A DNA stretch of 64,000 nt from Acidobacteriota bacterium (GCA_049967655.1 JBMFSH010000005.1:29264-93263), one strand, 5' to 3'. Counted from the stretch's first letter, positions 1-64,000 are shown. Notes: generated from the sequence alone by a model not told the origin. Made by a program: numbers and translations.

Positions 1-77
1 GGCACCAAGCCTGAGAGACCTTGGGGAGGGGCAACCCTCCCCGAAGTATTTTTCACGCCATCGAAGGCACGAGAAGG
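1..77 (+). repeat. Direct repeat copy 1 (77 bp visible; begins with tRNA 3' end GGCACCA, truncated by window edge)
   Basis: Identical to 262-338; period 261 bp. Confidence 0.95.
21..53 (+). terminator. Rho-independent terminator (second copy at 282-314)
   Basis: GGGGAGGG-GCAA-CCCTCCCC stem with GNRA loop followed by GAAGTATTTTT. Confidence 0.7.
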
Positions 78-243
78 GGGGGCGAGAAGGGCGGGAGACG
101 GCGTAGGCCCGCCGCGAGAACGCGAGCGAAGAGCGAGCGTTCGCAGCGACGCGGGGCAAGCCGAGGGACCCGCCCCGGGAACCGTAGGCGGCCTTGAAAC
201 GGAGCCGCGAGACTCGCGAGCGGCGAGGCTTCTAGGCCGCGTA

Positions 244-268
244 GGTTCGAGTCCCCCCTTCGGCACCA
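244..268 (+). pseudogene. tRNA 3'-half fragment (probably tRNA-Leu-like)
   Basis: GGTTCGAGTCCCCCCTTCGGCACCA = T-loop, acceptor 3' strand and CCA; the 5' T-stem strand (GTAGG) is mismatched and no D or anticodon arm lies upstream. Confidence 0.75.
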
Positions 269-338
269 AGCCTGAGAGACCTTGGGGAGGGGCAACCCTC
301 CCCGAAGTATTTTTCACGCCATCGAAGGCACGAGAAGG
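262..338 (+). repeat. Direct repeat copy 2
   Basis: Identical to 1-77. Confidence 0.95.
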
Positions 339-476
339 AGAAGGGCAGGGAATCGCCCGGCGTTCAGGAGGTGGATTCCGGTGGCCGAGCCCCCAGCCGT
401 GAAGCAGCCGGAGGTAGGCCGTCCTACCCTGGGAAACTCGAGGGCGAAGGCGCCCCAGCAGTGTCGGCCAGCAGAG

Positions 477-1220
477 CTACATGACCATGCCGCCGTTGAC
501 GGAGAGTGTCTGGCCCGTGATGTACGCCGCGTCGTCGCTGAGCAAGAAGGCCACGGCGCACGCGATGTCCTCGGCGCTGCCGAATCGCTTCATGGGGATG
601 AGCGAGGCCATCTGCTCCTTCTGCTGCTCGGTGAGCTTGTCGGTCATAGCCGTGACGATGAAACCAGGGGCCACCGCGTTGCAGGTGATGTTGCGGCTGG
701 CCAGCTCGCGAGCGGTCACCTTGGTGAGCCCGATGATGCCTGCCTTGCTGGCCACATAGTTGGCCTGCCCCGCATTCCCCATGAGAGCTACCACGGAGGC
801 GATGTTCACAATGCGACCGAAGCGTTCGGCCATCATGGGTTTGAGAGCGGCCTGGGTGAGGTTGAAGCTGCCCGTCAGATTGACGGAAAGAACGGCATCC
901 CAATCCTCCGGTTTCATGCGCATGAGGAGCGCATCGCGCGTGATGCCCGCGTTGTTGACCAGCAGATCCAGGCGCCCGGCCTGTTCCGAGACCGCCTGGA
1001 CGGCCGCTTCGCACGAGGCGCGGTCGGAGACGTTGAGCTCCAGCGGGATGACATGCAGGCCTCGGGCCGACAGCGCTTGCGCGGATTGGGTCATGCCGGC
1101 GAGATTGAGGTCACCGCCGAAGACGCGGGCACCTTCGCTGGCCAGTTTCTCCACGATAGCGAGGCCTATTCCCTGGGCCCCTCCGGACACGAGCGCTACG
1201 CGATCTGAAAAACGAGCCAT
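477..1220 (-). CDS. fabG: 3-oxoacyl-ACP reductase
   Basis: SGGAQGIG, NNAGITRD, YVASK SDR motifs; GGAGG RBS; fab operon context. Confidence 0.95.
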   Translation of the reverse strand: MARFSDRVALVSGGAQGIGLAIVEKLASEGARVFGGDLNLAGMTQSAQALSARGLHVIPLELNVSDRASCEAAVQAVSEQAGRLDLLVNNAGITRDALLMRMKPEDWDAVLSVNLTGSFNLTQAALKPMMAERFGRIVNIASVVALMGNAGQANYVASKAGIIGLTKVTARELASRNITCNAVAPGFIVTAMTDKLTEQQKEQMASLIPMKRFGSAEDIACAVAFLLSDDAAYITGQTLSVNGGMVM

Positions 1221-1267
1221 GTTCACCTCCCTCGGTGTGTCGGTGCAGCGTGGGGGCCTGCCCCCGA

Positions 1268-2206
1268 TCAGCCCCGGAGCCCGTCGAGTGCCTTGTCGAG
1301 GCTCTGCGGAGACTCCACGTTCAGGAGCTTCCAATCCCGGTTGACCCGCTTGGCCAAGCCGCTGAGGACTGTGCCAGGGCCCACCTCCAGAATCGTATCC
1401 ACCCCCTGGCTTTGCAGGAAGAGCAGGGTCTCACGCCACCTTACGGGCGAATCCACCTGCGCGATGAGCTTGGCGCGCGCCGACGCCCCCTCGGTGGTGG
1501 GGGCGGCGTCCACGTTGGCCACCACGGGCCGCCTCGGATCCAAGAATGCGAGGGCTTCGAGCTCGGGCGTGAGGCGCTCGCGGGCGGGGGCCATGAGGGA
1601 GCAGTGGAATGGGGCCGAGACGGGCAGGAGGACGGCTTTGCGGCAGCCGAGCGCCTTGGCCGCCTCTACGGCCCTGTGGACGGCCTCGGCGTGGCCGGCG
1701 ATGACCACCTGGCCCGGGGCGTTGTCGTTCGCCGGGCTGACGACCTGGCCCTGGGCCGCCTGGGCGCAGGCCTGTCGGACCGCCTCGATCTCGATGCCCA
1801 TCAGAGCAGCCATAGCGCCCACTCCAACGGGGACGGCTTCTTGCATGAACTGCCCGCGATGGCGAACAATCCGCAAGGCTTCCGCCAAGGGAACAGCCCC
1901 GGCGGCCACCAAGGCGCTGTATTCGCCGAGGGAGTGGCCCGCGAAATAGGCGGGAACAAGGTCGGGCTTGACGCTCATGAGTGCGGCCCATGCCGCCAAA
2001 GAGACGGCCAAGACGCCGGGCTGCGTGTTTTCGGTGAGGTTTAGGGCCTCGGCTGGCCCCTCCCAGAGGAGCCTGCGGAAATCCGACTCCAACGCCGCGT
2101 CCGCCTGCGCGAACACCCCGGCGGACTCGGCGAAGGTTTCGGAGAGTTCCTTCCCCATGCCCACGTACTGAGAAGCCTGACCAGGAAAGACGACGGCGAT
2201 CTTCAT
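1268..2206 (-). CDS. fabD: Malonyl-CoA:ACP transacylase
   Basis: VFPGQ, GHSLGEY, SAPFH motifs. Confidence 0.96.
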   Translation of the reverse strand: MKIAVVFPGQASQYVGMGKELSETFAESAGVFAQADAALESDFRRLLWEGPAEALNLTENTQPGVLAVSLAAWAALMSVKPDLVPAYFAGHSLGEYSALVAAGAVPLAEALRIVRHRGQFMQEAVPVGVGAMAALMGIEIEAVRQACAQAAQGQVVSPANDNAPGQVVIAGHAEAVHRAVEAAKALGCRKAVLLPVSAPFHCSLMAPARERLTPELEALAFLDPRRPVVANVDAAPTTEGASARAKLIAQVDSPVRWRETLLFLQSQGVDTILEVGPGTVLSGLAKRVNRDWKLLNVESPQSLDKALDGLRG

Positions 2207-2277
2207 GGACACCTCTAAGGCACGATAGGTGGTTTCAGAAGGGTTGCCCCCGCCGACGCGGTGCCCATCCACGCTCC

Positions 2278-3264
2278 CTACCAGCGTATCAATCCAGAGC
2301 CCCAGGTGAGACCGGCACCGAAGGCGGCGAAGAGAAGGATGTCGCCCGGCTGCACCCTCCCAGAGCGCACCAGTTCGTCCAGGGCGATGGGGATGGAGGC
2401 GGCGGAGGTGTTCCCGATGCGGTCGATGTTGAGGTATATGGTCTCGGGCGGCCAGCCGAGACGCTCGGCGACGGCGCTGATGATCCTCACGTTGGCCTGA
2501 TGCGGCACGAACCAGCGCACGTCCGCCGGGGTGAGGCCCGCCCGTTCGATGGCCTCACGGCAAACCGATTCCAGGGAGCGGACCGCGATCTTGAAGGTCT
2601 CGTTGCCCTTCATCTTGATCGTGTGGAGGTTGGCGTCGATCATGGCGTGGCTCACGGGGATCTTGGAGCCTCCGCCTGGAAGGGTAATGAATTCGGCCAT
2701 GGAGCCGTCGGCGTGGATGGCCGACGAGAGAAGCCCCCGTCCGTTTTCCTCGGCCGAGAGGATCACGGCTCCGGCTCCGTCTGCGAAGAGGACGCACGTG
2801 GCGCGGTCCTGCCAGTCCACGTACTTGGAGAGGACCTCAGCCCCAACCACGAGAACGTGGCGGGCGAGCCCGTTGCGGATGAAGCTGTCTCCGACGGTGA
2901 TGGCGTAGATGAAGCCCGAGCAGCCCGCCGCCATGTCGAAGGCGGCCGCCCTCTTGGCGCCGATCATGTGCTGGACGAAGCAGGCGGTGGAGGGGATGGG
3001 CTGGTCGGGAGTCACCGTGGCGACGATGATCAGGTCGAGCTCTTCGGCCTTCAGGCCCGCCATCTCCAGAGCACGGCGAGAGGCTTCGGCCACGAAAAGG
3101 GAGAGGTACTCGTTCTCGGCGGCGATTCGCCGCTCTCGAATGCCCGTTCGAGTGGTGATCCACTCGTCGGTCGTATCCACCATCTTTTCTAAGTCGGCGT
3201 TGGTCAGGACCTTCTGCGGAAGGGAGTGTCCCGTGCCGCTAATTCGCGACCGAACGTTTGCCAT
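2278..3264 (-). CDS. fabH: 3-oxoacyl-ACP synthase III
   Basis: AGCSGF, PHQAN, GNTSAAS, FGAGLTWG. Confidence 0.96.
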   Translation of the reverse strand: MANVRSRISGTGHSLPQKVLTNADLEKMVDTTDEWITTRTGIRERRIAAENEYLSLFVAEASRRALEMAGLKAEELDLIIVATVTPDQPIPSTACFVQHMIGAKRAAAFDMAAGCSGFIYAITVGDSFIRNGLARHVLVVGAEVLSKYVDWQDRATCVLFADGAGAVILSAEENGRGLLSSAIHADGSMAEFITLPGGGSKIPVSHAMIDANLHTIKMKGNETFKIAVRSLESVCREAIERAGLTPADVRWFVPHQANVRIISAVAERLGWPPETIYLNIDRIGNTSAASIPIALDELVRSGRVQPGDILLFAAFGAGLTWGSGLIRW

Positions 3265-4273
3265 TGGGGGTATCCTTCATACGCGCGTGAATCTGGTCGA
3301 TGATCCGCTGGTTCAGGCCCGCAAGGCAGAAGTCGCGGGCAAGGCGGAGGGCGTTCATGATGGCCTTGGGCTGCGAACGGCCGTGGCAGATGATGGTGAC
3401 GGCCTGCACGCCCAAGAGGAGCGCCCCGCCGTACTCGGCGTAATCCATTTTGGCCTTTAGCCCCTTGTAGACCTTGGAGGAGAGGAGGTATCCCAGCTTG
3501 GAGATGGCGCTTTGCTGAAAGCCCTCCCTGAGCGTCTGTCCAATGTACTCGTAAACGGACTCGCCGGTCTTCAGCACCACGTTCCCGGTGAAGCCGTCGG
3601 TGACGATGACGTCGGCCTCGCCTCCGAAGAGCCCGTGCGCCTCCACGTTGCCCGTAAAATTGATGTCCGCCTGCTGGAGGAGCTTGAACACCTCCTTGGT
3701 CAGGTCGTTGCCCTTGATGTCCTCCTCCCCGATGGAGAGGAGGCCCACGCGCGGGTGCTCGATGCCGGTGACCTGAGAGGCGTAGATGCTGCCCATGATG
3801 GCGAACTGCAGGAGCTGGGAGGGCTTGCAGTCGCTGTTGGCCCCGACGTCCAGGATGAGGGAGGCGCCCTTGGCGTGCGGCAACCAGGTGGCCAGCGCGG
3901 GCCTCTCCACGACTTCGATGCCGCCAATCACCAGTTTGGCTGTGGCCATGACGGCGCCCGTGTTCCCGGCCGAGACCAGCCCCTGGGCCTCACCGGCCTT
4001 GACCAGCTCGGCGGCTATGCGCAGGGAGCTCCTCCGCTTCTTGCGGATGGGCGTCATGGGGGGGTCGTCCATGGTGACGACCTCCTCGGCGTGCACCACC
4101 GAGAGCCCCTCCTCCTCTGCCTTGAGCTGGGCGAGTTCGCGCCTGAGCCGCGGCTCGTCCCCGACGAGGACGGTGCGGACGCCGAATCGCCGATAAGCCT
4201 CCACCGCACCGATGACCTCGGGAAGTGGAGCCCGGTCCCCCCCCATCGCGTCAAGAGCGATGCGGATGGTCAT
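3239..4273 (-). CDS. plsX: Phosphate acyltransferase
   Basis: IALDAMGGD, SAGNTGA, RPALA, DGFTGN. Confidence 0.96.
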   Translation of the reverse strand: MTIRIALDAMGGDRAPLPEVIGAVEAYRRFGVRTVLVGDEPRLRRELAQLKAEEEGLSVVHAEEVVTMDDPPMTPIRKKRRSSLRIAAELVKAGEAQGLVSAGNTGAVMATAKLVIGGIEVVERPALATWLPHAKGASLILDVGANSDCKPSQLLQFAIMGSIYASQVTGIEHPRVGLLSIGEEDIKGNDLTKEVFKLLQQADINFTGNVEAHGLFGGEADVIVTDGFTGNVVLKTGESVYEYIGQTLREGFQQSAISKLGYLLSSKVYKGLKAKMDYAEYGGALLLGVQAVTIICHGRSQPKAIMNALRLARDFCLAGLNQRIIDQIHARMKDTPNGKRSVAN

Positions 4274-4280
4274 TCAACCC

Positions 4281-4463
4281 TCAGGTTTCCTTGACTTCAA
4301 GGACGGCACGGCCGTCGTAGTGGCCGCACGCGGGGCAGACCTGATGCGGTGGCCGCTTCTCGTGGCACTGGGGGCACTCCACCAGATTGGGCAGACTCAG
4401 GGCATCGCCGGTGCGGCGCTTGTCCCTGCGGGTTTTCGAATGGCGGCGTCTCGGGTTGGGCAT
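4281..4463 (-). CDS. rpmF: 50S ribosomal protein L32
   Basis: PNPRRRHSKTRRDKRR, CPQC/CPAC zinc knuckles. Confidence 0.95.
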   Translation of the reverse strand: MPNPRRRHSKTRRDKRRTGDALSLPNLVECPQCHEKRPPHQVCPACGHYDGRAVLEVKET

Positions 4464-4466
4464 GGG

Positions 4467-4988
4467 TTACTCCTTTCGTGGGGAGACGAAGTGAGCCAGC
4501 GGGATCCAGCGCAGATCAGGATCGGGGGGGCAGGCGCAGGGCCCCTGGTTCAGGTCGGCACCGCAACGGGGGCACAAGCCTTTGCAGTCCTCACGGCAGA
4601 GGATCTTCTCCGGCATTTCCAGGTACATCTGCTGGGCAATGAGGTCTTCAAGCTGCAGCGTATCCTCGTCGTAATAGGTGGTTTCGTCGCATTCGCTCGA
4701 AACCTCCACGGCCTCTACCACGGGCGCCTGGGCGGCGGGCCGATATTCGAGAGAGAAGGCGCAGGTCCCGGCCATGGAGGCCGGCGCGAGGCAGCGGGAA
4801 CAGGGAGCCACGGCCTTGTAATCAAACCTTCCGTCCAGCTTGTGGGCCCCCTTCCAGGGTTCTACCAACAGGGAGAGTTCGCCCGGGGTGACGGTGGCCT
4901 CGTAGTGGAAGCCGAGCTCGAGCCGAAAAGGCGCCACCTGCTCGTGGAACTCTACCGGCTGGACCACATCTGAAAAACGGATCCACAT
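4467..4988 (-). CDS. yceD: YceD/DUF177 family protein
   Basis: CSRCL and LCREDCKGLCPRCG motifs; lies upstream of rpmF. Confidence 0.88.
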   Translation of the reverse strand: MWIRFSDVVQPVEFHEQVAPFRLELGFHYEATVTPGELSLLVEPWKGAHKLDGRFDYKAVAPCSRCLAPASMAGTCAFSLEYRPAAQAPVVEAVEVSSECDETTYYDEDTLQLEDLIAQQMYLEMPEKILCREDCKGLCPRCGADLNQGPCACPPDPDLRWIPLAHFVSPRKE

Positions 4989-5171
4989 GGCGCGAGGGTT
5001 CCTCCTAAGCGCAACAGAATACCACAGTTAGGGGCTTCCCGTCAAGGGCGGTGGGCCATTGGCGAGGTTTTCCCGCTTGCGGTTTCTTGCGCGCCCGGTG
5101 GGCTCGGAAGCGAAAAACACTCCTTCCCTAACTCCCGCCTTCGGGTGATAATGAGCCCAGGGGGAGGCCTT

Positions 5172-5789
5172 ATGCCCGTTCGAGAAGAAGCCTTTCCGTT
5201 TGCCGGGCCTCCGGCCGTAGCTGGCGTGGTGCTGGCGGTCCTGGGGCACCCCATCTGGTGTGGCGCACTCCTGCTCGTGAGTCTGTGCGTGTGCGCCTTC
5301 TTTCGCGATCCGGAGCGGCATCCCCCGCCGGACGGTCGTTTGATCGTGGCCCCGGCGGACGGGCGCATCCTCATTGCCGGAAGGGAAGGGGAGCACGCCA
5401 AGATCAGCATCTTCATGTCGGTGCTCAACGTGCACGTCAACCGAGCGCCTTCCGACAGCCGGGTCTCGCGCTCGCTCTACAATCCGGGCAAGTTCCTGGC
5501 CGCATGGAACGACAAGGCCTCCCTGGACAACGAGCAGGTGAGGATCCAGTTGAAGACCGACCATGGCCCCGTCGAAGTCGTTCTCATCGCGGGCCTGATC
5601 GCGAGGCGGATCGTGTGCTGGGCCGTCAAGGACCGGCAGTTCAGGCGGGGCGAAAGAATCGGTCTGATCCGGTTCGGCTCGAGGGTGGACCTGCTGCTCC
5701 CTCCCGGCGAGGTGGAGCTGCTCGTCGCGCCGGGGCAGCGGGTGCGAGCGGGCCGCACTCCGGTGGCCCGCTGGAGCGCGGACCGATGA
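5172..5789 (+). CDS. psd: Phosphatidylserine decarboxylase proenzyme
   Basis: FFRDPER, APADG, NVHVNRAP, RFGSRVD (pyruvoyl GS site). Confidence 0.93.
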   Translation: MPVREEAFPFAGPPAVAGVVLAVLGHPIWCGALLLVSLCVCAFFRDPERHPPPDGRLIVAPADGRILIAGREGEHAKISIFMSVLNVHVNRAPSDSRVSRSLYNPGKFLAAWNDKASLDNEQVRIQLKTDHGPVEVVLIAGLIARRIVCWAVKDRQFRRGERIGLIRFGSRVDLLLPPGEVELLVAPGQRVRAGRTPVARWSADR

Positions 5790-6592
5790 CCCCGCGCCGC
5801 CTGGGACCCCTCGCGCGGGTCGGCCGGCCCATCCCCATCCGGAGGGGCGTGGCCGCGCTCCCTTCGCTCTTCACCGTCGCCAACATGTTCTGCGGTTACT
5901 ACGCCATCATCCTGGGCTCCAAGCACAGGTTCGAGTGGGCCGTCACGCTGGTCATCATGGCTGGCATCCTGGACAGCCTGGATGGGCGTATTGCGCGAAT
6001 GACGGGCACCTCCAGCGAATTCGGCAAGGAGCTGGATTCGCTCTCCGACTTCCTCTCCTTCGGTCTCGCGCCGGCTCTGATCCTCTACCACTGGGGCTTC
6101 GCGGACCTCGGGCGCACGGGGTGGCTCTTCGCCTTTCTTCTGCCGGTGGCGGGGGCCCTGCGGTTGGCGAGGTTCAACGTCCAGGCCGCCAAGGTGGACA
6201 AGCGCTACTTCGTGGGGCTTCCGATCCCCGCGGGCGCGGCGGCCGCCGTCCTCCCGCTCTACTTTTTGCCCGAGGGGCTGCCGCCGGCCTTCAAGGCGGC
6301 GGCTCTGGCTTACGTGGTGGCGCTTTCGTGGCTCATGGTGAGCACGATTCGCTACCGGTCCTTCAAGGAGTTCGACTGGCGGGAGAGGCGGCCCTCGCGG
6401 CTCGTCTTCGTGCTGGCCCTGGTGTTGGTGCTCGTCGCCCTCTACCCGACGCTCATCCTGCTCCTCCTGGCCGTCGGGTACGCCCTATCGGGCCCGGCTG
6501 GGTGGGTGTGGACCAGGCTGATCAGGCGGAGTACCCCGGCGGGAGAAGGAGCCCCTCCGGAGATCGCCGGGGAGGAGCAACATGCACCCTGA
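5786..6592 (+). CDS. pssA: CDP-diacylglycerol-serine O-phosphatidyltransferase
   Basis: DSLDGRIAR...FGKELDSLSD CDP-alcohol motif; ATGA overlap with psd. Confidence 0.92.
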   Translation: MTPRRLGPLARVGRPIPIRRGVAALPSLFTVANMFCGYYAIILGSKHRFEWAVTLVIMAGILDSLDGRIARMTGTSSEFGKELDSLSDFLSFGLAPALILYHWGFADLGRTGWLFAFLLPVAGALRLARFNVQAAKVDKRYFVGLPIPAGAAAAVLPLYFLPEGLPPAFKAAALAYVVALSWLMVSTIRYRSFKEFDWRERRPSRLVFVLALVLVLVALYPTLILLLLAVGYALSGPAGWVWTRLIRRSTPAGEGAPPEIAGEEQHAP

Positions 6593-7565
6593 GCCCGGCT
6601 ACGTGGCATTCGTCGGCGCCGGACCTCTGGAGGTCCTCGAACTGAAATCGCGCCTCACGGAGATGGGCGTGGAGGAATCGGCGATTCTGGTTTTCGGACC
6701 CACGCTCGGGACCTGGGAGATGTCGGTAGAGGACGACGCGGCGGCCATCTACCTGCCGCTGGACGAGGAGTTGTTCCGCAAGGTGGGGACGGTTTTCCTG
6801 TTCACGAGCGATGCTGAGGCACGGCAGTTCGTGCTCGCCTGGGCCCAGAGGGCCGGCGCCCTCGTTTTGGACCTCTCCCTCCAGGCGGCCGCTCCCGACG
6901 GTTGGTGCAACCCGCTGGCCGATGCCGACACCCTGCGTTCGAGGGGCTCCCTGCTCAGCTTTCCGACTCCCGCCGCTCTTTTCCTGGGCCTCGCCTTGAA
7001 TGCCTTGGAGGGCCAGGCCATCCCTTCCGTGGATTGCCACCTCTTTTTGCCCGCGTCGGCCAGGGGCGAGGCCGGTGTGGACGAGCTGTTTCAGCAGAGC
7101 GTGAGCCTGCTGAATTTCAAGCCGCTTCCTATGGAGATCTTTGGTCGGCAGGTGGCCTTCAACCTGTTTCCGTCCGAGGCCCAACTCGGCGGCGATGTGT
7201 TTAGGGATCAGGTCCGGTGCATCAGCAACCGGGAGCTGACCATGACCCTGGTGTCCATGCAGACTCCCGTGTTCCACAACACGGGCCTCTCCTCTCTGGT
7301 TCACCTGCAAACCGCGGCCGATCCCGAAAAGAGAATGCGCGCCGTCCTGAAGAAGCAGGGCTACTTTCACCTGTTCACCGGAGAACGGTGGCCCTCGCCG
7401 GTGGAGGTGGGGAAGCTCGAATCACCCATCCTCGGCATCCGCAGGCTGAGGGACGACGTGCTGTGGATCTGGATGCTGTTCGACAACATAAAGGCGGGAA
7501 TGGCGCCGCTCGCCGCTCGGGCCTTCAAATCCCTGCGATGGAATCCGGCCGACGCTCAGTCTTGA
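6582..7565 (+). CDS. Asd/Usg-like semialdehyde dehydrogenase-fold protein, probably degenerate
   Basis: PASARGEAGVDEL, FGRQVAFNL, PVFH, WMLFDNI dimerisation-domain motifs; no NPNC catalytic motif. Confidence 0.7.
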   Translation: MHPEPGYVAFVGAGPLEVLELKSRLTEMGVEESAILVFGPTLGTWEMSVEDDAAAIYLPLDEELFRKVGTVFLFTSDAEARQFVLAWAQRAGALVLDLSLQAAAPDGWCNPLADADTLRSRGSLLSFPTPAALFLGLALNALEGQAIPSVDCHLFLPASARGEAGVDELFQQSVSLLNFKPLPMEIFGRQVAFNLFPSEAQLGGDVFRDQVRCISNRELTMTLVSMQTPVFHNTGLSSLVHLQTAADPEKRMRAVLKKQGYFHLFTGERWPSPVEVGKLESPILGIRRLRDDVLWIWMLFDNIKAGMAPLAARAFKSLRWNPADAQS

Positions 7566-7753
7566 AGACTGAGATCCTCGATGGCCTGAAGTTCGGGCTC
7601 CTGCCCCTCGGCGTAGGCCTGCGGAAAGTGCTGAAAGATGTGCATGCAGTCCAGAGAGCAGAAGGAGAAGGGCTTCCCCTCGTAGGTGACCTCAAAGGTC
7701 ACCCCCTCGGGACTCAAAAAACCACCGCAAACGGGACAGCGTTCCTGGATCAC
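7556..7753 (-). CDS. Small YHS-domain protein
   Basis: CPVCG...YEGKPFSFCSLDC; GTG start with GGAGG RBS. Confidence 0.75.
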   Translation of the reverse strand: MIQERCPVCGGFLSPEGVTFEVTYEGKPFSFCSLDCMHIFQHFPQAYAEGQEPELQAIEDLSLQD

Positions 7754-7943
7754 GGGCCGCCTCCTGTCCAAGAGAGCATCAAACACCGTGCCATGTCGGT
7801 AGCACTTCGATGGAACCATGGTGGGTTCATGGGCGGGCAGGGTGGCCCCGTTCTATTCGTTCTCGCGGGCTGGTCCGATCACGAGCCAAGGTGTTACCGC
7901 CGGAAACGGAAGAGGCGGAACCAGCCCCCCGGCCTCGCCACAC

Positions 7944-7975
7944 AAAAAGGGCCCCCCGCTGAACCCGGGAGGCCC
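7944..7975 (-). terminator. Rho-independent terminator closing the copper efflux operon
   Basis: Minus strand GGGCCTCCCG-GGTTCAG-CGGGGGGCCC-TTTTT. Confidence 0.75.
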
Positions 7976-7997
7976 CCTGAACCGCCGGTGATTCGAT

Positions 7998-8396
7998 CTA
8001 GAGCTTCTTGACGGTATCGACCTCAATGGCGCTGATACCGTCGCGCTGGAAAAGAGGCCCGGTCACCTCCACCTGGTCGGCGGCGAACCCCTTGGCCTCC
8101 TCGAAAGGCTTGCTGTCCGTGTGGCTGGCCACCAGCAGGTAGACTTTGCCGTCCGCCGTCCTGAGCCCCATGGGCTGGCCGCCCTTCAGGCACATGAGGG
8201 CGCACTGCTGGTGTTTCATGCCCATGGCGCCGTGGCCGAGGTAGCAGGCCATATCCAGGATCTCGCCCTTCACCGTGACGCTTGCCTCTTTGTTCATCTT
8301 CATGGAACCGGCGGCGAAGGCGGCCGATCCCAAGAAACTCATCACAGCCAGAGCCAGAAGCGTCATCACAAAACCACGCTTGGTCATTCGCTGCAT
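7998..8396 (-). CDS. Secreted Cys/His/Met-rich hypothetical protein
   Basis: Signal peptide ending AFA; DMACYLGHGAMGMKHQQCALMC; GGAGG RBS. Confidence 0.8.
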   Translation of the reverse strand: MQRMTKRGFVMTLLALAVMSFLGSAAFAAGSMKMNKEASVTVKGEILDMACYLGHGAMGMKHQQCALMCLKGGQPMGLRTADGKVYLLVASHTDSKPFEEAKGFAADQVEVTGPLFQRDGISAIEVDTVKKL

Positions 8397-8451
8397 GGTT
8401 CACCTCCATATGGATGAGACTAACAAGCTGGGAGAGATGGGTATTCCTGGG

Positions 8452-9273
8452 TCATCTGGGCGCGCCGACGCGCTCCGGCCGCCCGGCTCTCAGGAACTGG
8501 ACGTAGGCCCACAGGGCGTCCACATCCTGGGGCTTGAGAACGTCACGGAAGCTGGGCATGTAGAGGTTTGCACGGTCCAGCAAAAAGGAGGCGGCGGGAT
8601 TGCGCGCCATGCGTTTGGATCGGCCGTCCAACACCCACTCCCGGAATTCCTCCTTGCTATGGACCAGGCTTGAGAAGTCCGCACCGATCCATCCGGGGAC
8701 GGTGAGGGTAAAGGAGCGCGGGTTTGGCACCCCGCCCGAGCCTCCTATCCCGTGGCAGGACTCGCAGCCGTATTTGCGCGAGAGCGTGAAGCCGTCCGAG
8801 GCGGGGCCCGAGTTCGGAACCCGGTAGCCGTCGGCCGCCATGACGTAGAGCGCCAGATCGTGTATCTCCGATGGACTCAGCCGTCCCTTGAAGGCGGGCA
8901 TGTGGAAGAGCGGAGCCGGCTTCGCGCCCAGGCCGGCCGCACTGGAGGAAGGCGGGGTGACCGCCTTCTTGGGTGGAGCTTCCGGCCGCCCGAAGCGGAT
9001 GAAGTTTTCGACCTCCTTGGGATTGTTGACGTACATCATCAGGTTCCCGCGGTAGAAGGAGGGGACGCTGCCCCACCGGCTTCCCGGGTCGTCGTGCTGG
9101 TCGCGCTGGAGGGGGGCGTGGCAGGCGAGGCACCCGTTCTCTGCCGCGAGGTTTCCCCCCGCCCGAACGGGGTTGCGGGTCCGGTAGGACCAGTACCAGT
9201 CGGGCCACCAGCGGGCCGTGGCGACCAGAATCACGAGCGCCACGACGAGGCCCGCGAGGCGTTTTTTCTTCAC
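8452..9273 (-). CDS. Dihaem c-type cytochrome, N-terminally anchored or exported
   Basis: CLACH and CESCH, each domain followed by MP(A/S)F axial Met; GTGA overlap with copA stop. Confidence 0.85.
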
Positions 9274-11933
9274 AGAGCCACCCGGCGCAGGCGCAGTGCG
9301 TTGCTGATGACCGAGACGGAGCTGAAACTCATGGCCGCGCTCGCGATGACGGGGCTCAGCAAGAGGCCGAAGAATGGGTACAGTATGCCCGCAGCCACTG
9401 GAATGCCGATGGTGTTGTACACGAAGGCGAAGAAGAGGTTCTGCTTGATGTTGGCCATGGTCTTCCGGCTGAGGGTGTAGGCCTTCGCAATGCCGCGCAA
9501 ATCGCCCTTCAGGAGGGTGATGCCCGCGCTCTCCATGGCCACGTCCGTGCCCGAACCCATGGCTATGCCCACCTGGGCCAGAGCGAGCGCCGGGGCGTCG
9601 TTCACCCCGTCTCCGGCCATGGCCACGAAGCGGCCCTCGCTCTGGAGGCGCTTGATCACGGCGCTCTTCTGTTCCGGCAGGACGTCCGCCTCGACCTCCT
9701 CGATGCCCAGCTCGTCGGCCACGGCCTGGGCCGTGACCCGGTTGTCGCCCGTCAGCATGACGATGCGGATCCCTTGTTTCTTCAGGGACCTCACCGCCTC
9801 CGCGGTGGTGCTCTTGACGGGGTCTGAGACGGTGATCATGCCGGCCAGCCGTCCTCCAAGGACCACGAACATGACGGTTCTGCCTTGCCTACGGAGGCTT
9901 TCCGCCTTTTCAGCGAGCGCTCCCTCCCCGATGTTCATGGACTGCAGCCAGCGGGCATTGCCGAGGGCAACGGCATGCTTTCCGACCCTTCCGGTCACTC
10001 CTTTGCCCGTGACGGATTGGAACTCCTCGACCTTCTGGAGGGCGATTCCTCTTTCTTCCGCTCCGGCGACGATGGCCGCCGCGAGGGGATGCTCGCTGGC
10101 TCGCTCAAGGCTTGCGGCGAGGCCAAGGAGCTCGTTCTCGGAGAGGCCGTCGAGGGCCACGACCTCCTTCAACCTGGGCTTGCCTTCGGTCAGGGTGCCC
10201 GTCTTGTCCACCACCAGCGTGTCCACCTTCTGAAGGGTTTCCAGGGCTTCGGCATTCTTGATGAGAATCCCTGCGCGGGCGCCGCGGCCGGTGGCCACCA
10301 TGATGGACATGGGGGTGGCGAGGCCGAGGGCGCACGGGCAAGCGATCATCAGGACCGCCACGGCGTTAACGAGCGCGTAGGCCAGGGCGGGCGGAGGGCC
10401 AAACAGGGCCCAGACGATGAAAGTGACCACCGACGAGAGAACCACGGCCGGCACGAAATAGGAGGCCACGGAGTCGGCGATGCGCTGGATGGGGGCCCGG
10501 CTTCGCTGGGCCTCGCCCACCAGGCGGACGATCTGGGCCAGCAGGGTGTCGCCGCCCACGCGCTCGGCCCGCATGGTGAACCCGCCGGTGGCATTGACCG
10601 TTCCGCCGGTGACGCGGTCGCCGGGGCTCTTCTCGACGGGGATGGGTTCGCCGCTGATCATGGATTCGTCCACGGAGCTGCAACCATCGAGCACGAGGCC
10701 GTCCACCGGCACCTTCTCGCCGGGCCGGACCCGCAGGGTGTCGCCGGGCCGGACCTGATCGAGGGGAACGTCCGATTCGGACCCGTCGGGGCTGACCATG
10801 CGCGCCGTCTTCGGCGCCAGCCCGAGCAGAGCCTTGATGGCGCTCGATGTGCGGCTCCTGGCCTTGAGTTCCATCACCTGGCCGAGCAGGACCAGCACCG
10901 TGATCATGGCGGCCGCGTCGAAGTAGGTGGCGATCTGCCCGCTTTCATCACGGAAGGCGGGCGGGAACATCTGCGGAAAGAGAAGAGCTACTACGCTGTA
11001 GGCGTAGGAGACGCCGACGCCCATGCCGATGAGGGTGAACATGTTCGGGCTGCGGTGGACCAGAGAATCCCATCCCCGCTTGAGCAGAACCCAGCCGGCC
11101 CAGAAAACCACGGGCGTGGAGAGAATGAACTCCAGCCATCCCGCCGTCCTGGAGGAGAGGAGGTGATGCGCGTTGAGCGCGGGGACCATATGGGGGAGCG
11201 CCACGATAAAAAGTGGCACGGTCAGGGCGAGCGCCACCCAGAAGCGCCGCTTCATGTCCTTATATTCCGGATTCTCCTCCTCCACCGTGACCGTCTGCGC
11301 CTCCAGGGCCATGCCGCACTTGGGACACGCGCCCGGACGGTCCCGCCGGACTTCGGGATGCATGGGGCAGGTGAAGACGGTGGCGGTCGCGGGCGCCGTG
11401 ATTTCCATGGGCTCTAGGGCCATGCCGCACTTGGGGCAGGCGCCGGGCCGGTCCTGAACCACCTCGGGATCCATGGGACAGGTGTAGCGGGTGCCCGACG
11501 GCGCCGCCTTTGCCACGCTTGGAGCCGGTACTTCGCCGAGGTAGGCCTGCGGATCCGCCTTGAACTTCCCCAGGCAGTGCGCCGAGCAGAACCAATAGGC
11601 GGTGCCGTCGTACTGGAAGCGTCCGGCGGCTCCGTCGGGGGAGACCGTCATGCCGCACACCGGATCCCTGGCCTGGGCGGCCGCCTTCACCGGCTGGTGC
11701 TTCATCATCATCGGCATGCCCATGGGCTTGTAGGCGGGATCGAGATACTTCTCGGGCTCGGCGAGGAACCTCTCCCGGCACTTCGGGTTGCAGAAGCCGT
11801 AGTGCTTGCCGCCGTACTCGGCGGTTCCGCCCCGGGGATGCTCCGGATCCACCACCATGCCGCAGACGGGGTCCCGCCCGCTGGCCGGCGAGCCGGCGGC
11901 TCCATGCATTCGACCCTCATCTTCCCTAGTCAT
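9270..11933 (-). CDS. copA: Cu(I)/Ag(I) P1B-1 ATPase with 2 YHS and 2 CPM(D/H)P metal-binding domains
   Basis: CPC, DKTGT, SEHP, GDGVND, YN and MSFSS motifs; GGAGG RBS before ATG 11933. Confidence 0.95.
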
Positions 11934-12000
11934 CGCTTGCCTCCAGGACGATCTTGCCACGAATCCCAGCGGATGCGGGCGATTGCTCGCGGATCACGGG

Positions 12001-15000
12001 TCATCCCTGCGGACTTGCCGCTCCGGCGGGCAGGCTTCGCCGTTTCCAGAGCAGGTAGATGGCGGGATAGACGAGAAGCTCCATCAGGAACGAGGTGAAG
12101 AGGCCGCCCACCATGGGCGCCGCCACGCGCTTCATCATGTCCGCGCCCGTTCCCTGGGACCACATGATGGGCATCAGACCCATGGCGGCGGCGGTGACGG
12201 TCATCATCTTGGGGCGGATGCGCTTCACCGCGCCGTGGACGATGGCGTCGTGGAGATCGGCCAGCGAACGCAGGCGACCGGCTTTCAAGGCCTCGTCGTA
12301 GGAGAGGTCCAGGAACAGGAGCATGAAGACGCCCGTCTCCGCGTCGAGCCCCATGAGCGCGATCATTCCCACCCACGTGGCGATGGACACGTTGTAGTGC
12401 AAGAAGTAGAGAAGCCAGATGGCGCCTACCACCGAGAAGGGGACCGCCAGCAGCACCACCAGCGCCTTGAAGGTGGACTTGGTGTTCATGTAGAGGAGCA
12501 GGAAGATGAGCAGCAGCGTGATGGGGACCACGACCTTCAGGCGCTGCCGCACGCGAATCATGTTCTCCCACTGTCCGCTCCAGAGGAGGGAGTAGCCCGT
12601 GGGCAGGTGCACCGCCCTCTCCACGGCCTTCTGCGCGGCCGCCACGTAAGAGCCCACGTCCCGGCCGGTCAGGTCCACGTAAACGTAACCAGCCAACATG
12701 CCGTTCTCATCCCGGATCATGGAGGGGCCCAGGTCCGTCCGAACGTCGGCCAGCTCCGCCATGGGAACCTGCACGCCGGTGGGCGTGCTCACGAGGATCC
12801 GCCGGAGCTGGTCGAGGTTGGCGCGCAGATCGCGGGGGTAGCGCAGGTTGACCGAGTAGCGCGCGCGGCCTTCGACGGTCGTCGTGATGTTCTCGCCGCC
12901 CACCGCCGTCATGATCACGTCCTGCAAGTCCCCTATGGTGAGGCCGTAGCGGGCCAGCGCGTCGCGCTTTGGGACGAAGTCCACGTAATAGCCCCCGCCG
13001 GTGCGCTCGGCGAAGACGCTGCGGGTGCCGGGGACCTTCTGCAGGACCCGCTGGATCTGCTCGCCGATGCGCTGAATCTCATCCAGGTTGTCCCCGAGAA
13101 CCTTGATCCCGATGGGGGTGCGCACTCCGGTGGTCAGCATGTCGATGCGGCCCCGGATGGGCATGGTCCAGGCGTTGGTGTTGCCGGGGATCTGGATGGC
13201 CCGGTCCATCCGGTCGATGAGCTCGTTGTAGGAGATGTGGTCGGACCAGATGTGGCTCAGGACGTATTTTACCCAGTCCGGTGCCCAGGAGGAGTACCAG
13301 CGCTTTCGAGCCTGCCACTGGGCTTCCGGCTTGAGCACCACCGTCGTCTCCATCATGGAGAAAGGAGCCGGATCGGTGGAGGTGTCGGCCCGGCCCGCCT
13401 TTCCAAAGACGGAGACCACCTCCGGGAAGGACTTGAGGATGCGGTCCTCGGTCTGGAGCAGCTCCTGGGCCTGGGTCACCGAAATGCCGGGCAGGGTGGT
13501 GGGCATGTAGAGGATCGTGCCCTCCTCCAGGGGCGGCATGAACTCCTCCCCCAATTTGAAATAGACGGGCACGGAGACGGCGATGATGAGCAGGGCCGCA
13601 GCGATAACGCTCTTGGGGTGGCGCAGAACAAAGCGGCACGGCCTCTCGTAGAGCCAGAAGAGGACCCGGCTCACGGGATGTTTCTCCTCGGGGTAGTAGG
13701 TGCCGATGAAGAGGGCATCGAGCGTCCTGCCGACGAACCGAGGCTTTACCTTGAAGCGGTCCATCCGGGCGAAGAGCATGCGCACGGCCGGATCGAGCGT
13801 CACGGCCAGGATGGCCGCGATGGCGATGGCGAGCGTCTTCGTGTACGCGAGCGGCTTGAAGAGGCGGCCCTCCTGGCCCGTCAAGGTGAAGATGGGCAGA
13901 AAGGCCACGGCGATGACGGCGAGGGAGAAGAAGACCGAGGGCCCCACTTCCAGCAGGGCCTCCAGACGCACGGCGTGGAAGTCGCCCACGCGGCCGCCTT
14001 CTTGCCACAGCTCCAGCTTCTTGTAGGCGTTCTCCACCTCCACGATGGCCCCGTCCACGAGCACGCCGATGGAGATGGCGATCCCGGAGAGGCTCATGAT
14101 GTTGGAGGTGATGCCCATGAAATACATGGGGATGAAGGCCAGGAGCACGCTGACGGGAATCGTGATGATGGGCACCATGGCCGAGGGGAAGTGCCAGAGG
14201 AAGAAGAGGATCACCAGGCTCACGACGAGCATCTCCAGGAGCAGCTCCTCCTTGAGGTTGTCGATGGAGCGCTGGATGAGCTCGGACCGGTCGTAGGCCG
14301 GCTCTATGGTGACGCCGGCGGGGAGCGAGGCCTTCATGGAGGCGAGCTTGGCCTTGACCCGGTCGATGACGTTGAGGGCGTTTTCGCCCTGGCGCATGAC
14401 CACGATGCCGCCCACGGCGTCGCCCTCGCCGTTCCAGTCGAGGATTCCGCGGCGCATTTGAGGACCGAGAGCCACCGTGGCCACGTCCTTCAGCAGCACC
14501 GGCGTTCCGCCGGGAGTCGCCTTCACGACGACCTTGTCGAGGTCGGAGGTGGATTGGAGGTACCCGTCGCCCCGCACCATGAACTCGGTGCCGGCGAATT
14601 CGATGAGCCGGCCGCCCACCTCGTTATTACTCTGACGGATGGCCCTGGCCACGTCCAGGATCGAGAGGTTGTAGGCCTGGAGGCGGATGGGGTCGATGGT
14701 CACCTGGTACTGCTTCTGGAAGCCGCCGATGCTCGCCACCTCGGCCACGCCGGGCACGCTCTCGAGGGCGTAGCGGAGGGTCCAGTCCTGATAGGAGCGC
14801 AGCTGGGCGAGGTTGTGCTCGTGGCTGTGGTCCACCAGAACGTACTGGTAGACCCAGCCGACGCCGGTGGCGTCCGGCCCCAGCTCGGGATGCACGCCCT
14901 CGGGCAGGTTGCCCTGGATCTTGGAGAGGTACTCCAGCACCCGGCTGCGGGCCCAATAGATGTCGGTGCCGCCGTCGAAGACCACGTAGACGTAAGAGAA

Positions 15001-15264
15001 GCCGAAATCCGAGAAGCCCCGGATGGCCTTCACCCGAGGCGTTCCCAGCAGGGCGGCGATGATGGGATAGGTGACCTGGTCCTCGATGACGTCCGGGCTT
15101 CGGTCCCAGCGCGTGTACACGATGACCTGGGTGTCGGACAGGTCGGGAATGGCGTCCAGGCGGATGTGGTGGAGGGCGTAGGCGGCGTAGGCCAGGGCCG
15201 CCCCCACGAGAGCGAGCACCAGGAACTTGTTGTGCGCCGAGAAGGTGATGAGCTTCCGGATCAT
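12001..15264 (-). CDS. cusA: CusA/SilA heavy-metal RND transporter
   Basis: DAIPDLSDTQVIV, GEEFMP, DPAPFSMMET, NAWTMPI; 1087 aa. Confidence 0.95.
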   Translation of the reverse strand: MIRKLITFSAHNKFLVLALVGAALAYAAYALHHIRLDAIPDLSDTQVIVYTRWDRSPDVIEDQVTYPIIAALLGTPRVKAIRGFSDFGFSYVYVVFDGGTDIYWARSRVLEYLSKIQGNLPEGVHPELGPDATGVGWVYQYVLVDHSHEHNLAQLRSYQDWTLRYALESVPGVAEVASIGGFQKQYQVTIDPIRLQAYNLSILDVARAIRQSNNEVGGRLIEFAGTEFMVRGDGYLQSTSDLDKVVVKATPGGTPVLLKDVATVALGPQMRRGILDWNGEGDAVGGIVVMRQGENALNVIDRVKAKLASMKASLPAGVTIEPAYDRSELIQRSIDNLKEELLLEMLVVSLVILFFLWHFPSAMVPIITIPVSVLLAFIPMYFMGITSNIMSLSGIAISIGVLVDGAIVEVENAYKKLELWQEGGRVGDFHAVRLEALLEVGPSVFFSLAVIAVAFLPIFTLTGQEGRLFKPLAYTKTLAIAIAAILAVTLDPAVRMLFARMDRFKVKPRFVGRTLDALFIGTYYPEEKHPVSRVLFWLYERPCRFVLRHPKSVIAAALLIIAVSVPVYFKLGEEFMPPLEEGTILYMPTTLPGISVTQAQELLQTEDRILKSFPEVVSVFGKAGRADTSTDPAPFSMMETTVVLKPEAQWQARKRWYSSWAPDWVKYVLSHIWSDHISYNELIDRMDRAIQIPGNTNAWTMPIRGRIDMLTTGVRTPIGIKVLGDNLDEIQRIGEQIQRVLQKVPGTRSVFAERTGGGYYVDFVPKRDALARYGLTIGDLQDVIMTAVGGENITTTVEGRARYSVNLRYPRDLRANLDQLRRILVSTPTGVQVPMAELADVRTDLGPSMIRDENGMLAGYVYVDLTGRDVGSYVAAAQKAVERAVHLPTGYSLLWSGQWENMIRVRQRLKVVVPITLLLIFLLLYMNTKSTFKALVVLLAVPFSVVGAIWLLYFLHYNVSIATWVGMIALMGLDAETGVFMLLFLDLSYDEALKAGRLRSLADLHDAIVHGAVKRIRPKMMTVTAAAMGLMPIMWSQGTGADMMKRVAAPMVGGLFTSFLMELLVYPAIYLLWKRRSLPAGAASPQG

Positions 15265-15268
15265 GCTC

Positions 15269-16738
15269 TCACTTCCCGGCGGCGATGGCCTGAAGGGCGG
15301 CCTTGAGCGAGGATTCCGAATCCACCAGGAAGTTGGCTGACGTGACGACGCGCTGGCCCGGGGTGAGGCCCGAGAACACCTCGAAGTAGCCGCCGCTGCG
15401 CGGCCCGAGGGTCACCTCGACGGGGGTGAGGGTGTCGTCGGGACCGGCCACGAAGGCGTAGTTGTGCTCTCCCGCCGGCAGGATCGCCGAGTCGGGAACG
15501 GCGGTCCGCATCCCGAGGTCGTACTCCAGGTGGGCATCGCCGTACATGCCGGGTTTGAGGACCATCCCCGGGTTGGGGATCACCATGCGGGCCTTAAGGG
15601 TCCGAGTGGCGGGATCGAGGAAAGGGTCCAGGAGGCTGACGCGCCCTTCGAAAACCTTGCCCGGCCAGTAGGGGAGAGTCACCTTGGCGGGCATGCCCAC
15701 CTTGACGTAGGGAAGATCCGATTCGTAGAGCTCGGCCTCGGCCCAGACGGTCGAGAGATCGGCCACGACCATGAGGGGATCGCCGGGCGTGATGCGCTGT
15801 CCCGGAAGCACCGTCTTATCCGTCACGTACCCGGAGGCCGGTGCGTAGAGAGTCAGCTCCTTTTCCACCTGCCCCGTCTTCTCGATCCGCTCGATCTGGG
15901 CCTGGCTGATGTCCCAGAGCCTGAGGCGCCGCACCGCTGCCTCCACCAGCTCCTGCCCCCCCTGGGACACTTGGGTGTAGGGACTCTGTGCGAGCTGCTT
16001 GGCGGCACCCAGGGCGGAGAGCAGCTCCTGTTCCGAGGCCACCAGGTCGGGGCTGTAGATGGAGAGGAGCGGCTGGCCCCGGCGGACGGCCTGGCCCGTG
16101 GCGTTGACGTAGAGCTTCTCGACCCAGCCGCCCACCTTCGTATTGACGCGGTAGAGGCGCGTCTCGTCGGGCACGATCCTAGCCGCGGTGCGCACGTCGC
16201 GGCGCAGGTCGCGCTCCTGAACCGTTCCGTAGGTCAACCCCATGCGCTTGGCGTCCCCGCTCGTCACCGAAATGGCCGCCAGTCCCTTGGGCGCCGGGGT
16301 GGACGGTTCGGTCACGGTGAAGGGCACCATCTCCATGCCCATGGAGTCCTTGCCAGGGTGATCGCTGATTTCGTTGGGGTTCATGGTGGAGCGCCACATG
16401 GTTTTGGTAACGGGCCTTCTCGGCGTGGAGGTTTCGGCGGGTTGGACGCCTGCCGTCGCCGCGCGCGGAAGAGCTGCCTCGCCGGCCGGAGGGCCAGGTT
16501 GGGCCGGCTCTGGGGCCGACTGGCCGGTAGCCGAATCGGATTTGACCGGCACGAGCCTCATGCCGCAGATGGGGCAGTCTCCGGGTTTGTCAGAGGTGAC
16601 CTGGGGATGCATGGGGCAGCGGTAGAGCTGGGCTTCCTGCGCCTTCCCGCTGACGGAGCACGCCGAGAGAGCCACGAGAAGGACCATCACGGCAAGGGCG
16701 CCCAGGCATGCGTTGTTGAGACGACGGGAGGGACGCAT
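15269..16738 (-). CDS. cusB: CusB-family RND membrane fusion protein (lipoprotein)
   Basis: LSAC lipobox, YRCPMHP..CPICGM, IYSPDL, LKPGMY, FLVDSES. Confidence 0.92.
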   Translation of the reverse strand: MRPSRRLNNACLGALAVMVLLVALSACSVSGKAQEAQLYRCPMHPQVTSDKPGDCPICGMRLVPVKSDSATGQSAPEPAQPGPPAGEAALPRAATAGVQPAETSTPRRPVTKTMWRSTMNPNEISDHPGKDSMGMEMVPFTVTEPSTPAPKGLAAISVTSGDAKRMGLTYGTVQERDLRRDVRTAARIVPDETRLYRVNTKVGGWVEKLYVNATGQAVRRGQPLLSIYSPDLVASEQELLSALGAAKQLAQSPYTQVSQGGQELVEAAVRRLRLWDISQAQIERIEKTGQVEKELTLYAPASGYVTDKTVLPGQRITPGDPLMVVADLSTVWAEAELYESDLPYVKVGMPAKVTLPYWPGKVFEGRVSLLDPFLDPATRTLKARMVIPNPGMVLKPGMYGDAHLEYDLGMRTAVPDSAILPAGEHNYAFVAGPDDTLTPVEVTLGPRSGGYFEVFSGLTPGQRVVTSANFLVDSESSLKAALQAIAAGK

Positions 16739-16809
16739 TCTCTTCTCCTCGCTTTGGGGACAGCGACGGGCCGACGATCGTCGTGAAAGGAGATCGCGCC
16801 CCGCTACCT

Positions 16810-17304
16810 TCAGTGTGAGTGTCCCGGGCCGGAGGTGGGAACAGTCGGCGCGGAGGACCGTTCTGCTGCGGGCGCTACGGCTCGCGCATCCAACAGCATG
16901 CCGCATTTCGGGCACTTGCCCGGGTGATCCTGACGCACCTCCGGGTGCATGGGACAGGTGTAGACGTAGGCGGCCTTGGCGGTCCGCCTCTCAAGGGCCA
17001 TTCCGCACCGGGGGCATCTGCCGGGATGGTCCTCACGAACGTCGCCGTGCATGGGACACGTGTAGTAGACGATCTCCCGCGGCGCGGCCTCGAGGAACAT
17101 GCCGCACTTGGGGCAGCGACCGGGCTTGTCCGAGGTGACGTCGGGATGCATGGGACAGACGTAAGTGATCTTCGCGAAGGCGACTCCCGCAGATGCGCTC
17201 CGTGGTGACTTGGCTGGGCCGCCCGCCAGGACAGCGAGAGAAAGCACCAGCAGGGCTAGGGCGGCGAGGGCGGCGAGAGACAACTTTGTCGTGCGTGGCT
17301 TCAT
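16810..17304 (-). CDS. Secreted protein with three heavy-metal-binding repeats (YxCPMH...CPxCGM)
   Basis: N-terminal hydrophobic signal, three tandem motifs, C-terminal HSH; ATGA overlap with upstream gene. Confidence 0.88.
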   Translation of the reverse strand: MKPRTTKLSLAALAALALLVLSLAVLAGGPAKSPRSASAGVAFAKITYVCPMHPDVTSDKPGRCPKCGMFLEAAPREIVYYTCPMHGDVREDHPGRCPRCGMALERRTAKAAYVYTCPMHPEVRQDHPGKCPKCGMLLDARAVAPAAERSSAPTVPTSGPGHSH

Positions 17305-18647
17305 TCTCCGTGCTCCTTCTTTTCTTGGGGGGTGACGGTGGGCCGGCCAGCGCCTTCGCGGAACGCAGCCCGGGATGACGGCGCGCCCAGGATGGCTTCG
17401 ATGCGGGCGAGGGCTACCTGGAAATCGGCCTGCGCCATGAGGGTCTGGCGCTGATCGCCGTAGTAGCCCGCCAGCGTGTTCAGAAGAGTCGTGAAGTCCG
17501 TCTTTCCGACGCCATAGCTGGCCAGGCTCGATTCATAGGCCTGCTTGGCCTGGATCAGGAGGCCGTTTTGAAACAGTTCGAACACGGCGCGATCGCGCGA
17601 AGCCGTCTGCCAGGCCTGGGTGAGATCGTAGCGAACCTGGTTCATGACGCCGGCCGTCTCCTGCTTGGCTCCCTCCTGGTCGGCCAGGGCTTCATCCAGA
17701 GCGGGGAGGTAGCGGTCCTTCCGGTGGAAGAAGGGGAGGGTGATGCCGACCATGGCCGTGAGGTAGTCTCCTCCGCCCATGGTTACGTCGTTGTGCCGGT
17801 AACGCCCACCCACGATGAAGTCCGGCTTGAAGTCCTGTCTGGCTATGGCGACCCGTCTCTCCTCCACCTGCTCCCTGGCCCGTGCGGCGGCGATCCGCGG
17901 CGCTTCCGCGTCCAGCTCGTTCAGGAGGCCGTCCAGAGAGGGCTCCTCGGCGGGCTTGGGGATGTCTATGCGCCGGAGGAGAGAACGGTCGAGAGACCCG
18001 CCCAACAGGTCCGTCAGCCGAGCGGCGGCGATCTCCCGCTCCTCCACCAAGTCGAGACGCTCCTTGTGGGCTTGGGTGACTGCGGTCTGGGCCAGAAGCA
18101 CGTCGGTCTGCGTGCCGCCGCCGGAGGCGTAGAGCGCCATGGCCCCCTTGGCGGCGGCCTTCAAGGCGTCCGTGGTCTGGTCGTTGAGCTCCAACAGCCG
18201 GAGGTTCAGGGCGTAACCATAGGCCGCCGCCTTCACCTCGCCCCGCAGCTCGCTCTCCATGGCGCGCAGATCTGCCTGGGCCACGGCAACCTGACGGCGC
18301 GCTTTCTCCTCGCGAAGCTTGCGCTTGCCGGGATAGGGCAGCTCCTGCGTGAGGCCGATGGAGACCCCTTTGCTGAGCGCGTCGCCCGCGTTGAAATGGT
18401 TCACCGACAGCATCATGAGCTCCACGTCGGCGGTGGGGTCCGGAAGAGCCTTGGCCTGCGGGAGGCGATCGAGGGCTGCCGCCACCTTCTGGCGCTGCGC
18501 CGCGATAGCCGGATTGTGGGTCAGGGCCATCTCCACCAAGGCCGCCATGGGGTCCTGCGCGGGCGCCTCCGGCGTCTGGGCGGGACAGGCGGAGGTGGCC
18601 ACCACCATGGCGACGGCTCCTAGTGCGGCAAAGATGGGCTTCATCAT
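17301..18647 (-). CDS. cusC: TolC/CusC-family outer membrane efflux protein
   Basis: Signal peptide, LPDP, QELPYPGK, coiled-coil OEP repeats; heads the RND operon. Confidence 0.85.
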   Translation of the reverse strand: MMKPIFAALGAVAMVVATSACPAQTPEAPAQDPMAALVEMALTHNPAIAAQRQKVAAALDRLPQAKALPDPTADVELMMLSVNHFNAGDALSKGVSIGLTQELPYPGKRKLREEKARRQVAVAQADLRAMESELRGEVKAAAYGYALNLRLLELNDQTTDALKAAAKGAMALYASGGGTQTDVLLAQTAVTQAHKERLDLVEEREIAAARLTDLLGGSLDRSLLRRIDIPKPAEEPSLDGLLNELDAEAPRIAAARAREQVEERRVAIARQDFKPDFIVGGRYRHNDVTMGGGDYLTAMVGITLPFFHRKDRYLPALDEALADQEGAKQETAGVMNQVRYDLTQAWQTASRDRAVFELFQNGLLIQAKQAYESSLASYGVGKTDFTTLLNTLAGYYGDQRQTLMAQADFQVALARIEAILGAPSSRAAFREGAGRPTVTPQEKKEHGE

Positions 18648-18689
18648 GACTCCTCCCGGTGCCCGCCCGGCCGGCGGTGGCTCCTCTTA

Positions 18690-18706
18690 GGCACGTTGCG
18701 TGCCAA
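18690..18706 (-). promoter_or_regulatory. sigma54 -24/-12 promoter of the cus/cop operon
   Basis: Minus strand TTGGCACGCAACGTGCC (GG-N10-GC) ~43 bp upstream of the cusC start; adjacent GAFTGA activator. Confidence 0.72.
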
Positions 18707-18813
18707 GGGGCCCTCGGTTTGGCCGCCCAGGACCTGCCCGCCGGTATGCGGACCAGGGGCGAGACTGCGAGGAACTCCCTTCGAGACACCTCATGAACCG
18801 TGCACCCCCCATT

Positions 18814-18888
18814 GTAGAATATTCTGCGCTCAATGTGGTTAATAGTGTTCACGGGTGGGCAGGCTGGACCCTGGGAGAAAGTTCTGCG
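18814..18888. promoter_or_regulatory. Candidate enhancer (UAS) pair for the NtrC-type regulator
   Basis: GTAGAATATTCTGCG (18814) and GGAGAAAGTTCTGCG (18874), near-palindromic, 60 bp apart. Confidence 0.45.
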
Positions 18889-18928
18889 TTGGCCCAGGCC
18901 TTGCAACCAAGGAGCCGGAGGAGAGGCG

Positions 18929-20011
18929 ATGGAGAAACGGGCATCGTGGGTTCGGATTCTCATCCTCGTGCTGATGGCGTCCTTTACGCTGTCGCTCCAC
19001 TACATGCTCTTTCCGATGCCCCATTGGCTTCACCTGCTTCATCGCCGCCTCTGTTACGTGCCCATCCTCCTGGGGGGGCTCTGGTTCGGGTTGGCCGGGG
19101 GCTCTGGCGTGGCCCTGGTGATCTCATCCGCCACGCTTCCGCTGGCGCTCATGAATCATGGGCCCCTGTGGACCAACGAGGACCTCATCGAGATCACCTT
19201 TTACCTCGGCCTCGGCATCCTCACGGGCGTGCTCGTGGACAAGCGGGAGCGGGAGCGTTCGAACGCCGAGCGGCTCCAGCAGCAACTGGAGCGGAGCGAG
19301 CGGCAGGCCGCCCTCGGCCGCCTCGCTTCGGGTGTGGCCCACGAGGTGCGCACGCCGCTGGGTTCCATCCAGGGCGCGGCTGAAATCTTGGCCGAGGACT
19401 TTCCTGAAGGCCATCCCAAGAAGGCCTTTCTCGATATCCTCCTGGCCGAAGTAGACCGCCTCAAGGCGGTGGTGCAGGAGTTTCTGGATCTGGGGCGGCC
19501 CATCACGGTGGAACCAGAGGAGCTGGGAGCCAAGAATATTGCCGAAGCCTGCCGCAACAGCCTCCTAGCGTTTGCCGAGGGCACCGGGGTGCGGGTCCAC
19601 TTGCGGGTGCCCGCGAACTGCCGCGTCTGGGCGGATCCATTTCGTCTCCACCAGGCGCTCACGAACCTCCTGCGCAATGCCATCCAGGCCTCGGCAAGAG
19701 GCGGACGGGTGCACATTAGCGCCTGGATGGCCGGGGAGGGGTGCCTTTTCGCTGTGGAAGACGAAGGCTCTGGCCTGCCTCTGGGCGAAGAAGGCCGGCT
19801 CTTCGAGCCCTTCTTCACGAAGCGAAAGGACGGGACGGGGCTCGGCCTCGCCCTGACGCGGCAGATCGCGGAGGCGCACGGAGGCTGGGTGAAGGGAGAG
19901 AACAGGCCCGAAGGTGGTGCCCGCTTCAGCCTATGGCTGCCCGGGCGCGGCCCAGAGCCTGTGGAAGCTGGCGGGGGCGTTGTCCTGAACAACCGGACGG
20001 AGGGGAGCTGA
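18929..20011 (+). CDS. Membrane sensor histidine kinase with His-rich intramembrane input domain
   Basis: HEVRTPL H-box, NAIQA, EDEGSG, FEPFFT, GTGLGL; LHYMLFPMPHWLHLLH loop. Confidence 0.92.
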   Translation: MEKRASWVRILILVLMASFTLSLHYMLFPMPHWLHLLHRRLCYVPILLGGLWFGLAGGSGVALVISSATLPLALMNHGPLWTNEDLIEITFYLGLGILTGVLVDKRERERSNAERLQQQLERSERQAALGRLASGVAHEVRTPLGSIQGAAEILAEDFPEGHPKKAFLDILLAEVDRLKAVVQEFLDLGRPITVEPEELGAKNIAEACRNSLLAFAEGTGVRVHLRVPANCRVWADPFRLHQALTNLLRNAIQASARGGRVHISAWMAGEGCLFAVEDEGSGLPLGEEGRLFEPFFTKRKDGTGLGLALTRQIAEAHGGWVKGENRPEGGARFSLWLPGRGPEPVEAGGGVVLNNRTEGS

Positions 20012-20013
20012 TC

Positions 20014-21345
20014 GTGGCGCGCGCCGCACGCATTCTGATGGTCGAGGACGATCCCAACCTGCGCAGGATCCTCTCCTACCACCTGGAGAGGCTGGAGTAC
20101 GCCGTGGCCCAAGTGGCCGACGGACGCTCCGCGCTTGAGCGCCTGGCAGTCGAGCCCTTCGATCTCGTCGTTACGGATGTGCGCATGGCGGGAATGGACG
20201 GCATCGAGCTGCTGAAGGCCATCCGCGAGAAGGATCCCGACCTGCCCGTGGTGGTCATGACGGCCTACGGGACCATTCAGGATGCGGTGGAGGCCATGCG
20301 GCTCGGGGCCGCCGACTACCTCACGAAACCCGTCGAGCGGGAGACTCTTCTGCTCACGGTCCAGAAAGCGCTGAGGGTCTCGGACCTCCGCAAAGAGAAC
20401 CGGCGCCTGAGAGAGAACCTCCAGGAGAAGCGGCCCGTCGAATCCATCCTGGGCACGAGCGCCCCCATCCAGAGGCTTCTCGATGCCATCCGCCGCGTGG
20501 CTCCCACGGACGCAACGGTCCTGATCACGGGGGAGAGCGGCACGGGAAAGGAGCTCGTGGCCCGCGCCCTCCACTCGCTCTCCCCGAGAGGCGGCAAGCC
20601 ATTCGTGGCCATCAACTGCGCCGCCATGCCCAGGGAACTCCTGGAGAGCGAGCTCTTCGGGCACGAGCGGGGCGCCTTCACGGGAGCCACCGAGAGCAAG
20701 CCCGGCAAGTTCGTGCAGGCCAACGGCGGCACCCTCTTTTTGGACGAGATCGGCGACATGGACCTGTCGCTCCAGGCCAAGATCCTCCGGGTTCTTCAGG
20801 AGCGGGTCGTGGACCCGGTCGGCTCGCGTGGCTCGAAAGCGGTGGACGTGAGGATTCTGGCGGCCACCCATCGGGACCTGTCGGGGGCGGTGAAGGCGGG
20901 AGCCTTTCGGGAGGACCTCTACTGGCGCCTCAACGTGATTCCTCTTGGCGTGCCCCCCCTGAGAGAGCGCATGGAGGACGTGCCGATTCTCTTTTCGCAT
21001 TTCTGCCGGCAGTATGGTGGGGGCGAACCCAGACTCGAACCCGGGGCCATGGCGATTCTCCGCAGTTACCGATGGCCAGGGAACGTCCGCGAGCTCCAGA
21101 GCCTGTGCCAGCGCTTGGCCATCCTCCACCCGGGCCAGGTGGTGGTCCCGGCCATGCTCCCCCCCGAGATGCGGGGCATGGAGCAGGAGGCGGGATCGCC
21201 GGCGGAAGGCTTGTGGGGCATGGAGCGGGAGGCCATCGTGAGAGCCCTCCGGGAGCACAACGGGAACCAGTCCGCCGCGGCCCGCTCCCTTCGCATCCCC
21301 AGGCACATCCTCATCTACCGCATGAAGAAATACGGCCTGTCCTGA
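20014..21345 (+). CDS. sigma54-dependent response regulator (NtrC/ZraR family)
   Basis: REC (VEDD, TDVRM), GESGTGKE, GAFTGA, WPGNVREL, Fis-type HTH. Confidence 0.94.
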   Translation: MARAARILMVEDDPNLRRILSYHLERLEYAVAQVADGRSALERLAVEPFDLVVTDVRMAGMDGIELLKAIREKDPDLPVVVMTAYGTIQDAVEAMRLGAADYLTKPVERETLLLTVQKALRVSDLRKENRRLRENLQEKRPVESILGTSAPIQRLLDAIRRVAPTDATVLITGESGTGKELVARALHSLSPRGGKPFVAINCAAMPRELLESELFGHERGAFTGATESKPGKFVQANGGTLFLDEIGDMDLSLQAKILRVLQERVVDPVGSRGSKAVDVRILAATHRDLSGAVKAGAFREDLYWRLNVIPLGVPPLRERMEDVPILFSHFCRQYGGGEPRLEPGAMAILRSYRWPGNVRELQSLCQRLAILHPGQVVVPAMLPPEMRGMEQEAGSPAEGLWGMEREAIVRALREHNGNQSAAARSLRIPRHILIYRMKKYGLS

Positions 21346-21576
21346 CCGCTCTAGCGTGGAGTCCGAGCCCGCGCCAGCCATCGTGAGGCCCATCGAGCTC
21401 TGGGTATATCCATCCTCCCGATAAGCTCGGTTCCTTCGGGGGCACGGAGGACATTGATCGGCTGGGAAGTGGCCGCTGCGACAGCGGTGCGCGGTTTTGA
21501 TGGCCTTGTCTGGACCCGCCTTGCCCTGTTTCGGACCGTCTACTTCTGAGCGCGGCGGGTGGGCAGGCGGGGACGA

Positions 21577-21592
21577 TGGCACCGAGGTTGCA
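21577..21592 (+). promoter_or_regulatory. sigma54 -24/-12 promoter
   Basis: TGGCACCGAGGTTGCA, near-consensus, ~100 bp upstream of ATG 21695. Confidence 0.82.
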
Positions 21593-21694
21593 CTAGAACC
21601 CGTGGCCGATGGGCCTTGAAAGGGTGAATGGACTGCGAACGCGGATGTTAAAGAAAGAAGATCGTGGAGAGAAGTATTCAGAAAGGAGCGCATC

Positions 21695-22726
21695 ATGATG
21701 AATAGTAGACAGGCTCGACCGGGGAAAACCAGGGCGACTCACACTCATCGGCCCGTGCGGGCCACCGCTTGGCTGTGCGGGGTGCTGGCCGCAACGCTGT
21801 TGGCCGCGGCGACTCTGCCCGCCAGCGCTCAGACCACGGGAATGCCCGAGGGGATGGCCTACTTCGCCGGTCCCATCACGGCCATGGACGGCAGCAGCGT
21901 CACCATCCAGGGGGCTCAACTCGCCCTGGGCTCTCAGGCCGTCTACGTGGGTGAGGACGCCTCCGGAAATCTGCAGACGCTGACGCCCGCCGACTTCCAG
22001 GTGGGAGAAGTGGTCACGGCCTTCGAAACCAACAGCAGCGGCACTCCGACCCTCACGTCCCTCTACCGGGGCCTGACCTTCATGATTCAGGGCCAGGTGA
22101 CGGCCATTCAGAACGACTCCCAAGGCAACCCGCAGACCGTCACGGTGGATGGTGTCTACACCATCAACGTCTCGCAGACGCTTTTTGATGGTATGGATTC
22201 CGCCAACATGGGCAACGGCATGGGCGGCAACATGTCCGGCGGCATGGGCTCCGGAGGCATGATGGGCGGCGGTGGCATGGGCGGTGGCGGCGGCATGGGC
22301 GGTGGCTCAGGCAGCGGTTCCGGCGGTGGCATGGGCGGTGGTGGCATGGTCAAAGAGAGCACCATGGTCAGCGACACCCAGCTCCTTGAGGTGGGCTCTT
22401 ACGTCGCCTTCGGCGGCATCGTGAGCAACGGCCTGTATGCCGCCGTCTTCGGCCACGTGATGGCCAACGGCATGATGGGAAACGGCTCCATCCAGAGCCT
22501 CATGCACGACTCCTCGGGCAACGTGTCCGGCTTCATGATGAGCAAGGGCGGCACCAGCACCAACGTGGTGATGAACGGCGCCACGCAGATCACCAAGAAG
22601 GGCCAGATGATGTCCGGCAACTCTCTCACTACGGGGATGAAGGTCAAAGTCCAGGGCCTTACGCGGGCCGACGGCTCCATACTGGCCCAGTCCATCACGG
22701 TCAAGGGCGGCGGCGGAATGATGTAG
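21695..22726 (+). CDS. Secreted Met/Gly-rich beta-repeat (DUF5666-like) protein
   Basis: AAGGAG RBS; signal peptide ending ASA; repeats like GMKVKVQG...DGSILAQSITV; central GGMG tract; ~30 Met in 343 aa. Confidence 0.8.
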   Translation: MMNSRQARPGKTRATHTHRPVRATAWLCGVLAATLLAAATLPASAQTTGMPEGMAYFAGPITAMDGSSVTIQGAQLALGSQAVYVGEDASGNLQTLTPADFQVGEVVTAFETNSSGTPTLTSLYRGLTFMIQGQVTAIQNDSQGNPQTVTVDGVYTINVSQTLFDGMDSANMGNGMGGNMSGGMGSGGMMGGGGMGGGGGMGGGSGSGSGGGMGGGGMVKESTMVSDTQLLEVGSYVAFGGIVSNGLYAAVFGHVMANGMMGNGSIQSLMHDSSGNVSGFMMSKGGTSTNVVMNGATQITKKGQMMSGNSLTTGMKVKVQGLTRADGSILAQSITVKGGGGMM

Positions 22727-22959
22727 CAGCGAGGCTCTCCTCGTCAGACACTTCTGGAGACCGCGTCAGGCCGCGATGGTTCCGGGCCTCCGGCCGCGGT
22801 GGGTGGTGAAATTTCCCCAGCGACGGGGCGTTGGTAGGGACGTGGGCAGCCGAAGGCTGTGGCACGGGAACCAGACCCCTTGGGGATCAAACCTCCCCCA
22901 CGGAAGGCCGAGGCCTTCCGATTCTTACCGCCGAGGCGCTCGGCAAAGGAGGAGAAGTC

Positions 22960-23271
22960 ATGAACCGGAAGCTCAAGTCGGTGGTAGTGAATGCGGCGGT
23001 GGCCGGTATGATCGCGGGGTTTGCGGCGGCGGCGCCGGCCTCCGCGGCGGAGCGCGGTGCCGCCAAGATGACCAGCAACGGGTGCGGCGGGAAGAATGGA
23101 TGTGGGTCGTCCAACTCGACCTCGCAGAACCAGCAAGCGAAAAGCAAGGATCCGAAAGCCGCCAAGGCGGCCACTTCGACCCAGACGAAAGCATCCACCA
23201 AGGGACCCAAGAAGGTCGCTCCCAAGGCGGCCCCGGCCAAGACTTCGGCCGAGACGCCGTCCAAGAGCTGA
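22960..23271 (+). CDS. Putative MNIO RiPP precursor (signal peptide, NGCGGKNGCG core, Lys/Ala-rich tail)
   Basis: AGGAGGAG RBS; 103 aa; lies directly upstream of DUF692. Confidence 0.82.
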   Translation: MNRKLKSVVVNAAVAGMIAGFAAAAPASAAERGAAKMTSNGCGGKNGCGSSNSTSQNQQAKSKDPKAAKAATSTQTKASTKGPKKVAPKAAPAKTSAETPSKS

Positions 23272-23419
23272 GATTGCCGCCGGGGCATCATCCGCCCGGC
23301 GGTTATGGCTCTCGCCCGCGCGGGGGCGCGGAGGCGCGGAGGCGGAAGGTGAAGTCGCCGGAGACGGCTTCTTGCCCCTGCGGTCCTCGGCCCCCGGTGG
23401 GCGATGGGAGGACACTCGT

Positions 23420-24265
23420 TTGAGCGAAACCCGATGGGGGTTTCCAGACCTGGGACTGGGGGTGGGGCTGCGCTCGCCGCACTTCGGGCACATCCTTGCG
23501 GAGCGGCCCGAGGTGGGTTTCTTCGAAGTGCTCACGGAGAACTATCTGGACACGGAGGGCCTTCCCCTCTACGTCCTGGACTGGGTGGCCGAGCGCTACC
23601 CCGTCGTCATGCACGGCGTGTCGCTCTCCATCGGATCGAGCGATCCCCTGGACTTCGGCTACCTGGCGAAGGTCAAGGCGCTGGCCGCCAGAACGAAGGC
23701 CTGCTGGATTTCGGATCACCTGTGCTGGACCGGCGTGCTGGGGCGCAACACTCACGACCTCCTGCCCATCCCCTACACCGAGGAGTCGCTTCGCCACGTG
23801 AGCGAGCGCATCCGGGTGGTCCAGGATGTGCTGGAGCGTCCGCTGGTACTGGAGAACGCCTCCACCTACCTGGAGTTCGTCCCCTCCCAGATGAGCGAGT
23901 GGGAGTTCATCGCCCGCATGGCCGAGGAGGCCGACTGCGGGCTGCTCCTGGACGTGAACAACGTCTACGTGAGCGCCTTCAACCACACCTTCGACGCCGA
24001 GGAGTACGTGGACGCCATCCCGGGCGATCGGGTGTGCCACATCCACGTGGCCGGGCACACGCACAAGGGGACGCACATCCTGGACACGCACAGCGACCGC
24101 GTGGTGGACCCCGTGTGGGCCCTCTACGGGCGCGCGCTGCGGCGCATGGGTCTGCGGAGCACCCTACTGGAATGGGACGCGGACATCCCCCCCTTCGAGG
24201 TGGTGCACGCCGAGGTGCTCAAGGCGCGGGCCTGGCGAAATCGGGAGGCGGCCCGTGCGGCGTGA
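23420..24265 (+). CDS. Multinuclear non-haem iron oxidative enzyme (MNIO, DUF692/MbnB-TglH-BufB family)
   Basis: GVGLR, ENY, HGVSLSIG, SDHLCW, DLLP, LEN, LLDVNN, HVAGH, DTH, LEWD; TTG start after GGAGGA. Confidence 0.93.
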   Translation: MSETRWGFPDLGLGVGLRSPHFGHILAERPEVGFFEVLTENYLDTEGLPLYVLDWVAERYPVVMHGVSLSIGSSDPLDFGYLAKVKALAARTKACWISDHLCWTGVLGRNTHDLLPIPYTEESLRHVSERIRVVQDVLERPLVLENASTYLEFVPSQMSEWEFIARMAEEADCGLLLDVNNVYVSAFNHTFDAEEYVDAIPGDRVCHIHVAGHTHKGTHILDTHSDRVVDPVWALYGRALRRMGLRSTLLEWDADIPPFEVVHAEVLKARAWRNREAARAA

Positions 24266-25124
24266 TCCCAACCTCAGGACGAGCGCCTTCCCCCTGGACG
24301 TAGTGCAGCGGTGGCTGCAGGCGGTGATCGTCCACCCGGGCGGGCTGCAGGAGGCGCTGGCCTCCGAGGAGGCCTCGCGGGAGCTGCCGGCGGGGAGCCT
24401 CGAGGATCTCGTGAAGCCCTCCGCCACCCTCACCGCCGAAGCGCGCGTTGCGATCTACCATGAGATGGTCCTGCTCCGGATGCGGGAGGCGCTGGCCGCG
24501 GACTACCCGGTGACCCAGTACCTCCTCGGCGAGGAGGCTTTCACCGCGCTCGTGCGGGACTACCTCCAGCGCTACCCCTCGCGGAGCTACACCCTCAACC
24601 GGCTGGGGGACCACCTGCCGCAGTTTTACCTGGACGAACCCGAGCGGGCGGGCGCCGCCTTCCTGCACGACCTGACGAGCGCCGAGCTGGCCCTCGCGCA
24701 GGCCTATGAGGAGGCCGAGTCACCGGTGCTGACACCGGATGCGGTGCTCGCGGTCCCGGCGGCGGCTTGGCCTCAGGTCCGGCTCGTCCCCGTAGCCTCT
24801 CTGCGCCTCCTGGCCCTGCGCCATCCGGTGCTGCCCTTCATGGAGGCCTGCAGGCTGGAGCTGCCCTGCCCCACGCCCAGGAGCGGTGCGACCTGGCTCG
24901 CCGTCTGGCGGAAGGACTACACCCTCCATCGAAGGAGACTCAGCCGCGCCGAGCACCGTCTCCTCCATGCCCTCGCCGCAGGGCTCCCCCTGGGGCAGGC
25001 GCTGGTGGAGACCGCCGCCTCTCTCAAGGGCTCCGACGCTTCCAAGCGGATCCGGAGGTGGTTCCGCACCTTCGTGGCCGAGGGCCTGTTCTCCCGGATT
25101 GACCTGCGGGGCTGTCAGCCTTAA
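24255..25124 (+). CDS. MNIO partner protein (DUF2063, BufC/HvfC-like)
   Basis: RVAIY, LAADYP, YLQRYPSRSYTLNRLG; overlaps MNIO stop. Confidence 0.85.
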   Translation: MRRDPNLRTSAFPLDVVQRWLQAVIVHPGGLQEALASEEASRELPAGSLEDLVKPSATLTAEARVAIYHEMVLLRMREALAADYPVTQYLLGEEAFTALVRDYLQRYPSRSYTLNRLGDHLPQFYLDEPERAGAAFLHDLTSAELALAQAYEEAESPVLTPDAVLAVPAAAWPQVRLVPVASLRLLALRHPVLPFMEACRLELPCPTPRSGATWLAVWRKDYTLHRRRLSRAEHRLLHALAAGLPLGQALVETAASLKGSDASKRIRRWFRTFVAEGLFSRIDLRGCQP

Positions 25125-25148
25125 CCTGACCGGGCCGGGATCGTCGAA

Positions 25149-25547
25149 ATGGATCGACTGTACGAGGCCGGAGCGGACGCCGTAGTTCTTGTCCATGTCG
25201 GATTCGTTCTCTTTGCGGTGTTCGGGGGATTGCTGGTGCGGCGCCGGCCGGGACTGGCGTGGGTTCACCTGCCGGCCCTGATGTGGGCCGGAGCGGTGGA
25301 GTTCGCCGGCTGGATCTGCCCGTTGACGCCGCTGGAGGACTGGCTCCGTGTCCGGGGCGGCGGAAGCGCCTACCGCGGCGACTTCATCGCCCACTACCTC
25401 CTGCCCGTGCTCTATCCGGCGGGGCTCACGCGCGGGGTCCAGCTCCTCCTCGGCCTCCTGCTCGTCCTCTTCAACGCGGCCGTGTACGCGTGGGTTCTGC
25501 GCTCCAAGCGGAGGAACGGCGAAAAGCCTCCCGGCCGCGGAGCCTAG
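25149..25547 (+). CDS. DUF2784 family membrane protein
   Basis: ADAVVLVH, HLPA, CPLTPLE, FIAHY, LYP motifs. Confidence 0.82.
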   Translation: MDRLYEAGADAVVLVHVGFVLFAVFGGLLVRRRPGLAWVHLPALMWAGAVEFAGWICPLTPLEDWLRVRGGGSAYRGDFIAHYLLPVLYPAGLTRGVQLLLGLLLVLFNAAVYAWVLRSKRRNGEKPPGRGA

Positions 25548-26956
25548 ACCAGGGCCACCGCCTTCCCCTGCTTCAGGATCTCGACCGAGCGCACGCCCAG
25601 CCCCAGTAGGTGCTCCCTGAGGTGAGACTGAGCCGAAGGCTCGCCGTGGACCAGGAAGACGCGCTTGAGGCGGCTCTGATCGAGGCCCGAGACGAACTCG
25701 CCGATTTCGCGGTAGTCGGCGTGGGCGGAGAAGGCGTTGAGGATCTTGACGCGGGCCTTGACCTCGTGGAGCTGCCCGAAGATCTTCACCTCGGGGCGCT
25801 TGTCCGCCAGGGCTCGTCCTAGCGTGTTGGCGGCCATGAAGCCGACGATGAGGATGGTGTTGCGCGGGTCGCCCACTCCGTGTAGGAGGTGATGGACGAT
25901 GCGCCCAGCCTCGCACATGCCCGAGGCGGAGATGATGACGCACGGTATCCGCAGGTCGTTGAGCTTCTTGGACTCCTCGGGATCGCTGACGTAGTGGAGC
26001 GAGTCGAAGGTGAAGGGGCCCGAGGCGCATTCGAGGAAGCCCGAGCAGACGTCCGTATCGAAGCACTCGCCGTGGGCCCGGAAGATGCCCGTCGCCGACA
26101 CGGCCATGGGGCTGTCCACGTAGACGGGGATGGGCGGTATGCGGCCGGCGTCGTGCAGGTGGTGGAGCAGGAAGATCAGCTCCTGCGTCCTCTCCACCGC
26201 GAAGGCCGGGATGATGACCCGTCCTCCCCGCGAGGCGGCGTCGTTGATGACCTGCGCCAGCTCCGACTCGGCCAGGCTCATGTCGTCGTGGAGCCTGTCG
26301 CCGTAGGTGCTCTCGCAGACGAGATAGTCCACGGCGGGCAGGGGGTCCGGGTCGCGCAGAATGGGCATGTTCTTGCGGCCGAGGTCCCCCGTGAAGCCGA
26401 CGGCGAGGGGTTCCCCATCGTTCTGCACCTCGAGCCGTACCATGGCCGAGCCCAGGATGTGGCCGGCGTCGTAGAGGGTCGCCGTCACCCCTGGAGCGAT
26501 CGGGTAGGGCCGCCGGTAGGCCGTCGTGACGTACTGGCCCAACGCCGCCTCCACGTCGGCCTCGTCGTAGAGCGGCGCGAAGATCTTGCGCCAGGGCTGG
26601 TGGTTCCTGTGCTGCTGCTTTTCGAGGAAGCGCGCGTCGTAGGCCTGGATGCGAGCCGAATCGCGCAGGACGAGGCTGGCGATGTCGCGCGTGGCCGGGG
26701 TGGAGAGGATGTCACCCGAGAAGCCCTGCTTCACGAGGACGGGGTAGGCGCCGCAGTGGTCCAGGTGGCCGTGGGTGTTGATGCAGGCGTAGAGGGAGTA
26801 AGGCGAGAACGGAAGCTCCAGGTTCTTGCGGTGGGCCTCCTCCCGGTGTCCCTGAAAGATGCCGCAATCCACCAGGAGCCGGACGTGGCTGGTTTCGAGC
26901 ATGTGCTTGCTCCCGGTCACCTCTTCCGCCGCCCCGTATGCCGTGAGTTTCAGCAT
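25544..26956 (-). CDS. MBL-fold/beta-CASP RNA-metabolising metallohydrolase
   Basis: VTGS, THGHLDHCG, AGHILGS, ESTYG, SGM, FSAHAD, VHGE. Confidence 0.92.
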   Translation of the reverse strand: MLKLTAYGAAEEVTGSKHMLETSHVRLLVDCGIFQGHREEAHRKNLELPFSPYSLYACINTHGHLDHCGAYPVLVKQGFSGDILSTPATRDIASLVLRDSARIQAYDARFLEKQQHRNHQPWRKIFAPLYDEADVEAALGQYVTTAYRRPYPIAPGVTATLYDAGHILGSAMVRLEVQNDGEPLAVGFTGDLGRKNMPILRDPDPLPAVDYLVCESTYGDRLHDDMSLAESELAQVINDAASRGGRVIIPAFAVERTQELIFLLHHLHDAGRIPPIPVYVDSPMAVSATGIFRAHGECFDTDVCSGFLECASGPFTFDSLHYVSDPEESKKLNDLRIPCVIISASGMCEAGRIVHHLLHGVGDPRNTILIVGFMAANTLGRALADKRPEVKIFGQLHEVKARVKILNAFSAHADYREIGEFVSGLDQSRLKRVFLVHGEPSAQSHLREHLLGLGVRSVEILKQGKAVALV

Positions 26957-27450
26957 GCTCTCCTCCTCCGCTCCCAGGGTACCGCCCAGCGCGCCGTTAG
27001 GCAAACGCAGGGCGTAATCCCCAATCCCGCGATGGAGGAGGGGAATAGCCGTGGAAGGCGTGGCAGGTCACGAGTAGTGGGAAAGGGAGTCACACCCACT
27101 GAGAGATTGGGGCCATTGAGGCGAAGGCGAAGAGGGCGCCAAGGGAGTCGACGGAGGAGCCCGCCGTGGCCCGTTTTCTGACGCGCGGGCAAAGAGAGCC
27201 CTGGGCCCGGTGATCGAAGCTTGCCAGCCCTTCTTCGATTCGCTGAACGTGGTACGGCTGAAGGGAACGCAAATACAGGCCATTCTCAAACGCTACACGG
27301 CGATGCGGTGGACCGAGGCGCACGGAAGCCTGTGCCTGGAGAGCGGCCGCGAGGCGGAAGGGCCCCGGCGCTGCCGGGGCCCGCGATGGACGATGGGAAT
27401 GGAATGGGTTCTCTGAAGCCGTCGACCGCCACCGGCCAGACCGGCGGTTC

Positions 27451-28776
27451 CTACTCTCCGTACCGTTTCTGGTAGAACTCCTGGATCTTCGCGCGGTCCT
27501 CCTTGGAGAGCCCCTGCTTCAGCCAGCGGTTGGCCGGTTCGTTGAGAACGTCGGCCGTGACGCCCGGCAGAAGCGCCTCCGCCTCGGGAAGGAACCTGCT
27601 GTAGAAGTCCTTCGCCACCTCGTAAAAACCGTGCCACTGGACGTAGTCCGGGCCCATCATGGAGGCCCCCATCCGTGCGCGCCGGCCTTCGTGGTGCCAG
27701 AGTTCGAAGTAGTCCCACTGGATCTTCTGCGAGAAGGGCGAGGGGCCCAGTTTGCCAGCCGCCTGGAGCTTGGCCATGATGGCCTTGGCCGGCTCGCCGA
27801 ACTTGCTGTTGTAAAGATCCACCACGTCGTCGTACTGGACGTAGAAGTTGTTCACCCAGTCGGAGGCGTGGCAGTTGAGGCAGACCTTCTTCATCTCATC
27901 CCGCTTCTGCTGCCAATTCGGAAGGTGGATCGACACTTCGGGGCGGAGCGTCCAGGAGAGCCGCGTTCCCACGTCGTGGGTTTCGGCCACGCCCTTGGCG
28001 GCGCCCATGTGACAGGTGGCGCAGGTGGGAGCGGCGCTGTAGTCCTTGCCCAGCACCCAGGAGCGGGAGTCCAGGTTCATCTGGTCTTTCAGGGTGCGGT
28101 AGGTGACGCCGTGCTTGCTCTCGGCGTAGATCTCCTCCTGCGGGTGATCGGGGCCCAGGTGGCAGTAGCCGCAGCTCTCGGGCTGCCGGGCGATGGCCAC
28201 GGAGAAGGTGTGGCGGCTGTGACAGACCGAGCACGAGCCCTTGGAGCCATCCGGGTTGATGCGCCCGATACCCTCGTTGGGCCACGTGGCTGGGTCAAGC
28301 TTGCCGTCCTTCAGCACCTTGACCGTGCTGCCGTGACACTTGACGCAGCCGCTCACCGCGGCCGGAGGACCCTCCACGATGTCCCCGAGGACGTTGTCGA
28401 GGGAACCGAGGATCTGGCCGGCCTGGGCGTGGTGGCTTGCCTCGAACTGTGCCGTCTCGTCGGGGTGGCACTCGCCGCACTGCTTAGGCGTCACGACGAC
28501 GGAGATGCGCTGACCGTAGTGTTCGAAGCCGTCGGGGCGGCTCTTGTCCACCTGGTGGCACTCGAAACAGGCGATGCCGGCTTGGGCGTGGCGGCTCTGC
28601 GCCCACTGCTGGACGACGACGGGGTCCGCCTCCTTCTGATGGCAGGCGATGCAAGCCTGGCTCTCCTTGGAGGTCTGAGCGGCGAGGGCGGCGATGTCGG
28701 GCTGGGCGGCCAGGGCGGCGGCAGGGGCGAGCAGCGCGCAAAAGGACCAGAGTGCTACGATTCTTCTTGGTTCCAT
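27451..28776 (-). CDS. Octahaem hydroxylamine oxidoreductase (HAO)-family cytochrome c
   Basis: Eight CxxCH (CIACH, CFECH, CGECH, CVKCH, CSVCH, CGYCH, CATCH, CLNCH); CHLGPDHPQ; HHEGRRARMG...PDYVQWHG; signal peptide. Confidence 0.88.
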   Translation of the reverse strand: MEPRRIVALWSFCALLAPAAALAAQPDIAALAAQTSKESQACIACHQKEADPVVVQQWAQSRHAQAGIACFECHQVDKSRPDGFEHYGQRISVVVTPKQCGECHPDETAQFEASHHAQAGQILGSLDNVLGDIVEGPPAAVSGCVKCHGSTVKVLKDGKLDPATWPNEGIGRINPDGSKGSCSVCHSRHTFSVAIARQPESCGYCHLGPDHPQEEIYAESKHGVTYRTLKDQMNLDSRSWVLGKDYSAAPTCATCHMGAAKGVAETHDVGTRLSWTLRPEVSIHLPNWQQKRDEMKKVCLNCHASDWVNNFYVQYDDVVDLYNSKFGEPAKAIMAKLQAAGKLGPSPFSQKIQWDYFELWHHEGRRARMGASMMGPDYVQWHGFYEVAKDFYSRFLPEAEALLPGVTADVLNEPANRWLKQGLSKEDRAKIQEFYQKRYGE

Positions 28777-28843
28777 GGAACCCCCCATGAAAGGTGAGAT
28801 GCTCATCAATCCGTACGGCCCGTAAAGTTCCTCCCGAACGGGG

Positions 28844-28872
28844 CCGCCCGCGGGCAGGACGCCCGCGGGCGG
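28844..28872. other. Perfect 12-bp GC hairpin between cupin and HAO genes
   Basis: CCGCCCGCGGGC-AGGAC-GCCCGCGGGCGG; no U-tract. Confidence 0.6.
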
Positions 28873-28887
28873 ATCACGCCGTCCGAT

Positions 28888-29232
28888 TTATCGAATCGCC
28901 ACGGGAGAAGCGGCCTTCACCATGGTCAGGAGGAAGACCAGCCGCTCCCGCGCCGTGATGGCGTGGTTCAGGCCCGGAGGCATGACGAAGAGCGCGCCAG
29001 GTTTGGCCTCGTGGACCGTGCCGCCCAGCAGGAGGTCGCCGCTCCCCTCCAGGACCTGCACGACGGCTTCGAAGGGGGCCGTGTGCTCGCTGAGGGCCTG
29101 GCCCGGTTCGAAGCAGAAGAGCACCAGCTTCAGCGTCGGCGACTGGTAGAGGGTCTTGCTGACGATGCCGCTCTCGGCGAACTGGACGGCGGCACGAAGG
29201 TCTTGAACCGAGGGGACGAGGGGCTCGCTCAT
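28888..29232 (-). CDS. Cupin-domain protein
   Basis: GIVSKTL, FEPGQALSEHTAP, MPPGLNHAI. Confidence 0.87.
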   Translation of the reverse strand: MSEPLVPSVQDLRAAVQFAESGIVSKTLYQSPTLKLVLFCFEPGQALSEHTAPFEAVVQVLEGSGDLLLGGTVHEAKPGALFVMPPGLNHAITARERLVFLLTMVKAASPVAIR

Positions 29233-29247
29233 GCTTGGATTCTCCTC

Positions 29248-31539
29248 TCAGGCCTTGGCCGGTGCAAGGTCTCGCTTGGCGTAGGACCGTAGCGCCGCAA
29301 TGACGATGGGTACGACGCCCGCCAAGATGAAGGTCACGTCGGCCACGATGCGGAGCCATTCGAGGGTGTGGAAGGTGCCCGTCATGAGGAAGCTGAGCCG
29401 CCGCGCGTGCCAGTAACCGTGGGTCACCGAGTCCCAGAGCTGAAGGACGCCCGCGGGGAAGAGGTCGAGCAGGACCATGAGGCCGAGCCCCACGTTCAAG
29501 CCCACGAAGCCGGCCTTGACGAACTTCTCCGTTCCGGCCCAGACGGCGTCGCTCTGCATCGCCCGCAGGCAGAAGACCAGCACGCCAAGGGCGAGGAAGC
29601 CGAAGACGCCGAACATGGCGGCGTGGGCATGGTTCGCCGTGAGGGTCGTGCCGATCTCGAAGTAGGAGACCACGGGCAGGTTGATGAGGAAGCCGAAGAT
29701 GCCCGCGCCCACGAAGTTCCAGAAGCCCACGGCCATGAGGAAGTAGAGGGCCCACTTCTGTTGGATGGCCAGGGAATTGGCGCCCTGGGCGCCGGAGCCC
29801 CTCGTGAGCTTGATGAAGTCCCACGCATCGAGCGTGAGCAGGGTCAGGGGGACGATCTCCAGGGCCGAGAAGCAGGCGCCAAGGGCCATGGTGAGGGGCA
29901 CCTCGCCGGTGAAGTACCAGTGGTGCCCGGTTCCCACGATGCCGCCCGCCAGGTAGAGGATGGCGTCGAGGTAGACCACGCGCGTCGCGTTCTTCGTGCT
30001 CACCAGCCCCATCTGGTTGAACATGATGGCCACCAGCACCGTGGCGAAGAGCTCGAAGAATCCCTCCACCCAGAGGTGGATGATCCAGAATCGCCAGTTG
30101 TCGATCACGGCGAAGTTGGTGTGCGGGCCGTAAAAGAGGGCGGGCAGATAGAAAACGGGAATGGCCACGGCGGCGTAGAGGAAGAGAGAAGCGAGCTCGC
30201 CCTTCCCGGGCAGCTTGATGGCCGGCTTGAGGGCCCGGAACATGAGGTAGAGCCAGAAGATCAGCCCCACCGCCAGCAGAAGCTGCCAGAAGCGCCCGAG
30301 GTCCAGGTATTCCGAGCCCTGGTCGCCCACCCAGAACCAGAGGCGCCCCAGGAGATCGTTCAGGCCGAGGTACTCGCCGAAGAGGCTCCCCAGGACGACT
30401 ACTACGAGGGCGCCCAAGAGCAGATTGGTGCCGAGCTTCTGCCCCTTGGGCTCCTTCCCGCCGACCCACGGCGCCAGGAAGAGGCCGCCGCCGACCCAGG
30501 CCGTGGCGATCCAGAAGATGGCGAGCTGGAGGTGCCACGTGCGGAGGAGCGTCCACGGGAGGTATTTAGCGATGTTGATCCCGTAGAAGGCGAAGGGCTC
30601 GACGCGGTAGTGGGCCAGCGCGCCCCCTACGAGGGTCTGCAGGAGGAAGAGGAGCGCTACGACCACGAAGTACTTTCCCGTGGCCCACTGGCTCGGCGTC
30701 AGGCTCAAGCTTCCCTTGGCGGCGCCCGAGAGCTCGTCGGTTGTGCCGTCCCCCTTCCACCCGAGGTAGTTGAACTTGCCGAAGATGAAGAGGACAAGCC
30801 CGAGCCCCGCCAGGAGCACCACGAGGCTCAGCGCGCTCCAGAGATAGGCTTCGGTGGGAGGGTGGTTGCCGACGAGGGGCTCGTAGGGCCAGTTGTTGGT
30901 ATAGGAGTAGTCCTTTCCGGGGCGGCGCGCGACCGTGGCCCAGGCGGCCCATGCGAAGTAGGAGCTGAGGTCTTGTAGGTCCTTCGGATTCTTGATGTAG
31001 TCGGCGGGAAGCCCTGGCGCGTGGTCCTTCTGGGTGAAGTAGGCAGCCCACTCCTTCGCCTGCGTCTGGTAGGCGGCCACCTCGCCGGGCGTGAAGACCA
31101 GGGTCTTGGTTGCGGCGTCGTAGCGGTTCTTTTGAAGGGAGGAGGCCGTCTCCGCCTTCACGGCATCGGCCTGGCCCGCCGTGAGCTGGTCCAGGGGCTT
31201 GCCGAAATGCTCCTGAGCGACGGTCTGCTGGTCAATGAGAGCCAGTCGGTGAAGGTACTCGGCGCTGTAGTCGGGTCCCAGGTAGGCTCCGTGGCCCCAG
31301 AGGGTCCCGTGCTCCATGAGACCGTACTTGAGGAACACGGCCTGGCCGCGCTCGATGTCGCGGCCGGTCATGACGGTCGCCCCGGAGCCATCCACGACCT
31401 TCTCGGGAATGGGCGGGGCGTACTTGTAGCTGAGCATGGTCACGATGGAGAGGATGGAGAATCCGGCGATCATCACGAGGATCGCCGTGTGCCTCCACCA
31501 GGGCGAAAGAGGTTTAACGTTCTCGGAAACCGATGCCAT
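29248..31539 (-). CDS. norZ: Quinol-dependent nitric oxide reductase (qNor)
   Basis: GHGAYLGPD, WHLQL, HLWVEGFFE, GTGHHWY, NHAH; 763 aa single subunit. Confidence 0.93.
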   Translation of the reverse strand: MASVSENVKPLSPWWRHTAILVMIAGFSILSIVTMLSYKYAPPIPEKVVDGSGATVMTGRDIERGQAVFLKYGLMEHGTLWGHGAYLGPDYSAEYLHRLALIDQQTVAQEHFGKPLDQLTAGQADAVKAETASSLQKNRYDAATKTLVFTPGEVAAYQTQAKEWAAYFTQKDHAPGLPADYIKNPKDLQDLSSYFAWAAWATVARRPGKDYSYTNNWPYEPLVGNHPPTEAYLWSALSLVVLLAGLGLVLFIFGKFNYLGWKGDGTTDELSGAAKGSLSLTPSQWATGKYFVVVALLFLLQTLVGGALAHYRVEPFAFYGINIAKYLPWTLLRTWHLQLAIFWIATAWVGGGLFLAPWVGGKEPKGQKLGTNLLLGALVVVVLGSLFGEYLGLNDLLGRLWFWVGDQGSEYLDLGRFWQLLLAVGLIFWLYLMFRALKPAIKLPGKGELASLFLYAAVAIPVFYLPALFYGPHTNFAVIDNWRFWIIHLWVEGFFELFATVLVAIMFNQMGLVSTKNATRVVYLDAILYLAGGIVGTGHHWYFTGEVPLTMALGACFSALEIVPLTLLTLDAWDFIKLTRGSGAQGANSLAIQQKWALYFLMAVGFWNFVGAGIFGFLINLPVVSYFEIGTTLTANHAHAAMFGVFGFLALGVLVFCLRAMQSDAVWAGTEKFVKAGFVGLNVGLGLMVLLDLFPAGVLQLWDSVTHGYWHARRLSFLMTGTFHTLEWLRIVADVTFILAGVVPIVIAALRSYAKRDLAPAKA

Positions 31540-31619
31540 GGGCCTGCTCCTCCTTTGTATTCACCTTCACTTTACGCCCGTTACAGTATGCAAAGCCGAG
31601 CGGCGCCGCCCTTCCCTTC

Positions 31620-32231
31620 TCACATGTGCCCGGGGCAACCCACGCAGGCGGCACCTTCAGCCATACGGGAGGCATCGGGGGGATAGGCTTCAATGAGACG
31701 CTCGGCCAATGCGTGGTAGCGCTCGTGGGTGCCTTCTCCCATTTCGTTCCGTTCGAAGAGCTCCATGGCGGCGGCGAGCTTGTCCATCTCCTCCGGCGGG
31801 ATGGCCTGCTGGGCCATGGGGTAGAGGATGTTGTCCTCCTTCATGATGTGGGCGCGGATGAGCGGGACGTAAGCGGCCCCGTGTTCGATGACCGCCTGGC
31901 GCTCGTCCTCGGTCAGGGGGCCGTCGCCCGCGCCGATGGAGGCCAGCACGCCGATGTGGTCGCGTCCCTCGCGGTGTTCGGCGATCATCACGGCCACGGG
32001 GCCGAACTCTTTGGGGAAGCCGAACTGGTTCATGAGGACGAAGAGGCGATCCTCCTCCTTGCCGTGGTGGCACTTGTCCGTGAAGGTGCGGAAGAAATCG
32101 GCGTAATCCCGCACGGTCTGGCGATCGGCCTCGGCCTGGCGGTCCAGATTGGCCACGAAGGTATCGAGCGAACCGGCCACCTGCTCAATGAGGCGGTGCT
32201 CGTGCATGAGGGTCTCAAGCGCTTCGACCAT
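31620..32231 (-). CDS. Hemerythrin HHE-domain protein
   Basis: EH, HHGKEE, EH, HIMKED; AAGGAGG RBS. Confidence 0.88.
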   Translation of the reverse strand: MVEALETLMHEHRLIEQVAGSLDTFVANLDRQAEADRQTVRDYADFFRTFTDKCHHGKEEDRLFVLMNQFGFPKEFGPVAVMIAEHREGRDHIGVLASIGAGDGPLTEDERQAVIEHGAAYVPLIRAHIMKEDNILYPMAQQAIPPEEMDKLAAAMELFERNEMGEGTHERYHALAERLIEAYPPDASRMAEGAACVGCPGHM

Positions 32232-32283
32232 AGGATTTACCTCCTTAGAAGGGGTGCGACGGGGAGCGTCGGCCGGGGCATAG

Positions 32284-32697
32284 TCACTCCGCCAGGGGCT
32301 GATGCCCCGAACGGAGATCGGCGACGGTGGTTTTCTCCAGCAGGGTGTCGTATTCACTCTGCACGCGAGTCCAGCGGGAATGCAGCGGACAGGGGTGGGC
32401 CTCGTCGCAGGCCCGGAGGCCGAAGACACACTGCCTGGGCAGGGACGAGCCCTCGAAGAGCTCCAGGACGCGCCCGATGGGCTGCGCCAGGGCCTGCTCC
32501 CTCAGCAAGAAGCCCCCGCCCCAGCCCTTCTGGCTTTCGACGAAGCCTCGCTTGCGGAGCTGGTTCAAGATCTTGGACAGGTAGTTGGCGGGAATCCGCG
32601 TGGCCTCGGCGATCTGGCCACCCTGGACCCATTGCCCTGGGCGGTCGGCGAGGAAGCCGAGAGTCATGAGCGCGTATTTCGTGGTCTGAGAGATCAT
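32284..32697 (-). CDS. Rrf2-family transcriptional regulator with three Cys
   Basis: KYAL, YLSKIL, KGWGGGF, C-x6-C-x5-CPLH. Confidence 0.9.
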   Translation of the reverse strand: MISQTTKYALMTLGFLADRPGQWVQGGQIAEATRIPANYLSKILNQLRKRGFVESQKGWGGGFLLREQALAQPIGRVLELFEGSSLPRQCVFGLRACDEAHPCPLHSRWTRVQSEYDTLLEKTTVADLRSGHQPLAE

Positions 32698-32716
32698 CTC
32701 ATCACCTCAAGACATG

Positions 32717-32745
32717 AATATATCCATAGAAATCGAAAAAGTCAA
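32717..32745 (-). promoter_or_regulatory. sigma70 promoter of the Rrf2-qNor operon
   Basis: Minus strand TTGACT-N17-TATATT in an AT-rich intergenic patch. Confidence 0.72.
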
Positions 32746-32918
32746 GCCCCTCCTCCATCGTCTTTTTCCCTGTTATCTCTCCATGAGAAAAGGCGGATTC
32801 ACAAAGTAAGGTCAACAGGATACGGAGCCTGGTTCGTTCACGGGGGGCGCCGGGGAATCTGCCGTGGGCCGTAATCGCGTGCAGTGGTGGACAACGATCC
32901 TGTTGCCCGCGGCCCGGC

Positions 32919-34547
32919 TCACCAAGGCTTCATGCCGGGGCTACTCTCGGTATGCGGCTTGAGCTGGTCCTGAAGAGCCTTCGGCGGCGGCATGTGGAGC
33001 TGTTCGAGGACGTCCGGCGGCTTGGGTGGCGGCGGTTGTCTCGGCGGGTTCTTCTCTGGAGGGGGAGGCGGTTCGGGTGGCAGGGAGCGCAAGATCCATT
33101 CGTACAGCAGCTCCGCCTGGCGGTCCTGCGGGTCCATGACGAGGCGCGTCTTCAGTGCCCCCAAAGCCTTGTCCCTGTCGCCCTCCTGGACGAAGGCCTC
33201 GGCGAGGTTGTACAGGGCCACCCCCTTTACCTCCGGATCGGGGCCCGCCAGGGCGAGCATGAATTCCTCCCTGGCCGCCTGGGGCTTTTTCAGCGCCAGG
33301 AGGCAGGTGCCCCGATCGTAGTGAAGTAGGGCGCGGAGATCGGGCGTGTGCGCCTCCTGCTGAGCGCGTTCGTACAGCCCCTCGGCCAGCTCCACCTGGC
33401 CTGAGTGGTAGGCATCGAAAGCCTGTTTCGCCAGGTGGGACGCGGACTGGCCGCGCGCGGGAGAAGGCGTTAGCACCGCTGCGGCGGTGATGAGGAGAGC
33501 CATGACCATGGCGCCAACGGCGTTGGCGTCGTCGCTGGGTGGTCTGGATCGACCCCGCGGCATCCTCCGCCCGGGAATCAGCATCGCGAGTAGGAGCAGA
33601 AAGAGGGCGGGCCCGAGGAACCAAGCGTACTGGTCTTGCCGCATGGCCCGGGACTGGGAGGCGTACTCCTTACGCTTGAGATGGCCCAGCTCCTCCATGA
33701 TGGCGGGCACGGCGCTGCCCGCGCCGCTCAAGGACCAGTAGCGGCCGTCTGTTAGGGCGGCCACCTGGCGGAGGACCTCCTCGTGAAGCGAGGAGTGCGC
33801 CGGTCCGCCGGTGGAGGGGTCGATCACCGGCTTTCCGCCAGGACCCGGGACCGTGCCGCCCGCCGTGGTTCCCACGCCCACGCAGAAGATCTTCACCCCC
33901 CTGGCCGCCGCCTTGCGCGCCGCCGCGGCCGTGTTCTGCGCCTGGTCTTCGCCGTCGGAGAGGATCAGGATCACCTGATCGCGGTCCCTCTGCTCGGGAA
34001 GCAGCTTGAGGGCCTTCAGAATGGCGCGGCCGATGTCCGTCCCCTGTACGGGGATGAGATCGGAGTCGGCCACGTCCAGGAGCATGTTGATGGCCCCGCT
34101 GTCTTCGGTGAGCGGAGAGAGGATGACCGGAACCCCGCTGAAGGCGACGAGCCCGAAGCGGTCGTCGCGGTCGCTGGCCAGAAGGCTCCTGATCTCAAGC
34201 CGGGCGCGCTCCAACCGAGAGGGCGGGGTGTCGTTCACGTCCATGCTTCGGCTGGTGTCCAGGCATACCACCACGTCCAGCCCGACTTTCTCTACCGTCT
34301 CGGCCACCTCGCCCCACTGCGGACGGGCGAATCCCACTAGCGCGAGGGCGAAGGCGAGCCAGACGCACGCGGCCGCCACGAGGTCCCATTCTCGCGCCGG
34401 GGGCCTGGCCAGCTCCCGCAGGCGCTCCTGTCCGCCCCAGCGCAGAAGCGCCCTCGATCTGCGGAAGCGCCCCACCAAGGCCAGCGCCAGGAGCACGGGG
34501 AAAAGCCAGAGAAGCCAGATGCCGGCGGGGTTGGCGAAGAGGGTCAC
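32919..34547 (-). CDS. BatB-like VWA protein fused to TPR (BatC-like) region
   Basis: ARPQWG, DTSRSM MIDAS, SDGED; second TM, TPR helices, Pro-rich C-terminus. Confidence 0.85.
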   Translation of the reverse strand: MTLFANPAGIWLLWLFPVLLALALVGRFRRSRALLRWGGQERLRELARPPAREWDLVAAACVWLAFALALVGFARPQWGEVAETVEKVGLDVVVCLDTSRSMDVNDTPPSRLERARLEIRSLLASDRDDRFGLVAFSGVPVILSPLTEDSGAINMLLDVADSDLIPVQGTDIGRAILKALKLLPEQRDRDQVILILSDGEDQAQNTAAAARKAAARGVKIFCVGVGTTAGGTVPGPGGKPVIDPSTGGPAHSSLHEEVLRQVAALTDGRYWSLSGAGSAVPAIMEELGHLKRKEYASQSRAMRQDQYAWFLGPALFLLLLAMLIPGRRMPRGRSRPPSDDANAVGAMVMALLITAAAVLTPSPARGQSASHLAKQAFDAYHSGQVELAEGLYERAQQEAHTPDLRALLHYDRGTCLLALKKPQAAREEFMLALAGPDPEVKGVALYNLAEAFVQEGDRDKALGALKTRLVMDPQDRQAELLYEWILRSLPPEPPPPPEKNPPRQPPPPKPPDVLEQLHMPPPKALQDQLKPHTESSPGMKPW

Positions 34548-35545
34548 GGCACCATCCTCCCGGGGCCGCCCTGCCAGAGGACCAGGGCGGCGAGGCAGAA
34601 GAGGGCGACGGCTAGCGGATAGAGGAACAGGTCGCGGTAGCGGACGTAGCCCGAGGTGGTGATCTTGCTCCGCTCCAGCCGGTCGATGGCTTGGAAGATT
34701 TTGGAGAGGGTTCCGGTATCAGAGGCGCTGAAGTAGACCCCGTCCGTGATGTGGGCGATCTCCCTCAGGGTCTCCTCGTTGAAGCCGATGTGGACGTACT
34801 GGTAGGTCTTGCGGCCGTTCTCGTCGGCGATGGGGTAGGGCACGACCCCCTTGCTGCCGATCCCCACCGCGTCCACGCGGATCTTGTGGTCCTTGAGCAG
34901 CCGCGCGGCCTGCAAAGGATCGAACTGCCCCCGGTTGTTCTCCCCGTCGGTGAGAAGGATGATCACCTTGCTCTTCTCCGGGGCCGAGAGGAGCCGCTTG
35001 CCCGCCGCCACCAGGGCGTCGCCGATGGCGGTCCCGTCCAGATCGGGGCGGTTCACCGCGTTCACCTCCTGAACGATGGAGAGCAGGGTGCGGTGGTCGA
35101 GCGTCAGGGGGCAGCGGAGAAAGGGCACCGCGGCGAAGGTGATCAGGCCCATGCGGTCATTGGGGCGCTTGCGGACGAAATCGGAGAGGACGGCCTTGGC
35201 GACGTCGATGCGGTTGTTGGGCTGGAAGTCCTCGGCGATCATGCTTCCCGAGACGTCCAGGCAGACCATGATGGCCACGCCCTCCGTGGTGACCTGGGTC
35301 CGGGCCGTCCTGATGGCCGGCCTCGCCAGAGCGAGGGCCGCCGCGGCGAAGGCCGCCGTCATGAGGCCCGCGGAGATCCAAGGCAGAAAGCGGTTGCGTC
35401 CGCCGAGGGCCTCGAGCAGCGTGGCCGGCGGGTAGGGAACGGCCCGCCGGGCCCTGTGAAAGAGCCAGGCCCTGTAAGCCAGGTGGACCGGAACCGCGAG
35501 CAGGAGCCAGAGCCAGGCCGGGTGGCGGAACACGAACTCGCTCAT
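34544..35545 (-). CDS. batA: BatA-like VWA protein
   Basis: LDVSGSM, GTAIGD, LLTDGENN. Confidence 0.85.
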   Translation of the reverse strand: MSEFVFRHPAWLWLLLAVPVHLAYRAWLFHRARRAVPYPPATLLEALGGRNRFLPWISAGLMTAAFAAAALALARPAIRTARTQVTTEGVAIMVCLDVSGSMIAEDFQPNNRIDVAKAVLSDFVRKRPNDRMGLITFAAVPFLRCPLTLDHRTLLSIVQEVNAVNRPDLDGTAIGDALVAAGKRLLSAPEKSKVIILLTDGENNRGQFDPLQAARLLKDHKIRVDAVGIGSKGVVPYPIADENGRKTYQYVHIGFNEETLREIAHITDGVYFSASDTGTLSKIFQAIDRLERSKITTSGYVRYRDLFLYPLAVALFCLAALVLWQGGPGRMVP

Positions 35546-36489
35546 GATGCCTTCTCCAGCGGACGGGGAGGGGCCACGGCCGCCAGAAGCCGGTGGATGC
35601 GGTTCCAGGCCTGGGCCTCCTCCTCCTCCTCGGGCCGATAGCGGGCGAAGCAGGCGCGGTCGCTGAAGACCAGGACCCACAGGAGGTCCTCAGCGGCGGC
35701 GCCCTGGAGCTGCTCAGCCCGAGTGCAGTTCGCACGGACCTCGGAGGTGGTCCACTCCAAGAAGGGAAGGCCGAACCGCAGCTCCAGATACTCTCGCAGC
35801 AGCTGGGACACCTGCGCGTAGCGCGCGTCGGGCGGGAGGGCGCCGGCCCGGAGGCGCTCCATCTCCTGGCGGATCCAGCGCTCCGGGTCGGTCTCCCTCA
35901 AGGAGGGCTTCTGGGCGGGGCGCTTCGGCCTTTGGCGCAGGTGCCGCCTCCACAGAAGAACGCCAGCGAAGGCGAGGGCCGAAGCGAGCAGGGCCAGTGC
36001 ACCCCAGCCCCACGGAAAGGGGAGCGGTACGGGCAGGAGCGGCTCGGGAGGAGGCTGGGGTTGGCGGCCCGGAGGCAGAAGGGGCATGATCGAAATGGGC
36101 GGCGGAGTCACGGTGTAGACCAGGACCGATCCGGGCAGGTGGACCGCCACGCGGGCGGGAGGGAGCGACACCACGCCGGTGGCGAAGAGTTGGGCCGTCA
36201 GATCGAGCCTCAGGACCCCGGGAAAGGTCTCGGGGGGATGCTGGCGGATGGTGGCGATGCGTGCTGCTCCCCAGTCCGCTCCCTCGGTGAGGTCTCCCTC
36301 CAGGTAGAAGGAGGCCGCGGGGATGGGGATGTCGATCTCAAGCGGGATGAGGTTCCCGAGGTGGTAGACGCCGGGGGTCCACTGGGACGGGACGGCCTGG
36401 GGCGGAGGCTCCGCCGCCGCGTGGATTGCGCCGGATGTGGGAAGCAAGACGATCGCCGCGGCCAGGGCGTACGCTGCGAACCGTTTCAT
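35542..36489 (-). CDS. Bat-operon single-pass membrane protein
   Basis: Signal peptide, TM, LREYLE...TTSE, FARY motifs; overlaps both neighbours. Confidence 0.72.
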   Translation of the reverse strand: MKRFAAYALAAAIVLLPTSGAIHAAAEPPPQAVPSQWTPGVYHLGNLIPLEIDIPIPAASFYLEGDLTEGADWGAARIATIRQHPPETFPGVLRLDLTAQLFATGVVSLPPARVAVHLPGSVLVYTVTPPPISIMPLLPPGRQPQPPPEPLLPVPLPFPWGWGALALLASALAFAGVLLWRRHLRQRPKRPAQKPSLRETDPERWIRQEMERLRAGALPPDARYAQVSQLLREYLELRFGLPFLEWTTSEVRANCTRAEQLQGAAAEDLLWVLVFSDRACFARYRPEEEEEAQAWNRIHRLLAAVAPPRPLEKAS

Positions 36490-37367
36490 GCCGCCCGCCC
36501 GCGGAGGCGGCTCCGAAGGAAGCGCACCAGGGGCGCGGCCACGTCGCCCGAGGTGCTCAGGACGAGGGTGTCCACGCTGGCGCGGCGGAGGCTCTGCAAA
36601 AGCACCTGCTTCTGGCGGAGGCGGGTCTCCCGGAAGCGGCGCCTGAGCGGCGCCGATCCCGTCCAGGCCCAGCCGTAGCGGCCCGTCTCCGGGTCCTCCC
36701 ACTCGGTCCACCCGCCGGAGGGGAGTTCGAGCTCGGCCGGGTCTTCGACGTAGACCGCGCTGAGGTCGTGCCGGCGGGCCAAAACCGGCAGGCCCCGCCC
36801 GAGCGGCGCCTGGAAGTCGGAGCAGAGGAAAACCGTGGCCCTCCGCGGCACGAGCCGGCTGATGGTGGCGAAGCAGGCCGGAAAGTCCGTGCCCCGGCCT
36901 CTGGGTTCGAAGTAGAGGATCTCCCGCACTAGGCGGAGTACGTGCTCGACGCCCTTCCGCGGAGGAATGAACAGCTCCGTCCGGTCTGAAAACAGGAGGA
37001 GCCCCACGCGGTCCTGGCTCCTGATGGCGGAAAAGGCCAGGAGGGCCGCGAGCTCGGCGAGGGACTCGCTCTTGAGGCGCGAGGCGGTCCCGAAGCGAAG
37101 GGAGCCGCTCACGTCCACCGCCAGCAGGAGAGTGCGTTCCCTCTCTTCGTGAAACTGTTTGATGTGCATGCTCCCCGTGCGCGCCGTCACGTTCCAGTCG
37201 ATGGAACGGTAATCGTCGTCGGGCTGGTAGGGGCGGACGTCGCTGAATTCCATCCCCTGGCCCTTGAAGGTGGAGTGGTACTCGCCCGCCAGAACCTCGT
37301 TGACCGCCTTGCGGGTCTTGATTTCGATCTGCCTGACTTTCTTGCGGATCTCTTGGATGTCCAGCAT
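36486..37367 (-). CDS. DUF58 protein
   Basis: GMEFSDVRPY, IDWNVTAR, DVSGS. Confidence 0.9.
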   Translation of the reverse strand: MLDIQEIRKKVRQIEIKTRKAVNEVLAGEYHSTFKGQGMEFSDVRPYQPDDDYRSIDWNVTARTGSMHIKQFHEERERTLLLAVDVSGSLRFGTASRLKSESLAELAALLAFSAIRSQDRVGLLLFSDRTELFIPPRKGVEHVLRLVREILYFEPRGRGTDFPACFATISRLVPRRATVFLCSDFQAPLGRGLPVLARRHDLSAVYVEDPAELELPSGGWTEWEDPETGRYGWAWTGSAPLRRRFRETRLRQKQVLLQSLRRASVDTLVLSTSGDVAAPLVRFLRSRLRGRAA

Positions 37368-37386
37368 GGGCGCTTGGAGAGGAGCC

Positions 37387-38373
37387 CTAAGGCACTTCCA
37401 CGCTCTCGAAAATCCGGGATAGGAGGTTTTCCGGTGTAATGGATTCGGCCTCGGCCTCGTAGGTGAGGATGAGGCGGTGCCTCAGCACGTCCATGCCCAC
37501 GGCCTTCACGTCCTCGGGCGTGACGTAGGCGCGGCCCCTCAAGAAGGCGTGGGCCTTGGCGGCCAGTGTCAGGAAGAGCGTCGCCCTGGGGGAGGCCCCG
37601 TAGCGGATGTAGCCCTCCGCCGACAGCTTGAAGCGGCTCGGGGTGCGCGTGGCCTGAACGAGGCGCACCACGTAGTCCTTGATCCTGCCGTCCACGTAAA
37701 GCCCGTCCACGACCACCCGGGCCCGCAGGATGTCCTCGGGAGCCACCACGGCGGTGACGACGGGGATACGCCCGGTGCTCATGCGGTCCACCATCTGCCG
37801 CTCTTCCTCCGCGCTCGGGTAGGTCAGGACCACCTTCATGAGGAAGCGGTCCACCTGGGCCTCGGGGAGGGGATAGGTGCCCTCCTGCTCAATGGGGTTT
37901 TCGGTGGCCATCACGAAGAAGGGATCGGGAAGGGGAAAGGTCTTGCTTCCCAGCGTCACCTGGCATTCCTGCATGGCCTCCAGAAGGGCCGACTGCACCT
38001 TCGCCGGCGCCCGGTTGATCTCGTCGGCCAGCAGAAACTGGGTGAAAATGGGCCCCTTTTTCGGATCGAAGGTGGCCTCCTTGGGGTTGTAGACGAGCGT
38101 TCCGATCAGGTCGGCGGGCAGGAGATCGGGCGTGAACTGGATCCGCTGGAAGGAGGCGCTCACGGCGCCCGCCATGGACTTGGCGGCCAGCGTCTTGGCC
38201 AGCCCCGGAACACCCTCCACAAGGACGTGACCGCGGGCCAGCAGACAGATGATGAGCCTCTCCAAGAGGGCATTCTGGCCTACGATGACCCTGCGCACCT
38301 CCTCGATGAGACGGGTCGTGGTGGCGGCTTCCGCGTCCACCCTCCGCTGGAGTTCTCGCAACTGTGCGTCCAT
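37387..38373 (-). CDS. moxR: MoxR AAA+ ATPase
   Basis: GVPGLAKT, RIQFTPDLLP, DEINRA, NPIEQEGTYPLPEAQ. Confidence 0.93.
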   Translation of the reverse strand: MDAQLRELQRRVDAEAATTTRLIEEVRRVIVGQNALLERLIICLLARGHVLVEGVPGLAKTLAAKSMAGAVSASFQRIQFTPDLLPADLIGTLVYNPKEATFDPKKGPIFTQFLLADEINRAPAKVQSALLEAMQECQVTLGSKTFPLPDPFFVMATENPIEQEGTYPLPEAQVDRFLMKVVLTYPSAEEERQMVDRMSTGRIPVVTAVVAPEDILRARVVVDGLYVDGRIKDYVVRLVQATRTPSRFKLSAEGYIRYGASPRATLFLTLAAKAHAFLRGRAYVTPEDVKAVGMDVLRHRLILTYEAEAESITPENLLSRIFESVEVP

Positions 38374-38498
38374 GCAGGCCTCCCGGGAGCGATTGTACCG
38401 GCGGCACGGGGACGGAATCAAGGAGCGTTGCCCCGGGAGGCGCCGCGGACGATTGGCGCCGCGAGGCCGGAGCGGGTAACATGGCGGCGGAGGAGGGG

Positions 38499-39266
38499 AT
38501 GGCCATTATGGAACCGGCGCCGAAGGAACAGGCTGAGACCGCGGGTTCCCCCAAGGAGTTGCGGTACCATCTCCCCGTCTTCGAGGGCCCCCTGGACCTC
38601 CTGCTCTACCTCATCCAGAAGAGCGAGATCGAGATCACCGACATCCCCATCGTGCAGATTACCGAGCAGTACAGCGCCTACCTGGAACAGATGCGGGACC
38701 TGGATCTCGACGTGGCGGCCGACTTCATCCTGATGGCGGCCACGCTGATCCACATCAAGAGCCGCATGATCCTTCCGCGCCCGCAGGAGGGGGAGGGGGG
38801 AGAGCCCCTCGACGACCCGCGGCAGCCGCTTGTGGAGCAACTGCTGGAGTACAAGCGGTTCAAGGAGATCGCCCGGCTGCTGGAGGAAAAGCTGGCGCTC
38901 TCATCGGCCCAGTTCTCCCGCGAGGCCGACGCTCTAGCGGCCGAACTGGACCCCGAGCGCAGCTCGCTGGACGTGGACCTCTACGATCTCCTGGAGGCGC
39001 TTCAGCGGGTCGTCAAGCGCGCGGCGGACCGGAAGGAACGGCTGGTCTACGCGCCCGAGGTGAGCCTGACCGCCAGGATCAACGCGGTCCTCGAACTGCT
39101 GGAGGGGCATGGCTCCCTGCTGTTCACGGAGCTGTTCGAAGAGGGATGCACCCGCCTGCACGTGGTGGTGACCTTTCTCGCCCTGCTGGAGCTCGTCAAG
39201 CAGCGGGTGGTTCGGATCTTCCAAGAGGTGCCCCTGGGGCCCTTCCGCGTCGTCCTCGTGACCTAG
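38499..39266 (+). CDS. scpA: Segregation/condensation protein A (start uncertain, 38481-38508)
   Basis: FEGPLDLLLYLI, MAATLIHIKSRM, TFLALLEL. Confidence 0.92.
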   Translation: MAIMEPAPKEQAETAGSPKELRYHLPVFEGPLDLLLYLIQKSEIEITDIPIVQITEQYSAYLEQMRDLDLDVAADFILMAATLIHIKSRMILPRPQEGEGGEPLDDPRQPLVEQLLEYKRFKEIARLLEEKLALSSAQFSREADALAAELDPERSSLDVDLYDLLEALQRVVKRAADRKERLVYAPEVSLTARINAVLELLEGHGSLLFTELFEEGCTRLHVVVTFLALLELVKQRVVRIFQEVPLGPFRVVLVT

Positions 39267-39357
39267 GACCAGTGGGGGGTGGAGGGTGGAGAGGCAGGCA
39301 AAAGGGCCGCCGGACGGCTCTGTCCACGCCGCCTTCCGCCTCCTCACCTTCTACTTT

Positions 39358-40473
39358 TCACTTCCCCCTCTCCTGCCCGCGACGCGCCGGCAGGCAGAGA
39401 CTGAGGCGGACCGCGCCTCCCTCCAGCTCCTCTCCGCGGATCTCGGCGCCCAGCTTTTGAGCGGCCATTTTGGCCGCGGGCAGTCCAAGGTGAAAGGAGG
39501 GGGATTGGAGGCCGGGCATCCGGCTGGGCTCGGGCACGAACCGCTCCAGGTAGCGGACCAGGGGTGGGGCATCCCGCCTTCGTTCGGGGACGGTCAGGCT
39601 CCAGGCGGCCGCCTCCCCTTCTGCCCCACAACCGACGGTGATGACGGCCGAAGGGGCGGCCATATCCAGCGCGTTGAGCGCGAGACTCTCCAACAAGTAC
39701 GCAGCGAGGGGCTCGCTGGACACGACGTGGTGAGGGGGTGGGTCGGTGAGGGCCGTGAAGCGATGGCGAGACACGAGGCCCGACTCCTCCCACCTTGCCA
39801 GGAGGCGGTCCCAGGCGTAGGCCAGCACGACCTCGCGGCCTCTTTCCTGCTCCTGCGCGCGGAGCAGGCGGCAGAGGTCCAAAAAGGCCTCCACCATGGC
39901 CGAAAGGGTGGCGATGTTCCTCTGCACGGTGCGGACGGGCTTCTCCATCTCGGCAGATAACGGGCCGTAGCGGCCCCTCAGCATTAGTTCGACGTACCCC
40001 TGGATGACCACGGGCGGGGTCACGAGTTCGTGGAAGAGCAGGGCCAACGGATCACTCTGGTCCGATGGCGGGTGCTCCGGCGCGTGGGGAGAGAAATCGC
40101 CCGCAGGGTTCTCCAACGAGTCGGCGGCCTCGACGGGGAGAACCAGCACAGCGTAGGCGGCCTCCCCGCCCAGCTCCTTGGGGAGGGGACGAATATCGAT
40201 GATCAGTGACTGGGAGGAGCCGCCGGAGCGAGGAACGGCGATGCGGTGCGTGGAGGGCCGGCCGCGCATCGCTGGTAGGCGGGACTGAACGGCCCTCGAT
40301 AGAGGTTCAAGGAGGCTCCGCCAGGGCGGCAAAGCCTCCGAGGAGAGGCCAGGCAGGGACGAAAACGAGCTGTTGTAGGAAAACACGCGCCCACCGCCAT
40401 CCGCAAGGCAGCAGGCTACCCCGATTTTGTCCAGCGCGACGAACAGAGCCAACCCACTCGGGGGTATACCCAT
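39358..40473 (-). CDS. Degenerate cytoplasmic histidine kinase-like protein (PAS-like + HisKA)
   Basis: HELVTP...IQGY H-box, NALD N-box, HLGL G2 remnant; no DxGxG. Confidence 0.65.
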   Translation of the reverse strand: MGIPPSGLALFVALDKIGVACCLADGGGRVFSYNSSFSSLPGLSSEALPPWRSLLEPLSRAVQSRLPAMRGRPSTHRIAVPRSGGSSQSLIIDIRPLPKELGGEAAYAVLVLPVEAADSLENPAGDFSPHAPEHPPSDQSDPLALLFHELVTPPVVIQGYVELMLRGRYGPLSAEMEKPVRTVQRNIATLSAMVEAFLDLCRLLRAQEQERGREVVLAYAWDRLLARWEESGLVSRHRFTALTDPPPHHVVSSEPLAAYLLESLALNALDMAAPSAVITVGCGAEGEAAAWSLTVPERRRDAPPLVRYLERFVPEPSRMPGLQSPSFHLGLPAAKMAAQKLGAEIRGEELEGGAVRLSLCLPARRGQERGK

Positions 40474-40600
40474 CTCCAACCTCCCTTCCGAAGAATACAC
40501 CTGGACGTGGGGACGTCCAAGAATCAATAGGTGTCTCCGTGGTTCCATCCTGCCGTGCCCCTCCACCTGCCGGAGCGAAGCGGACGTTCCGGGGTGCGGC

Positions 40601-40630
40601 TTGACCCCGCCGAGGCCGCAACGCTATCCT
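40601..40630 (+). promoter_or_regulatory. Candidate sigma70 promoter for the mla operon
   Basis: TTGACC-N18-TATCCT just upstream of GGAGGA RBS. Confidence 0.5.
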
Positions 40631-40648
40631 CACGGGGGAGGATAGTCA

Positions 40649-41413
40649 TTGGATTGGAGGAAGTGGCGAATCTGGCAGGGACTGGAGTACCTGGGCGGGA
40701 TCTCCGTCCTGGCCCGGGACACGGGGAAGGCTATTGTCTCCTCCCGCTGGGAGTGGGGCCTCCTCGCTTATCAGATGGACCTCTTGGGCGTCCAATCGTT
40801 CTCCATCGTGCTGATCACCTCCGTATTCATCGGCATGGTGCTCGCCCTGCAAACGGCCTACGCCTTGCGGTCCTTTGGGGCGAAGCTCTACGTCGGCGAG
40901 GCGGTGACCCTATCCATGACCCGCGAGCTCGCGCCGGTGCTCATTTCCCTCATGGTCGGGGGCCGGGTCGGCGCCGGGATCACGGCCGAGATCGGCTCCA
41001 TGAACGTCACCGAGCAGATCGACGCGCTCAGGGCATTGGGAGCCAACCCCGTCCGCAAGCTGGTGGTTCCCCGCCTGCTGGCCGTCGCGTTCACTCTGCC
41101 GCTCCTGGTGCTCATCGCCGATGCCCTGGGAGTCTTCGGGGGATACCTCATCTCCACGTATCAGCTTCAGATCGCGGGCCGCTTCTACATGTCTCACGTG
41201 TTTCGCCTGCTGCAGTTCTCGGACGTCTTTTCGGGACTCGGAAAGACGCTGTTTTTCGCTCTGTCCATCACCCTCATCGGCTGCTACAACGGGATGAAGG
41301 CGAGCGGCGGGGCGGACGGGGTGGGCCGGGCCACCACCTCCACGGTGGTCCTCAGCTCCATCGTCATCCTCATCTCCGATTTCTTCCTGACCAAGCTTTT
41401 CCTTGCCTTTTGA
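40649..41413 (+). CDS. mlaE: MlaE permease
   Basis: RELAPV, GRVGAGITAEIGSM, EQIDAL, GVGRATT. Confidence 0.92.
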   Translation: MDWRKWRIWQGLEYLGGISVLARDTGKAIVSSRWEWGLLAYQMDLLGVQSFSIVLITSVFIGMVLALQTAYALRSFGAKLYVGEAVTLSMTRELAPVLISLMVGGRVGAGITAEIGSMNVTEQIDALRALGANPVRKLVVPRLLAVAFTLPLLVLIADALGVFGGYLISTYQLQIAGRFYMSHVFRLLQFSDVFSGLGKTLFFALSITLIGCYNGMKASGGADGVGRATTSTVVLSSIVILISDFFLTKLFLAF

Positions 41414-41416
41414 TCC

Positions 41417-42169
41417 ATGGAAACCTTCATCGAGTACCGCGGCGTCGAGAAGAGCTTCAACACGAACCGGGTGCTCCGGGGCGTCGATCTGACGGTGGCG
41501 AAGGGGGAGACGCTCGTCATTCTGGGAGGCTCCGGTTCAGGAAAATCGGTCCTTTTGAAACTGACCATCGGGCTGTTGAGGGTCGACCGTGGCCACATTC
41601 TGGTCGCTGGTCAAGATGCAACGCATTTCACCGAGGAGCAGTGGATGCCGGTGCGCCACCGCATCTCCTATATGTTCCAGTGGGGCGCCCTTTTCGATTC
41701 CATGTCCGTCTACGACAACGTGGCCTTTCCGCTCAGAGAGCACAGGGTCTGCGACGAGCCGGAGGTGGAGAGGCGGGTGTCGGAGAAGCTCGCCTTGGTG
41801 GGGTTGAGCGCCGCCAAAGACCTCTACCCCTCAGACTTGTCCGGAGGGATGCGAAAACGGGCGGCGCTCGCCCGTTCCATCGTCATGGAACCGGACTGCG
41901 TCCTGTACGACGAACCCACATCGGGCCTCGACCCGATCACCGCCGACAGCATCAACCGGCTCATCCGCAGGACACAGAGGCTGCTGGGGGTGACCTCGGT
42001 GGTCGTGACGCACGACATCCAGAGCATGTTTCACGTGGCTGACCGTTTGGCCTTTCTGTACCAGGGGGCCATGGCCTTCATCGGTACGCCCGAAGAGGCC
42101 AGGGTCTCCGAGCACCCCGTGTTGAGAGGCTTTATCGAGGGGAGAAACCCCGATGAACACGAACCCTGA
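41417..42169 (+). CDS. mlaF: MlaF ABC ATPase
   Basis: GGSGSGKS, LSGGMRKR, YDEPTSGLDP, VTHD. Confidence 0.92.
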   Translation: METFIEYRGVEKSFNTNRVLRGVDLTVAKGETLVILGGSGSGKSVLLKLTIGLLRVDRGHILVAGQDATHFTEEQWMPVRHRISYMFQWGALFDSMSVYDNVAFPLREHRVCDEPEVERRVSEKLALVGLSAAKDLYPSDLSGGMRKRAALARSIVMEPDCVLYDEPTSGLDPITADSINRLIRRTQRLLGVTSVVVTHDIQSMFHVADRLAFLYQGAMAFIGTPEEARVSEHPVLRGFIEGRNPDEHEP

Positions 42170-43301
42170 GTGGCGTTCCGTAAGGATCGGGCTTCTGGTG
42201 GCCTTGGCCCTTGTCGTTGCGGCGCTGGCCATCGTCGGCATCAGCAGCCGGCAGAACCTCTTCGAGCGAAAGGCGGAGTACTACAGCTATTTTCCCGATG
42301 CCCTCGGCCTCAAGGAGGGCAGCGGGGTCTGGTACCAGGGCGTCCAGGTGGGTTTCATCTCGGGCATTTCCTTCAGCCGGGACCCCGACATCCAGCACGT
42401 CAGGGTGGACTACAAGATCGACGCCTCGCTGGTGCCGCGAATCCGCTCGGGGACGAGAGCCTCGATCCGCACACTGGGCATGCTGGGAGACAAGTACCTG
42501 GCGCTCGTCTCCCCGACCTTCACCTCCAATGAGCCGATCATCCTGCCCGGCCACGAGATCCCCATCGACAAGACGCTCAACCTGGAGATGCTCGGCAAGG
42601 GTGCCCAGGACCTGATCAGCAACACCATCGAGCTCTCCAAGAACATCAACCTTCTGGTTTCCGAGATCAACAGCGGCAAGGGAACGCTCTCCCGCCTGCT
42701 GAACGATCCCGAACTGGGAAAAGAGACGGTAGAGCACCTCAAGCACATCGGCGATAGCATGGATGCGATCGCCAGCAGCATCGCGGGCGGAAGAGGCCTG
42801 GCGGGCAAACTCCTAGTGGACCCCGTCTACGGCGAGAAGACGGCGCGGGACCTGAGCGACTCGCTGGCCCGCACCAATCAGATCCTTCAGGGCATTCAGG
42901 AGGGGAAGGGCGGTGCGGGAGCCTTTCTGGCCAACAAAGGGGATGGAGAGAGGATCGTCCGAAATCTCGCCCTCACCTCCGATGCCCTCGCCCAGGTGGC
43001 GGCGGGGCTTCAGAGGCCCGGCACCCTGGGAAACAAGCTCTTCATGGACGATGCCTACGGTGAACGGCTGGGAGGAAACCTGCTCTCCATCAGCGATTCC
43101 CTGGCTTCCATCCTCAAGAAGGTGGACGAGGGCAAGGGCACGTTGGGGGCCCTGGTGAACGACCGCTCGGTATACGATACTCTCTCGGCGGTTGCCGAGG
43201 GCATCCGAAAGAGCCCGATCGTGAGATGGTACCTGAAGCGGAAGGCGGAGACCGCGGCCGAAACCGCCAAGCGCGCGGAGGAAAGGGGAACGACTCGATG
43301 A
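42153..43301 (+). CDS. mlaD: MCE/MlaD protein with long helical domain
   Basis: N-terminal TM, GLKEGSGV, GMLGDKY; repeated GKGTLxxL-NDP helical units. Confidence 0.85.
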   Translation: MNTNPEWRSVRIGLLVALALVVAALAIVGISSRQNLFERKAEYYSYFPDALGLKEGSGVWYQGVQVGFISGISFSRDPDIQHVRVDYKIDASLVPRIRSGTRASIRTLGMLGDKYLALVSPTFTSNEPIILPGHEIPIDKTLNLEMLGKGAQDLISNTIELSKNINLLVSEINSGKGTLSRLLNDPELGKETVEHLKHIGDSMDAIASSIAGGRGLAGKLLVDPVYGEKTARDLSDSLARTNQILQGIQEGKGGAGAFLANKGDGERIVRNLALTSDALAQVAAGLQRPGTLGNKLFMDDAYGERLGGNLLSISDSLASILKKVDEGKGTLGALVNDRSVYDTLSAVAEGIRKSPIVRWYLKRKAETAAETAKRAEERGTTR

Positions 43302-44248
43302 GAGTTTTGGTCACGGGAGCGGCCGGCTTCATCGGCTCGCACCTCTGCGAACACCTGGTGTCTAACGGCCAGCAGGTCACCGGAGTGGACAACTTCGATC
43401 CCTACTACGACCGAACCACCAAGGAGCGGAACCTCAGGGCGCTGAAGGGTTTGGACGGATTCCATTTCCTGGAGCTGGACCTGCGGGAGCGGGCGGCCGT
43501 GACGTCCCTCGTAGCCCAGGGTTGGGACGTGGTGGTCCACCTTGCCGGCAGAGGAGGGGTCCGCCGGAGCATAATGGAACCCCAGGCCTACGCCGAAAAC
43601 AACTACATCGCCACGCTCAACGTCCTGGAGGCCATGCGCGAAGGGGGATGCGGACGGCTGGTCTTCGGCTCCACCTCCAGCGTCTACGGCTCGCGCAGCA
43701 CGGCGCCGTTCCGAGAGGACGATTCCACCGATCGCCCCCTTTCACCTTACGCGGCCACGAAAAAGGCCTGCGAGGTGCTCTGCCACGCCTACCACCACCT
43801 CCACGGTATGGAGATCTTCGCGCTCCGGTTCTTCACGGTGTACGGTCCACGGCAGAGACCGGACATGGCCATCTACCGGTTCGTGCAGGCCATCTCCCGC
43901 CACGAGCCCATCGAACGCTACGGCGACGGCTCCACCGAACGCGACTACACCTACGTGGAGGATATCGTAAAGGCCACGGCCCTGGCGGTCGAACGAGTGA
44001 AGGGCTATGAGATCATCAACGTGGGCGGATCGAGGACCACCAGCCTGGGAACGCTCATCGAGCTCATCGAGCGACTGCTGGGTGAGCGGGCCATGATCGT
44101 GGAGAAGCCCCTTCCCCCCGGGGACGTGCCGCTCACCTCGGCCGACACGACCAAGGCTGCCAGCCTCCTGGACTTCACGTCGCAGGTCCCCATCGAAGAG
44201 GGGCTGAAGAGATTCATCCAATGGTTTCGTGAGGAGCAGATTGCATGA
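43298..44248 (+). CDS. NAD-dependent epimerase (UDP-glucuronate 4-epimerase-like)
   Basis: TGAAGFIG, YAATK, RFFTVYGP, RPDMA. Confidence 0.9.
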   Translation: MRVLVTGAAGFIGSHLCEHLVSNGQQVTGVDNFDPYYDRTTKERNLRALKGLDGFHFLELDLRERAAVTSLVAQGWDVVVHLAGRGGVRRSIMEPQAYAENNYIATLNVLEAMREGGCGRLVFGSTSSVYGSRSTAPFREDDSTDRPLSPYAATKKACEVLCHAYHHLHGMEIFALRFFTVYGPRQRPDMAIYRFVQAISRHEPIERYGDGSTERDYTYVEDIVKATALAVERVKGYEIINVGGSRTTSLGTLIELIERLLGERAMIVEKPLPPGDVPLTSADTTKAASLLDFTSQVPIEEGLKRFIQWFREEQIA

Positions 44249-45543
44249 GAGTAACGGTAGTGGGAACCGGCTACGTGGGCCTCGTCACGGGCGCATGTCT
44301 CGCCCATTTCGGGCTGGACGTGACGTGCGCCGATGTGGACAAGGGCAAGATCGACAAGCTGAAGAAGGGAATCATCCCCATTTATGAGCCGGGCCTGGAG
44401 GAGGTGGTTCACCGGAACGTTCAAGCCGGGCGCCTGCGCTTCACGACGGACGTGGCCGCCGCCATGTCCCCCGCCGAGGTGGTCTTCCTCGCGGTGGGCA
44501 CGCCGCCCCTGCCCGACGGCAGCGCCGACATGCGGTACATTTTCGATGCCGTGACCATCTTTTCCGAGAACCACAAGGGCTACCAGGTGGTGGTGACCAA
44601 GAGCACGGTGCCCGTCGGAACCGGGGCGAGGATCGAGGCCATCCTGAGCGAGAAGCATCCGCGTGATAGCTTCGCCGTCGTCTCCAACCCCGAGTTTCTG
44701 CGCGAGGGCTCCGCCGTCCTGGATTTCATGAAGCCCGAGCGCATCGTGGTCGGGTGCGACGACCCCAAGGCCCAGGAGATCATGCGCAGGCTCTACAAGC
44801 TCCAGACGGACCAGAACGTGCAACTGCTGATGACGGGGCGCGTGAGCGCCGAGCTGATCAAGTACGCCAGCAACGCCTTCCTCGCCACTAAGATCTCGTT
44901 CATCAATGAAATATCCCGCCTTTGCGAGGAGGTGGGCGCTGACGTCATGGACGTGTCGAGGGGAATGGGCATGGACACGCGCATCGGTCCCCGTTTCCTG
45001 CACCCGGGCCCCGGCTACGGCGGTTCGTGTTTCCCCAAAGATACCCGTGCCCTCCTGGACGTGGCCAGGTCCCACAAGGTTGCGCTCAGGGTCGTGGAGG
45101 CGGCGTTGGCCGCCAACGAAGACCAGATCCAGCGTTCGTTGAACAAGATCCAGCGGGCCTTCGGCGAAGTCAAGGGAAAGACCGTTGCCCTCCTCGGGCT
45201 GGCCTTCAAGAGCGATACGGACGATATCCGGGAGTCGCCGGCCATGAAGATCGCGGCCGCCCTCCTGGACGCTGGGGCCAAAGTGCGCGCCCACGATCCG
45301 GCGGCCTCCGCCAACGCCATGCGCGAGCTCCCGCAGCTCAAGACCTTCGGGGACCCCTATGAAGCGGCGAAGGGAGCGGACGGCGTTGTTGTCGCCACCG
45401 AGTGGAACGAATTCAAGAAGCTGGACTGGCCCCGCATGAAGGAGTGCCTGAAGGCCCCGCTGGTGGTGGACCTTCGCAACCTCTACGACATTCGGGAGAT
45501 GGCCGAGGCGGGATTCTCCTGCTTCTCGGTCGGGCGCTCCTGA
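44245..45543 (+). CDS. ugd: UDP-glucose 6-dehydrogenase
   Basis: GTGYVGL, NPEFLREG, GYGGSCFPKD. Confidence 0.94.
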   Translation: MRVTVVGTGYVGLVTGACLAHFGLDVTCADVDKGKIDKLKKGIIPIYEPGLEEVVHRNVQAGRLRFTTDVAAAMSPAEVVFLAVGTPPLPDGSADMRYIFDAVTIFSENHKGYQVVVTKSTVPVGTGARIEAILSEKHPRDSFAVVSNPEFLREGSAVLDFMKPERIVVGCDDPKAQEIMRRLYKLQTDQNVQLLMTGRVSAELIKYASNAFLATKISFINEISRLCEEVGADVMDVSRGMGMDTRIGPRFLHPGPGYGGSCFPKDTRALLDVARSHKVALRVVEAALAANEDQIQRSLNKIQRAFGEVKGKTVALLGLAFKSDTDDIRESPAMKIAAALLDAGAKVRAHDPAASANAMRELPQLKTFGDPYEAAKGADGVVVATEWNEFKKLDWPRMKECLKAPLVVDLRNLYDIREMAEAGFSCFSVGRS

Positions 45544-45593
45544 GTCCGCCCTCGCCGCGCCCGAGGGCGAGCCGCACGGTGGAAGACCGGATC

Positions 45594-46244
45594 ATGCTTG
45601 AACGCGTGGACAAACCCTTTGGTGGGGGAGAGGCCTCTCTCCCCCTTCGCTTGATACACGGCGATTGGTGGAAGGAGGAGGACCTGCCCATCGCCTGGGA
45701 GCGCTACCTAGGAACGCGTCCCCTCGCGGTGGAGGTGGGCTTCGGCGGCGGAGAGTTTCTGCTCGCCATGGCCAAGCTCCACCCCGAAACGGGCTTCGTG
45801 GGCATCGAACAGTTCGCCGAAGGCTACCGCAGGCTCCTGAAGCACGTGGCCGCGGAAGGGCTCACGAACGTACTCGCCGCCATGGGGGACGCGTTCATCC
45901 TCCTCAACCTGGCCTTCGAGGAGCGTAGTCTCGATTCAGTGACGATCAACTTTCCGGATCCTTGGCCCAAGGCGAGACACGCCCGCCGCCGCCTGCTCTC
46001 CGCTGAGTTCTTCAGGATCGCGGCTCGCAAGCTTCGCGAGGGCGGCCAACTCCGAGCCGCCACCGACGATCCTGCCTTCGCGCAGCAGGCGCTGGAAGCC
46101 TTCGACGTTGTGACCGAGCTCGTGCGCTGCCACCCCGAACCCTGGCTGAGCCGGTCTCCCTACCCCGTCCAGACTCGGTACGAGAGGAAGTGGATCGCGG
46201 AGGGACGGGCCCTTCACTATTTCACCTACGAGCGTCGGCGCTAG
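45594..46244 (+). CDS. trmB: tRNA (guanine-N7)-methyltransferase
   Basis: EVGFGGG, FPDPWPK, ATD, TRYERK. Confidence 0.9.
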   Translation: MLERVDKPFGGGEASLPLRLIHGDWWKEEDLPIAWERYLGTRPLAVEVGFGGGEFLLAMAKLHPETGFVGIEQFAEGYRRLLKHVAAEGLTNVLAAMGDAFILLNLAFEERSLDSVTINFPDPWPKARHARRRLLSAEFFRIAARKLREGGQLRAATDDPAFAQQALEAFDVVTELVRCHPEPWLSRSPYPVQTRYERKWIAEGRALHYFTYERRR

Positions 46245-46265
46245 CGCCGGCACCGAGAGGCACCC

Positions 46266-46676
46266 ATGCCACACGTAAAACTCGCCGGGGAGCTGGCCCC
46301 GGCCCGCGTCTGGAAGCGGCCGCCCGCCTTTCACTTCTCGATCCCGGAGGAGGAGCTTCACATCAAGTTCACCGAATCGTTCCTGAATCACGAGGGGAAC
46401 GTGGTTCTTCTGAAGTACATCCTGGTGGAGGGACGATTGACCCAGCGGGTACAGGTGCTCATGGTGCGCACGGGCGCCGAATGGCTCGTGAAGCTGGACG
46501 GGACCTATCCCATCCTGCGAACGGCGGGGGTCAAGATCCTCCTCGCCACCATCGGAGCATGGCTGACCTCGCTGGGGCTGCAAACGGTGGCCACCAACCT
46601 GGGACCGTACGAGGCGAGGGGCGCCTTCTACGCGCTGCACATGTCCGCAGAACTGGAGGGGACCACGGAGGAATGA
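46266..46676 (+). CDS. Hypothetical protein
   Basis: GAGAGG RBS, coding-like codon usage, continues the operon. Confidence 0.7.
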   Translation: MPHVKLAGELAPARVWKRPPAFHFSIPEEELHIKFTESFLNHEGNVVLLKYILVEGRLTQRVQVLMVRTGAEWLVKLDGTYPILRTAGVKILLATIGAWLTSLGLQTVATNLGPYEARGAFYALHMSAELEGTTEE

Positions 46677-46821
46677 AGCGGAAGAGGCCGGACTGCCGCC
46701 CGCTTGCTCTCATCCCGCCGGATTGAAGTGGCATCCCACCGGCGGCAAGGGCGTGGAAGCGCCATCCCTGCTTCGCCGCGTCTGGCGCGATGACGCGGCA
46801 GGCAGGACCGCCGTGGGGCAG

Positions 46822-48168
46822 CTATGGGCTGGTGGCCTGCGGCCGCGACGGAGCCTCAGCCAGAAGGGTCGGCTCCCGCAGGAAGTCGGCGAGCCGCATC
46901 TCGCCGAGGGAGGCATCGAAAGCCGCCCCCTCCCGCTCGATCCACTCCCTCGAAGTGGGGCAGCACTCCTTCAGGCTGGCCATGAAGGTCTGGTGGTAGA
47001 GGCGGGCTACCTCCCCTGCGGTGATCATGGCCGGGGGGCGAGCGGGGACTAGGCCGTCGTTCTCTGTGCGCACGACCAGTCCGGCCCTCTCCAGGGAGGC
47101 GAACCAGATCCTGGCCTGATCCGGATGAACGTAGTACAGCCTGACCAGTTCGTCCGCATCCTGCGGCGCCTTCCCTTGGGCGAAGGTCCGAAGTATCTCC
47201 AGGAGAAGAGCGAGCGAAACTTGTCTCGAAAGCGGGATGAACCCCTGCGCAAGGGCTGAGCGCCGCCTGGCCTCCATCTGGAGCAGCTCCATGTGCTGAA
47301 GCACGTAGGCCAGCTCGGCGCCCACGAGCACGATGATCCACGAGTAGTAGATCCAGATCATGCCTATGGGCAGGATGGCCACGGAGCCGTACACCTTGCC
47401 CACCGTGCTGCGGCTGAACACGAGCTCCACGTAGCGGCTCAGGGCCACCTTCGCCACCTCCCAAAAGAAGGCGGCCAGAAGGGCCGCAGCCAGGGCTGGC
47501 CTGGTTCGGACCCGTGCCCTGGGCACGAACCGGTAGAGGCAGAAAAAGGCCGCCAGGGTCAAGAGGTAGGGAATCCCGAAGTGCAGCAGGAGGAAGGTCT
47601 TGAACCACTCCTTGCGGATTCTCGCGGTAAGGGCGAAGGAGAGCCCGACCAGAATGGGCAGGAGGGTGACGCCCATCCAAAGCAGGGAGACCCTCGACAA
47701 AACGCTCCCCGTCCGCTTCTGGGACCGCCAGATCTCATTCAGCGCCTTCTCCACCAGGAGGATGAGCGAGCTTCCGAGGAGCAAGAGGACCAGAACGGCG
47801 ATGGCGCCCGAAACCCCCGAGCCCAGGAGGCCGAGGTTCTTGGAGATGCTATCGAAGAGGTCCATGACCACCTGGCGCGCGGCGGGGGTCATGAGCTGCC
47901 GGATCAGCGCGCTCTGGATCTCGGCCACGTGCTCCTTGAAGAGGACCGAGTGGCTCACGATGAAAAGGAAGAGGGCGGTGAGCGGAAAAAGGTAGAGCAT
48001 GGTGAAGAAGGAGAGGGTGGCGGCCCTGAGTGTGACGAGATCTTCCCATCCCTTATGGACGGTGTGGTAGAGAGCCCGGAGCCAGAGATCCAGCAGGCTC
48101 CGCAGCCGCGACACGTGCTGAGCCTCCCGGAGCACGACGCTGCTGATCCGATCCCTCCAGGGCGTCAT
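46822..48168 (-). CDS. YihY/BrkB family membrane protein with C-terminal extension
   Basis: AATLSF, ALNEIW, YRFVP, VYGS..LPI..IWIY..W..VLVGAE. Confidence 0.87.
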   Translation of the reverse strand: MTPWRDRISSVVLREAQHVSRLRSLLDLWLRALYHTVHKGWEDLVTLRAATLSFFTMLYLFPLTALFLFIVSHSVLFKEHVAEIQSALIRQLMTPAARQVVMDLFDSISKNLGLLGSGVSGAIAVLVLLLLGSSLILLVEKALNEIWRSQKRTGSVLSRVSLLWMGVTLLPILVGLSFALTARIRKEWFKTFLLLHFGIPYLLTLAAFFCLYRFVPRARVRTRPALAAALLAAFFWEVAKVALSRYVELVFSRSTVGKVYGSVAILPIGMIWIYYSWIIVLVGAELAYVLQHMELLQMEARRRSALAQGFIPLSRQVSLALLLEILRTFAQGKAPQDADELVRLYYVHPDQARIWFASLERAGLVVRTENDGLVPARPPAMITAGEVARLYHQTFMASLKECCPTSREWIEREGAAFDASLGEMRLADFLREPTLLAEAPSRPQATSP

Positions 48169-48286
48169 GTCAGCCAGCATAAACGAGACGTGCGCCGCCC
48201 GCAAGAAGGGAGGGAGGATCCCGATCTTGGAGTCTTGGATCGGGGATCGGGTGGAGTGGAGCGCCGGGGGATGAAACGGAGGAGCC

Positions 48287-49234
48287 TTACTGGCGCTGGC
48301 CGCAGAAGGGGCAGGTCACGGCCCTTCTCGGCAGGGGCCGTCGGCAGTGGAAGCAGAAGGCCTCGCGCGGCGGATTGTCCCTTGCGGCGATGCGCTCGCG
48401 GATGTCCGCCAGCTCTCGCTCCCGGCGCGGCGTCAGGCGGATGTGGCGGAGGTCCTCCAGGAGGTCCAGGGCGTTGCGGTAGCGCTGGGACAGGTCGCGG
48501 GCCATGGCCTTCACGATGACGTCGCTGAACTCCTTGCTCACCCGCCGGTTCTTGAGGACCGGCGGCGTGAAACGCCCGGCGGCAACGAGCTCCTCGATGC
48601 GCGAGGGGTTCAGGTCGAAGAAGGGAAGCACCCCCGTGACCATCTCGTACATCATCACGCCGATGGAGTACACGTCGGAGGCGAAGGTGGTCCTGCCCTG
48701 AAAGTGCTCCGGAGCCATGTAGGGGGGCGAGCCGATGCGCGTGGAGGCGTAGGGGTCCCGTTCCAGGAGCCGCGAGATGGAAAAGTCCACGACCTTGGCC
48801 TCCAGGTCCTTGGTCAGGAGGACGTTGCTGGGCCGGAGGTCCCGGTGCAGGATGTTCCGCGAATGGGCGTAGCGGACCGCGTCCGCGATCTGCACGGACC
48901 AGGACAGGGCCCGCTGTTCGTCGGCCTGCCCCTCGCGCGTGAGCCATTCGGCCAGCGATTCGCCCTCCACGTACTCCATGACGATGAAGAAGGTTCCCGA
49001 AGCCTCGTCCCTGTCGGCGGTGAGCACGGAGACGATGTGGGGATGGTTCAGGGGAGCCATGAGACGGGCTTCGGATGCCAGATCCTCGATGCTCAGATTC
49101 TGCCTGTGGGGAACCTTCAGGGCCACCCATTTGCCGATGTAGGTGTCCTCGGCCAGAAAAACGGCCCCGAATCCACCGTTCCCCAGCGGCCTGACGATGC
49201 GGTACTTGCCGACGACCTGATCCTTGAGGAACAT
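48287..49234 (-). CDS. Hanks-type Ser/Thr kinase with C-terminal zinc ribbon
   Basis: GNGGFG, VALK, HRDLRPSN, DFS, YMAPE; CFHC...CPFC. Confidence 0.88.
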   Translation of the reverse strand: MFLKDQVVGKYRIVRPLGNGGFGAVFLAEDTYIGKWVALKVPHRQNLSIEDLASEARLMAPLNHPHIVSVLTADRDEASGTFFIVMEYVEGESLAEWLTREGQADEQRALSWSVQIADAVRYAHSRNILHRDLRPSNVLLTKDLEAKVVDFSISRLLERDPYASTRIGSPPYMAPEHFQGRTTFASDVYSIGVMMYEMVTGVLPFFDLNPSRIEELVAAGRFTPPVLKNRRVSKEFSDVIVKAMARDLSQRYRNALDLLEDLRHIRLTPRRERELADIRERIAARDNPPREAFCFHCRRPLPRRAVTCPFCGQRQ

Positions 49235-49298
49235 GCCCCTCCCGAAGGACACAGTATACACGGAGAGAACAAAGTCTCGAACCGTTCGGGAGGCGCGC

Positions 49299-50054
49299 TC
49301 AGCGCGACAGGCCCCGCGAGAGGCGGCGTCCGGCTTTGCGGACCCTCGTGCGCACGGAGCGGCGCAGCGGCCTCCTGTGCAGGGGGCCCATCACCACGAG
49401 GTGGGGCTGCAGTTCGGCCTCGTCGAAGAGGACGTAGGCGGGGTTGGAGGTGAGCCAGGAGGAGGGATTCAGAAAGCCGACCCGGCCCGAGAGGTCGCTC
49501 TCGCGGTGGTGGGTATGCCCTACGACCACCCACCGGGCCCCCTTCGCGGAGGCCTTCTCCAAGGCCCTGCGCTTCACCTTGGCGACGGCTCGCGCAAAGA
49601 TCACGTTGGACCGCTGGGCCCACTGGATCGCCGTCTTCCGCGGCACGTCGAACCAGATGGCGAAGCCGTAGAAGATGTCGCGGAGGTTCTTTAATCCCCG
49701 CGTGCGGCTGTGGAAGTCATCGAACTGGTCGCCGTGTACCACGTAGACCTTATCCCCGCGGAAGAGAAAGGAGTACTCCTCCCTGATCGGAACGCCGAGC
49801 AGGTGCGCCAGGACGTTCGCGGAGCCGTCGTGGTTCCCTCGGATCCAGATCACCTCGCGCTGTACCGAGAGCGCCCGGAGCTGCTCCACCACCTTCCAGT
49901 GCCGGTCCTTGAGGCGACGGAAATTGAGGTCGTCGAAGATGTCGCCATTGAGGATCAGACGGTCGAAATCGGCCCGCTCCAGGAGGGCGGAGAGTTGCCC
50001 CGCCCGGCAAAGCGGTGAGCCGAGGTGGACGTCGCCCAATACAATCGTTCGCAT
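49299..50054 (-). CDS. LpxH-like calcineurin metallophosphoesterase
   Basis: DVHLG, GDIFD, GNHD, HGDQFD, GHTH. Confidence 0.85.
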   Translation of the reverse strand: MRTIVLGDVHLGSPLCRAGQLSALLERADFDRLILNGDIFDDLNFRRLKDRHWKVVEQLRALSVQREVIWIRGNHDGSANVLAHLLGVPIREEYSFLFRGDKVYVVHGDQFDDFHSRTRGLKNLRDIFYGFAIWFDVPRKTAIQWAQRSNVIFARAVAKVKRRALEKASAKGARWVVVGHTHHRESDLSGRVGFLNPSSWLTSNPAYVLFDEAELQPHLVVMGPLHRRPLRRSVRTRVRKAGRRLSRGLSR

Positions 50055-50185
50055 GATCCGATCCTAGAAGCTATTCTAGCATAGGAAAGCGGCTTCTTGC
50101 CTCGCCGTGGGCCAGGCGGGATAATAGGACGGGGCCCCGCTCAGAGGGGCGGTGGCCCGAGCTACCGATAAGGGGGGACAGCGAG

Positions 50186-50602
50186 ATGCCCGTGAACGTT
50201 CGATGGGTGGAGAAGAGCGCCTTCGCGGCACGCTCCGAAGGCAACCACTGGGTCATGATGGACAGCACCTTCAACGGAGGCGACGGCGCCGCTCCCTCGC
50301 CCATCGAGTACGTGCTCATGGGGTTGGGCGGCTGTTCGGGCATCGATCTGGTGGCCATCCTGCAGAAGATGCGGCAGGATGTGACCGGCGTGGAGATCGA
50401 GATCGAGGGCGTGCGCGCCGATGAGCACCCGAGGGTCTACGTCAAGGTGCACGTCCGCTACAGGGTTCGGGGCAGGAATCTCAACCCGGCCCGAATCCAG
50501 GCCGCGGTCGAACTGGCCGACGAGGAGTACTGCGCCATCGCCGCCATGCTGAGGAAGACGGCGGATTACACCTACGAGGTGGTGGTGGAGGAGGAGGCCT
50601 AA
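50186..50602 (+). CDS. OsmC/YhfA family protein
   Basis: SPIEYVLMGLGGCSGID, YCAI. Confidence 0.87.
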   Translation: MPVNVRWVEKSAFAARSEGNHWVMMDSTFNGGDGAAPSPIEYVLMGLGGCSGIDLVAILQKMRQDVTGVEIEIEGVRADEHPRVYVKVHVRYRVRGRNLNPARIQAAVELADEEYCAIAAMLRKTADYTYEVVVEEEA

Positions 50603-50692
50603 GGGCCGCCTGACGCGGGTAAGCCCCGCGTCCGGGCCACGAACCTGACACCTCGTGACGCGAGCAGCGCCACGGACAGCCGGGAGGACGCG

Positions 50693-51922
50693 ATGCGCAT
50701 TTCGAAGCGAGCCACGACCATCCAGGAGTCACCCATCCGCAAACTGGCGCCCCTCATGGTGCTGGCCAGGCAGCGAGGCCTTGCCATCCACCACCTGAAT
50801 ATCGGGCAGCCGGACATTGCCACCCCCTCGGCCTACCTGGACGCGGTGGCCGCCTACAGGAGGCCCGGCGCCGTTCTTTCATACGGGCCCAGCGACGGGC
50901 TGCCCGAGCTGAGGCAGGCCATCGCGGATTACTTCGGCCGCTACGGGATCTCGCTGGGGACCGGCGACGTCCTCGTGACCACCGGAGGCAGCGAAGCAGC
51001 CTTTTTCGCGCTCAATCTGGTGGCCGACCACGGCGATGAAATCATCATTCCCGAACCCTTTTACACCAATTACAACGGCTTCGCCTCCATGGCCGGGGTG
51101 AAGGTGGTCCCGGTCACGACGCGGGCCGAGGAGGGCTTTCACCTGCCCCCCCCCGAGGCCTTCGAAAAGGTTATCTCCAGGAGGACGAAGGCCATCCTGG
51201 TCTGCTCCCCGAACAACCCCACGGGCACTATTCTGACGGCCGCCGAGTTGGGCATGCTTCGGGATCTGGCCCTTCGTCACGGCCTGTTCCTCATCGCCGA
51301 CGAGGTCTACAAGGAGTTCACCTACGAGGGCGCCGCGCACCACAGCCTCCTGGAGATGGAGGAGCTCGCCGAGCGGGTCATCGTGATCGACTCCATCTCG
51401 AAGCGCTTTTCCGCCTGCGGGGCGCGCGTGGGGTGCCTCATCAGCCGGAACCGCGCTGTCATGGAGTGCGCCCTGAAGTTTGCCCAGGCCCGCCTGTGCC
51501 CTCCCACCATCGAGCAGCTGGGAGCGGTGGCCGCGTACCGTATGGACCCCGCCTACTTCGATCCCATCCGCCGAGAGTACCAGGCCAGGCGGGACGCCCT
51601 CTATTCGGGCCTGACAGCCCATCCAGGCGTGGTGCTTCGCAAGCCGGACGGCGCCTTCTACATGATCGTCAAGCTGCCCCTGGCGGACTCGGACGACTTC
51701 GCCCGCTGGCTTCTCTCCGACTGGTCTCTGGAGGGGGAGACGGTGATGGTGGCGCCGGGGAACGGCTTCTACGCGACCCCCGAGCTGGGCCACGACGAAA
51801 TCCGCGTGGCCTACGTTCTCGAAGTGGAGAAGCTGGTCCGCGCCTCGCGCATCCTCCTGGAGGGAATGGAGCGGTATCTCTCGTCCGGCGCGGCCGGCCA
51901 ACCCCGCGCGGCCAAGCGCTAG
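50693..51922 (+). CDS. Class I PLP-dependent aminotransferase
   Basis: LNIGQPD, PNNPTG, DEVY, SISKRFSACGARVG. Confidence 0.92.
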   Translation: MRISKRATTIQESPIRKLAPLMVLARQRGLAIHHLNIGQPDIATPSAYLDAVAAYRRPGAVLSYGPSDGLPELRQAIADYFGRYGISLGTGDVLVTTGGSEAAFFALNLVADHGDEIIIPEPFYTNYNGFASMAGVKVVPVTTRAEEGFHLPPPEAFEKVISRRTKAILVCSPNNPTGTILTAAELGMLRDLALRHGLFLIADEVYKEFTYEGAAHHSLLEMEELAERVIVIDSISKRFSACGARVGCLISRNRAVMECALKFAQARLCPPTIEQLGAVAAYRMDPAYFDPIRREYQARRDALYSGLTAHPGVVLRKPDGAFYMIVKLPLADSDDFARWLLSDWSLEGETVMVAPGNGFYATPELGHDEIRVAYVLEVEKLVRASRILLEGMERYLSSGAAGQPRAAKR

Positions 51923-51954
51923 AGGCTCGGCAGGGCAGGGGACGGGCTGGACTC

Positions 51955-52917
51955 TTGAACGAAACTGACCTTGGCGAACCCATCCGGGTGACCTTCGCCC
52001 TAGCCGCGGGCGACGGCTCCGAGGAGACCTTCCACAGGCTGGCGAGCGGGATCTCCGCGAGAGGCTCACGGACGGAGGTGCGCTGGGAAGCAGCGGCGGG
52101 GGCATCTTCCGTCGCGGTTGATCTGCCAGAGGGGCGGAAGTTCCGGTGGGAGATGGCTCCCGACCAGGCCATGGAGGCTCCCTTCTTCGCGCTCTGGGAC
52201 GCGCGCGGTGCGGCTTCGGACCTGGACGGCTCGACGAAGGCGATCCTGGCTGGTCTTCGGCGGCCTCCGCAATTGGTCATCTACGGCGCGAGGTGGTGCG
52301 CGGCCAGCGCGGAGATGGTGCGCCTGGCCTCCCGCTGCCTGTTGGCCAGGTCGGGAACGCGCGTAACTGTCGTGGACGTGGAGCGCCTCTCCCCCGACCG
52401 GATTCCGCCCGGGATCGAGGCCGTTCCCGTGACCTTCATCGGAACGGAGGTCAGGCTCTACGGAAGTCTTTCCGAGGCGGAGCTGGCGGCCGGCTTGACG
52501 GCCTGCTCCCGGAACCTGGGGCCGGATTACACCCTGGCCCAGATGCTCAAACAGAAGAAGAGTCGAGAGGCCCTCGCCCTCGTGCGGGCACGCGTCCTTC
52601 CGGTCTCCGCTCTGGCGAGGGCGGCGGGCGATCCTCTTCACTTTGATCTGCGCCTTGGAGCTCTGGTGCTGCTCTCGGAAGTTGGCCGCCATGACAGGGT
52701 CTTGGCGGCCGAAGCTACCCCCTCGTTGTGCGCGCGGCTTTCGGACCCCTCTCCGCACATTCGAGGAGACGTACTCCTGGCGCTGGCTGAGGTGGGGGAC
52801 CTGCGCGCGCTCCCGTCGGTGGAGTCGCTGCTGGACGACGCGGACGCCGATGTCCGAGAGGCGGCCGTCGAAGCGGCCGAACGGATCCGCCGGAGCAACC
52901 TCTGGGGCCGCTACTGA
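51955..52917 (+). CDS. Thioredoxin-like + HEAT-repeat protein (start uncertain)
   Basis: WCAAS, EAVPVTFI cis-Pro motif; DPSPHIRGD...ALAEVG, DADADVREAA HEAT repeats. Confidence 0.68.
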   Translation: MNETDLGEPIRVTFALAAGDGSEETFHRLASGISARGSRTEVRWEAAAGASSVAVDLPEGRKFRWEMAPDQAMEAPFFALWDARGAASDLDGSTKAILAGLRRPPQLVIYGARWCAASAEMVRLASRCLLARSGTRVTVVDVERLSPDRIPPGIEAVPVTFIGTEVRLYGSLSEAELAAGLTACSRNLGPDYTLAQMLKQKKSREALALVRARVLPVSALARAAGDPLHFDLRLGALVLLSEVGRHDRVLAAEATPSLCARLSDPSPHIRGDVLLALAEVGDLRALPSVESLLDDADADVREAAVEAAERIRRSNLWGRY

Positions 52918-52973
52918 AGGAGCCCCGCGCCCTTTCTCAAGACGGTCACGGAGGGCCGCCGCTGGAAGCGCTC

Positions 52974-54551
52974 CTATCCTGCGAACTGTTTTCGCAGGGC
53001 TGCCTTGTGGAGCTTGCCCGCGCTGGTGAGGGGCAGGGTCTCCACGAAGACGAATCGATCGGGGATCCAGAAGCGGGCCAGCCTGCCCTCCCGAGCCTTG
53101 GATTGAAGGAATTCGCGAAGCTCCCCCTCGCCCACCGGTTCGCGGGCCTGGATGACGCCCATGGGGCGCTCTCCCCAGCGATCGTCGGCCACGGGGATCA
53201 CGGCGGCCATGGCCACCTTCGGGTGCTCCGAGAGAAGGCCCTCGACCACCGTACTGGCGATCCACTCCCCACCGCTCTTGATGGCGTCCCTGTCGCGATC
53301 CAGCACCGTGAGGAAGCCCTCTTCGTCGAGAACCCCCAGATCCCCGGTGCGGAACCATCCCCCGACGTAACTGGCCCGACTCCGCTCGGGATCCTTGTAG
53401 TACCCGTTGGGGAGCCAGGGACTGCGGACCCAAATTTCCCCGATGCTCCGACCGTCGCGGGGGAGTGCGGCGCCGGTCTCGTCCCTGATCTCAAGTTCCA
53501 CGGCCGGTAAGGTTCTCATGCGCCGGGAGAGTTCCTGACGGCCCTCCTCGCCGTTCGCCGCCACTCGCTCGGGGACCACCGAGATGCTGGTTCCGAGCTG
53601 ATCCGAGCCGCCGTAGATCAGGCTGTAGGACAGGCCGGCCTCGCTCGCCCGTTGTGCCAGCCCGGAGGGCAGGGCGCTACCCCCCGTGAGAATCTTCAAC
53701 CCATCGAACCGAGCACCGCCGGAGGCCGCGGCATCGAGCAACATGTGAAGCTGGGTTGGGACCATGTTCATGCACGTCACCCCCTCCTCGGAGATGAGCG
53801 ACACCTGCTCCTGCCCGCCGAATCGCCCGGGCAGGACCAGCTTGGCTCCTAGGTAGGGAACGAAGAGGGGCATCCCCCAGCCGTGGATGTGGAAAAAAGG
53901 GATGAGGGGCATGAACACGTCGCGGGAGGAGACCCGCGCACCCCCCTCGTGGAGAGCGAGGTGATGCAGGATCTGCAGGGAGGCCAGGATCATGTCGCGG
54001 TGGCGGTAGCACACGCCTTTGGGAGGGCCCGTCGTGCCTGTCGTGTAAAAGATGGAGAAGGGGTCCGTCTCGGAGACCTCGTCGGCGGACGGGTCTTCCA
54101 CGGCCTCGCCCCCTTCGACGATGGCCTCGTAGGTGGGCGAAACGGACGATGTGGGGTCGGGGCCGTCGGTGAGCCAGACCCAGTTGGGAAACTGGCCGCG
54201 CACCTTCTCCGCAATCTCCCGGAACCCCTCCCACACGAAAAGCCACTCGTCGCCCGCTTGCTGGACGGTGTAGAGCATCTCCTCGGCCGGAAGCCGGAAG
54301 TTGATGGTATGAAGCACCGCGCCCCGCATGGAGAGGGCGTAGTGCAGTTCGAGGTAGCGGTGGGTGTTCACGTCGAGCACCCCGACGACGGTACCCTTTC
54401 CCACGCCCATTTTTCTGAGGCCGTCCGCCAGCCGGAGGACGCGCTCGTAAAAGGAGGTGTAGGTCAGGCGCACCGGCCCGCTGACGATCTCCTGGTCCGC
54501 ATGACTCAGGAGGGAGTGCCTGATGAGTTCGTGGACGACGAGTTCTCGCAC
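52974..54551 (-). CDS. Acyl-CoA synthetase (long-chain fatty acid/DmdB-like)
   Basis: YTTGTTGPPKG, PFFHIHGWG, WFRTGD, IKSGGEWI, WGERP. Confidence 0.9.
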   Translation of the reverse strand: MRELVVHELIRHSLLSHADQEIVSGPVRLTYTSFYERVLRLADGLRKMGVGKGTVVGVLDVNTHRYLELHYALSMRGAVLHTINFRLPAEEMLYTVQQAGDEWLFVWEGFREIAEKVRGQFPNWVWLTDGPDPTSSVSPTYEAIVEGGEAVEDPSADEVSETDPFSIFYTTGTTGPPKGVCYRHRDMILASLQILHHLALHEGGARVSSRDVFMPLIPFFHIHGWGMPLFVPYLGAKLVLPGRFGGQEQVSLISEEGVTCMNMVPTQLHMLLDAAASGGARFDGLKILTGGSALPSGLAQRASEAGLSYSLIYGGSDQLGTSISVVPERVAANGEEGRQELSRRMRTLPAVELEIRDETGAALPRDGRSIGEIWVRSPWLPNGYYKDPERSRASYVGGWFRTGDLGVLDEEGFLTVLDRDRDAIKSGGEWIASTVVEGLLSEHPKVAMAAVIPVADDRWGERPMGVIQAREPVGEGELREFLQSKAREGRLARFWIPDRFVFVETLPLTSAGKLHKAALRKQFAG

Positions 54552-54832
54552 TGTACCCCACCTCCACGGCCGCCAAAGCCTCCGTCACCGGAGCCGCCTC
54601 ACGAGAGGGGCTCGCTGCCGGCTCGTCCCTCCTCGGTCGCCAAGCTTCAAGCCTCGGCGTGCCTGCCTTGTGATCCTCGCCCGCAGTCTCTGCTTCCCGA
54701 AGTCCCGCAAGTCAGCGTTCCGCGTCATTCCCGCTGGCTTAAAGATACTCGGCGCGTGGGAGTTCCGCAAGGGCGAAGCGAAACCGTCGGGCGCCGCCGC
54801 GGCTGGATGTGGGAAGAGACGAGCAAGGGCCG

Positions 54833-54861
54833 TTGAACTGAAGGTGATCAGTTGATATACT
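54833..54861 (+). promoter_or_regulatory. Candidate sigma70 promoter
   Basis: TTGAAC-N17-TATACT upstream of GGAGG RBS. Confidence 0.6.
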
Positions 54862-54892
54862 CTGATTGTATGGAAAGGAGCCGGAGGTTCCC

Positions 54893-55720
54893 TTGGCCCA
54901 CATAGACTGGGTATTGCTTTTCGGCGTGTGCATGAGCGGCCTGTCTCTGCTGGCGCTGCTCAAGTGGTGCCTTCCTCGGAACAACCCGCTCCAGGTCATC
55001 TGGGAGGTGGTGCGCGCCAACGCCGCCCGCACGGCCTCGTTGTTCTACGTCCTGACGATCTCCGGCATCATTTTCCTGGATCTCCTCGAGACGAAGTACG
55101 ACGCGGCCATCACGCGTTATCTGAACTGGGACTTCACCGGACTCTTCCTCCGGGTGGAGGGGTCGGCCACCGCCCTGTTCCAGATCATCCACTTCACCGC
55201 CCTCACCTACGTGCTTTCCGCGGTCTACCTGTACATCTTTCCCGTCATGGGCGTCGTGGCAATCCTGGTGGCTTACCGGGACGGCGAACACAAGGTGGCC
55301 AGGAAGATTTTTTGGGGGGCCGTGTTCAACTACCTCTTCATCCTCCCCTTTTACGTTCTGGTGCCCGTCACGGAGCGCTGGGCTGCGGGGGATGGCGAGG
55401 TTACCCTCCTCATGAACCAGATCTCGCCCCTCCTCATCGAAGGGCTCCGGCCCATGAGCGGCCTCAACAACTGCTTCCCCTCCTTTCACGTGTCGCTGTC
55501 GCTCACTTTTGCCCTGCTCATATCGGAGAGCTCGAACATGCGGCTCCGGCGGACCATGCTGACGCTCGCCGGGCTCGTGACTTACTCCACTCTCTACCTG
55601 GGATTCCATTGGGCCCTGGATGTCTTCGGGGGCGTCCTCTTCGCGGCCTTCTGCACGGTGGTCGCCAATTGGGCCGTGGAGAATCTCCGCCTCGAACAGG
55701 TCCTCTACCGAGCCCGATGA
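54893..55720 (+). CDS. PAP2 family (AUR1/IPC-synthase-like) membrane protein
   Basis: NCFPSFHV and STLYLGFHWALD motifs; multiple TMs. Confidence 0.82.
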   Translation: MAHIDWVLLFGVCMSGLSLLALLKWCLPRNNPLQVIWEVVRANAARTASLFYVLTISGIIFLDLLETKYDAAITRYLNWDFTGLFLRVEGSATALFQIIHFTALTYVLSAVYLYIFPVMGVVAILVAYRDGEHKVARKIFWGAVFNYLFILPFYVLVPVTERWAAGDGEVTLLMNQISPLLIEGLRPMSGLNNCFPSFHVSLSLTFALLISESSNMRLRRTMLTLAGLVTYSTLYLGFHWALDVFGGVLFAAFCTVVANWAVENLRLEQVLYRAR

Positions 55721-56802
55721 CCCCGCGGACCGCCCTTCTCTCCTACGCGTTGGGAACGGGCCACCGACGAGTGGCCGAACTGGTGCAGGGGCGCCTGACC
55801 AACCTAGGCCACCACTGCGAGCACCGTCCACTTGAAGAGTGGGTGCCGTGGGAGTACGACGCGCTGTTCCGAAGCGGCTACCTGCTGCTGGCGCTCCGAT
55901 TCCCGAAGGTGTGGGATTATATGTACAACTCGCCCTTCTTCATCCGTCGGGGAAAACTCGCGCTCCCGGGTATGGGGGGCAGGGTGATCCGGCGGTTCGA
56001 ACGCGCGGGTCTCTCCGAGTGTGACCTGGTGGTGGCTACCCAGTACAACGCCATGGAGGTGGCTGCGGACTGGAAGCGCGCTTCCGGATCACGATTGAAG
56101 CTGGCGGTGGTGATCACCGATTATGACGTCTATCCGCTGTGGGCGCGGCCCGAGGTGGACCTCTACCTCATTCCGCACGCAGACCTCGTTCCCGTCCTGA
56201 CGAACTTGGGGGTCGCGGAGGAGCGCATCGCCCCGACGGGAATCCCCGTCTCCCCTGTTTTCGAGGGAACCCACGACGGGTTGGCCGTGCGGGCCTCACT
56301 CGGCCTGGACTTAACCAAGCCGACCGCCCTCATCTTCGGAGGAGGGATCGGGGCGGGACCGCTGCGAGAGGCGGTGGAAGCCTTCCTGGAGCTTGGAGCG
56401 TGGCAGGCCCTGGTGGTTTGCGGACTCAACGAAAAGCTGAGGCGCTCGCTCATATTGACGGCGCAGAAGCACTCGGACCGTCTCCGCGTGCTTGGTTTTC
56501 GCAGCGACATGGCCCTTCTCATGGCGGCCAGCGACGTGGTGGTGACCAAGGGAGGTGGATTGAGCCTGAGCGAGGCTCTCTACATGGGCAAGAGGGTGGT
56601 GGTCCTGCCCAGCCTGCCCGGCCAGGAGCGGGCCAACATCGCCTTCATGGCCGCGCGGGGATGGATCAGCGTCTGCGAGGATCCCAGACAGCTGGGCCGA
56701 GTTCTAGACGTTCCGCCGGCCGATTCCCCCGTTTCCCTGCCTCCCGCTCCACTAGAGGCGGCCGTCGGGCGCCTGGACGCGCTGGCTCGCTCGTCCCTCT
56801 GA
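55717..56802 (+). CDS. MGDG synthase/UgtP-like glycosyltransferase (GT28)
   Basis: GTGH, VITDY..W, TGIPV, TKGGGLS.SEA, PGQERAN. Confidence 0.87.
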   Translation: MTPRTALLSYALGTGHRRVAELVQGRLTNLGHHCEHRPLEEWVPWEYDALFRSGYLLLALRFPKVWDYMYNSPFFIRRGKLALPGMGGRVIRRFERAGLSECDLVVATQYNAMEVAADWKRASGSRLKLAVVITDYDVYPLWARPEVDLYLIPHADLVPVLTNLGVAEERIAPTGIPVSPVFEGTHDGLAVRASLGLDLTKPTALIFGGGIGAGPLREAVEAFLELGAWQALVVCGLNEKLRRSLILTAQKHSDRLRVLGFRSDMALLMAASDVVVTKGGGLSLSEALYMGKRVVVLPSLPGQERANIAFMAARGWISVCEDPRQLGRVLDVPPADSPVSLPPAPLEAAVGRLDALARSSL

Positions 56803-56951
56803 ATGGTGCTCTTTCACCGGTGGCCAAACCACGCGCCTCGCGCCTGTTTCCGAGAAAAACTCCCGAGGCCAGCGCGCCCTCTCGGCATAATTTTTGAAAT
56901 TGCAGCCAAGAGGACTGGACAAGAGCCGCCGTGGAGCGTATGATTCCCGCG

Positions 56952-57632
56952 ATGCGGAAGGCTTTCCTGAGCGCCTTGGCGCTGGGCGTGTTCCTGATCT
57001 TGATTCCATCGCGTCTCAACGGCATTCCCGTTCTGGACACCGTGGTGGATTCCTTCTCCAGCTCACGGGAGTTCTATTCCGCCTGGAGGATCAAGAAGTG
57101 GACCGGGCAGGTGGACCTATCCTTCCTTCAGAATGCAGACAACCCATACCTGCAGTTGGTCTGTCCGAGCTCCTCGTGGGCTTTCGTGAGGAAGGTGAAC
57201 GTCAATATTCACAATACCCCCATCCTCACTTGGAGCTGGAGGGTGGAGGCGCTGCCCAAGGGGGGAGATGGTCGCTTCCGATCCACGGATGACGAAGCGG
57301 CCCAGGTTTACGTCGTCTTCCCGGGCTCCGGACTTTTCAGCTTCGGCGCCTGGAGCAGCCGCATCCTCGGCTACACGTGGGAGACGCTCCCCGCGCCCGG
57401 CACCTTCTATCACTCTCCAAGGCCCGCCGATACGCGGATCTTCGTTCTACGAAACCAACGGGACGGACTGAACGTCTGGAAGACCGAGAGCCGGGACGTG
57501 GTGGCCGACTTCGAACAGGCCTTCGGCGCGCCACCGCCCAACCCCAACTATTTCTGCATTCAGATCGACTCCGACGACACCCACTCCTTCGCCGAGAGCG
57601 ACTTTGGCCCCATCGAGTTCAGGGCTCGCTGA
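56952..57632 (+). CDS. DUF3047 family exported protein (start 56931-56952)
   Basis: PILTWSWRV, DDEAAQVYVVF, W..E.RD...DF, DSDDT. Confidence 0.78.
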   Translation: MRKAFLSALALGVFLILIPSRLNGIPVLDTVVDSFSSSREFYSAWRIKKWTGQVDLSFLQNADNPYLQLVCPSSSWAFVRKVNVNIHNTPILTWSWRVEALPKGGDGRFRSTDDEAAQVYVVFPGSGLFSFGAWSSRILGYTWETLPAPGTFYHSPRPADTRIFVLRNQRDGLNVWKTESRDVVADFEQAFGAPPPNPNYFCIQIDSDDTHSFAESDFGPIEFRAR

Positions 57633-57641
57633 TTTCTGACC

Positions 57642-57998
57642 ATGCGCTTCCTACTAAGGACCCTCCTACTGATGGCCTCCATGGGCGTAGTCAGCATGCT
57701 CCTGCCGGGAATCAGGTTCGATGGCCTGCTTGCTCTCTTTTTAGCGGCCCTGACGGTGGGCCTGGCCAACGCGTTGCTCCGGCCCGTGCTCATCTTTTTC
57801 ACGCTTCCGCTGGTGCTTGTGAGTCTGGGCCTCTTCATCATCGTGATCAATGCGGGTCTGCTCTACCTGGCCGCGTGGATCGTTCCCGGCTTTCACCTGG
57901 CGGGATTCGGTTGGGCGCTCGGCGCGGCCGTCCTGATTTCCCTGGTCTCCTTCGTGCTGAACCGGCTGGTGCTGGGGCCCGATGGACTCAGGAGATAG
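57642..57998 (+). CDS. YvlD-like 4-TM membrane protein (phage holin family 4)
   Basis: NALLRPVL..TLP..LGLF..VINA. Confidence 0.83.
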   Translation: MRFLLRTLLLMASMGVVSMLLPGIRFDGLLALFLAALTVGLANALLRPVLIFFTLPLVLVSLGLFIIVINAGLLYLAAWIVPGFHLAGFGWALGAAVLISLVSFVLNRLVLGPDGLRR

Positions 57999-58019
57999 CG
58001 GCTCTTCGGCGGCGTTGCC

Positions 58020-58916
58020 TCAGGGTTCCAGATTCGCGCTTTTCTGCTGGCGCTTCCAGACGGAGAAGGCCGAGGGGCGCTTGAAACGGCCGATGACGTC
58101 CGAGGCCTCGAGAACCGTGACGAAAGCCGAAGGATCTTCCGAGCGGATGATGTCGCGTAGCTCTCTGAGTTCAAATCGGGTCACGACGCAGAGCAGGACG
58201 TTGCTGGTGCTGCCCGTATAGGCTCCTTCCGCCTTCAGGAGGGTGACTCCGCGGCCCATCTGAAGGAGCAGCCGCTCCTTGATGCTGAGGTATTCGCGCG
58301 AGACGATCAGTACAGCCTTGCGCGGCCTGGGCGATTGGATGGCGTCCAGGGTGCGGCTCGACACGTAAATGGCCACCAGGGTGTACATGGCCCGTTCGGG
58401 GTTCTCGATGAGGCTCGCGGCAAGGACAATCAGGCCATTGAGGATCATGCCGGCCTCTCCGATGCCGAGGCTGAACCTGCGGTTGAGCACGAGGCCCAGG
58501 ATGTCGAATCCCGCGAGCGACCCTCCCGAACGGATGGCCAGGGCGCTCGCGAGTCCGCCGAAGAGGCCTCCGAAGATGGCGCCCAGCATCGGATCTCGCG
58601 TGAGGATGGGGAAGGGAACGTGATCCGCGAGCAGCCAGAAGAGCACCACCGCTAACCCCGAATAGACCACGAATCGCCGGCCGAGATCGCGGAATCCCAG
58701 GAGGAAGATCGGAGCGTTGAAGATCAGCACCACCAGGCCGACGGGGGTTCGAAAAACGGCGTTGAGCAAAAGGGAGAGGCCCGTGACGCCGCCGCTGAGC
58801 AGGTGGTTGGGCATGATGAAGCTTCGGACGGAAAGAACAAAGCTGAGCGTGCCGGCCACCAGCAAGAAAAATCGCCAGCCCTCCCGGGCGACCCGTAATC
58901 CCCACCGGCGTCTCAT
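58020..58916 (-). CDS. YitT family membrane protein (DUF161 + DUF2179)
   Basis: GGVTGL, NAPIF, RGVT..G.YTG, DPSAFV. Confidence 0.88.
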   Translation of the reverse strand: MRRRWGLRVAREGWRFFLLVAGTLSFVLSVRSFIMPNHLLSGGVTGLSLLLNAVFRTPVGLVVLIFNAPIFLLGFRDLGRRFVVYSGLAVVLFWLLADHVPFPILTRDPMLGAIFGGLFGGLASALAIRSGGSLAGFDILGLVLNRRFSLGIGEAGMILNGLIVLAASLIENPERAMYTLVAIYVSSRTLDAIQSPRPRKAVLIVSREYLSIKERLLLQMGRGVTLLKAEGAYTGSTSNVLLCVVTRFELRELRDIIRSEDPSAFVTVLEASDVIGRFKRPSAFSVWKRQQKSANLEP

Positions 58917-59108
58917 GCGCCCCTCTCTCCCCGCAAGCGCGTGGGCAGAGTCCTACGATAGCAGAGCCTGCCGTAGGGCGCCACGAACCGGAGCGTCATT
59001 TCCCTTCGCCTCCCTCACCTTCGTCCCTCGGCATGGACCCCCCAGGCGGGCGCGTGGTAACGTGACTCCTTCGCAAATGGGAGCCACCAACCCGAAGGGA
59101 GGTCCGGC

Positions 59109-60413
59109 ATGAACCGCGGCGACGACCACAACACGGCCTGCGTCACCAGGAACGGAGGCGTGAAGCCCTGGGCCACGGCGTGCAGCGGTTCCGTGAACCA
59201 CGAGCACCCGGCGGAGCACCCCCTCCTGCGAACCTTCTTTCAGCAGGATCGGGACCGCGTTCTCCACTCCGAGGCCTTTCGCCGCCTCGGTTATAAGACG
59301 CAGGTCTTCGTGGTCCATGAAGGGGACTTTTACCGGACGCGCCTCACCCATACGCTTGAGGTGTCACAGGTGGCCAGGGGCTTGGCCTGCGGCCTCGGGG
59401 CGAGCGAAGACCTCTGCGAGGTGATCGCCTACGCACACGATCTGGGCCATCCCCCCTTCGGCCACCGGGGCGAAGCGGCCCTGGACCGCCTCTTCGGTCG
59501 GGCCCTGGAGGAGAGATTGGGCATCGGTCGGCCCGAACAGGGAAGGGCCTTCGAACAGAACTTCCAGTCGTACCGCATCGTGAGCCGGCTGGAGCGGCGC
59601 TATCCGAAATTCCCGGGCCTGAACTTGAGCTGGCCCGCCCTCCATGGCATCCTCAAACACCACACCGCCTTTGATTCCCCGACGCTTCCCTATCCCCTTG
59701 AAGCGAGCCAGCCCAAGGAGGCCGAGCGCGTGCGGGAGTCCTACCTCACCACCGAGGGCTGTTCGGCGGAGGCGCAGATCGTCAACCTGGCCGACCAGAT
59801 CGCCTGGGTGACGCACGATCTGGAGGACGCCCTTCGGGTCCGCTTCATAACGGTGGAGGAGCTTCGCGACCTCCCCATTCCTTTGCTTCAGAGGGCGTGG
59901 GAGCGGTCCCAGGGCGGCGCGCCGGGTTGGGAGAAGGATCGGATCCTCTGGGGGCGGATCATGGTGCGCAACATGATCGATCTCCTCATCAACGATGTGC
60001 TCGCGGTCTCGGCCCAAGGCCTTTCCGCCATGAACTCCGTGGAGGAGTTGATGGCTAGACGCGAGCCCGTGGTTCACTTTTCTCCAGAGATGGCCTCGTC
60101 CGTCGGCGAACTGCGGGAGTTCCTCTACGCCCGCGTCTACACCCATCCCGTCGTGGAGCGCATGTCCGCCAAGGCGGCCGCCATCTTGGACCGGCTTTTC
60201 GAGAGCCTGACGTCGGACCTGCTGGAGAAGGGCTCCATGGCCGCCCGGCTCCTGCCCCACACCACCCGAGAGCGCCTGGATGAGGCGCCCGATGCCGTGG
60301 GCAAATTCCAGGTCGTGGTGGATTTCCTCGCGGGCATGACGGACCGCTTCGCCACCGAGTTCTACCGCGTCCTCTACGCCCCCGACGAGAGGGGGATCAC
60401 GAGCCTTTACTGA
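59109..60413 (+). CDS. dgt: dGTP triphosphohydrolase
   Basis: DRDRVLHSEAFRRL..KTQV, RTRLTHTLEV, HDLGHPPFGH, AGMTD. Confidence 0.92.
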   Translation: MNRGDDHNTACVTRNGGVKPWATACSGSVNHEHPAEHPLLRTFFQQDRDRVLHSEAFRRLGYKTQVFVVHEGDFYRTRLTHTLEVSQVARGLACGLGASEDLCEVIAYAHDLGHPPFGHRGEAALDRLFGRALEERLGIGRPEQGRAFEQNFQSYRIVSRLERRYPKFPGLNLSWPALHGILKHHTAFDSPTLPYPLEASQPKEAERVRESYLTTEGCSAEAQIVNLADQIAWVTHDLEDALRVRFITVEELRDLPIPLLQRAWERSQGGAPGWEKDRILWGRIMVRNMIDLLINDVLAVSAQGLSAMNSVEELMARREPVVHFSPEMASSVGELREFLYARVYTHPVVERMSAKAAAILDRLFESLTSDLLEKGSMAARLLPHTTRERLDEAPDAVGKFQVVVDFLAGMTDRFATEFYRVLYAPDERGITSLY

Positions 60414-60478
60414 TGGCAGGCCCCATCAAGACTCGGCCAAGGAGGGCAGGGGTCGAATGTCCGGCCCCCGCTCAGCAC

Positions 60479-60507
60479 TTGACCCGAGGGCCCGTTTTCC
60501 CTATACT
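60479..60507 (+). promoter_or_regulatory. sigma70 promoter of tRNA-Ala
   Basis: TTGACC-N17-TATACT, 11 bp before the tRNA. Confidence 0.8.
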
Positions 60508-60518
60508 AAAGGCTCGGT

Positions 60519-60594
60519 GGGGCTATGGCGCAGCTGGGAGCGCGCTTGAATGGCATTCAAGAGGTCGGGGGTTCGATCCCCCCTAGCTCCACCA
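60519..60594 (+). tRNA. tRNA-Ala(GGC)
   Basis: 76 nt cloverleaf GGGGCTA...TAGCTCCACCA, G3:U70, anticodon arm CTTGA-ATGGCAT-TCAAG. Confidence 0.97.
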
Positions 60595-60643
60595 AAAAAA
60601 ATGACGCGCTGCCCCGCAACGTGAGGCGGGGAGCTGGGAATCG

Positions 60644-60680
60644 GGGTGCCGGGACGTAGGTTCCGGCGCCCTTTTCATTT
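60644..60680 (+). terminator. Rho-independent terminator after tRNA-Ala
   Basis: GGGTGCCGGGAC-GTAG-GTTCCGGCGCCC-TTTTCATTT. Confidence 0.75.
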
Positions 60681-60701
60681 CGGGCGGAAGGAAGGGGCGC
60701 G

Positions 60702-62363
60702 TTGAGCAGCGCGGGATGGATCGAGGCGGAAGGCTGGCAGGATTGGGCCCGTGAGGCCGCGGTGCGCCTCGGTGTGAGCGAGACCTTGGCCATGCTCCTG
60801 TCCCGGCGTTCGTGGGACAACGGAGATCTGGAATCCTTCCTGAGGCCGGATGACGTGCCCTGGCCCGATCCCCTGCGAATCCCGAGCATGGCCGAAGCCG
60901 CCGCCCGGATCAAGGCGGCCATAGGCGATCGCCGCGCGGTCCTCATTCACGGAGACTACGACGTGGATGGGCTCATGGGGACGGCGGTCCTGATGGGGGG
61001 ACTCAAGGCCCTGGGAGGCAAAGTGGAGGCCTTCATTCCCTCCCGCTTCGAGGGCGGGTATGGCCTCTCGGAGGCGAGCCTCGAAGCGGTGCGGCAGAGC
61101 GGCGCATCCCTGCTGGTGACCACCGACTGCGGAACGAACTCGCGAGAAATTGGCGAAGAGCTCGCCGCGAGGGGCGTGGAGGTCATCGTCACGGACCACC
61201 ATCGCCCCGCCGAGGGGCAGCAGCCCCCGGCCCTCGTGGTGAACCCTCACCTGGTGCCGGATCACCCGGACCGGAGTCTGTGCGGCACCTTCGTCGCCCT
61301 GCAGACGCTTCGGCAGGTGGCGGCCGAACTGGGGCGGGATCTTCCCTTGGAACCCTTTCTCCGCCTGACGGCCATCGCCACCGTGGCGGATCTGGTTCCC
61401 ATGTCGGCCGTCAACCGCAGGGCCTGCAAGGCCGGCTTCCGCGCCATGGAGTTCACGCCCAGCCCCGGCCTCGCCCTCCTGCTGGAAAAGGCCGGCATCA
61501 GGGAGGTCATCCGAAGCCACCACATCGCCTTCCACGTGGCTCCCAGGTTCAACGCGGCCGGTCGCATGGAGGACGCACGGCTCGTGTTGGATCTCCTCCT
61601 GGAGCGGGAACAGGTCAGGGCGGCCCACCTCATGGGGCGCCTGGAGAGCCTGAACCGCAAGCGCAAGGCCCTGCAAGCCTCGACCTACGAGGAGGCCTGC
61701 GGCCAGGTGCTGGAGGCGGCGGGAGGCCGGGTCGTCTTCGTCTTCTCCGACCAGTGGCACCGCGGCATCATCGGACCCGTGGCCGCGCGCCTGGCCGAGA
61801 CTTTCCAGCGCAGCGCCTTCGTGGTGGCCGTCGAGGGGGGGGAGGGTGTGGGCTCGGCGCGGAGCTGGAACCACGACGACGTCTGCTCGCTCCTCGATCG
61901 CGTCGGGCACCTCCTGGTGCGCTACGGCGGGCACGAGGGCGCGGCTGGTTTCACGGTCAAAGCGGAGCGCCTGGATGAGGTGGCCGGTATTCTCCGAACG
62001 CTTCCCGCTCAGGACGAGCCCTCCTCCAGGAGGGATGTCTACTACCCCATCGAGCCCGGACTGCTCTCCCAAGCCTGGGAGGCCTGGGGGGAGCTGGATC
62101 CCTTCGGGCCGGGCAACGAGGAGCCGATCCTCGGCGTCACCGGCCTTTACGCGAGGGGCCAGAGGGTCGTGGGGAACCGGCACCTGCTGTGGAGCGCGAT
62201 CCTGCCCGACGGCCAGCCGCTCAACGTGATCGCATGGGATGGAGTGCCCCGGGGCATGGAGCCATCCGCCCTCACGCCTTCCCGTATGGTCATCGGCCGT
62301 CCCGCTCCCGACTCCCGTCCGGGCGGGCTGCCCTTCTATCTGAACGTCCAAGCCATCCTCTGA
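60702..62363 (+). CDS. recJ: ssDNA exonuclease RecJ
   Basis: DYDVDG, TDCG, TDHH, ATVADLV, PRFNAAGR, GSARS, GGH..AAG. Confidence 0.92.
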   Translation: MSSAGWIEAEGWQDWAREAAVRLGVSETLAMLLSRRSWDNGDLESFLRPDDVPWPDPLRIPSMAEAAARIKAAIGDRRAVLIHGDYDVDGLMGTAVLMGGLKALGGKVEAFIPSRFEGGYGLSEASLEAVRQSGASLLVTTDCGTNSREIGEELAARGVEVIVTDHHRPAEGQQPPALVVNPHLVPDHPDRSLCGTFVALQTLRQVAAELGRDLPLEPFLRLTAIATVADLVPMSAVNRRACKAGFRAMEFTPSPGLALLLEKAGIREVIRSHHIAFHVAPRFNAAGRMEDARLVLDLLLEREQVRAAHLMGRLESLNRKRKALQASTYEEACGQVLEAAGGRVVFVFSDQWHRGIIGPVAARLAETFQRSAFVVAVEGGEGVGSARSWNHDDVCSLLDRVGHLLVRYGGHEGAAGFTVKAERLDEVAGILRTLPAQDEPSSRRDVYYPIEPGLLSQAWEAWGELDPFGPGNEEPILGVTGLYARGQRVVGNRHLLWSAILPDGQPLNVIAWDGVPRGMEPSALTPSRMVIGRPAPDSRPGGLPFYLNVQAIL

Positions 62364-62450
62364 TCTGAAGGACAGGGCAGCGAGCACCTTCCGCAGGGCG
62401 CTCGCGCGCGGTGTGGTACACTTTTCTTCGATTGATGGAGAGGTCTCACC

Positions 62451-64000
62451 ATGGCGAAATGGGTCTATTTCTTTGGAAACGGCAAGGCTGAAGGCCGCGG
62501 CGATCAAAAGGAGCTTCTCGGGGGAAAGGGCGCGGGATTGGCCGAGATGACCAACCTCGGGATCCCGGTCCCGCCGGGATTCACCATCACTACCGAGGTC
62601 TGCTCCCACTACTACGCCCACAAGGAGTCCTATCCCGCGGACCTCAGCGGCCAGGTGGCCGAGGCCCTGGCGCGCGTGGAATCCATCATGGGGCGAAAGT
62701 TCGGCGATCCCAAGAACCCGCTCCTCTTTTCGGTCCGTTCGGGCGCGCGCGCCTCCATGCCCGGCATGATGGACACGGTGCTCAATTTGGGCTTGAATGA
62801 CCGGACCGTGCAGGGGCTGGCCACGGTGACGGGAAACCCGCGCTTCGCCTGGGACTCCTACCGGCGGTTCGTGGCCATGTACGGGGACGTGGTCCTCGGC
62901 CTCAAGCCCGCCAAGAAAACCGACGACGACCCCTTCGACGTCATTCTGGAGAAGGTGAAGAAGGAGACCGGCGCCAAATTCGATACGGACCTGGGAACGG
63001 AGGAGCTGAAGCGGCTCGTCTCTCTCTTCAAGGAGGAGATCCGCAACAGGCTCGGCATCGGGTTTCCGGAGGATCCGCAGGAGCAGCTCTGGGGAGCCAT
63101 CGGAGCGGTCTTCGGGTCGTGGATGAACGACCGGGCCATCGCCTATCGCAAGATCTACAACATCCCGCACACCTGGGGAACGGCTGTGAACGTCCAGACC
63201 ATGGTCTTCGGCAACCGCGGCGAGACCTCTGGAACGGGCGTTGGCTTCACGCGCGATCCGGCGCTGGGCGAGAACCGCATGTACGGTGAGTTTCTCATGA
63301 ATGCCCAAGGTGAGGATGTGGTCGCGGGTATCCGCACTCCGCGCCCCATCGGAGAGCTCGCGGCCATTCTCCCAGAGGCGCACCGGCAGCTGGTGGAGAT
63401 CCGGGCCAAGCTCGAGGCCCACTACCGGGACATGCAAGATTTTGAGTTCACCATCGAGGAGGGGCGCCTCTGGATGCTCCAGACGCGAACGGGCAAGCGC
63501 CACCCCTTCGCGGCGGCCCGCATGGCGGTTGACATGCAGGCCGAGGGCCTGATCACCGAGAAGGAGGCCGTGCTCAGGCCGGAGGCGGACGGCATCGCCG
63601 CCTTCCTTGCCCCGATCTTCGACGCGGAGGCGAGGGCCGAGGCGGTGCGAGCAGGAAAGGTTCTGACCAAGGGGCTTCCCGCCGGGCCGGGCGGGGCTTC
63701 GGGACGCGTGGTCTTCAACGCAGCGGACGCCGAGAATTGGGCCGCTCGCGGTGAGAAGGTTCTTCTGGTGCGCAAGTTCACGAGCCCCGAAGACATCCGA
63801 GGCATGAACGCGGCGCAGGGCATCCTGACGGCGCAGGGGGGGATGACCTCCCACGCGGCCCTCGTGGCGAGGCAGATGGGCAAGGTCTGCATCGTCGGCT
63901 GCGGAGCGCTGGAGATCGATTACGAGAAGGGCGAGATGGAGGTGGCCGGCCGCATCGTCCGGGAAGGGGACTGGCTCTCGATCGACGGATTCACCGCCGA
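62451..64000 (+). CDS. ppdK: Pyruvate, phosphate dikinase (3' end beyond window; absent from ORF track)
   Basis: Translated by hand: [56 protein letters not shown]. Confidence 0.95.

Follow-up and report, generated by a model that had tools for sequence, protein, structure and literature searches.

What can a bufferin-type maturation system act on when its precursor has no bufferin core, and where did such a precursor come from? Both questions are raised by an operon in a window of 64,000 nt (the whole stretch of DNA that was analyzed) from an uncultured Acidobacteriota bacterium (GCA_049967655.1, JBMFSH010000005.1:29264-93263). ORF coordinates and profile matches confirm a set of four genes on one strand, encoding a precursor, an MNIO (DUF692), a DUF2063 protein, and a DUF2784 protein (table 1), as had been claimed in a sequence-only reading. 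Two other of its claims also held up. The precursor has a Sec-type signal of 29 residues, predicted from composition and alignment (the N-region is basic, there is a hydrophobic segment, and PASA falls at residue 29), and it has only two Cys, C42 and C48, which are within SNGCGGKNGCG. By gene content and profile matches, the operon is a bufferin-type MNIO/DUF2063 RiPP system of the known captophorin/bufferin class.

Table 1. Features of the operon and of the neighboring heavy-metal island, in window positions.
Feature	Position	Strand	Basis or remark
Precursor gene	22960..23271	+	103 aa; strong GGAGG Shine-Dalgarno; GC3 0.82
Predicted Sec signal peptide, residues 1-29	22960..23046	+	Hydropathy; alignment to 14-Cys relatives
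NGC module N40-G49 (C42, C48, Cx5C), likely MNIO target	23077..23106	+	Invariance; pN 0; consensus match
Cys-free Lys/Ala/Ser/Thr/Pro tail, where relatives carry the first bufferin-2 domain	23113..23268	+	
BufB-type MNIO (DUF692), TTG start	23420..24265	+	Profile scans
DUF2063/RRE partner (PME type 1, BufC-like)	24255..25124	+	Profile scans
DUF2784 membrane protein, probably co-transcribed	25149..25547	+	Profile scan
Promoter-like element GTGAAAT-N16-CGTT	22806..22832	+	~150 nt upstream of precursor; conservation
Perfect sigma54 -24/-12 match upstream of DUF5666 gene (neighboring unit)	21577..21591	+	
DUF5666 Met/Gly-rich protein, last gene of sigma54 heavy-metal island	21695..22726	+	
Cu/Ag island: P1B ATPase, CusA-like RND pump, CusB, HMBD protein, OEP/TolC-like protein, histidine kinase, sigma54 response regulator	9270..21345		CusA-like pump recognized from sequence

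The enzymes are well preserved. The MNIO scores 357 bits against PF05114 and 353.6 bits against the BufB model NF050167 (cut-off 310), and 267 bits against the HvfB model, which is below the cut-off of 360. It is the sole MNIO of the genome (99.3% complete). Of the 89 columns conserved in 90% or more of 84 homologs, it retains 88, including the DVNN and DTH motifs and the catalytic Asp of EWD. Counterparts of DVNN and DTH, matched here by motif, are described as essential in HvfB in the available text of bioRxiv 10.64898/2026.07.17.739211. Judged by these matches, the metal-ligand motifs of the MNIO are intact. The DUF2063 protein matches PF09836 (74 bits) and has an NGO1945_C/RRE-like C-terminal match to PF22106 (E 8e-4, under that model's cut-off), and it scores 50 bits against the HvfC model, below the cut-off of 142. 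The DUF2784 protein scores 125 bits in the Pfam scan.

The precursor, conversely, matches no curated family in NCBIfam and Pfam scans (best E 0.065 and 0.11, respectively), in agreement with the sequence-only reading. It was not matched by the BufA2 model NF050166 at E ≤ 1, and it has two Cys against the six or twelve conserved in Buf2. The Buf1-type DUF2282 domain with its four Cys was not found by Pfam or NCBIfam scan, the SbtA thio(seleno)oxazole precursor model TIGR04081 gave no match at E ≤ 1, and the EGKCG repeat of HvfA/oxazolin is absent from the sequence. Searches of the ESM Atlas returned only matches below 0.9 for the precursor, and only DUF2784 for the membrane protein. Six close homologs with 82–87% identity (the one at 87% is named Acidobacteriota) keep the motif unchanged, making it invariant in 7 of 7 close sequences. 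A frameshift was considered as the cause of the core's absence and rejected, since neither alternative frame of the tail has a Buf2-like Cys pattern.

Comparisons with related loci indicate where the precursor came from. The MNIO is present in 10 of 25 sampled genomes of the family, three of the four from its own genus and seven from two other genera. In all seven of the other-genus loci, the upstream precursor has the same signal and the same motif, NGCxxKxGC; a six-Cys bufferin-2 domain then occurs twice, for a total of 14 Cys. Two further Acidobacteriota loci (L002 and L050) likewise encode the signal, the NGC motif, and a 12-Cys core. A peptide with the same motif therefore precedes homologous MNIOs. 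Each of the three 14-Cys orthologs that were scanned has two matches to NF050166, at 40–55 bits and under the cut-off of 60, and a profile comparison with 14-Cys precursors aligned residues 1–69 at 99.6% probability. On these alignments, the precursor is an ortholog of the 14-Cys bufferin-2 precursors that is without the 12-Cys core, and its direct orthologs are Buf2 proteins of the 12-Cys kind that carry an additional NGC module at the N terminus.

Phylogenies of the MNIO bear on the direction of change. In a large tree of 89 rows, inferred with a quick method after L077 was dropped as a duplicate and short fragments were removed, the three MNIOs with two-Cys precursors form a clade (99) within a 12-row clade (99), the other nine members of which carry 14-Cys precursors. 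A 30-row tree recovered the same group (98), with an unresolved root of its 14-row clade. Monophyly of the core-bearing loci as a whole was rejected by an approximately unbiased (AU) test (p 0.018). The nearest MNIO groups outside the clade mostly have Buf2 cores, and loss of the 12-Cys core in this genus is for that reason likely the simplest reading of the trees and outgroups. By its Cys pattern the precursor is outside Buf2, yet by these relationships it is descended from Buf2. When aligned in register, the tail weakly resembles the first of the lost domains (p 0.008–0.11, with the register picked by eye) and so may be an eroded remnant of that domain. The DNA following the motif in this genome is no closer to that of relatives than are shuffles (16–148 of 200 shuffles matched the score); only that of genome G002 beat its shuffles, in part because the stretch compared ran into the start of the MNIO gene. 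A structure model of a 14-Cys relative had a pLDDT of 43, too low for use.

Substitution patterns address whether loss of the core inactivated the bufferin and left an operon in decay, with its genes in the course of being lost. Over four same-genus loci (pooled and non-independent pairs), the four genes have pN/pS values of 0.12 (MNIO), 0.22 (precursor), 0.30 (DUF2784), and 0.36 (DUF2063). Within the precursor, the ratio is 0.14 in the signal, 0 in the motif (pN of 0 vs. pS of 0.42), and 0.32 in the tail. Purifying selection acts on the motif, the tail, and the enzymes. That six homologs keep the motif, at a pN of 0 against this pS, also marks the precursor as a real gene. Reading frames are intact over the four loci at pS of 0.2–0.4, the length of the precursor is constant at 102–103 aa in six full-length sequences, and the upstream promoter-like element is conserved. 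Decay is hence improbable in our view, even though the precursor, the MNIO, and most of DUF2063 are deleted from sister genome G003, which has retained the Cu island and DUF2784, 15 of the 25 family genomes have no MNIO match, and the tail is of low complexity.

If the operon is functional, its likely chemistry can be drawn from its family. We propose that the BufB-type MNIO and its DUF2063 partner would oxidize C42 and/or C48 of NGCGGKNGCG to 5-thiooxazoles, that the modified peptide would then be exported by Sec, and that it would bind excess periplasmic Cu. As a whole, this account of a core-less bufferin-2 ortholog that is modified, exported, and binds periplasmic Cu is one that we consider fairly probable. 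What is known of the family makes export, Cu binding, and conversion to 5-thiooxazoles (a loss of 4 Da per Cys and absorbance near 305 nm) each likely. We infer them from the MNIO–PME1 chemistry, the presence of Gly after each of the two Cys, and Ala at the specificity position of the MNIO. As described in the available text of PMC13097082, 5-thiooxazoles are the product of every MNIO–PME1 system characterized so far, Cu binding is the general rule among these systems, and FonBC favors a Cys that is followed by a small residue (Gly in the case of FonB). The same source reports that FonBC modified a minimal substrate of two repeats but not one of a single repeat. A change at the published specificity site, the position after the catalytic Asp, was considered and rejected; the residue is Ala in 2-Cys and 14-Cys loci alike and differs from the Asp of the Bufferin 2 MNIO. 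Ala at this position is compatible with small residues.

The NGC module is found well beyond this genus. A search profile covering the signal and the motif found 130 representatives; four of its 15 rows are non-family peptides, which biased it towards such peptides. Of 128 short matches, 112 lack a CKGxNxC Buf2-type unit according to a crude pattern. From 411 Cx5C units, the consensus of the module is [KA]NGC[NSG]G[PK][ND]GC[GNS]G, which the precursor's own module fits. Forms with a single module exist, most stand-alone peptides hold two or three, and the sources, where named, are Planctomycetota and Myxococcota. Stand-alone NGC-module precursors resemble the precursor studied here in their signal peptide and Cx5C module; unlike in it, a Cys lies close to where the signal ends in many of them, which makes these possible lipoproteins. 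Of 57 loci fetched with the NGC profile, 18 are core-less by pattern and come from two other groups: seven peptides are directly upstream of an MNIO, ten are beside DoxX without an MNIO in the flank, and one has neither. Ten of the 11 MNIO-less loci were viewed out to ~6 kb, and all ten still showed no MNIO. None of 22 core-less NGC peptides passed a cut-off in an NCBIfam scan. Their MNIOs do not group with the one studied here, a clade of this genus and three core-less loci from another phylum being rejected (AU test, p 0.022), and the core-less state therefore arose separately. The suggestion that the precursor represents a distinct subfamily stands insofar as it falls in no curated family and core-less NGC precursors form a wider, uncurated group, but an independent origin is not supported, since the precursor is an ortholog of 14-Cys bufferin-2 precursors.

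Some of these peptides may not be new to catalogs. Data set S2 of PMC13097082, in the part available, includes among its candidate precursors Buf2-like ones extended by SNGCG and unstructured ones with GKDGC/GKNGC repeats; related candidates have therefore already been cataloged. PMC12452194 reports hundreds of unclassified signal-peptide precursors with 1–18 Cys, as far as its available text goes, and NGC-module peptides may already be among them. Literature searches on the motif, and on MNIO together with Acidobacteriota, returned no description or test of the NGC module. We tentatively suggest, as a plausible reading that we stop short of calling probable, that NGCxGxNGC is an autonomous and undescribed MNIO substrate and metal-binding unit. 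It would be an N-terminal add-on on 12-Cys bufferins, would stand alone in >100 sequence clusters of several phyla, and would in this genus, once the core was lost, have become the whole product, a natural minimal two-thiooxazole metallophore without a folded scaffold or disulfide.

The peptide could alternatively be functional without being heterocyclized. The Cx5C pair could form a plain disulfide or Cu(I) thiolates, or just one Cys could be modified, with the MNIO kept for an unrecognized substrate. In the available text of PMC11626156, the outer Cys of Buf1 and Buf2 are unmodified and form a stabilizing disulfide, and Buf1 without the disulfide was undetected. The precursor has moreover lost the Cys-Lys context that Buf2 substrates typically show, and the related NGC peptides beside DoxX that are without a nearby MNIO, in 10 of 18 loci, fit the same idea. 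However, all five tested genomes with MNIO-less core-less NGC loci hold a high-scoring MNIO elsewhere, and in this genome (99.3% complete) a motif scan and tblastn found no Buf2-like or EGKCG-like ORF that could serve as a second precursor and alternative substrate. The Ala in the MNIO suits small residues and is the same as in 14-Cys relatives. We regard this alternative as unlikely and continue to favor oxidation of C42 and/or C48. A further doubt about such oxidation concerns recognition: BufA1 is reportedly modified even when its signal peptide is removed, which places part of what is recognized in the core, and most of the core is what the precursor studied here has lost.

The genomic setting had suggested that the operon directly follows a Cu module and is under sigma54 control. 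The island does encode a P1B ATPase with CPC, YN, and MxxSS, and it adjoins the operon here, but solely because of a deletion in this genome of an opposite-strand gene, which separates island and operon in sister genomes G001 and G003 and is a stub in L108. Across the same-genus loci, the island adjoins the operon in four of five. In the exception, G002, the operon is beside a Ysc84 gene; the DUF5666 gene and the island are on another contig. A scan of the window with a sigma54 −24/−12 consensus found one perfect match, at 21577 before DUF5666, and a one-mismatch site before the efflux operon; sites with two mismatches were fewer than expected by chance. The site before DUF5666 recurs in all four other same-genus loci, and none precedes the precursor. 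The proposal of sigma54 control was thus not upheld. ATPase or Cus genes are near none of 80 wider MNIO loci, and the link to Cu therefore rests on family knowledge and the context within this genus.

Instead, the operon is probably transcribed from a promoter of its own, which may be of the ECF type. The precursor has a conserved leader in which both boxes of GTGAAAT-N16-CGTT are kept, with a variable spacer, in four of four same-genus loci, and the element is absent from nine of nine other loci checked. It resembles ECF-sigma promoters, but the pattern occurs six times in the genome versus about two expected, and a cognate ECF sigma was not identified. No sigma70 promoter was found for the precursor. 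There is no terminator-like site between DUF5666 and the precursor, and read-through from DUF5666 into the operon may occur in this genome. Leaders fail to align across genera, and a search of 5000–35000 for a structured RNA leader gave no Rfam match. Three RNA runs from the same study covered the operon too little to be informative and weigh neither for nor against its expression.

DoxX and ECF sigma genes are, as had been stated, absent from the locus, but this does not make it atypical. According to the available text of PMC11626156, the buf2 cluster of Caulobacter is without DoxX, and DoxX is dispensable for Buf1; sigma and anti-sigma genes are described as missing from Buf2 clusters in that of PMC12452194. 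Cluster-type DoxX is in the flank of only 9 of 80 wider MNIO loci (52 with full flanks). A DoxX-like gene precedes the precursor in five of the seven other-genus loci (in the one scanned, 75 bits to the HvfX model against a cut-off of 80). This genome gave no match to a cluster-type DoxX ortholog. Two unrelated DoxX-family genes are on another of its contigs.

These observations also bear on whether the locus is an independently evolved minimal metallophore in which DUF2784 does the job of DoxX and a sigma54 two-component system exerts control. The absence of a cluster-type DoxX, the adjoining island in four of five same-genus loci, the gap without a terminator-like site, and the presence of DUF2784 next to the operon in two genera are compatible with such a scenario, but DUF2784 does not behave as a substitute. 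It is upstream of DoxX in three of three g6 loci (another genus of the family), where the two genes thus occur together, and it is present in three genomes of the family that gave no MNIO match (G004, G012, and G003, where it is intact despite the operon deletion). It is near none of the 80 wider MNIO loci (52 with full flanks), and none of 27 DUF2784 loci outside the family has an MNIO, PME1, or DoxX within 1.5 kb. In the literature searched, DUF692 and DUF2784 never appear in one paper, and DUF2784 turns up in just three, all on tuberculosis genes. Together with the lack of a sigma54 site upstream of the precursor and the separation of island and operon in G001, G003, and G002, this makes the scenario very improbable, and the reading of DUF2784 as a stand-in for DoxX is already largely refuted. 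DUF2784 and the sigma54 island are neighbors and not required parts. That DUF2784 flanks the operon at different ends in the two genera is a small, unexplained hint.

Relative to characterized systems, the core-less bufferin-2 ortholog is closest to Bufferin 2 of Caulobacter vibrioides (BufA2-BufB2-BufC2; NF050166, NF050167), which, as far as described in the available text of PMC11626156 and PMC12452194, has the same order of precursor, MNIO, and DUF2063 genes, a Sec-type signal, a BufB-type MNIO, and likewise no DoxX or sigma gene. It differs from Buf2 and the BUF_6/12Cys group in being without the 6- or 12-Cys core, a BufA2 HMM match, the Cys-Lys motif, and spare Cys for a scaffold disulfide, and in having a long, basic, Cys-free tail. 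With the captophorins, including those of the EGKCG type (fontiphorin, HvfA/oxazolin, and gonophorin, as presented in the available text of PMC13097082), it shares the MNIO and PME1 pair, a signal, short Cys-Gly repeats, and a probably unstructured peptide, but it has one Cx5C module where they have many repeats, and no EGKCG. The "CxxxxC" family of PMC12452194, in its available description, has a signal peptide and a conserved Cx4C motif; the Cys spacing here is Cx5C.

The locus draws attention to a group of NGC-module precursors that lacks curation and is missed by current HMMs. The gain is incremental, because the chemistry and function are probably those known for captophorins. Nevertheless, because their MNIOs are about 75% identical, the 2-Cys and 14-Cys orthologs are a natural matched pair for substrate recognition by bufferin maturases. 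Comparing the two would tell if the extra NGC module undergoes modification and if a pair of scaffold-free thiooxazoles suffices for copper buffering.

In sister genome G003, deletion of the precursor, MNIO and most of DUF2063 has left a scar in which the leader of the precursor is cut down to ~130 bp and DUF2063 to 114 bp; the Cu island and DUF2784 are both intact. The same locus carries a cupredoxin gene with a sigma54 match of its own, and two sigma54 matches seen in G003 are also present in sister genome G002 (L121). In the window, there is no cupredoxin gene between those encoding the response regulator and DUF5666. Pieces of the Cu island are covered by contigs of a mine-drainage RNA library (run X2), which are not necessarily transcripts and whose source is a relative at ~85–92% identity.

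Downstream of the operon, the convergent arrangement of the genes for the beta-CASP ribonuclease and DUF2784 is kept within the genus; in the window, their stop codons overlap by 4 nt. Synteny of the nitric-oxide stress cluster that follows is shared with two sister genomes, G001 and G003. In genome G020, the DUF2784 copy (L116/L102) covers only model positions 34–108 and may be truncated or frameshifted.

Locations of features in the window and in related loci
Feature	Location	Strand	Details
beta-CASP metallo-beta-lactamase ribonuclease	window 25544-26953	(-)	
Nitric-oxide stress cluster	window 27451-32697	(-)	Rrf2 regulator, hemerythrin, quinol-type NO reductase, cupin, HAO-like multiheme cytochrome
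Pieces matched by X2 contigs	window 9270-9939, 15570-16338, 17527-18350, 21821-22420		ATPase, CusB, OEP, DUF5666 genes
Gly-to-Glu change in MNIO	window ~23555-23557		residue 57 of P0001; loop after ENYLDT
Deletion scar	L118 10632-10897 (G003)		
Cupredoxin gene	L118 8063-8512 (G003)		between response regulator and DUF5666
Tandem precursor pairs at MNIO loci	L037 5095-5457; L041 5085-5992		alphaproteobacterial
NGC-module peptides (2-3 modules each)	L186-L191, L193-L195		class of a Planctomycetota genome; adjoin DoxX gene, no MNIO nearby

Within its clade, the Gly-to-Glu change in the MNIO is confined to the two-Cys genus and, speculatively, might adapt the enzyme to an altered substrate. Further reductions of precursors occur in the same group: those of the G199 locus (L141/L226) and protein P0022 carry an NGC module and a few NSCKG units and lack a complete Buf2 core. 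At the G199 locus, the MNIO is 72% identical and DoxX is present too. Upstream of position 5461 in L002, 5' of the 14-Cys precursor, lies GTAACC-N16-CGTA, which resembles the SigF-type promoter.

In each alphaproteobacterial tandem pair, one of the two has few Cys residues and a long acidic tail. For the NGC-module peptides that adjoin DoxX, the MNIO sits elsewhere in the genome in the five genomes tested, which suggests that these peptides are modified in trans.
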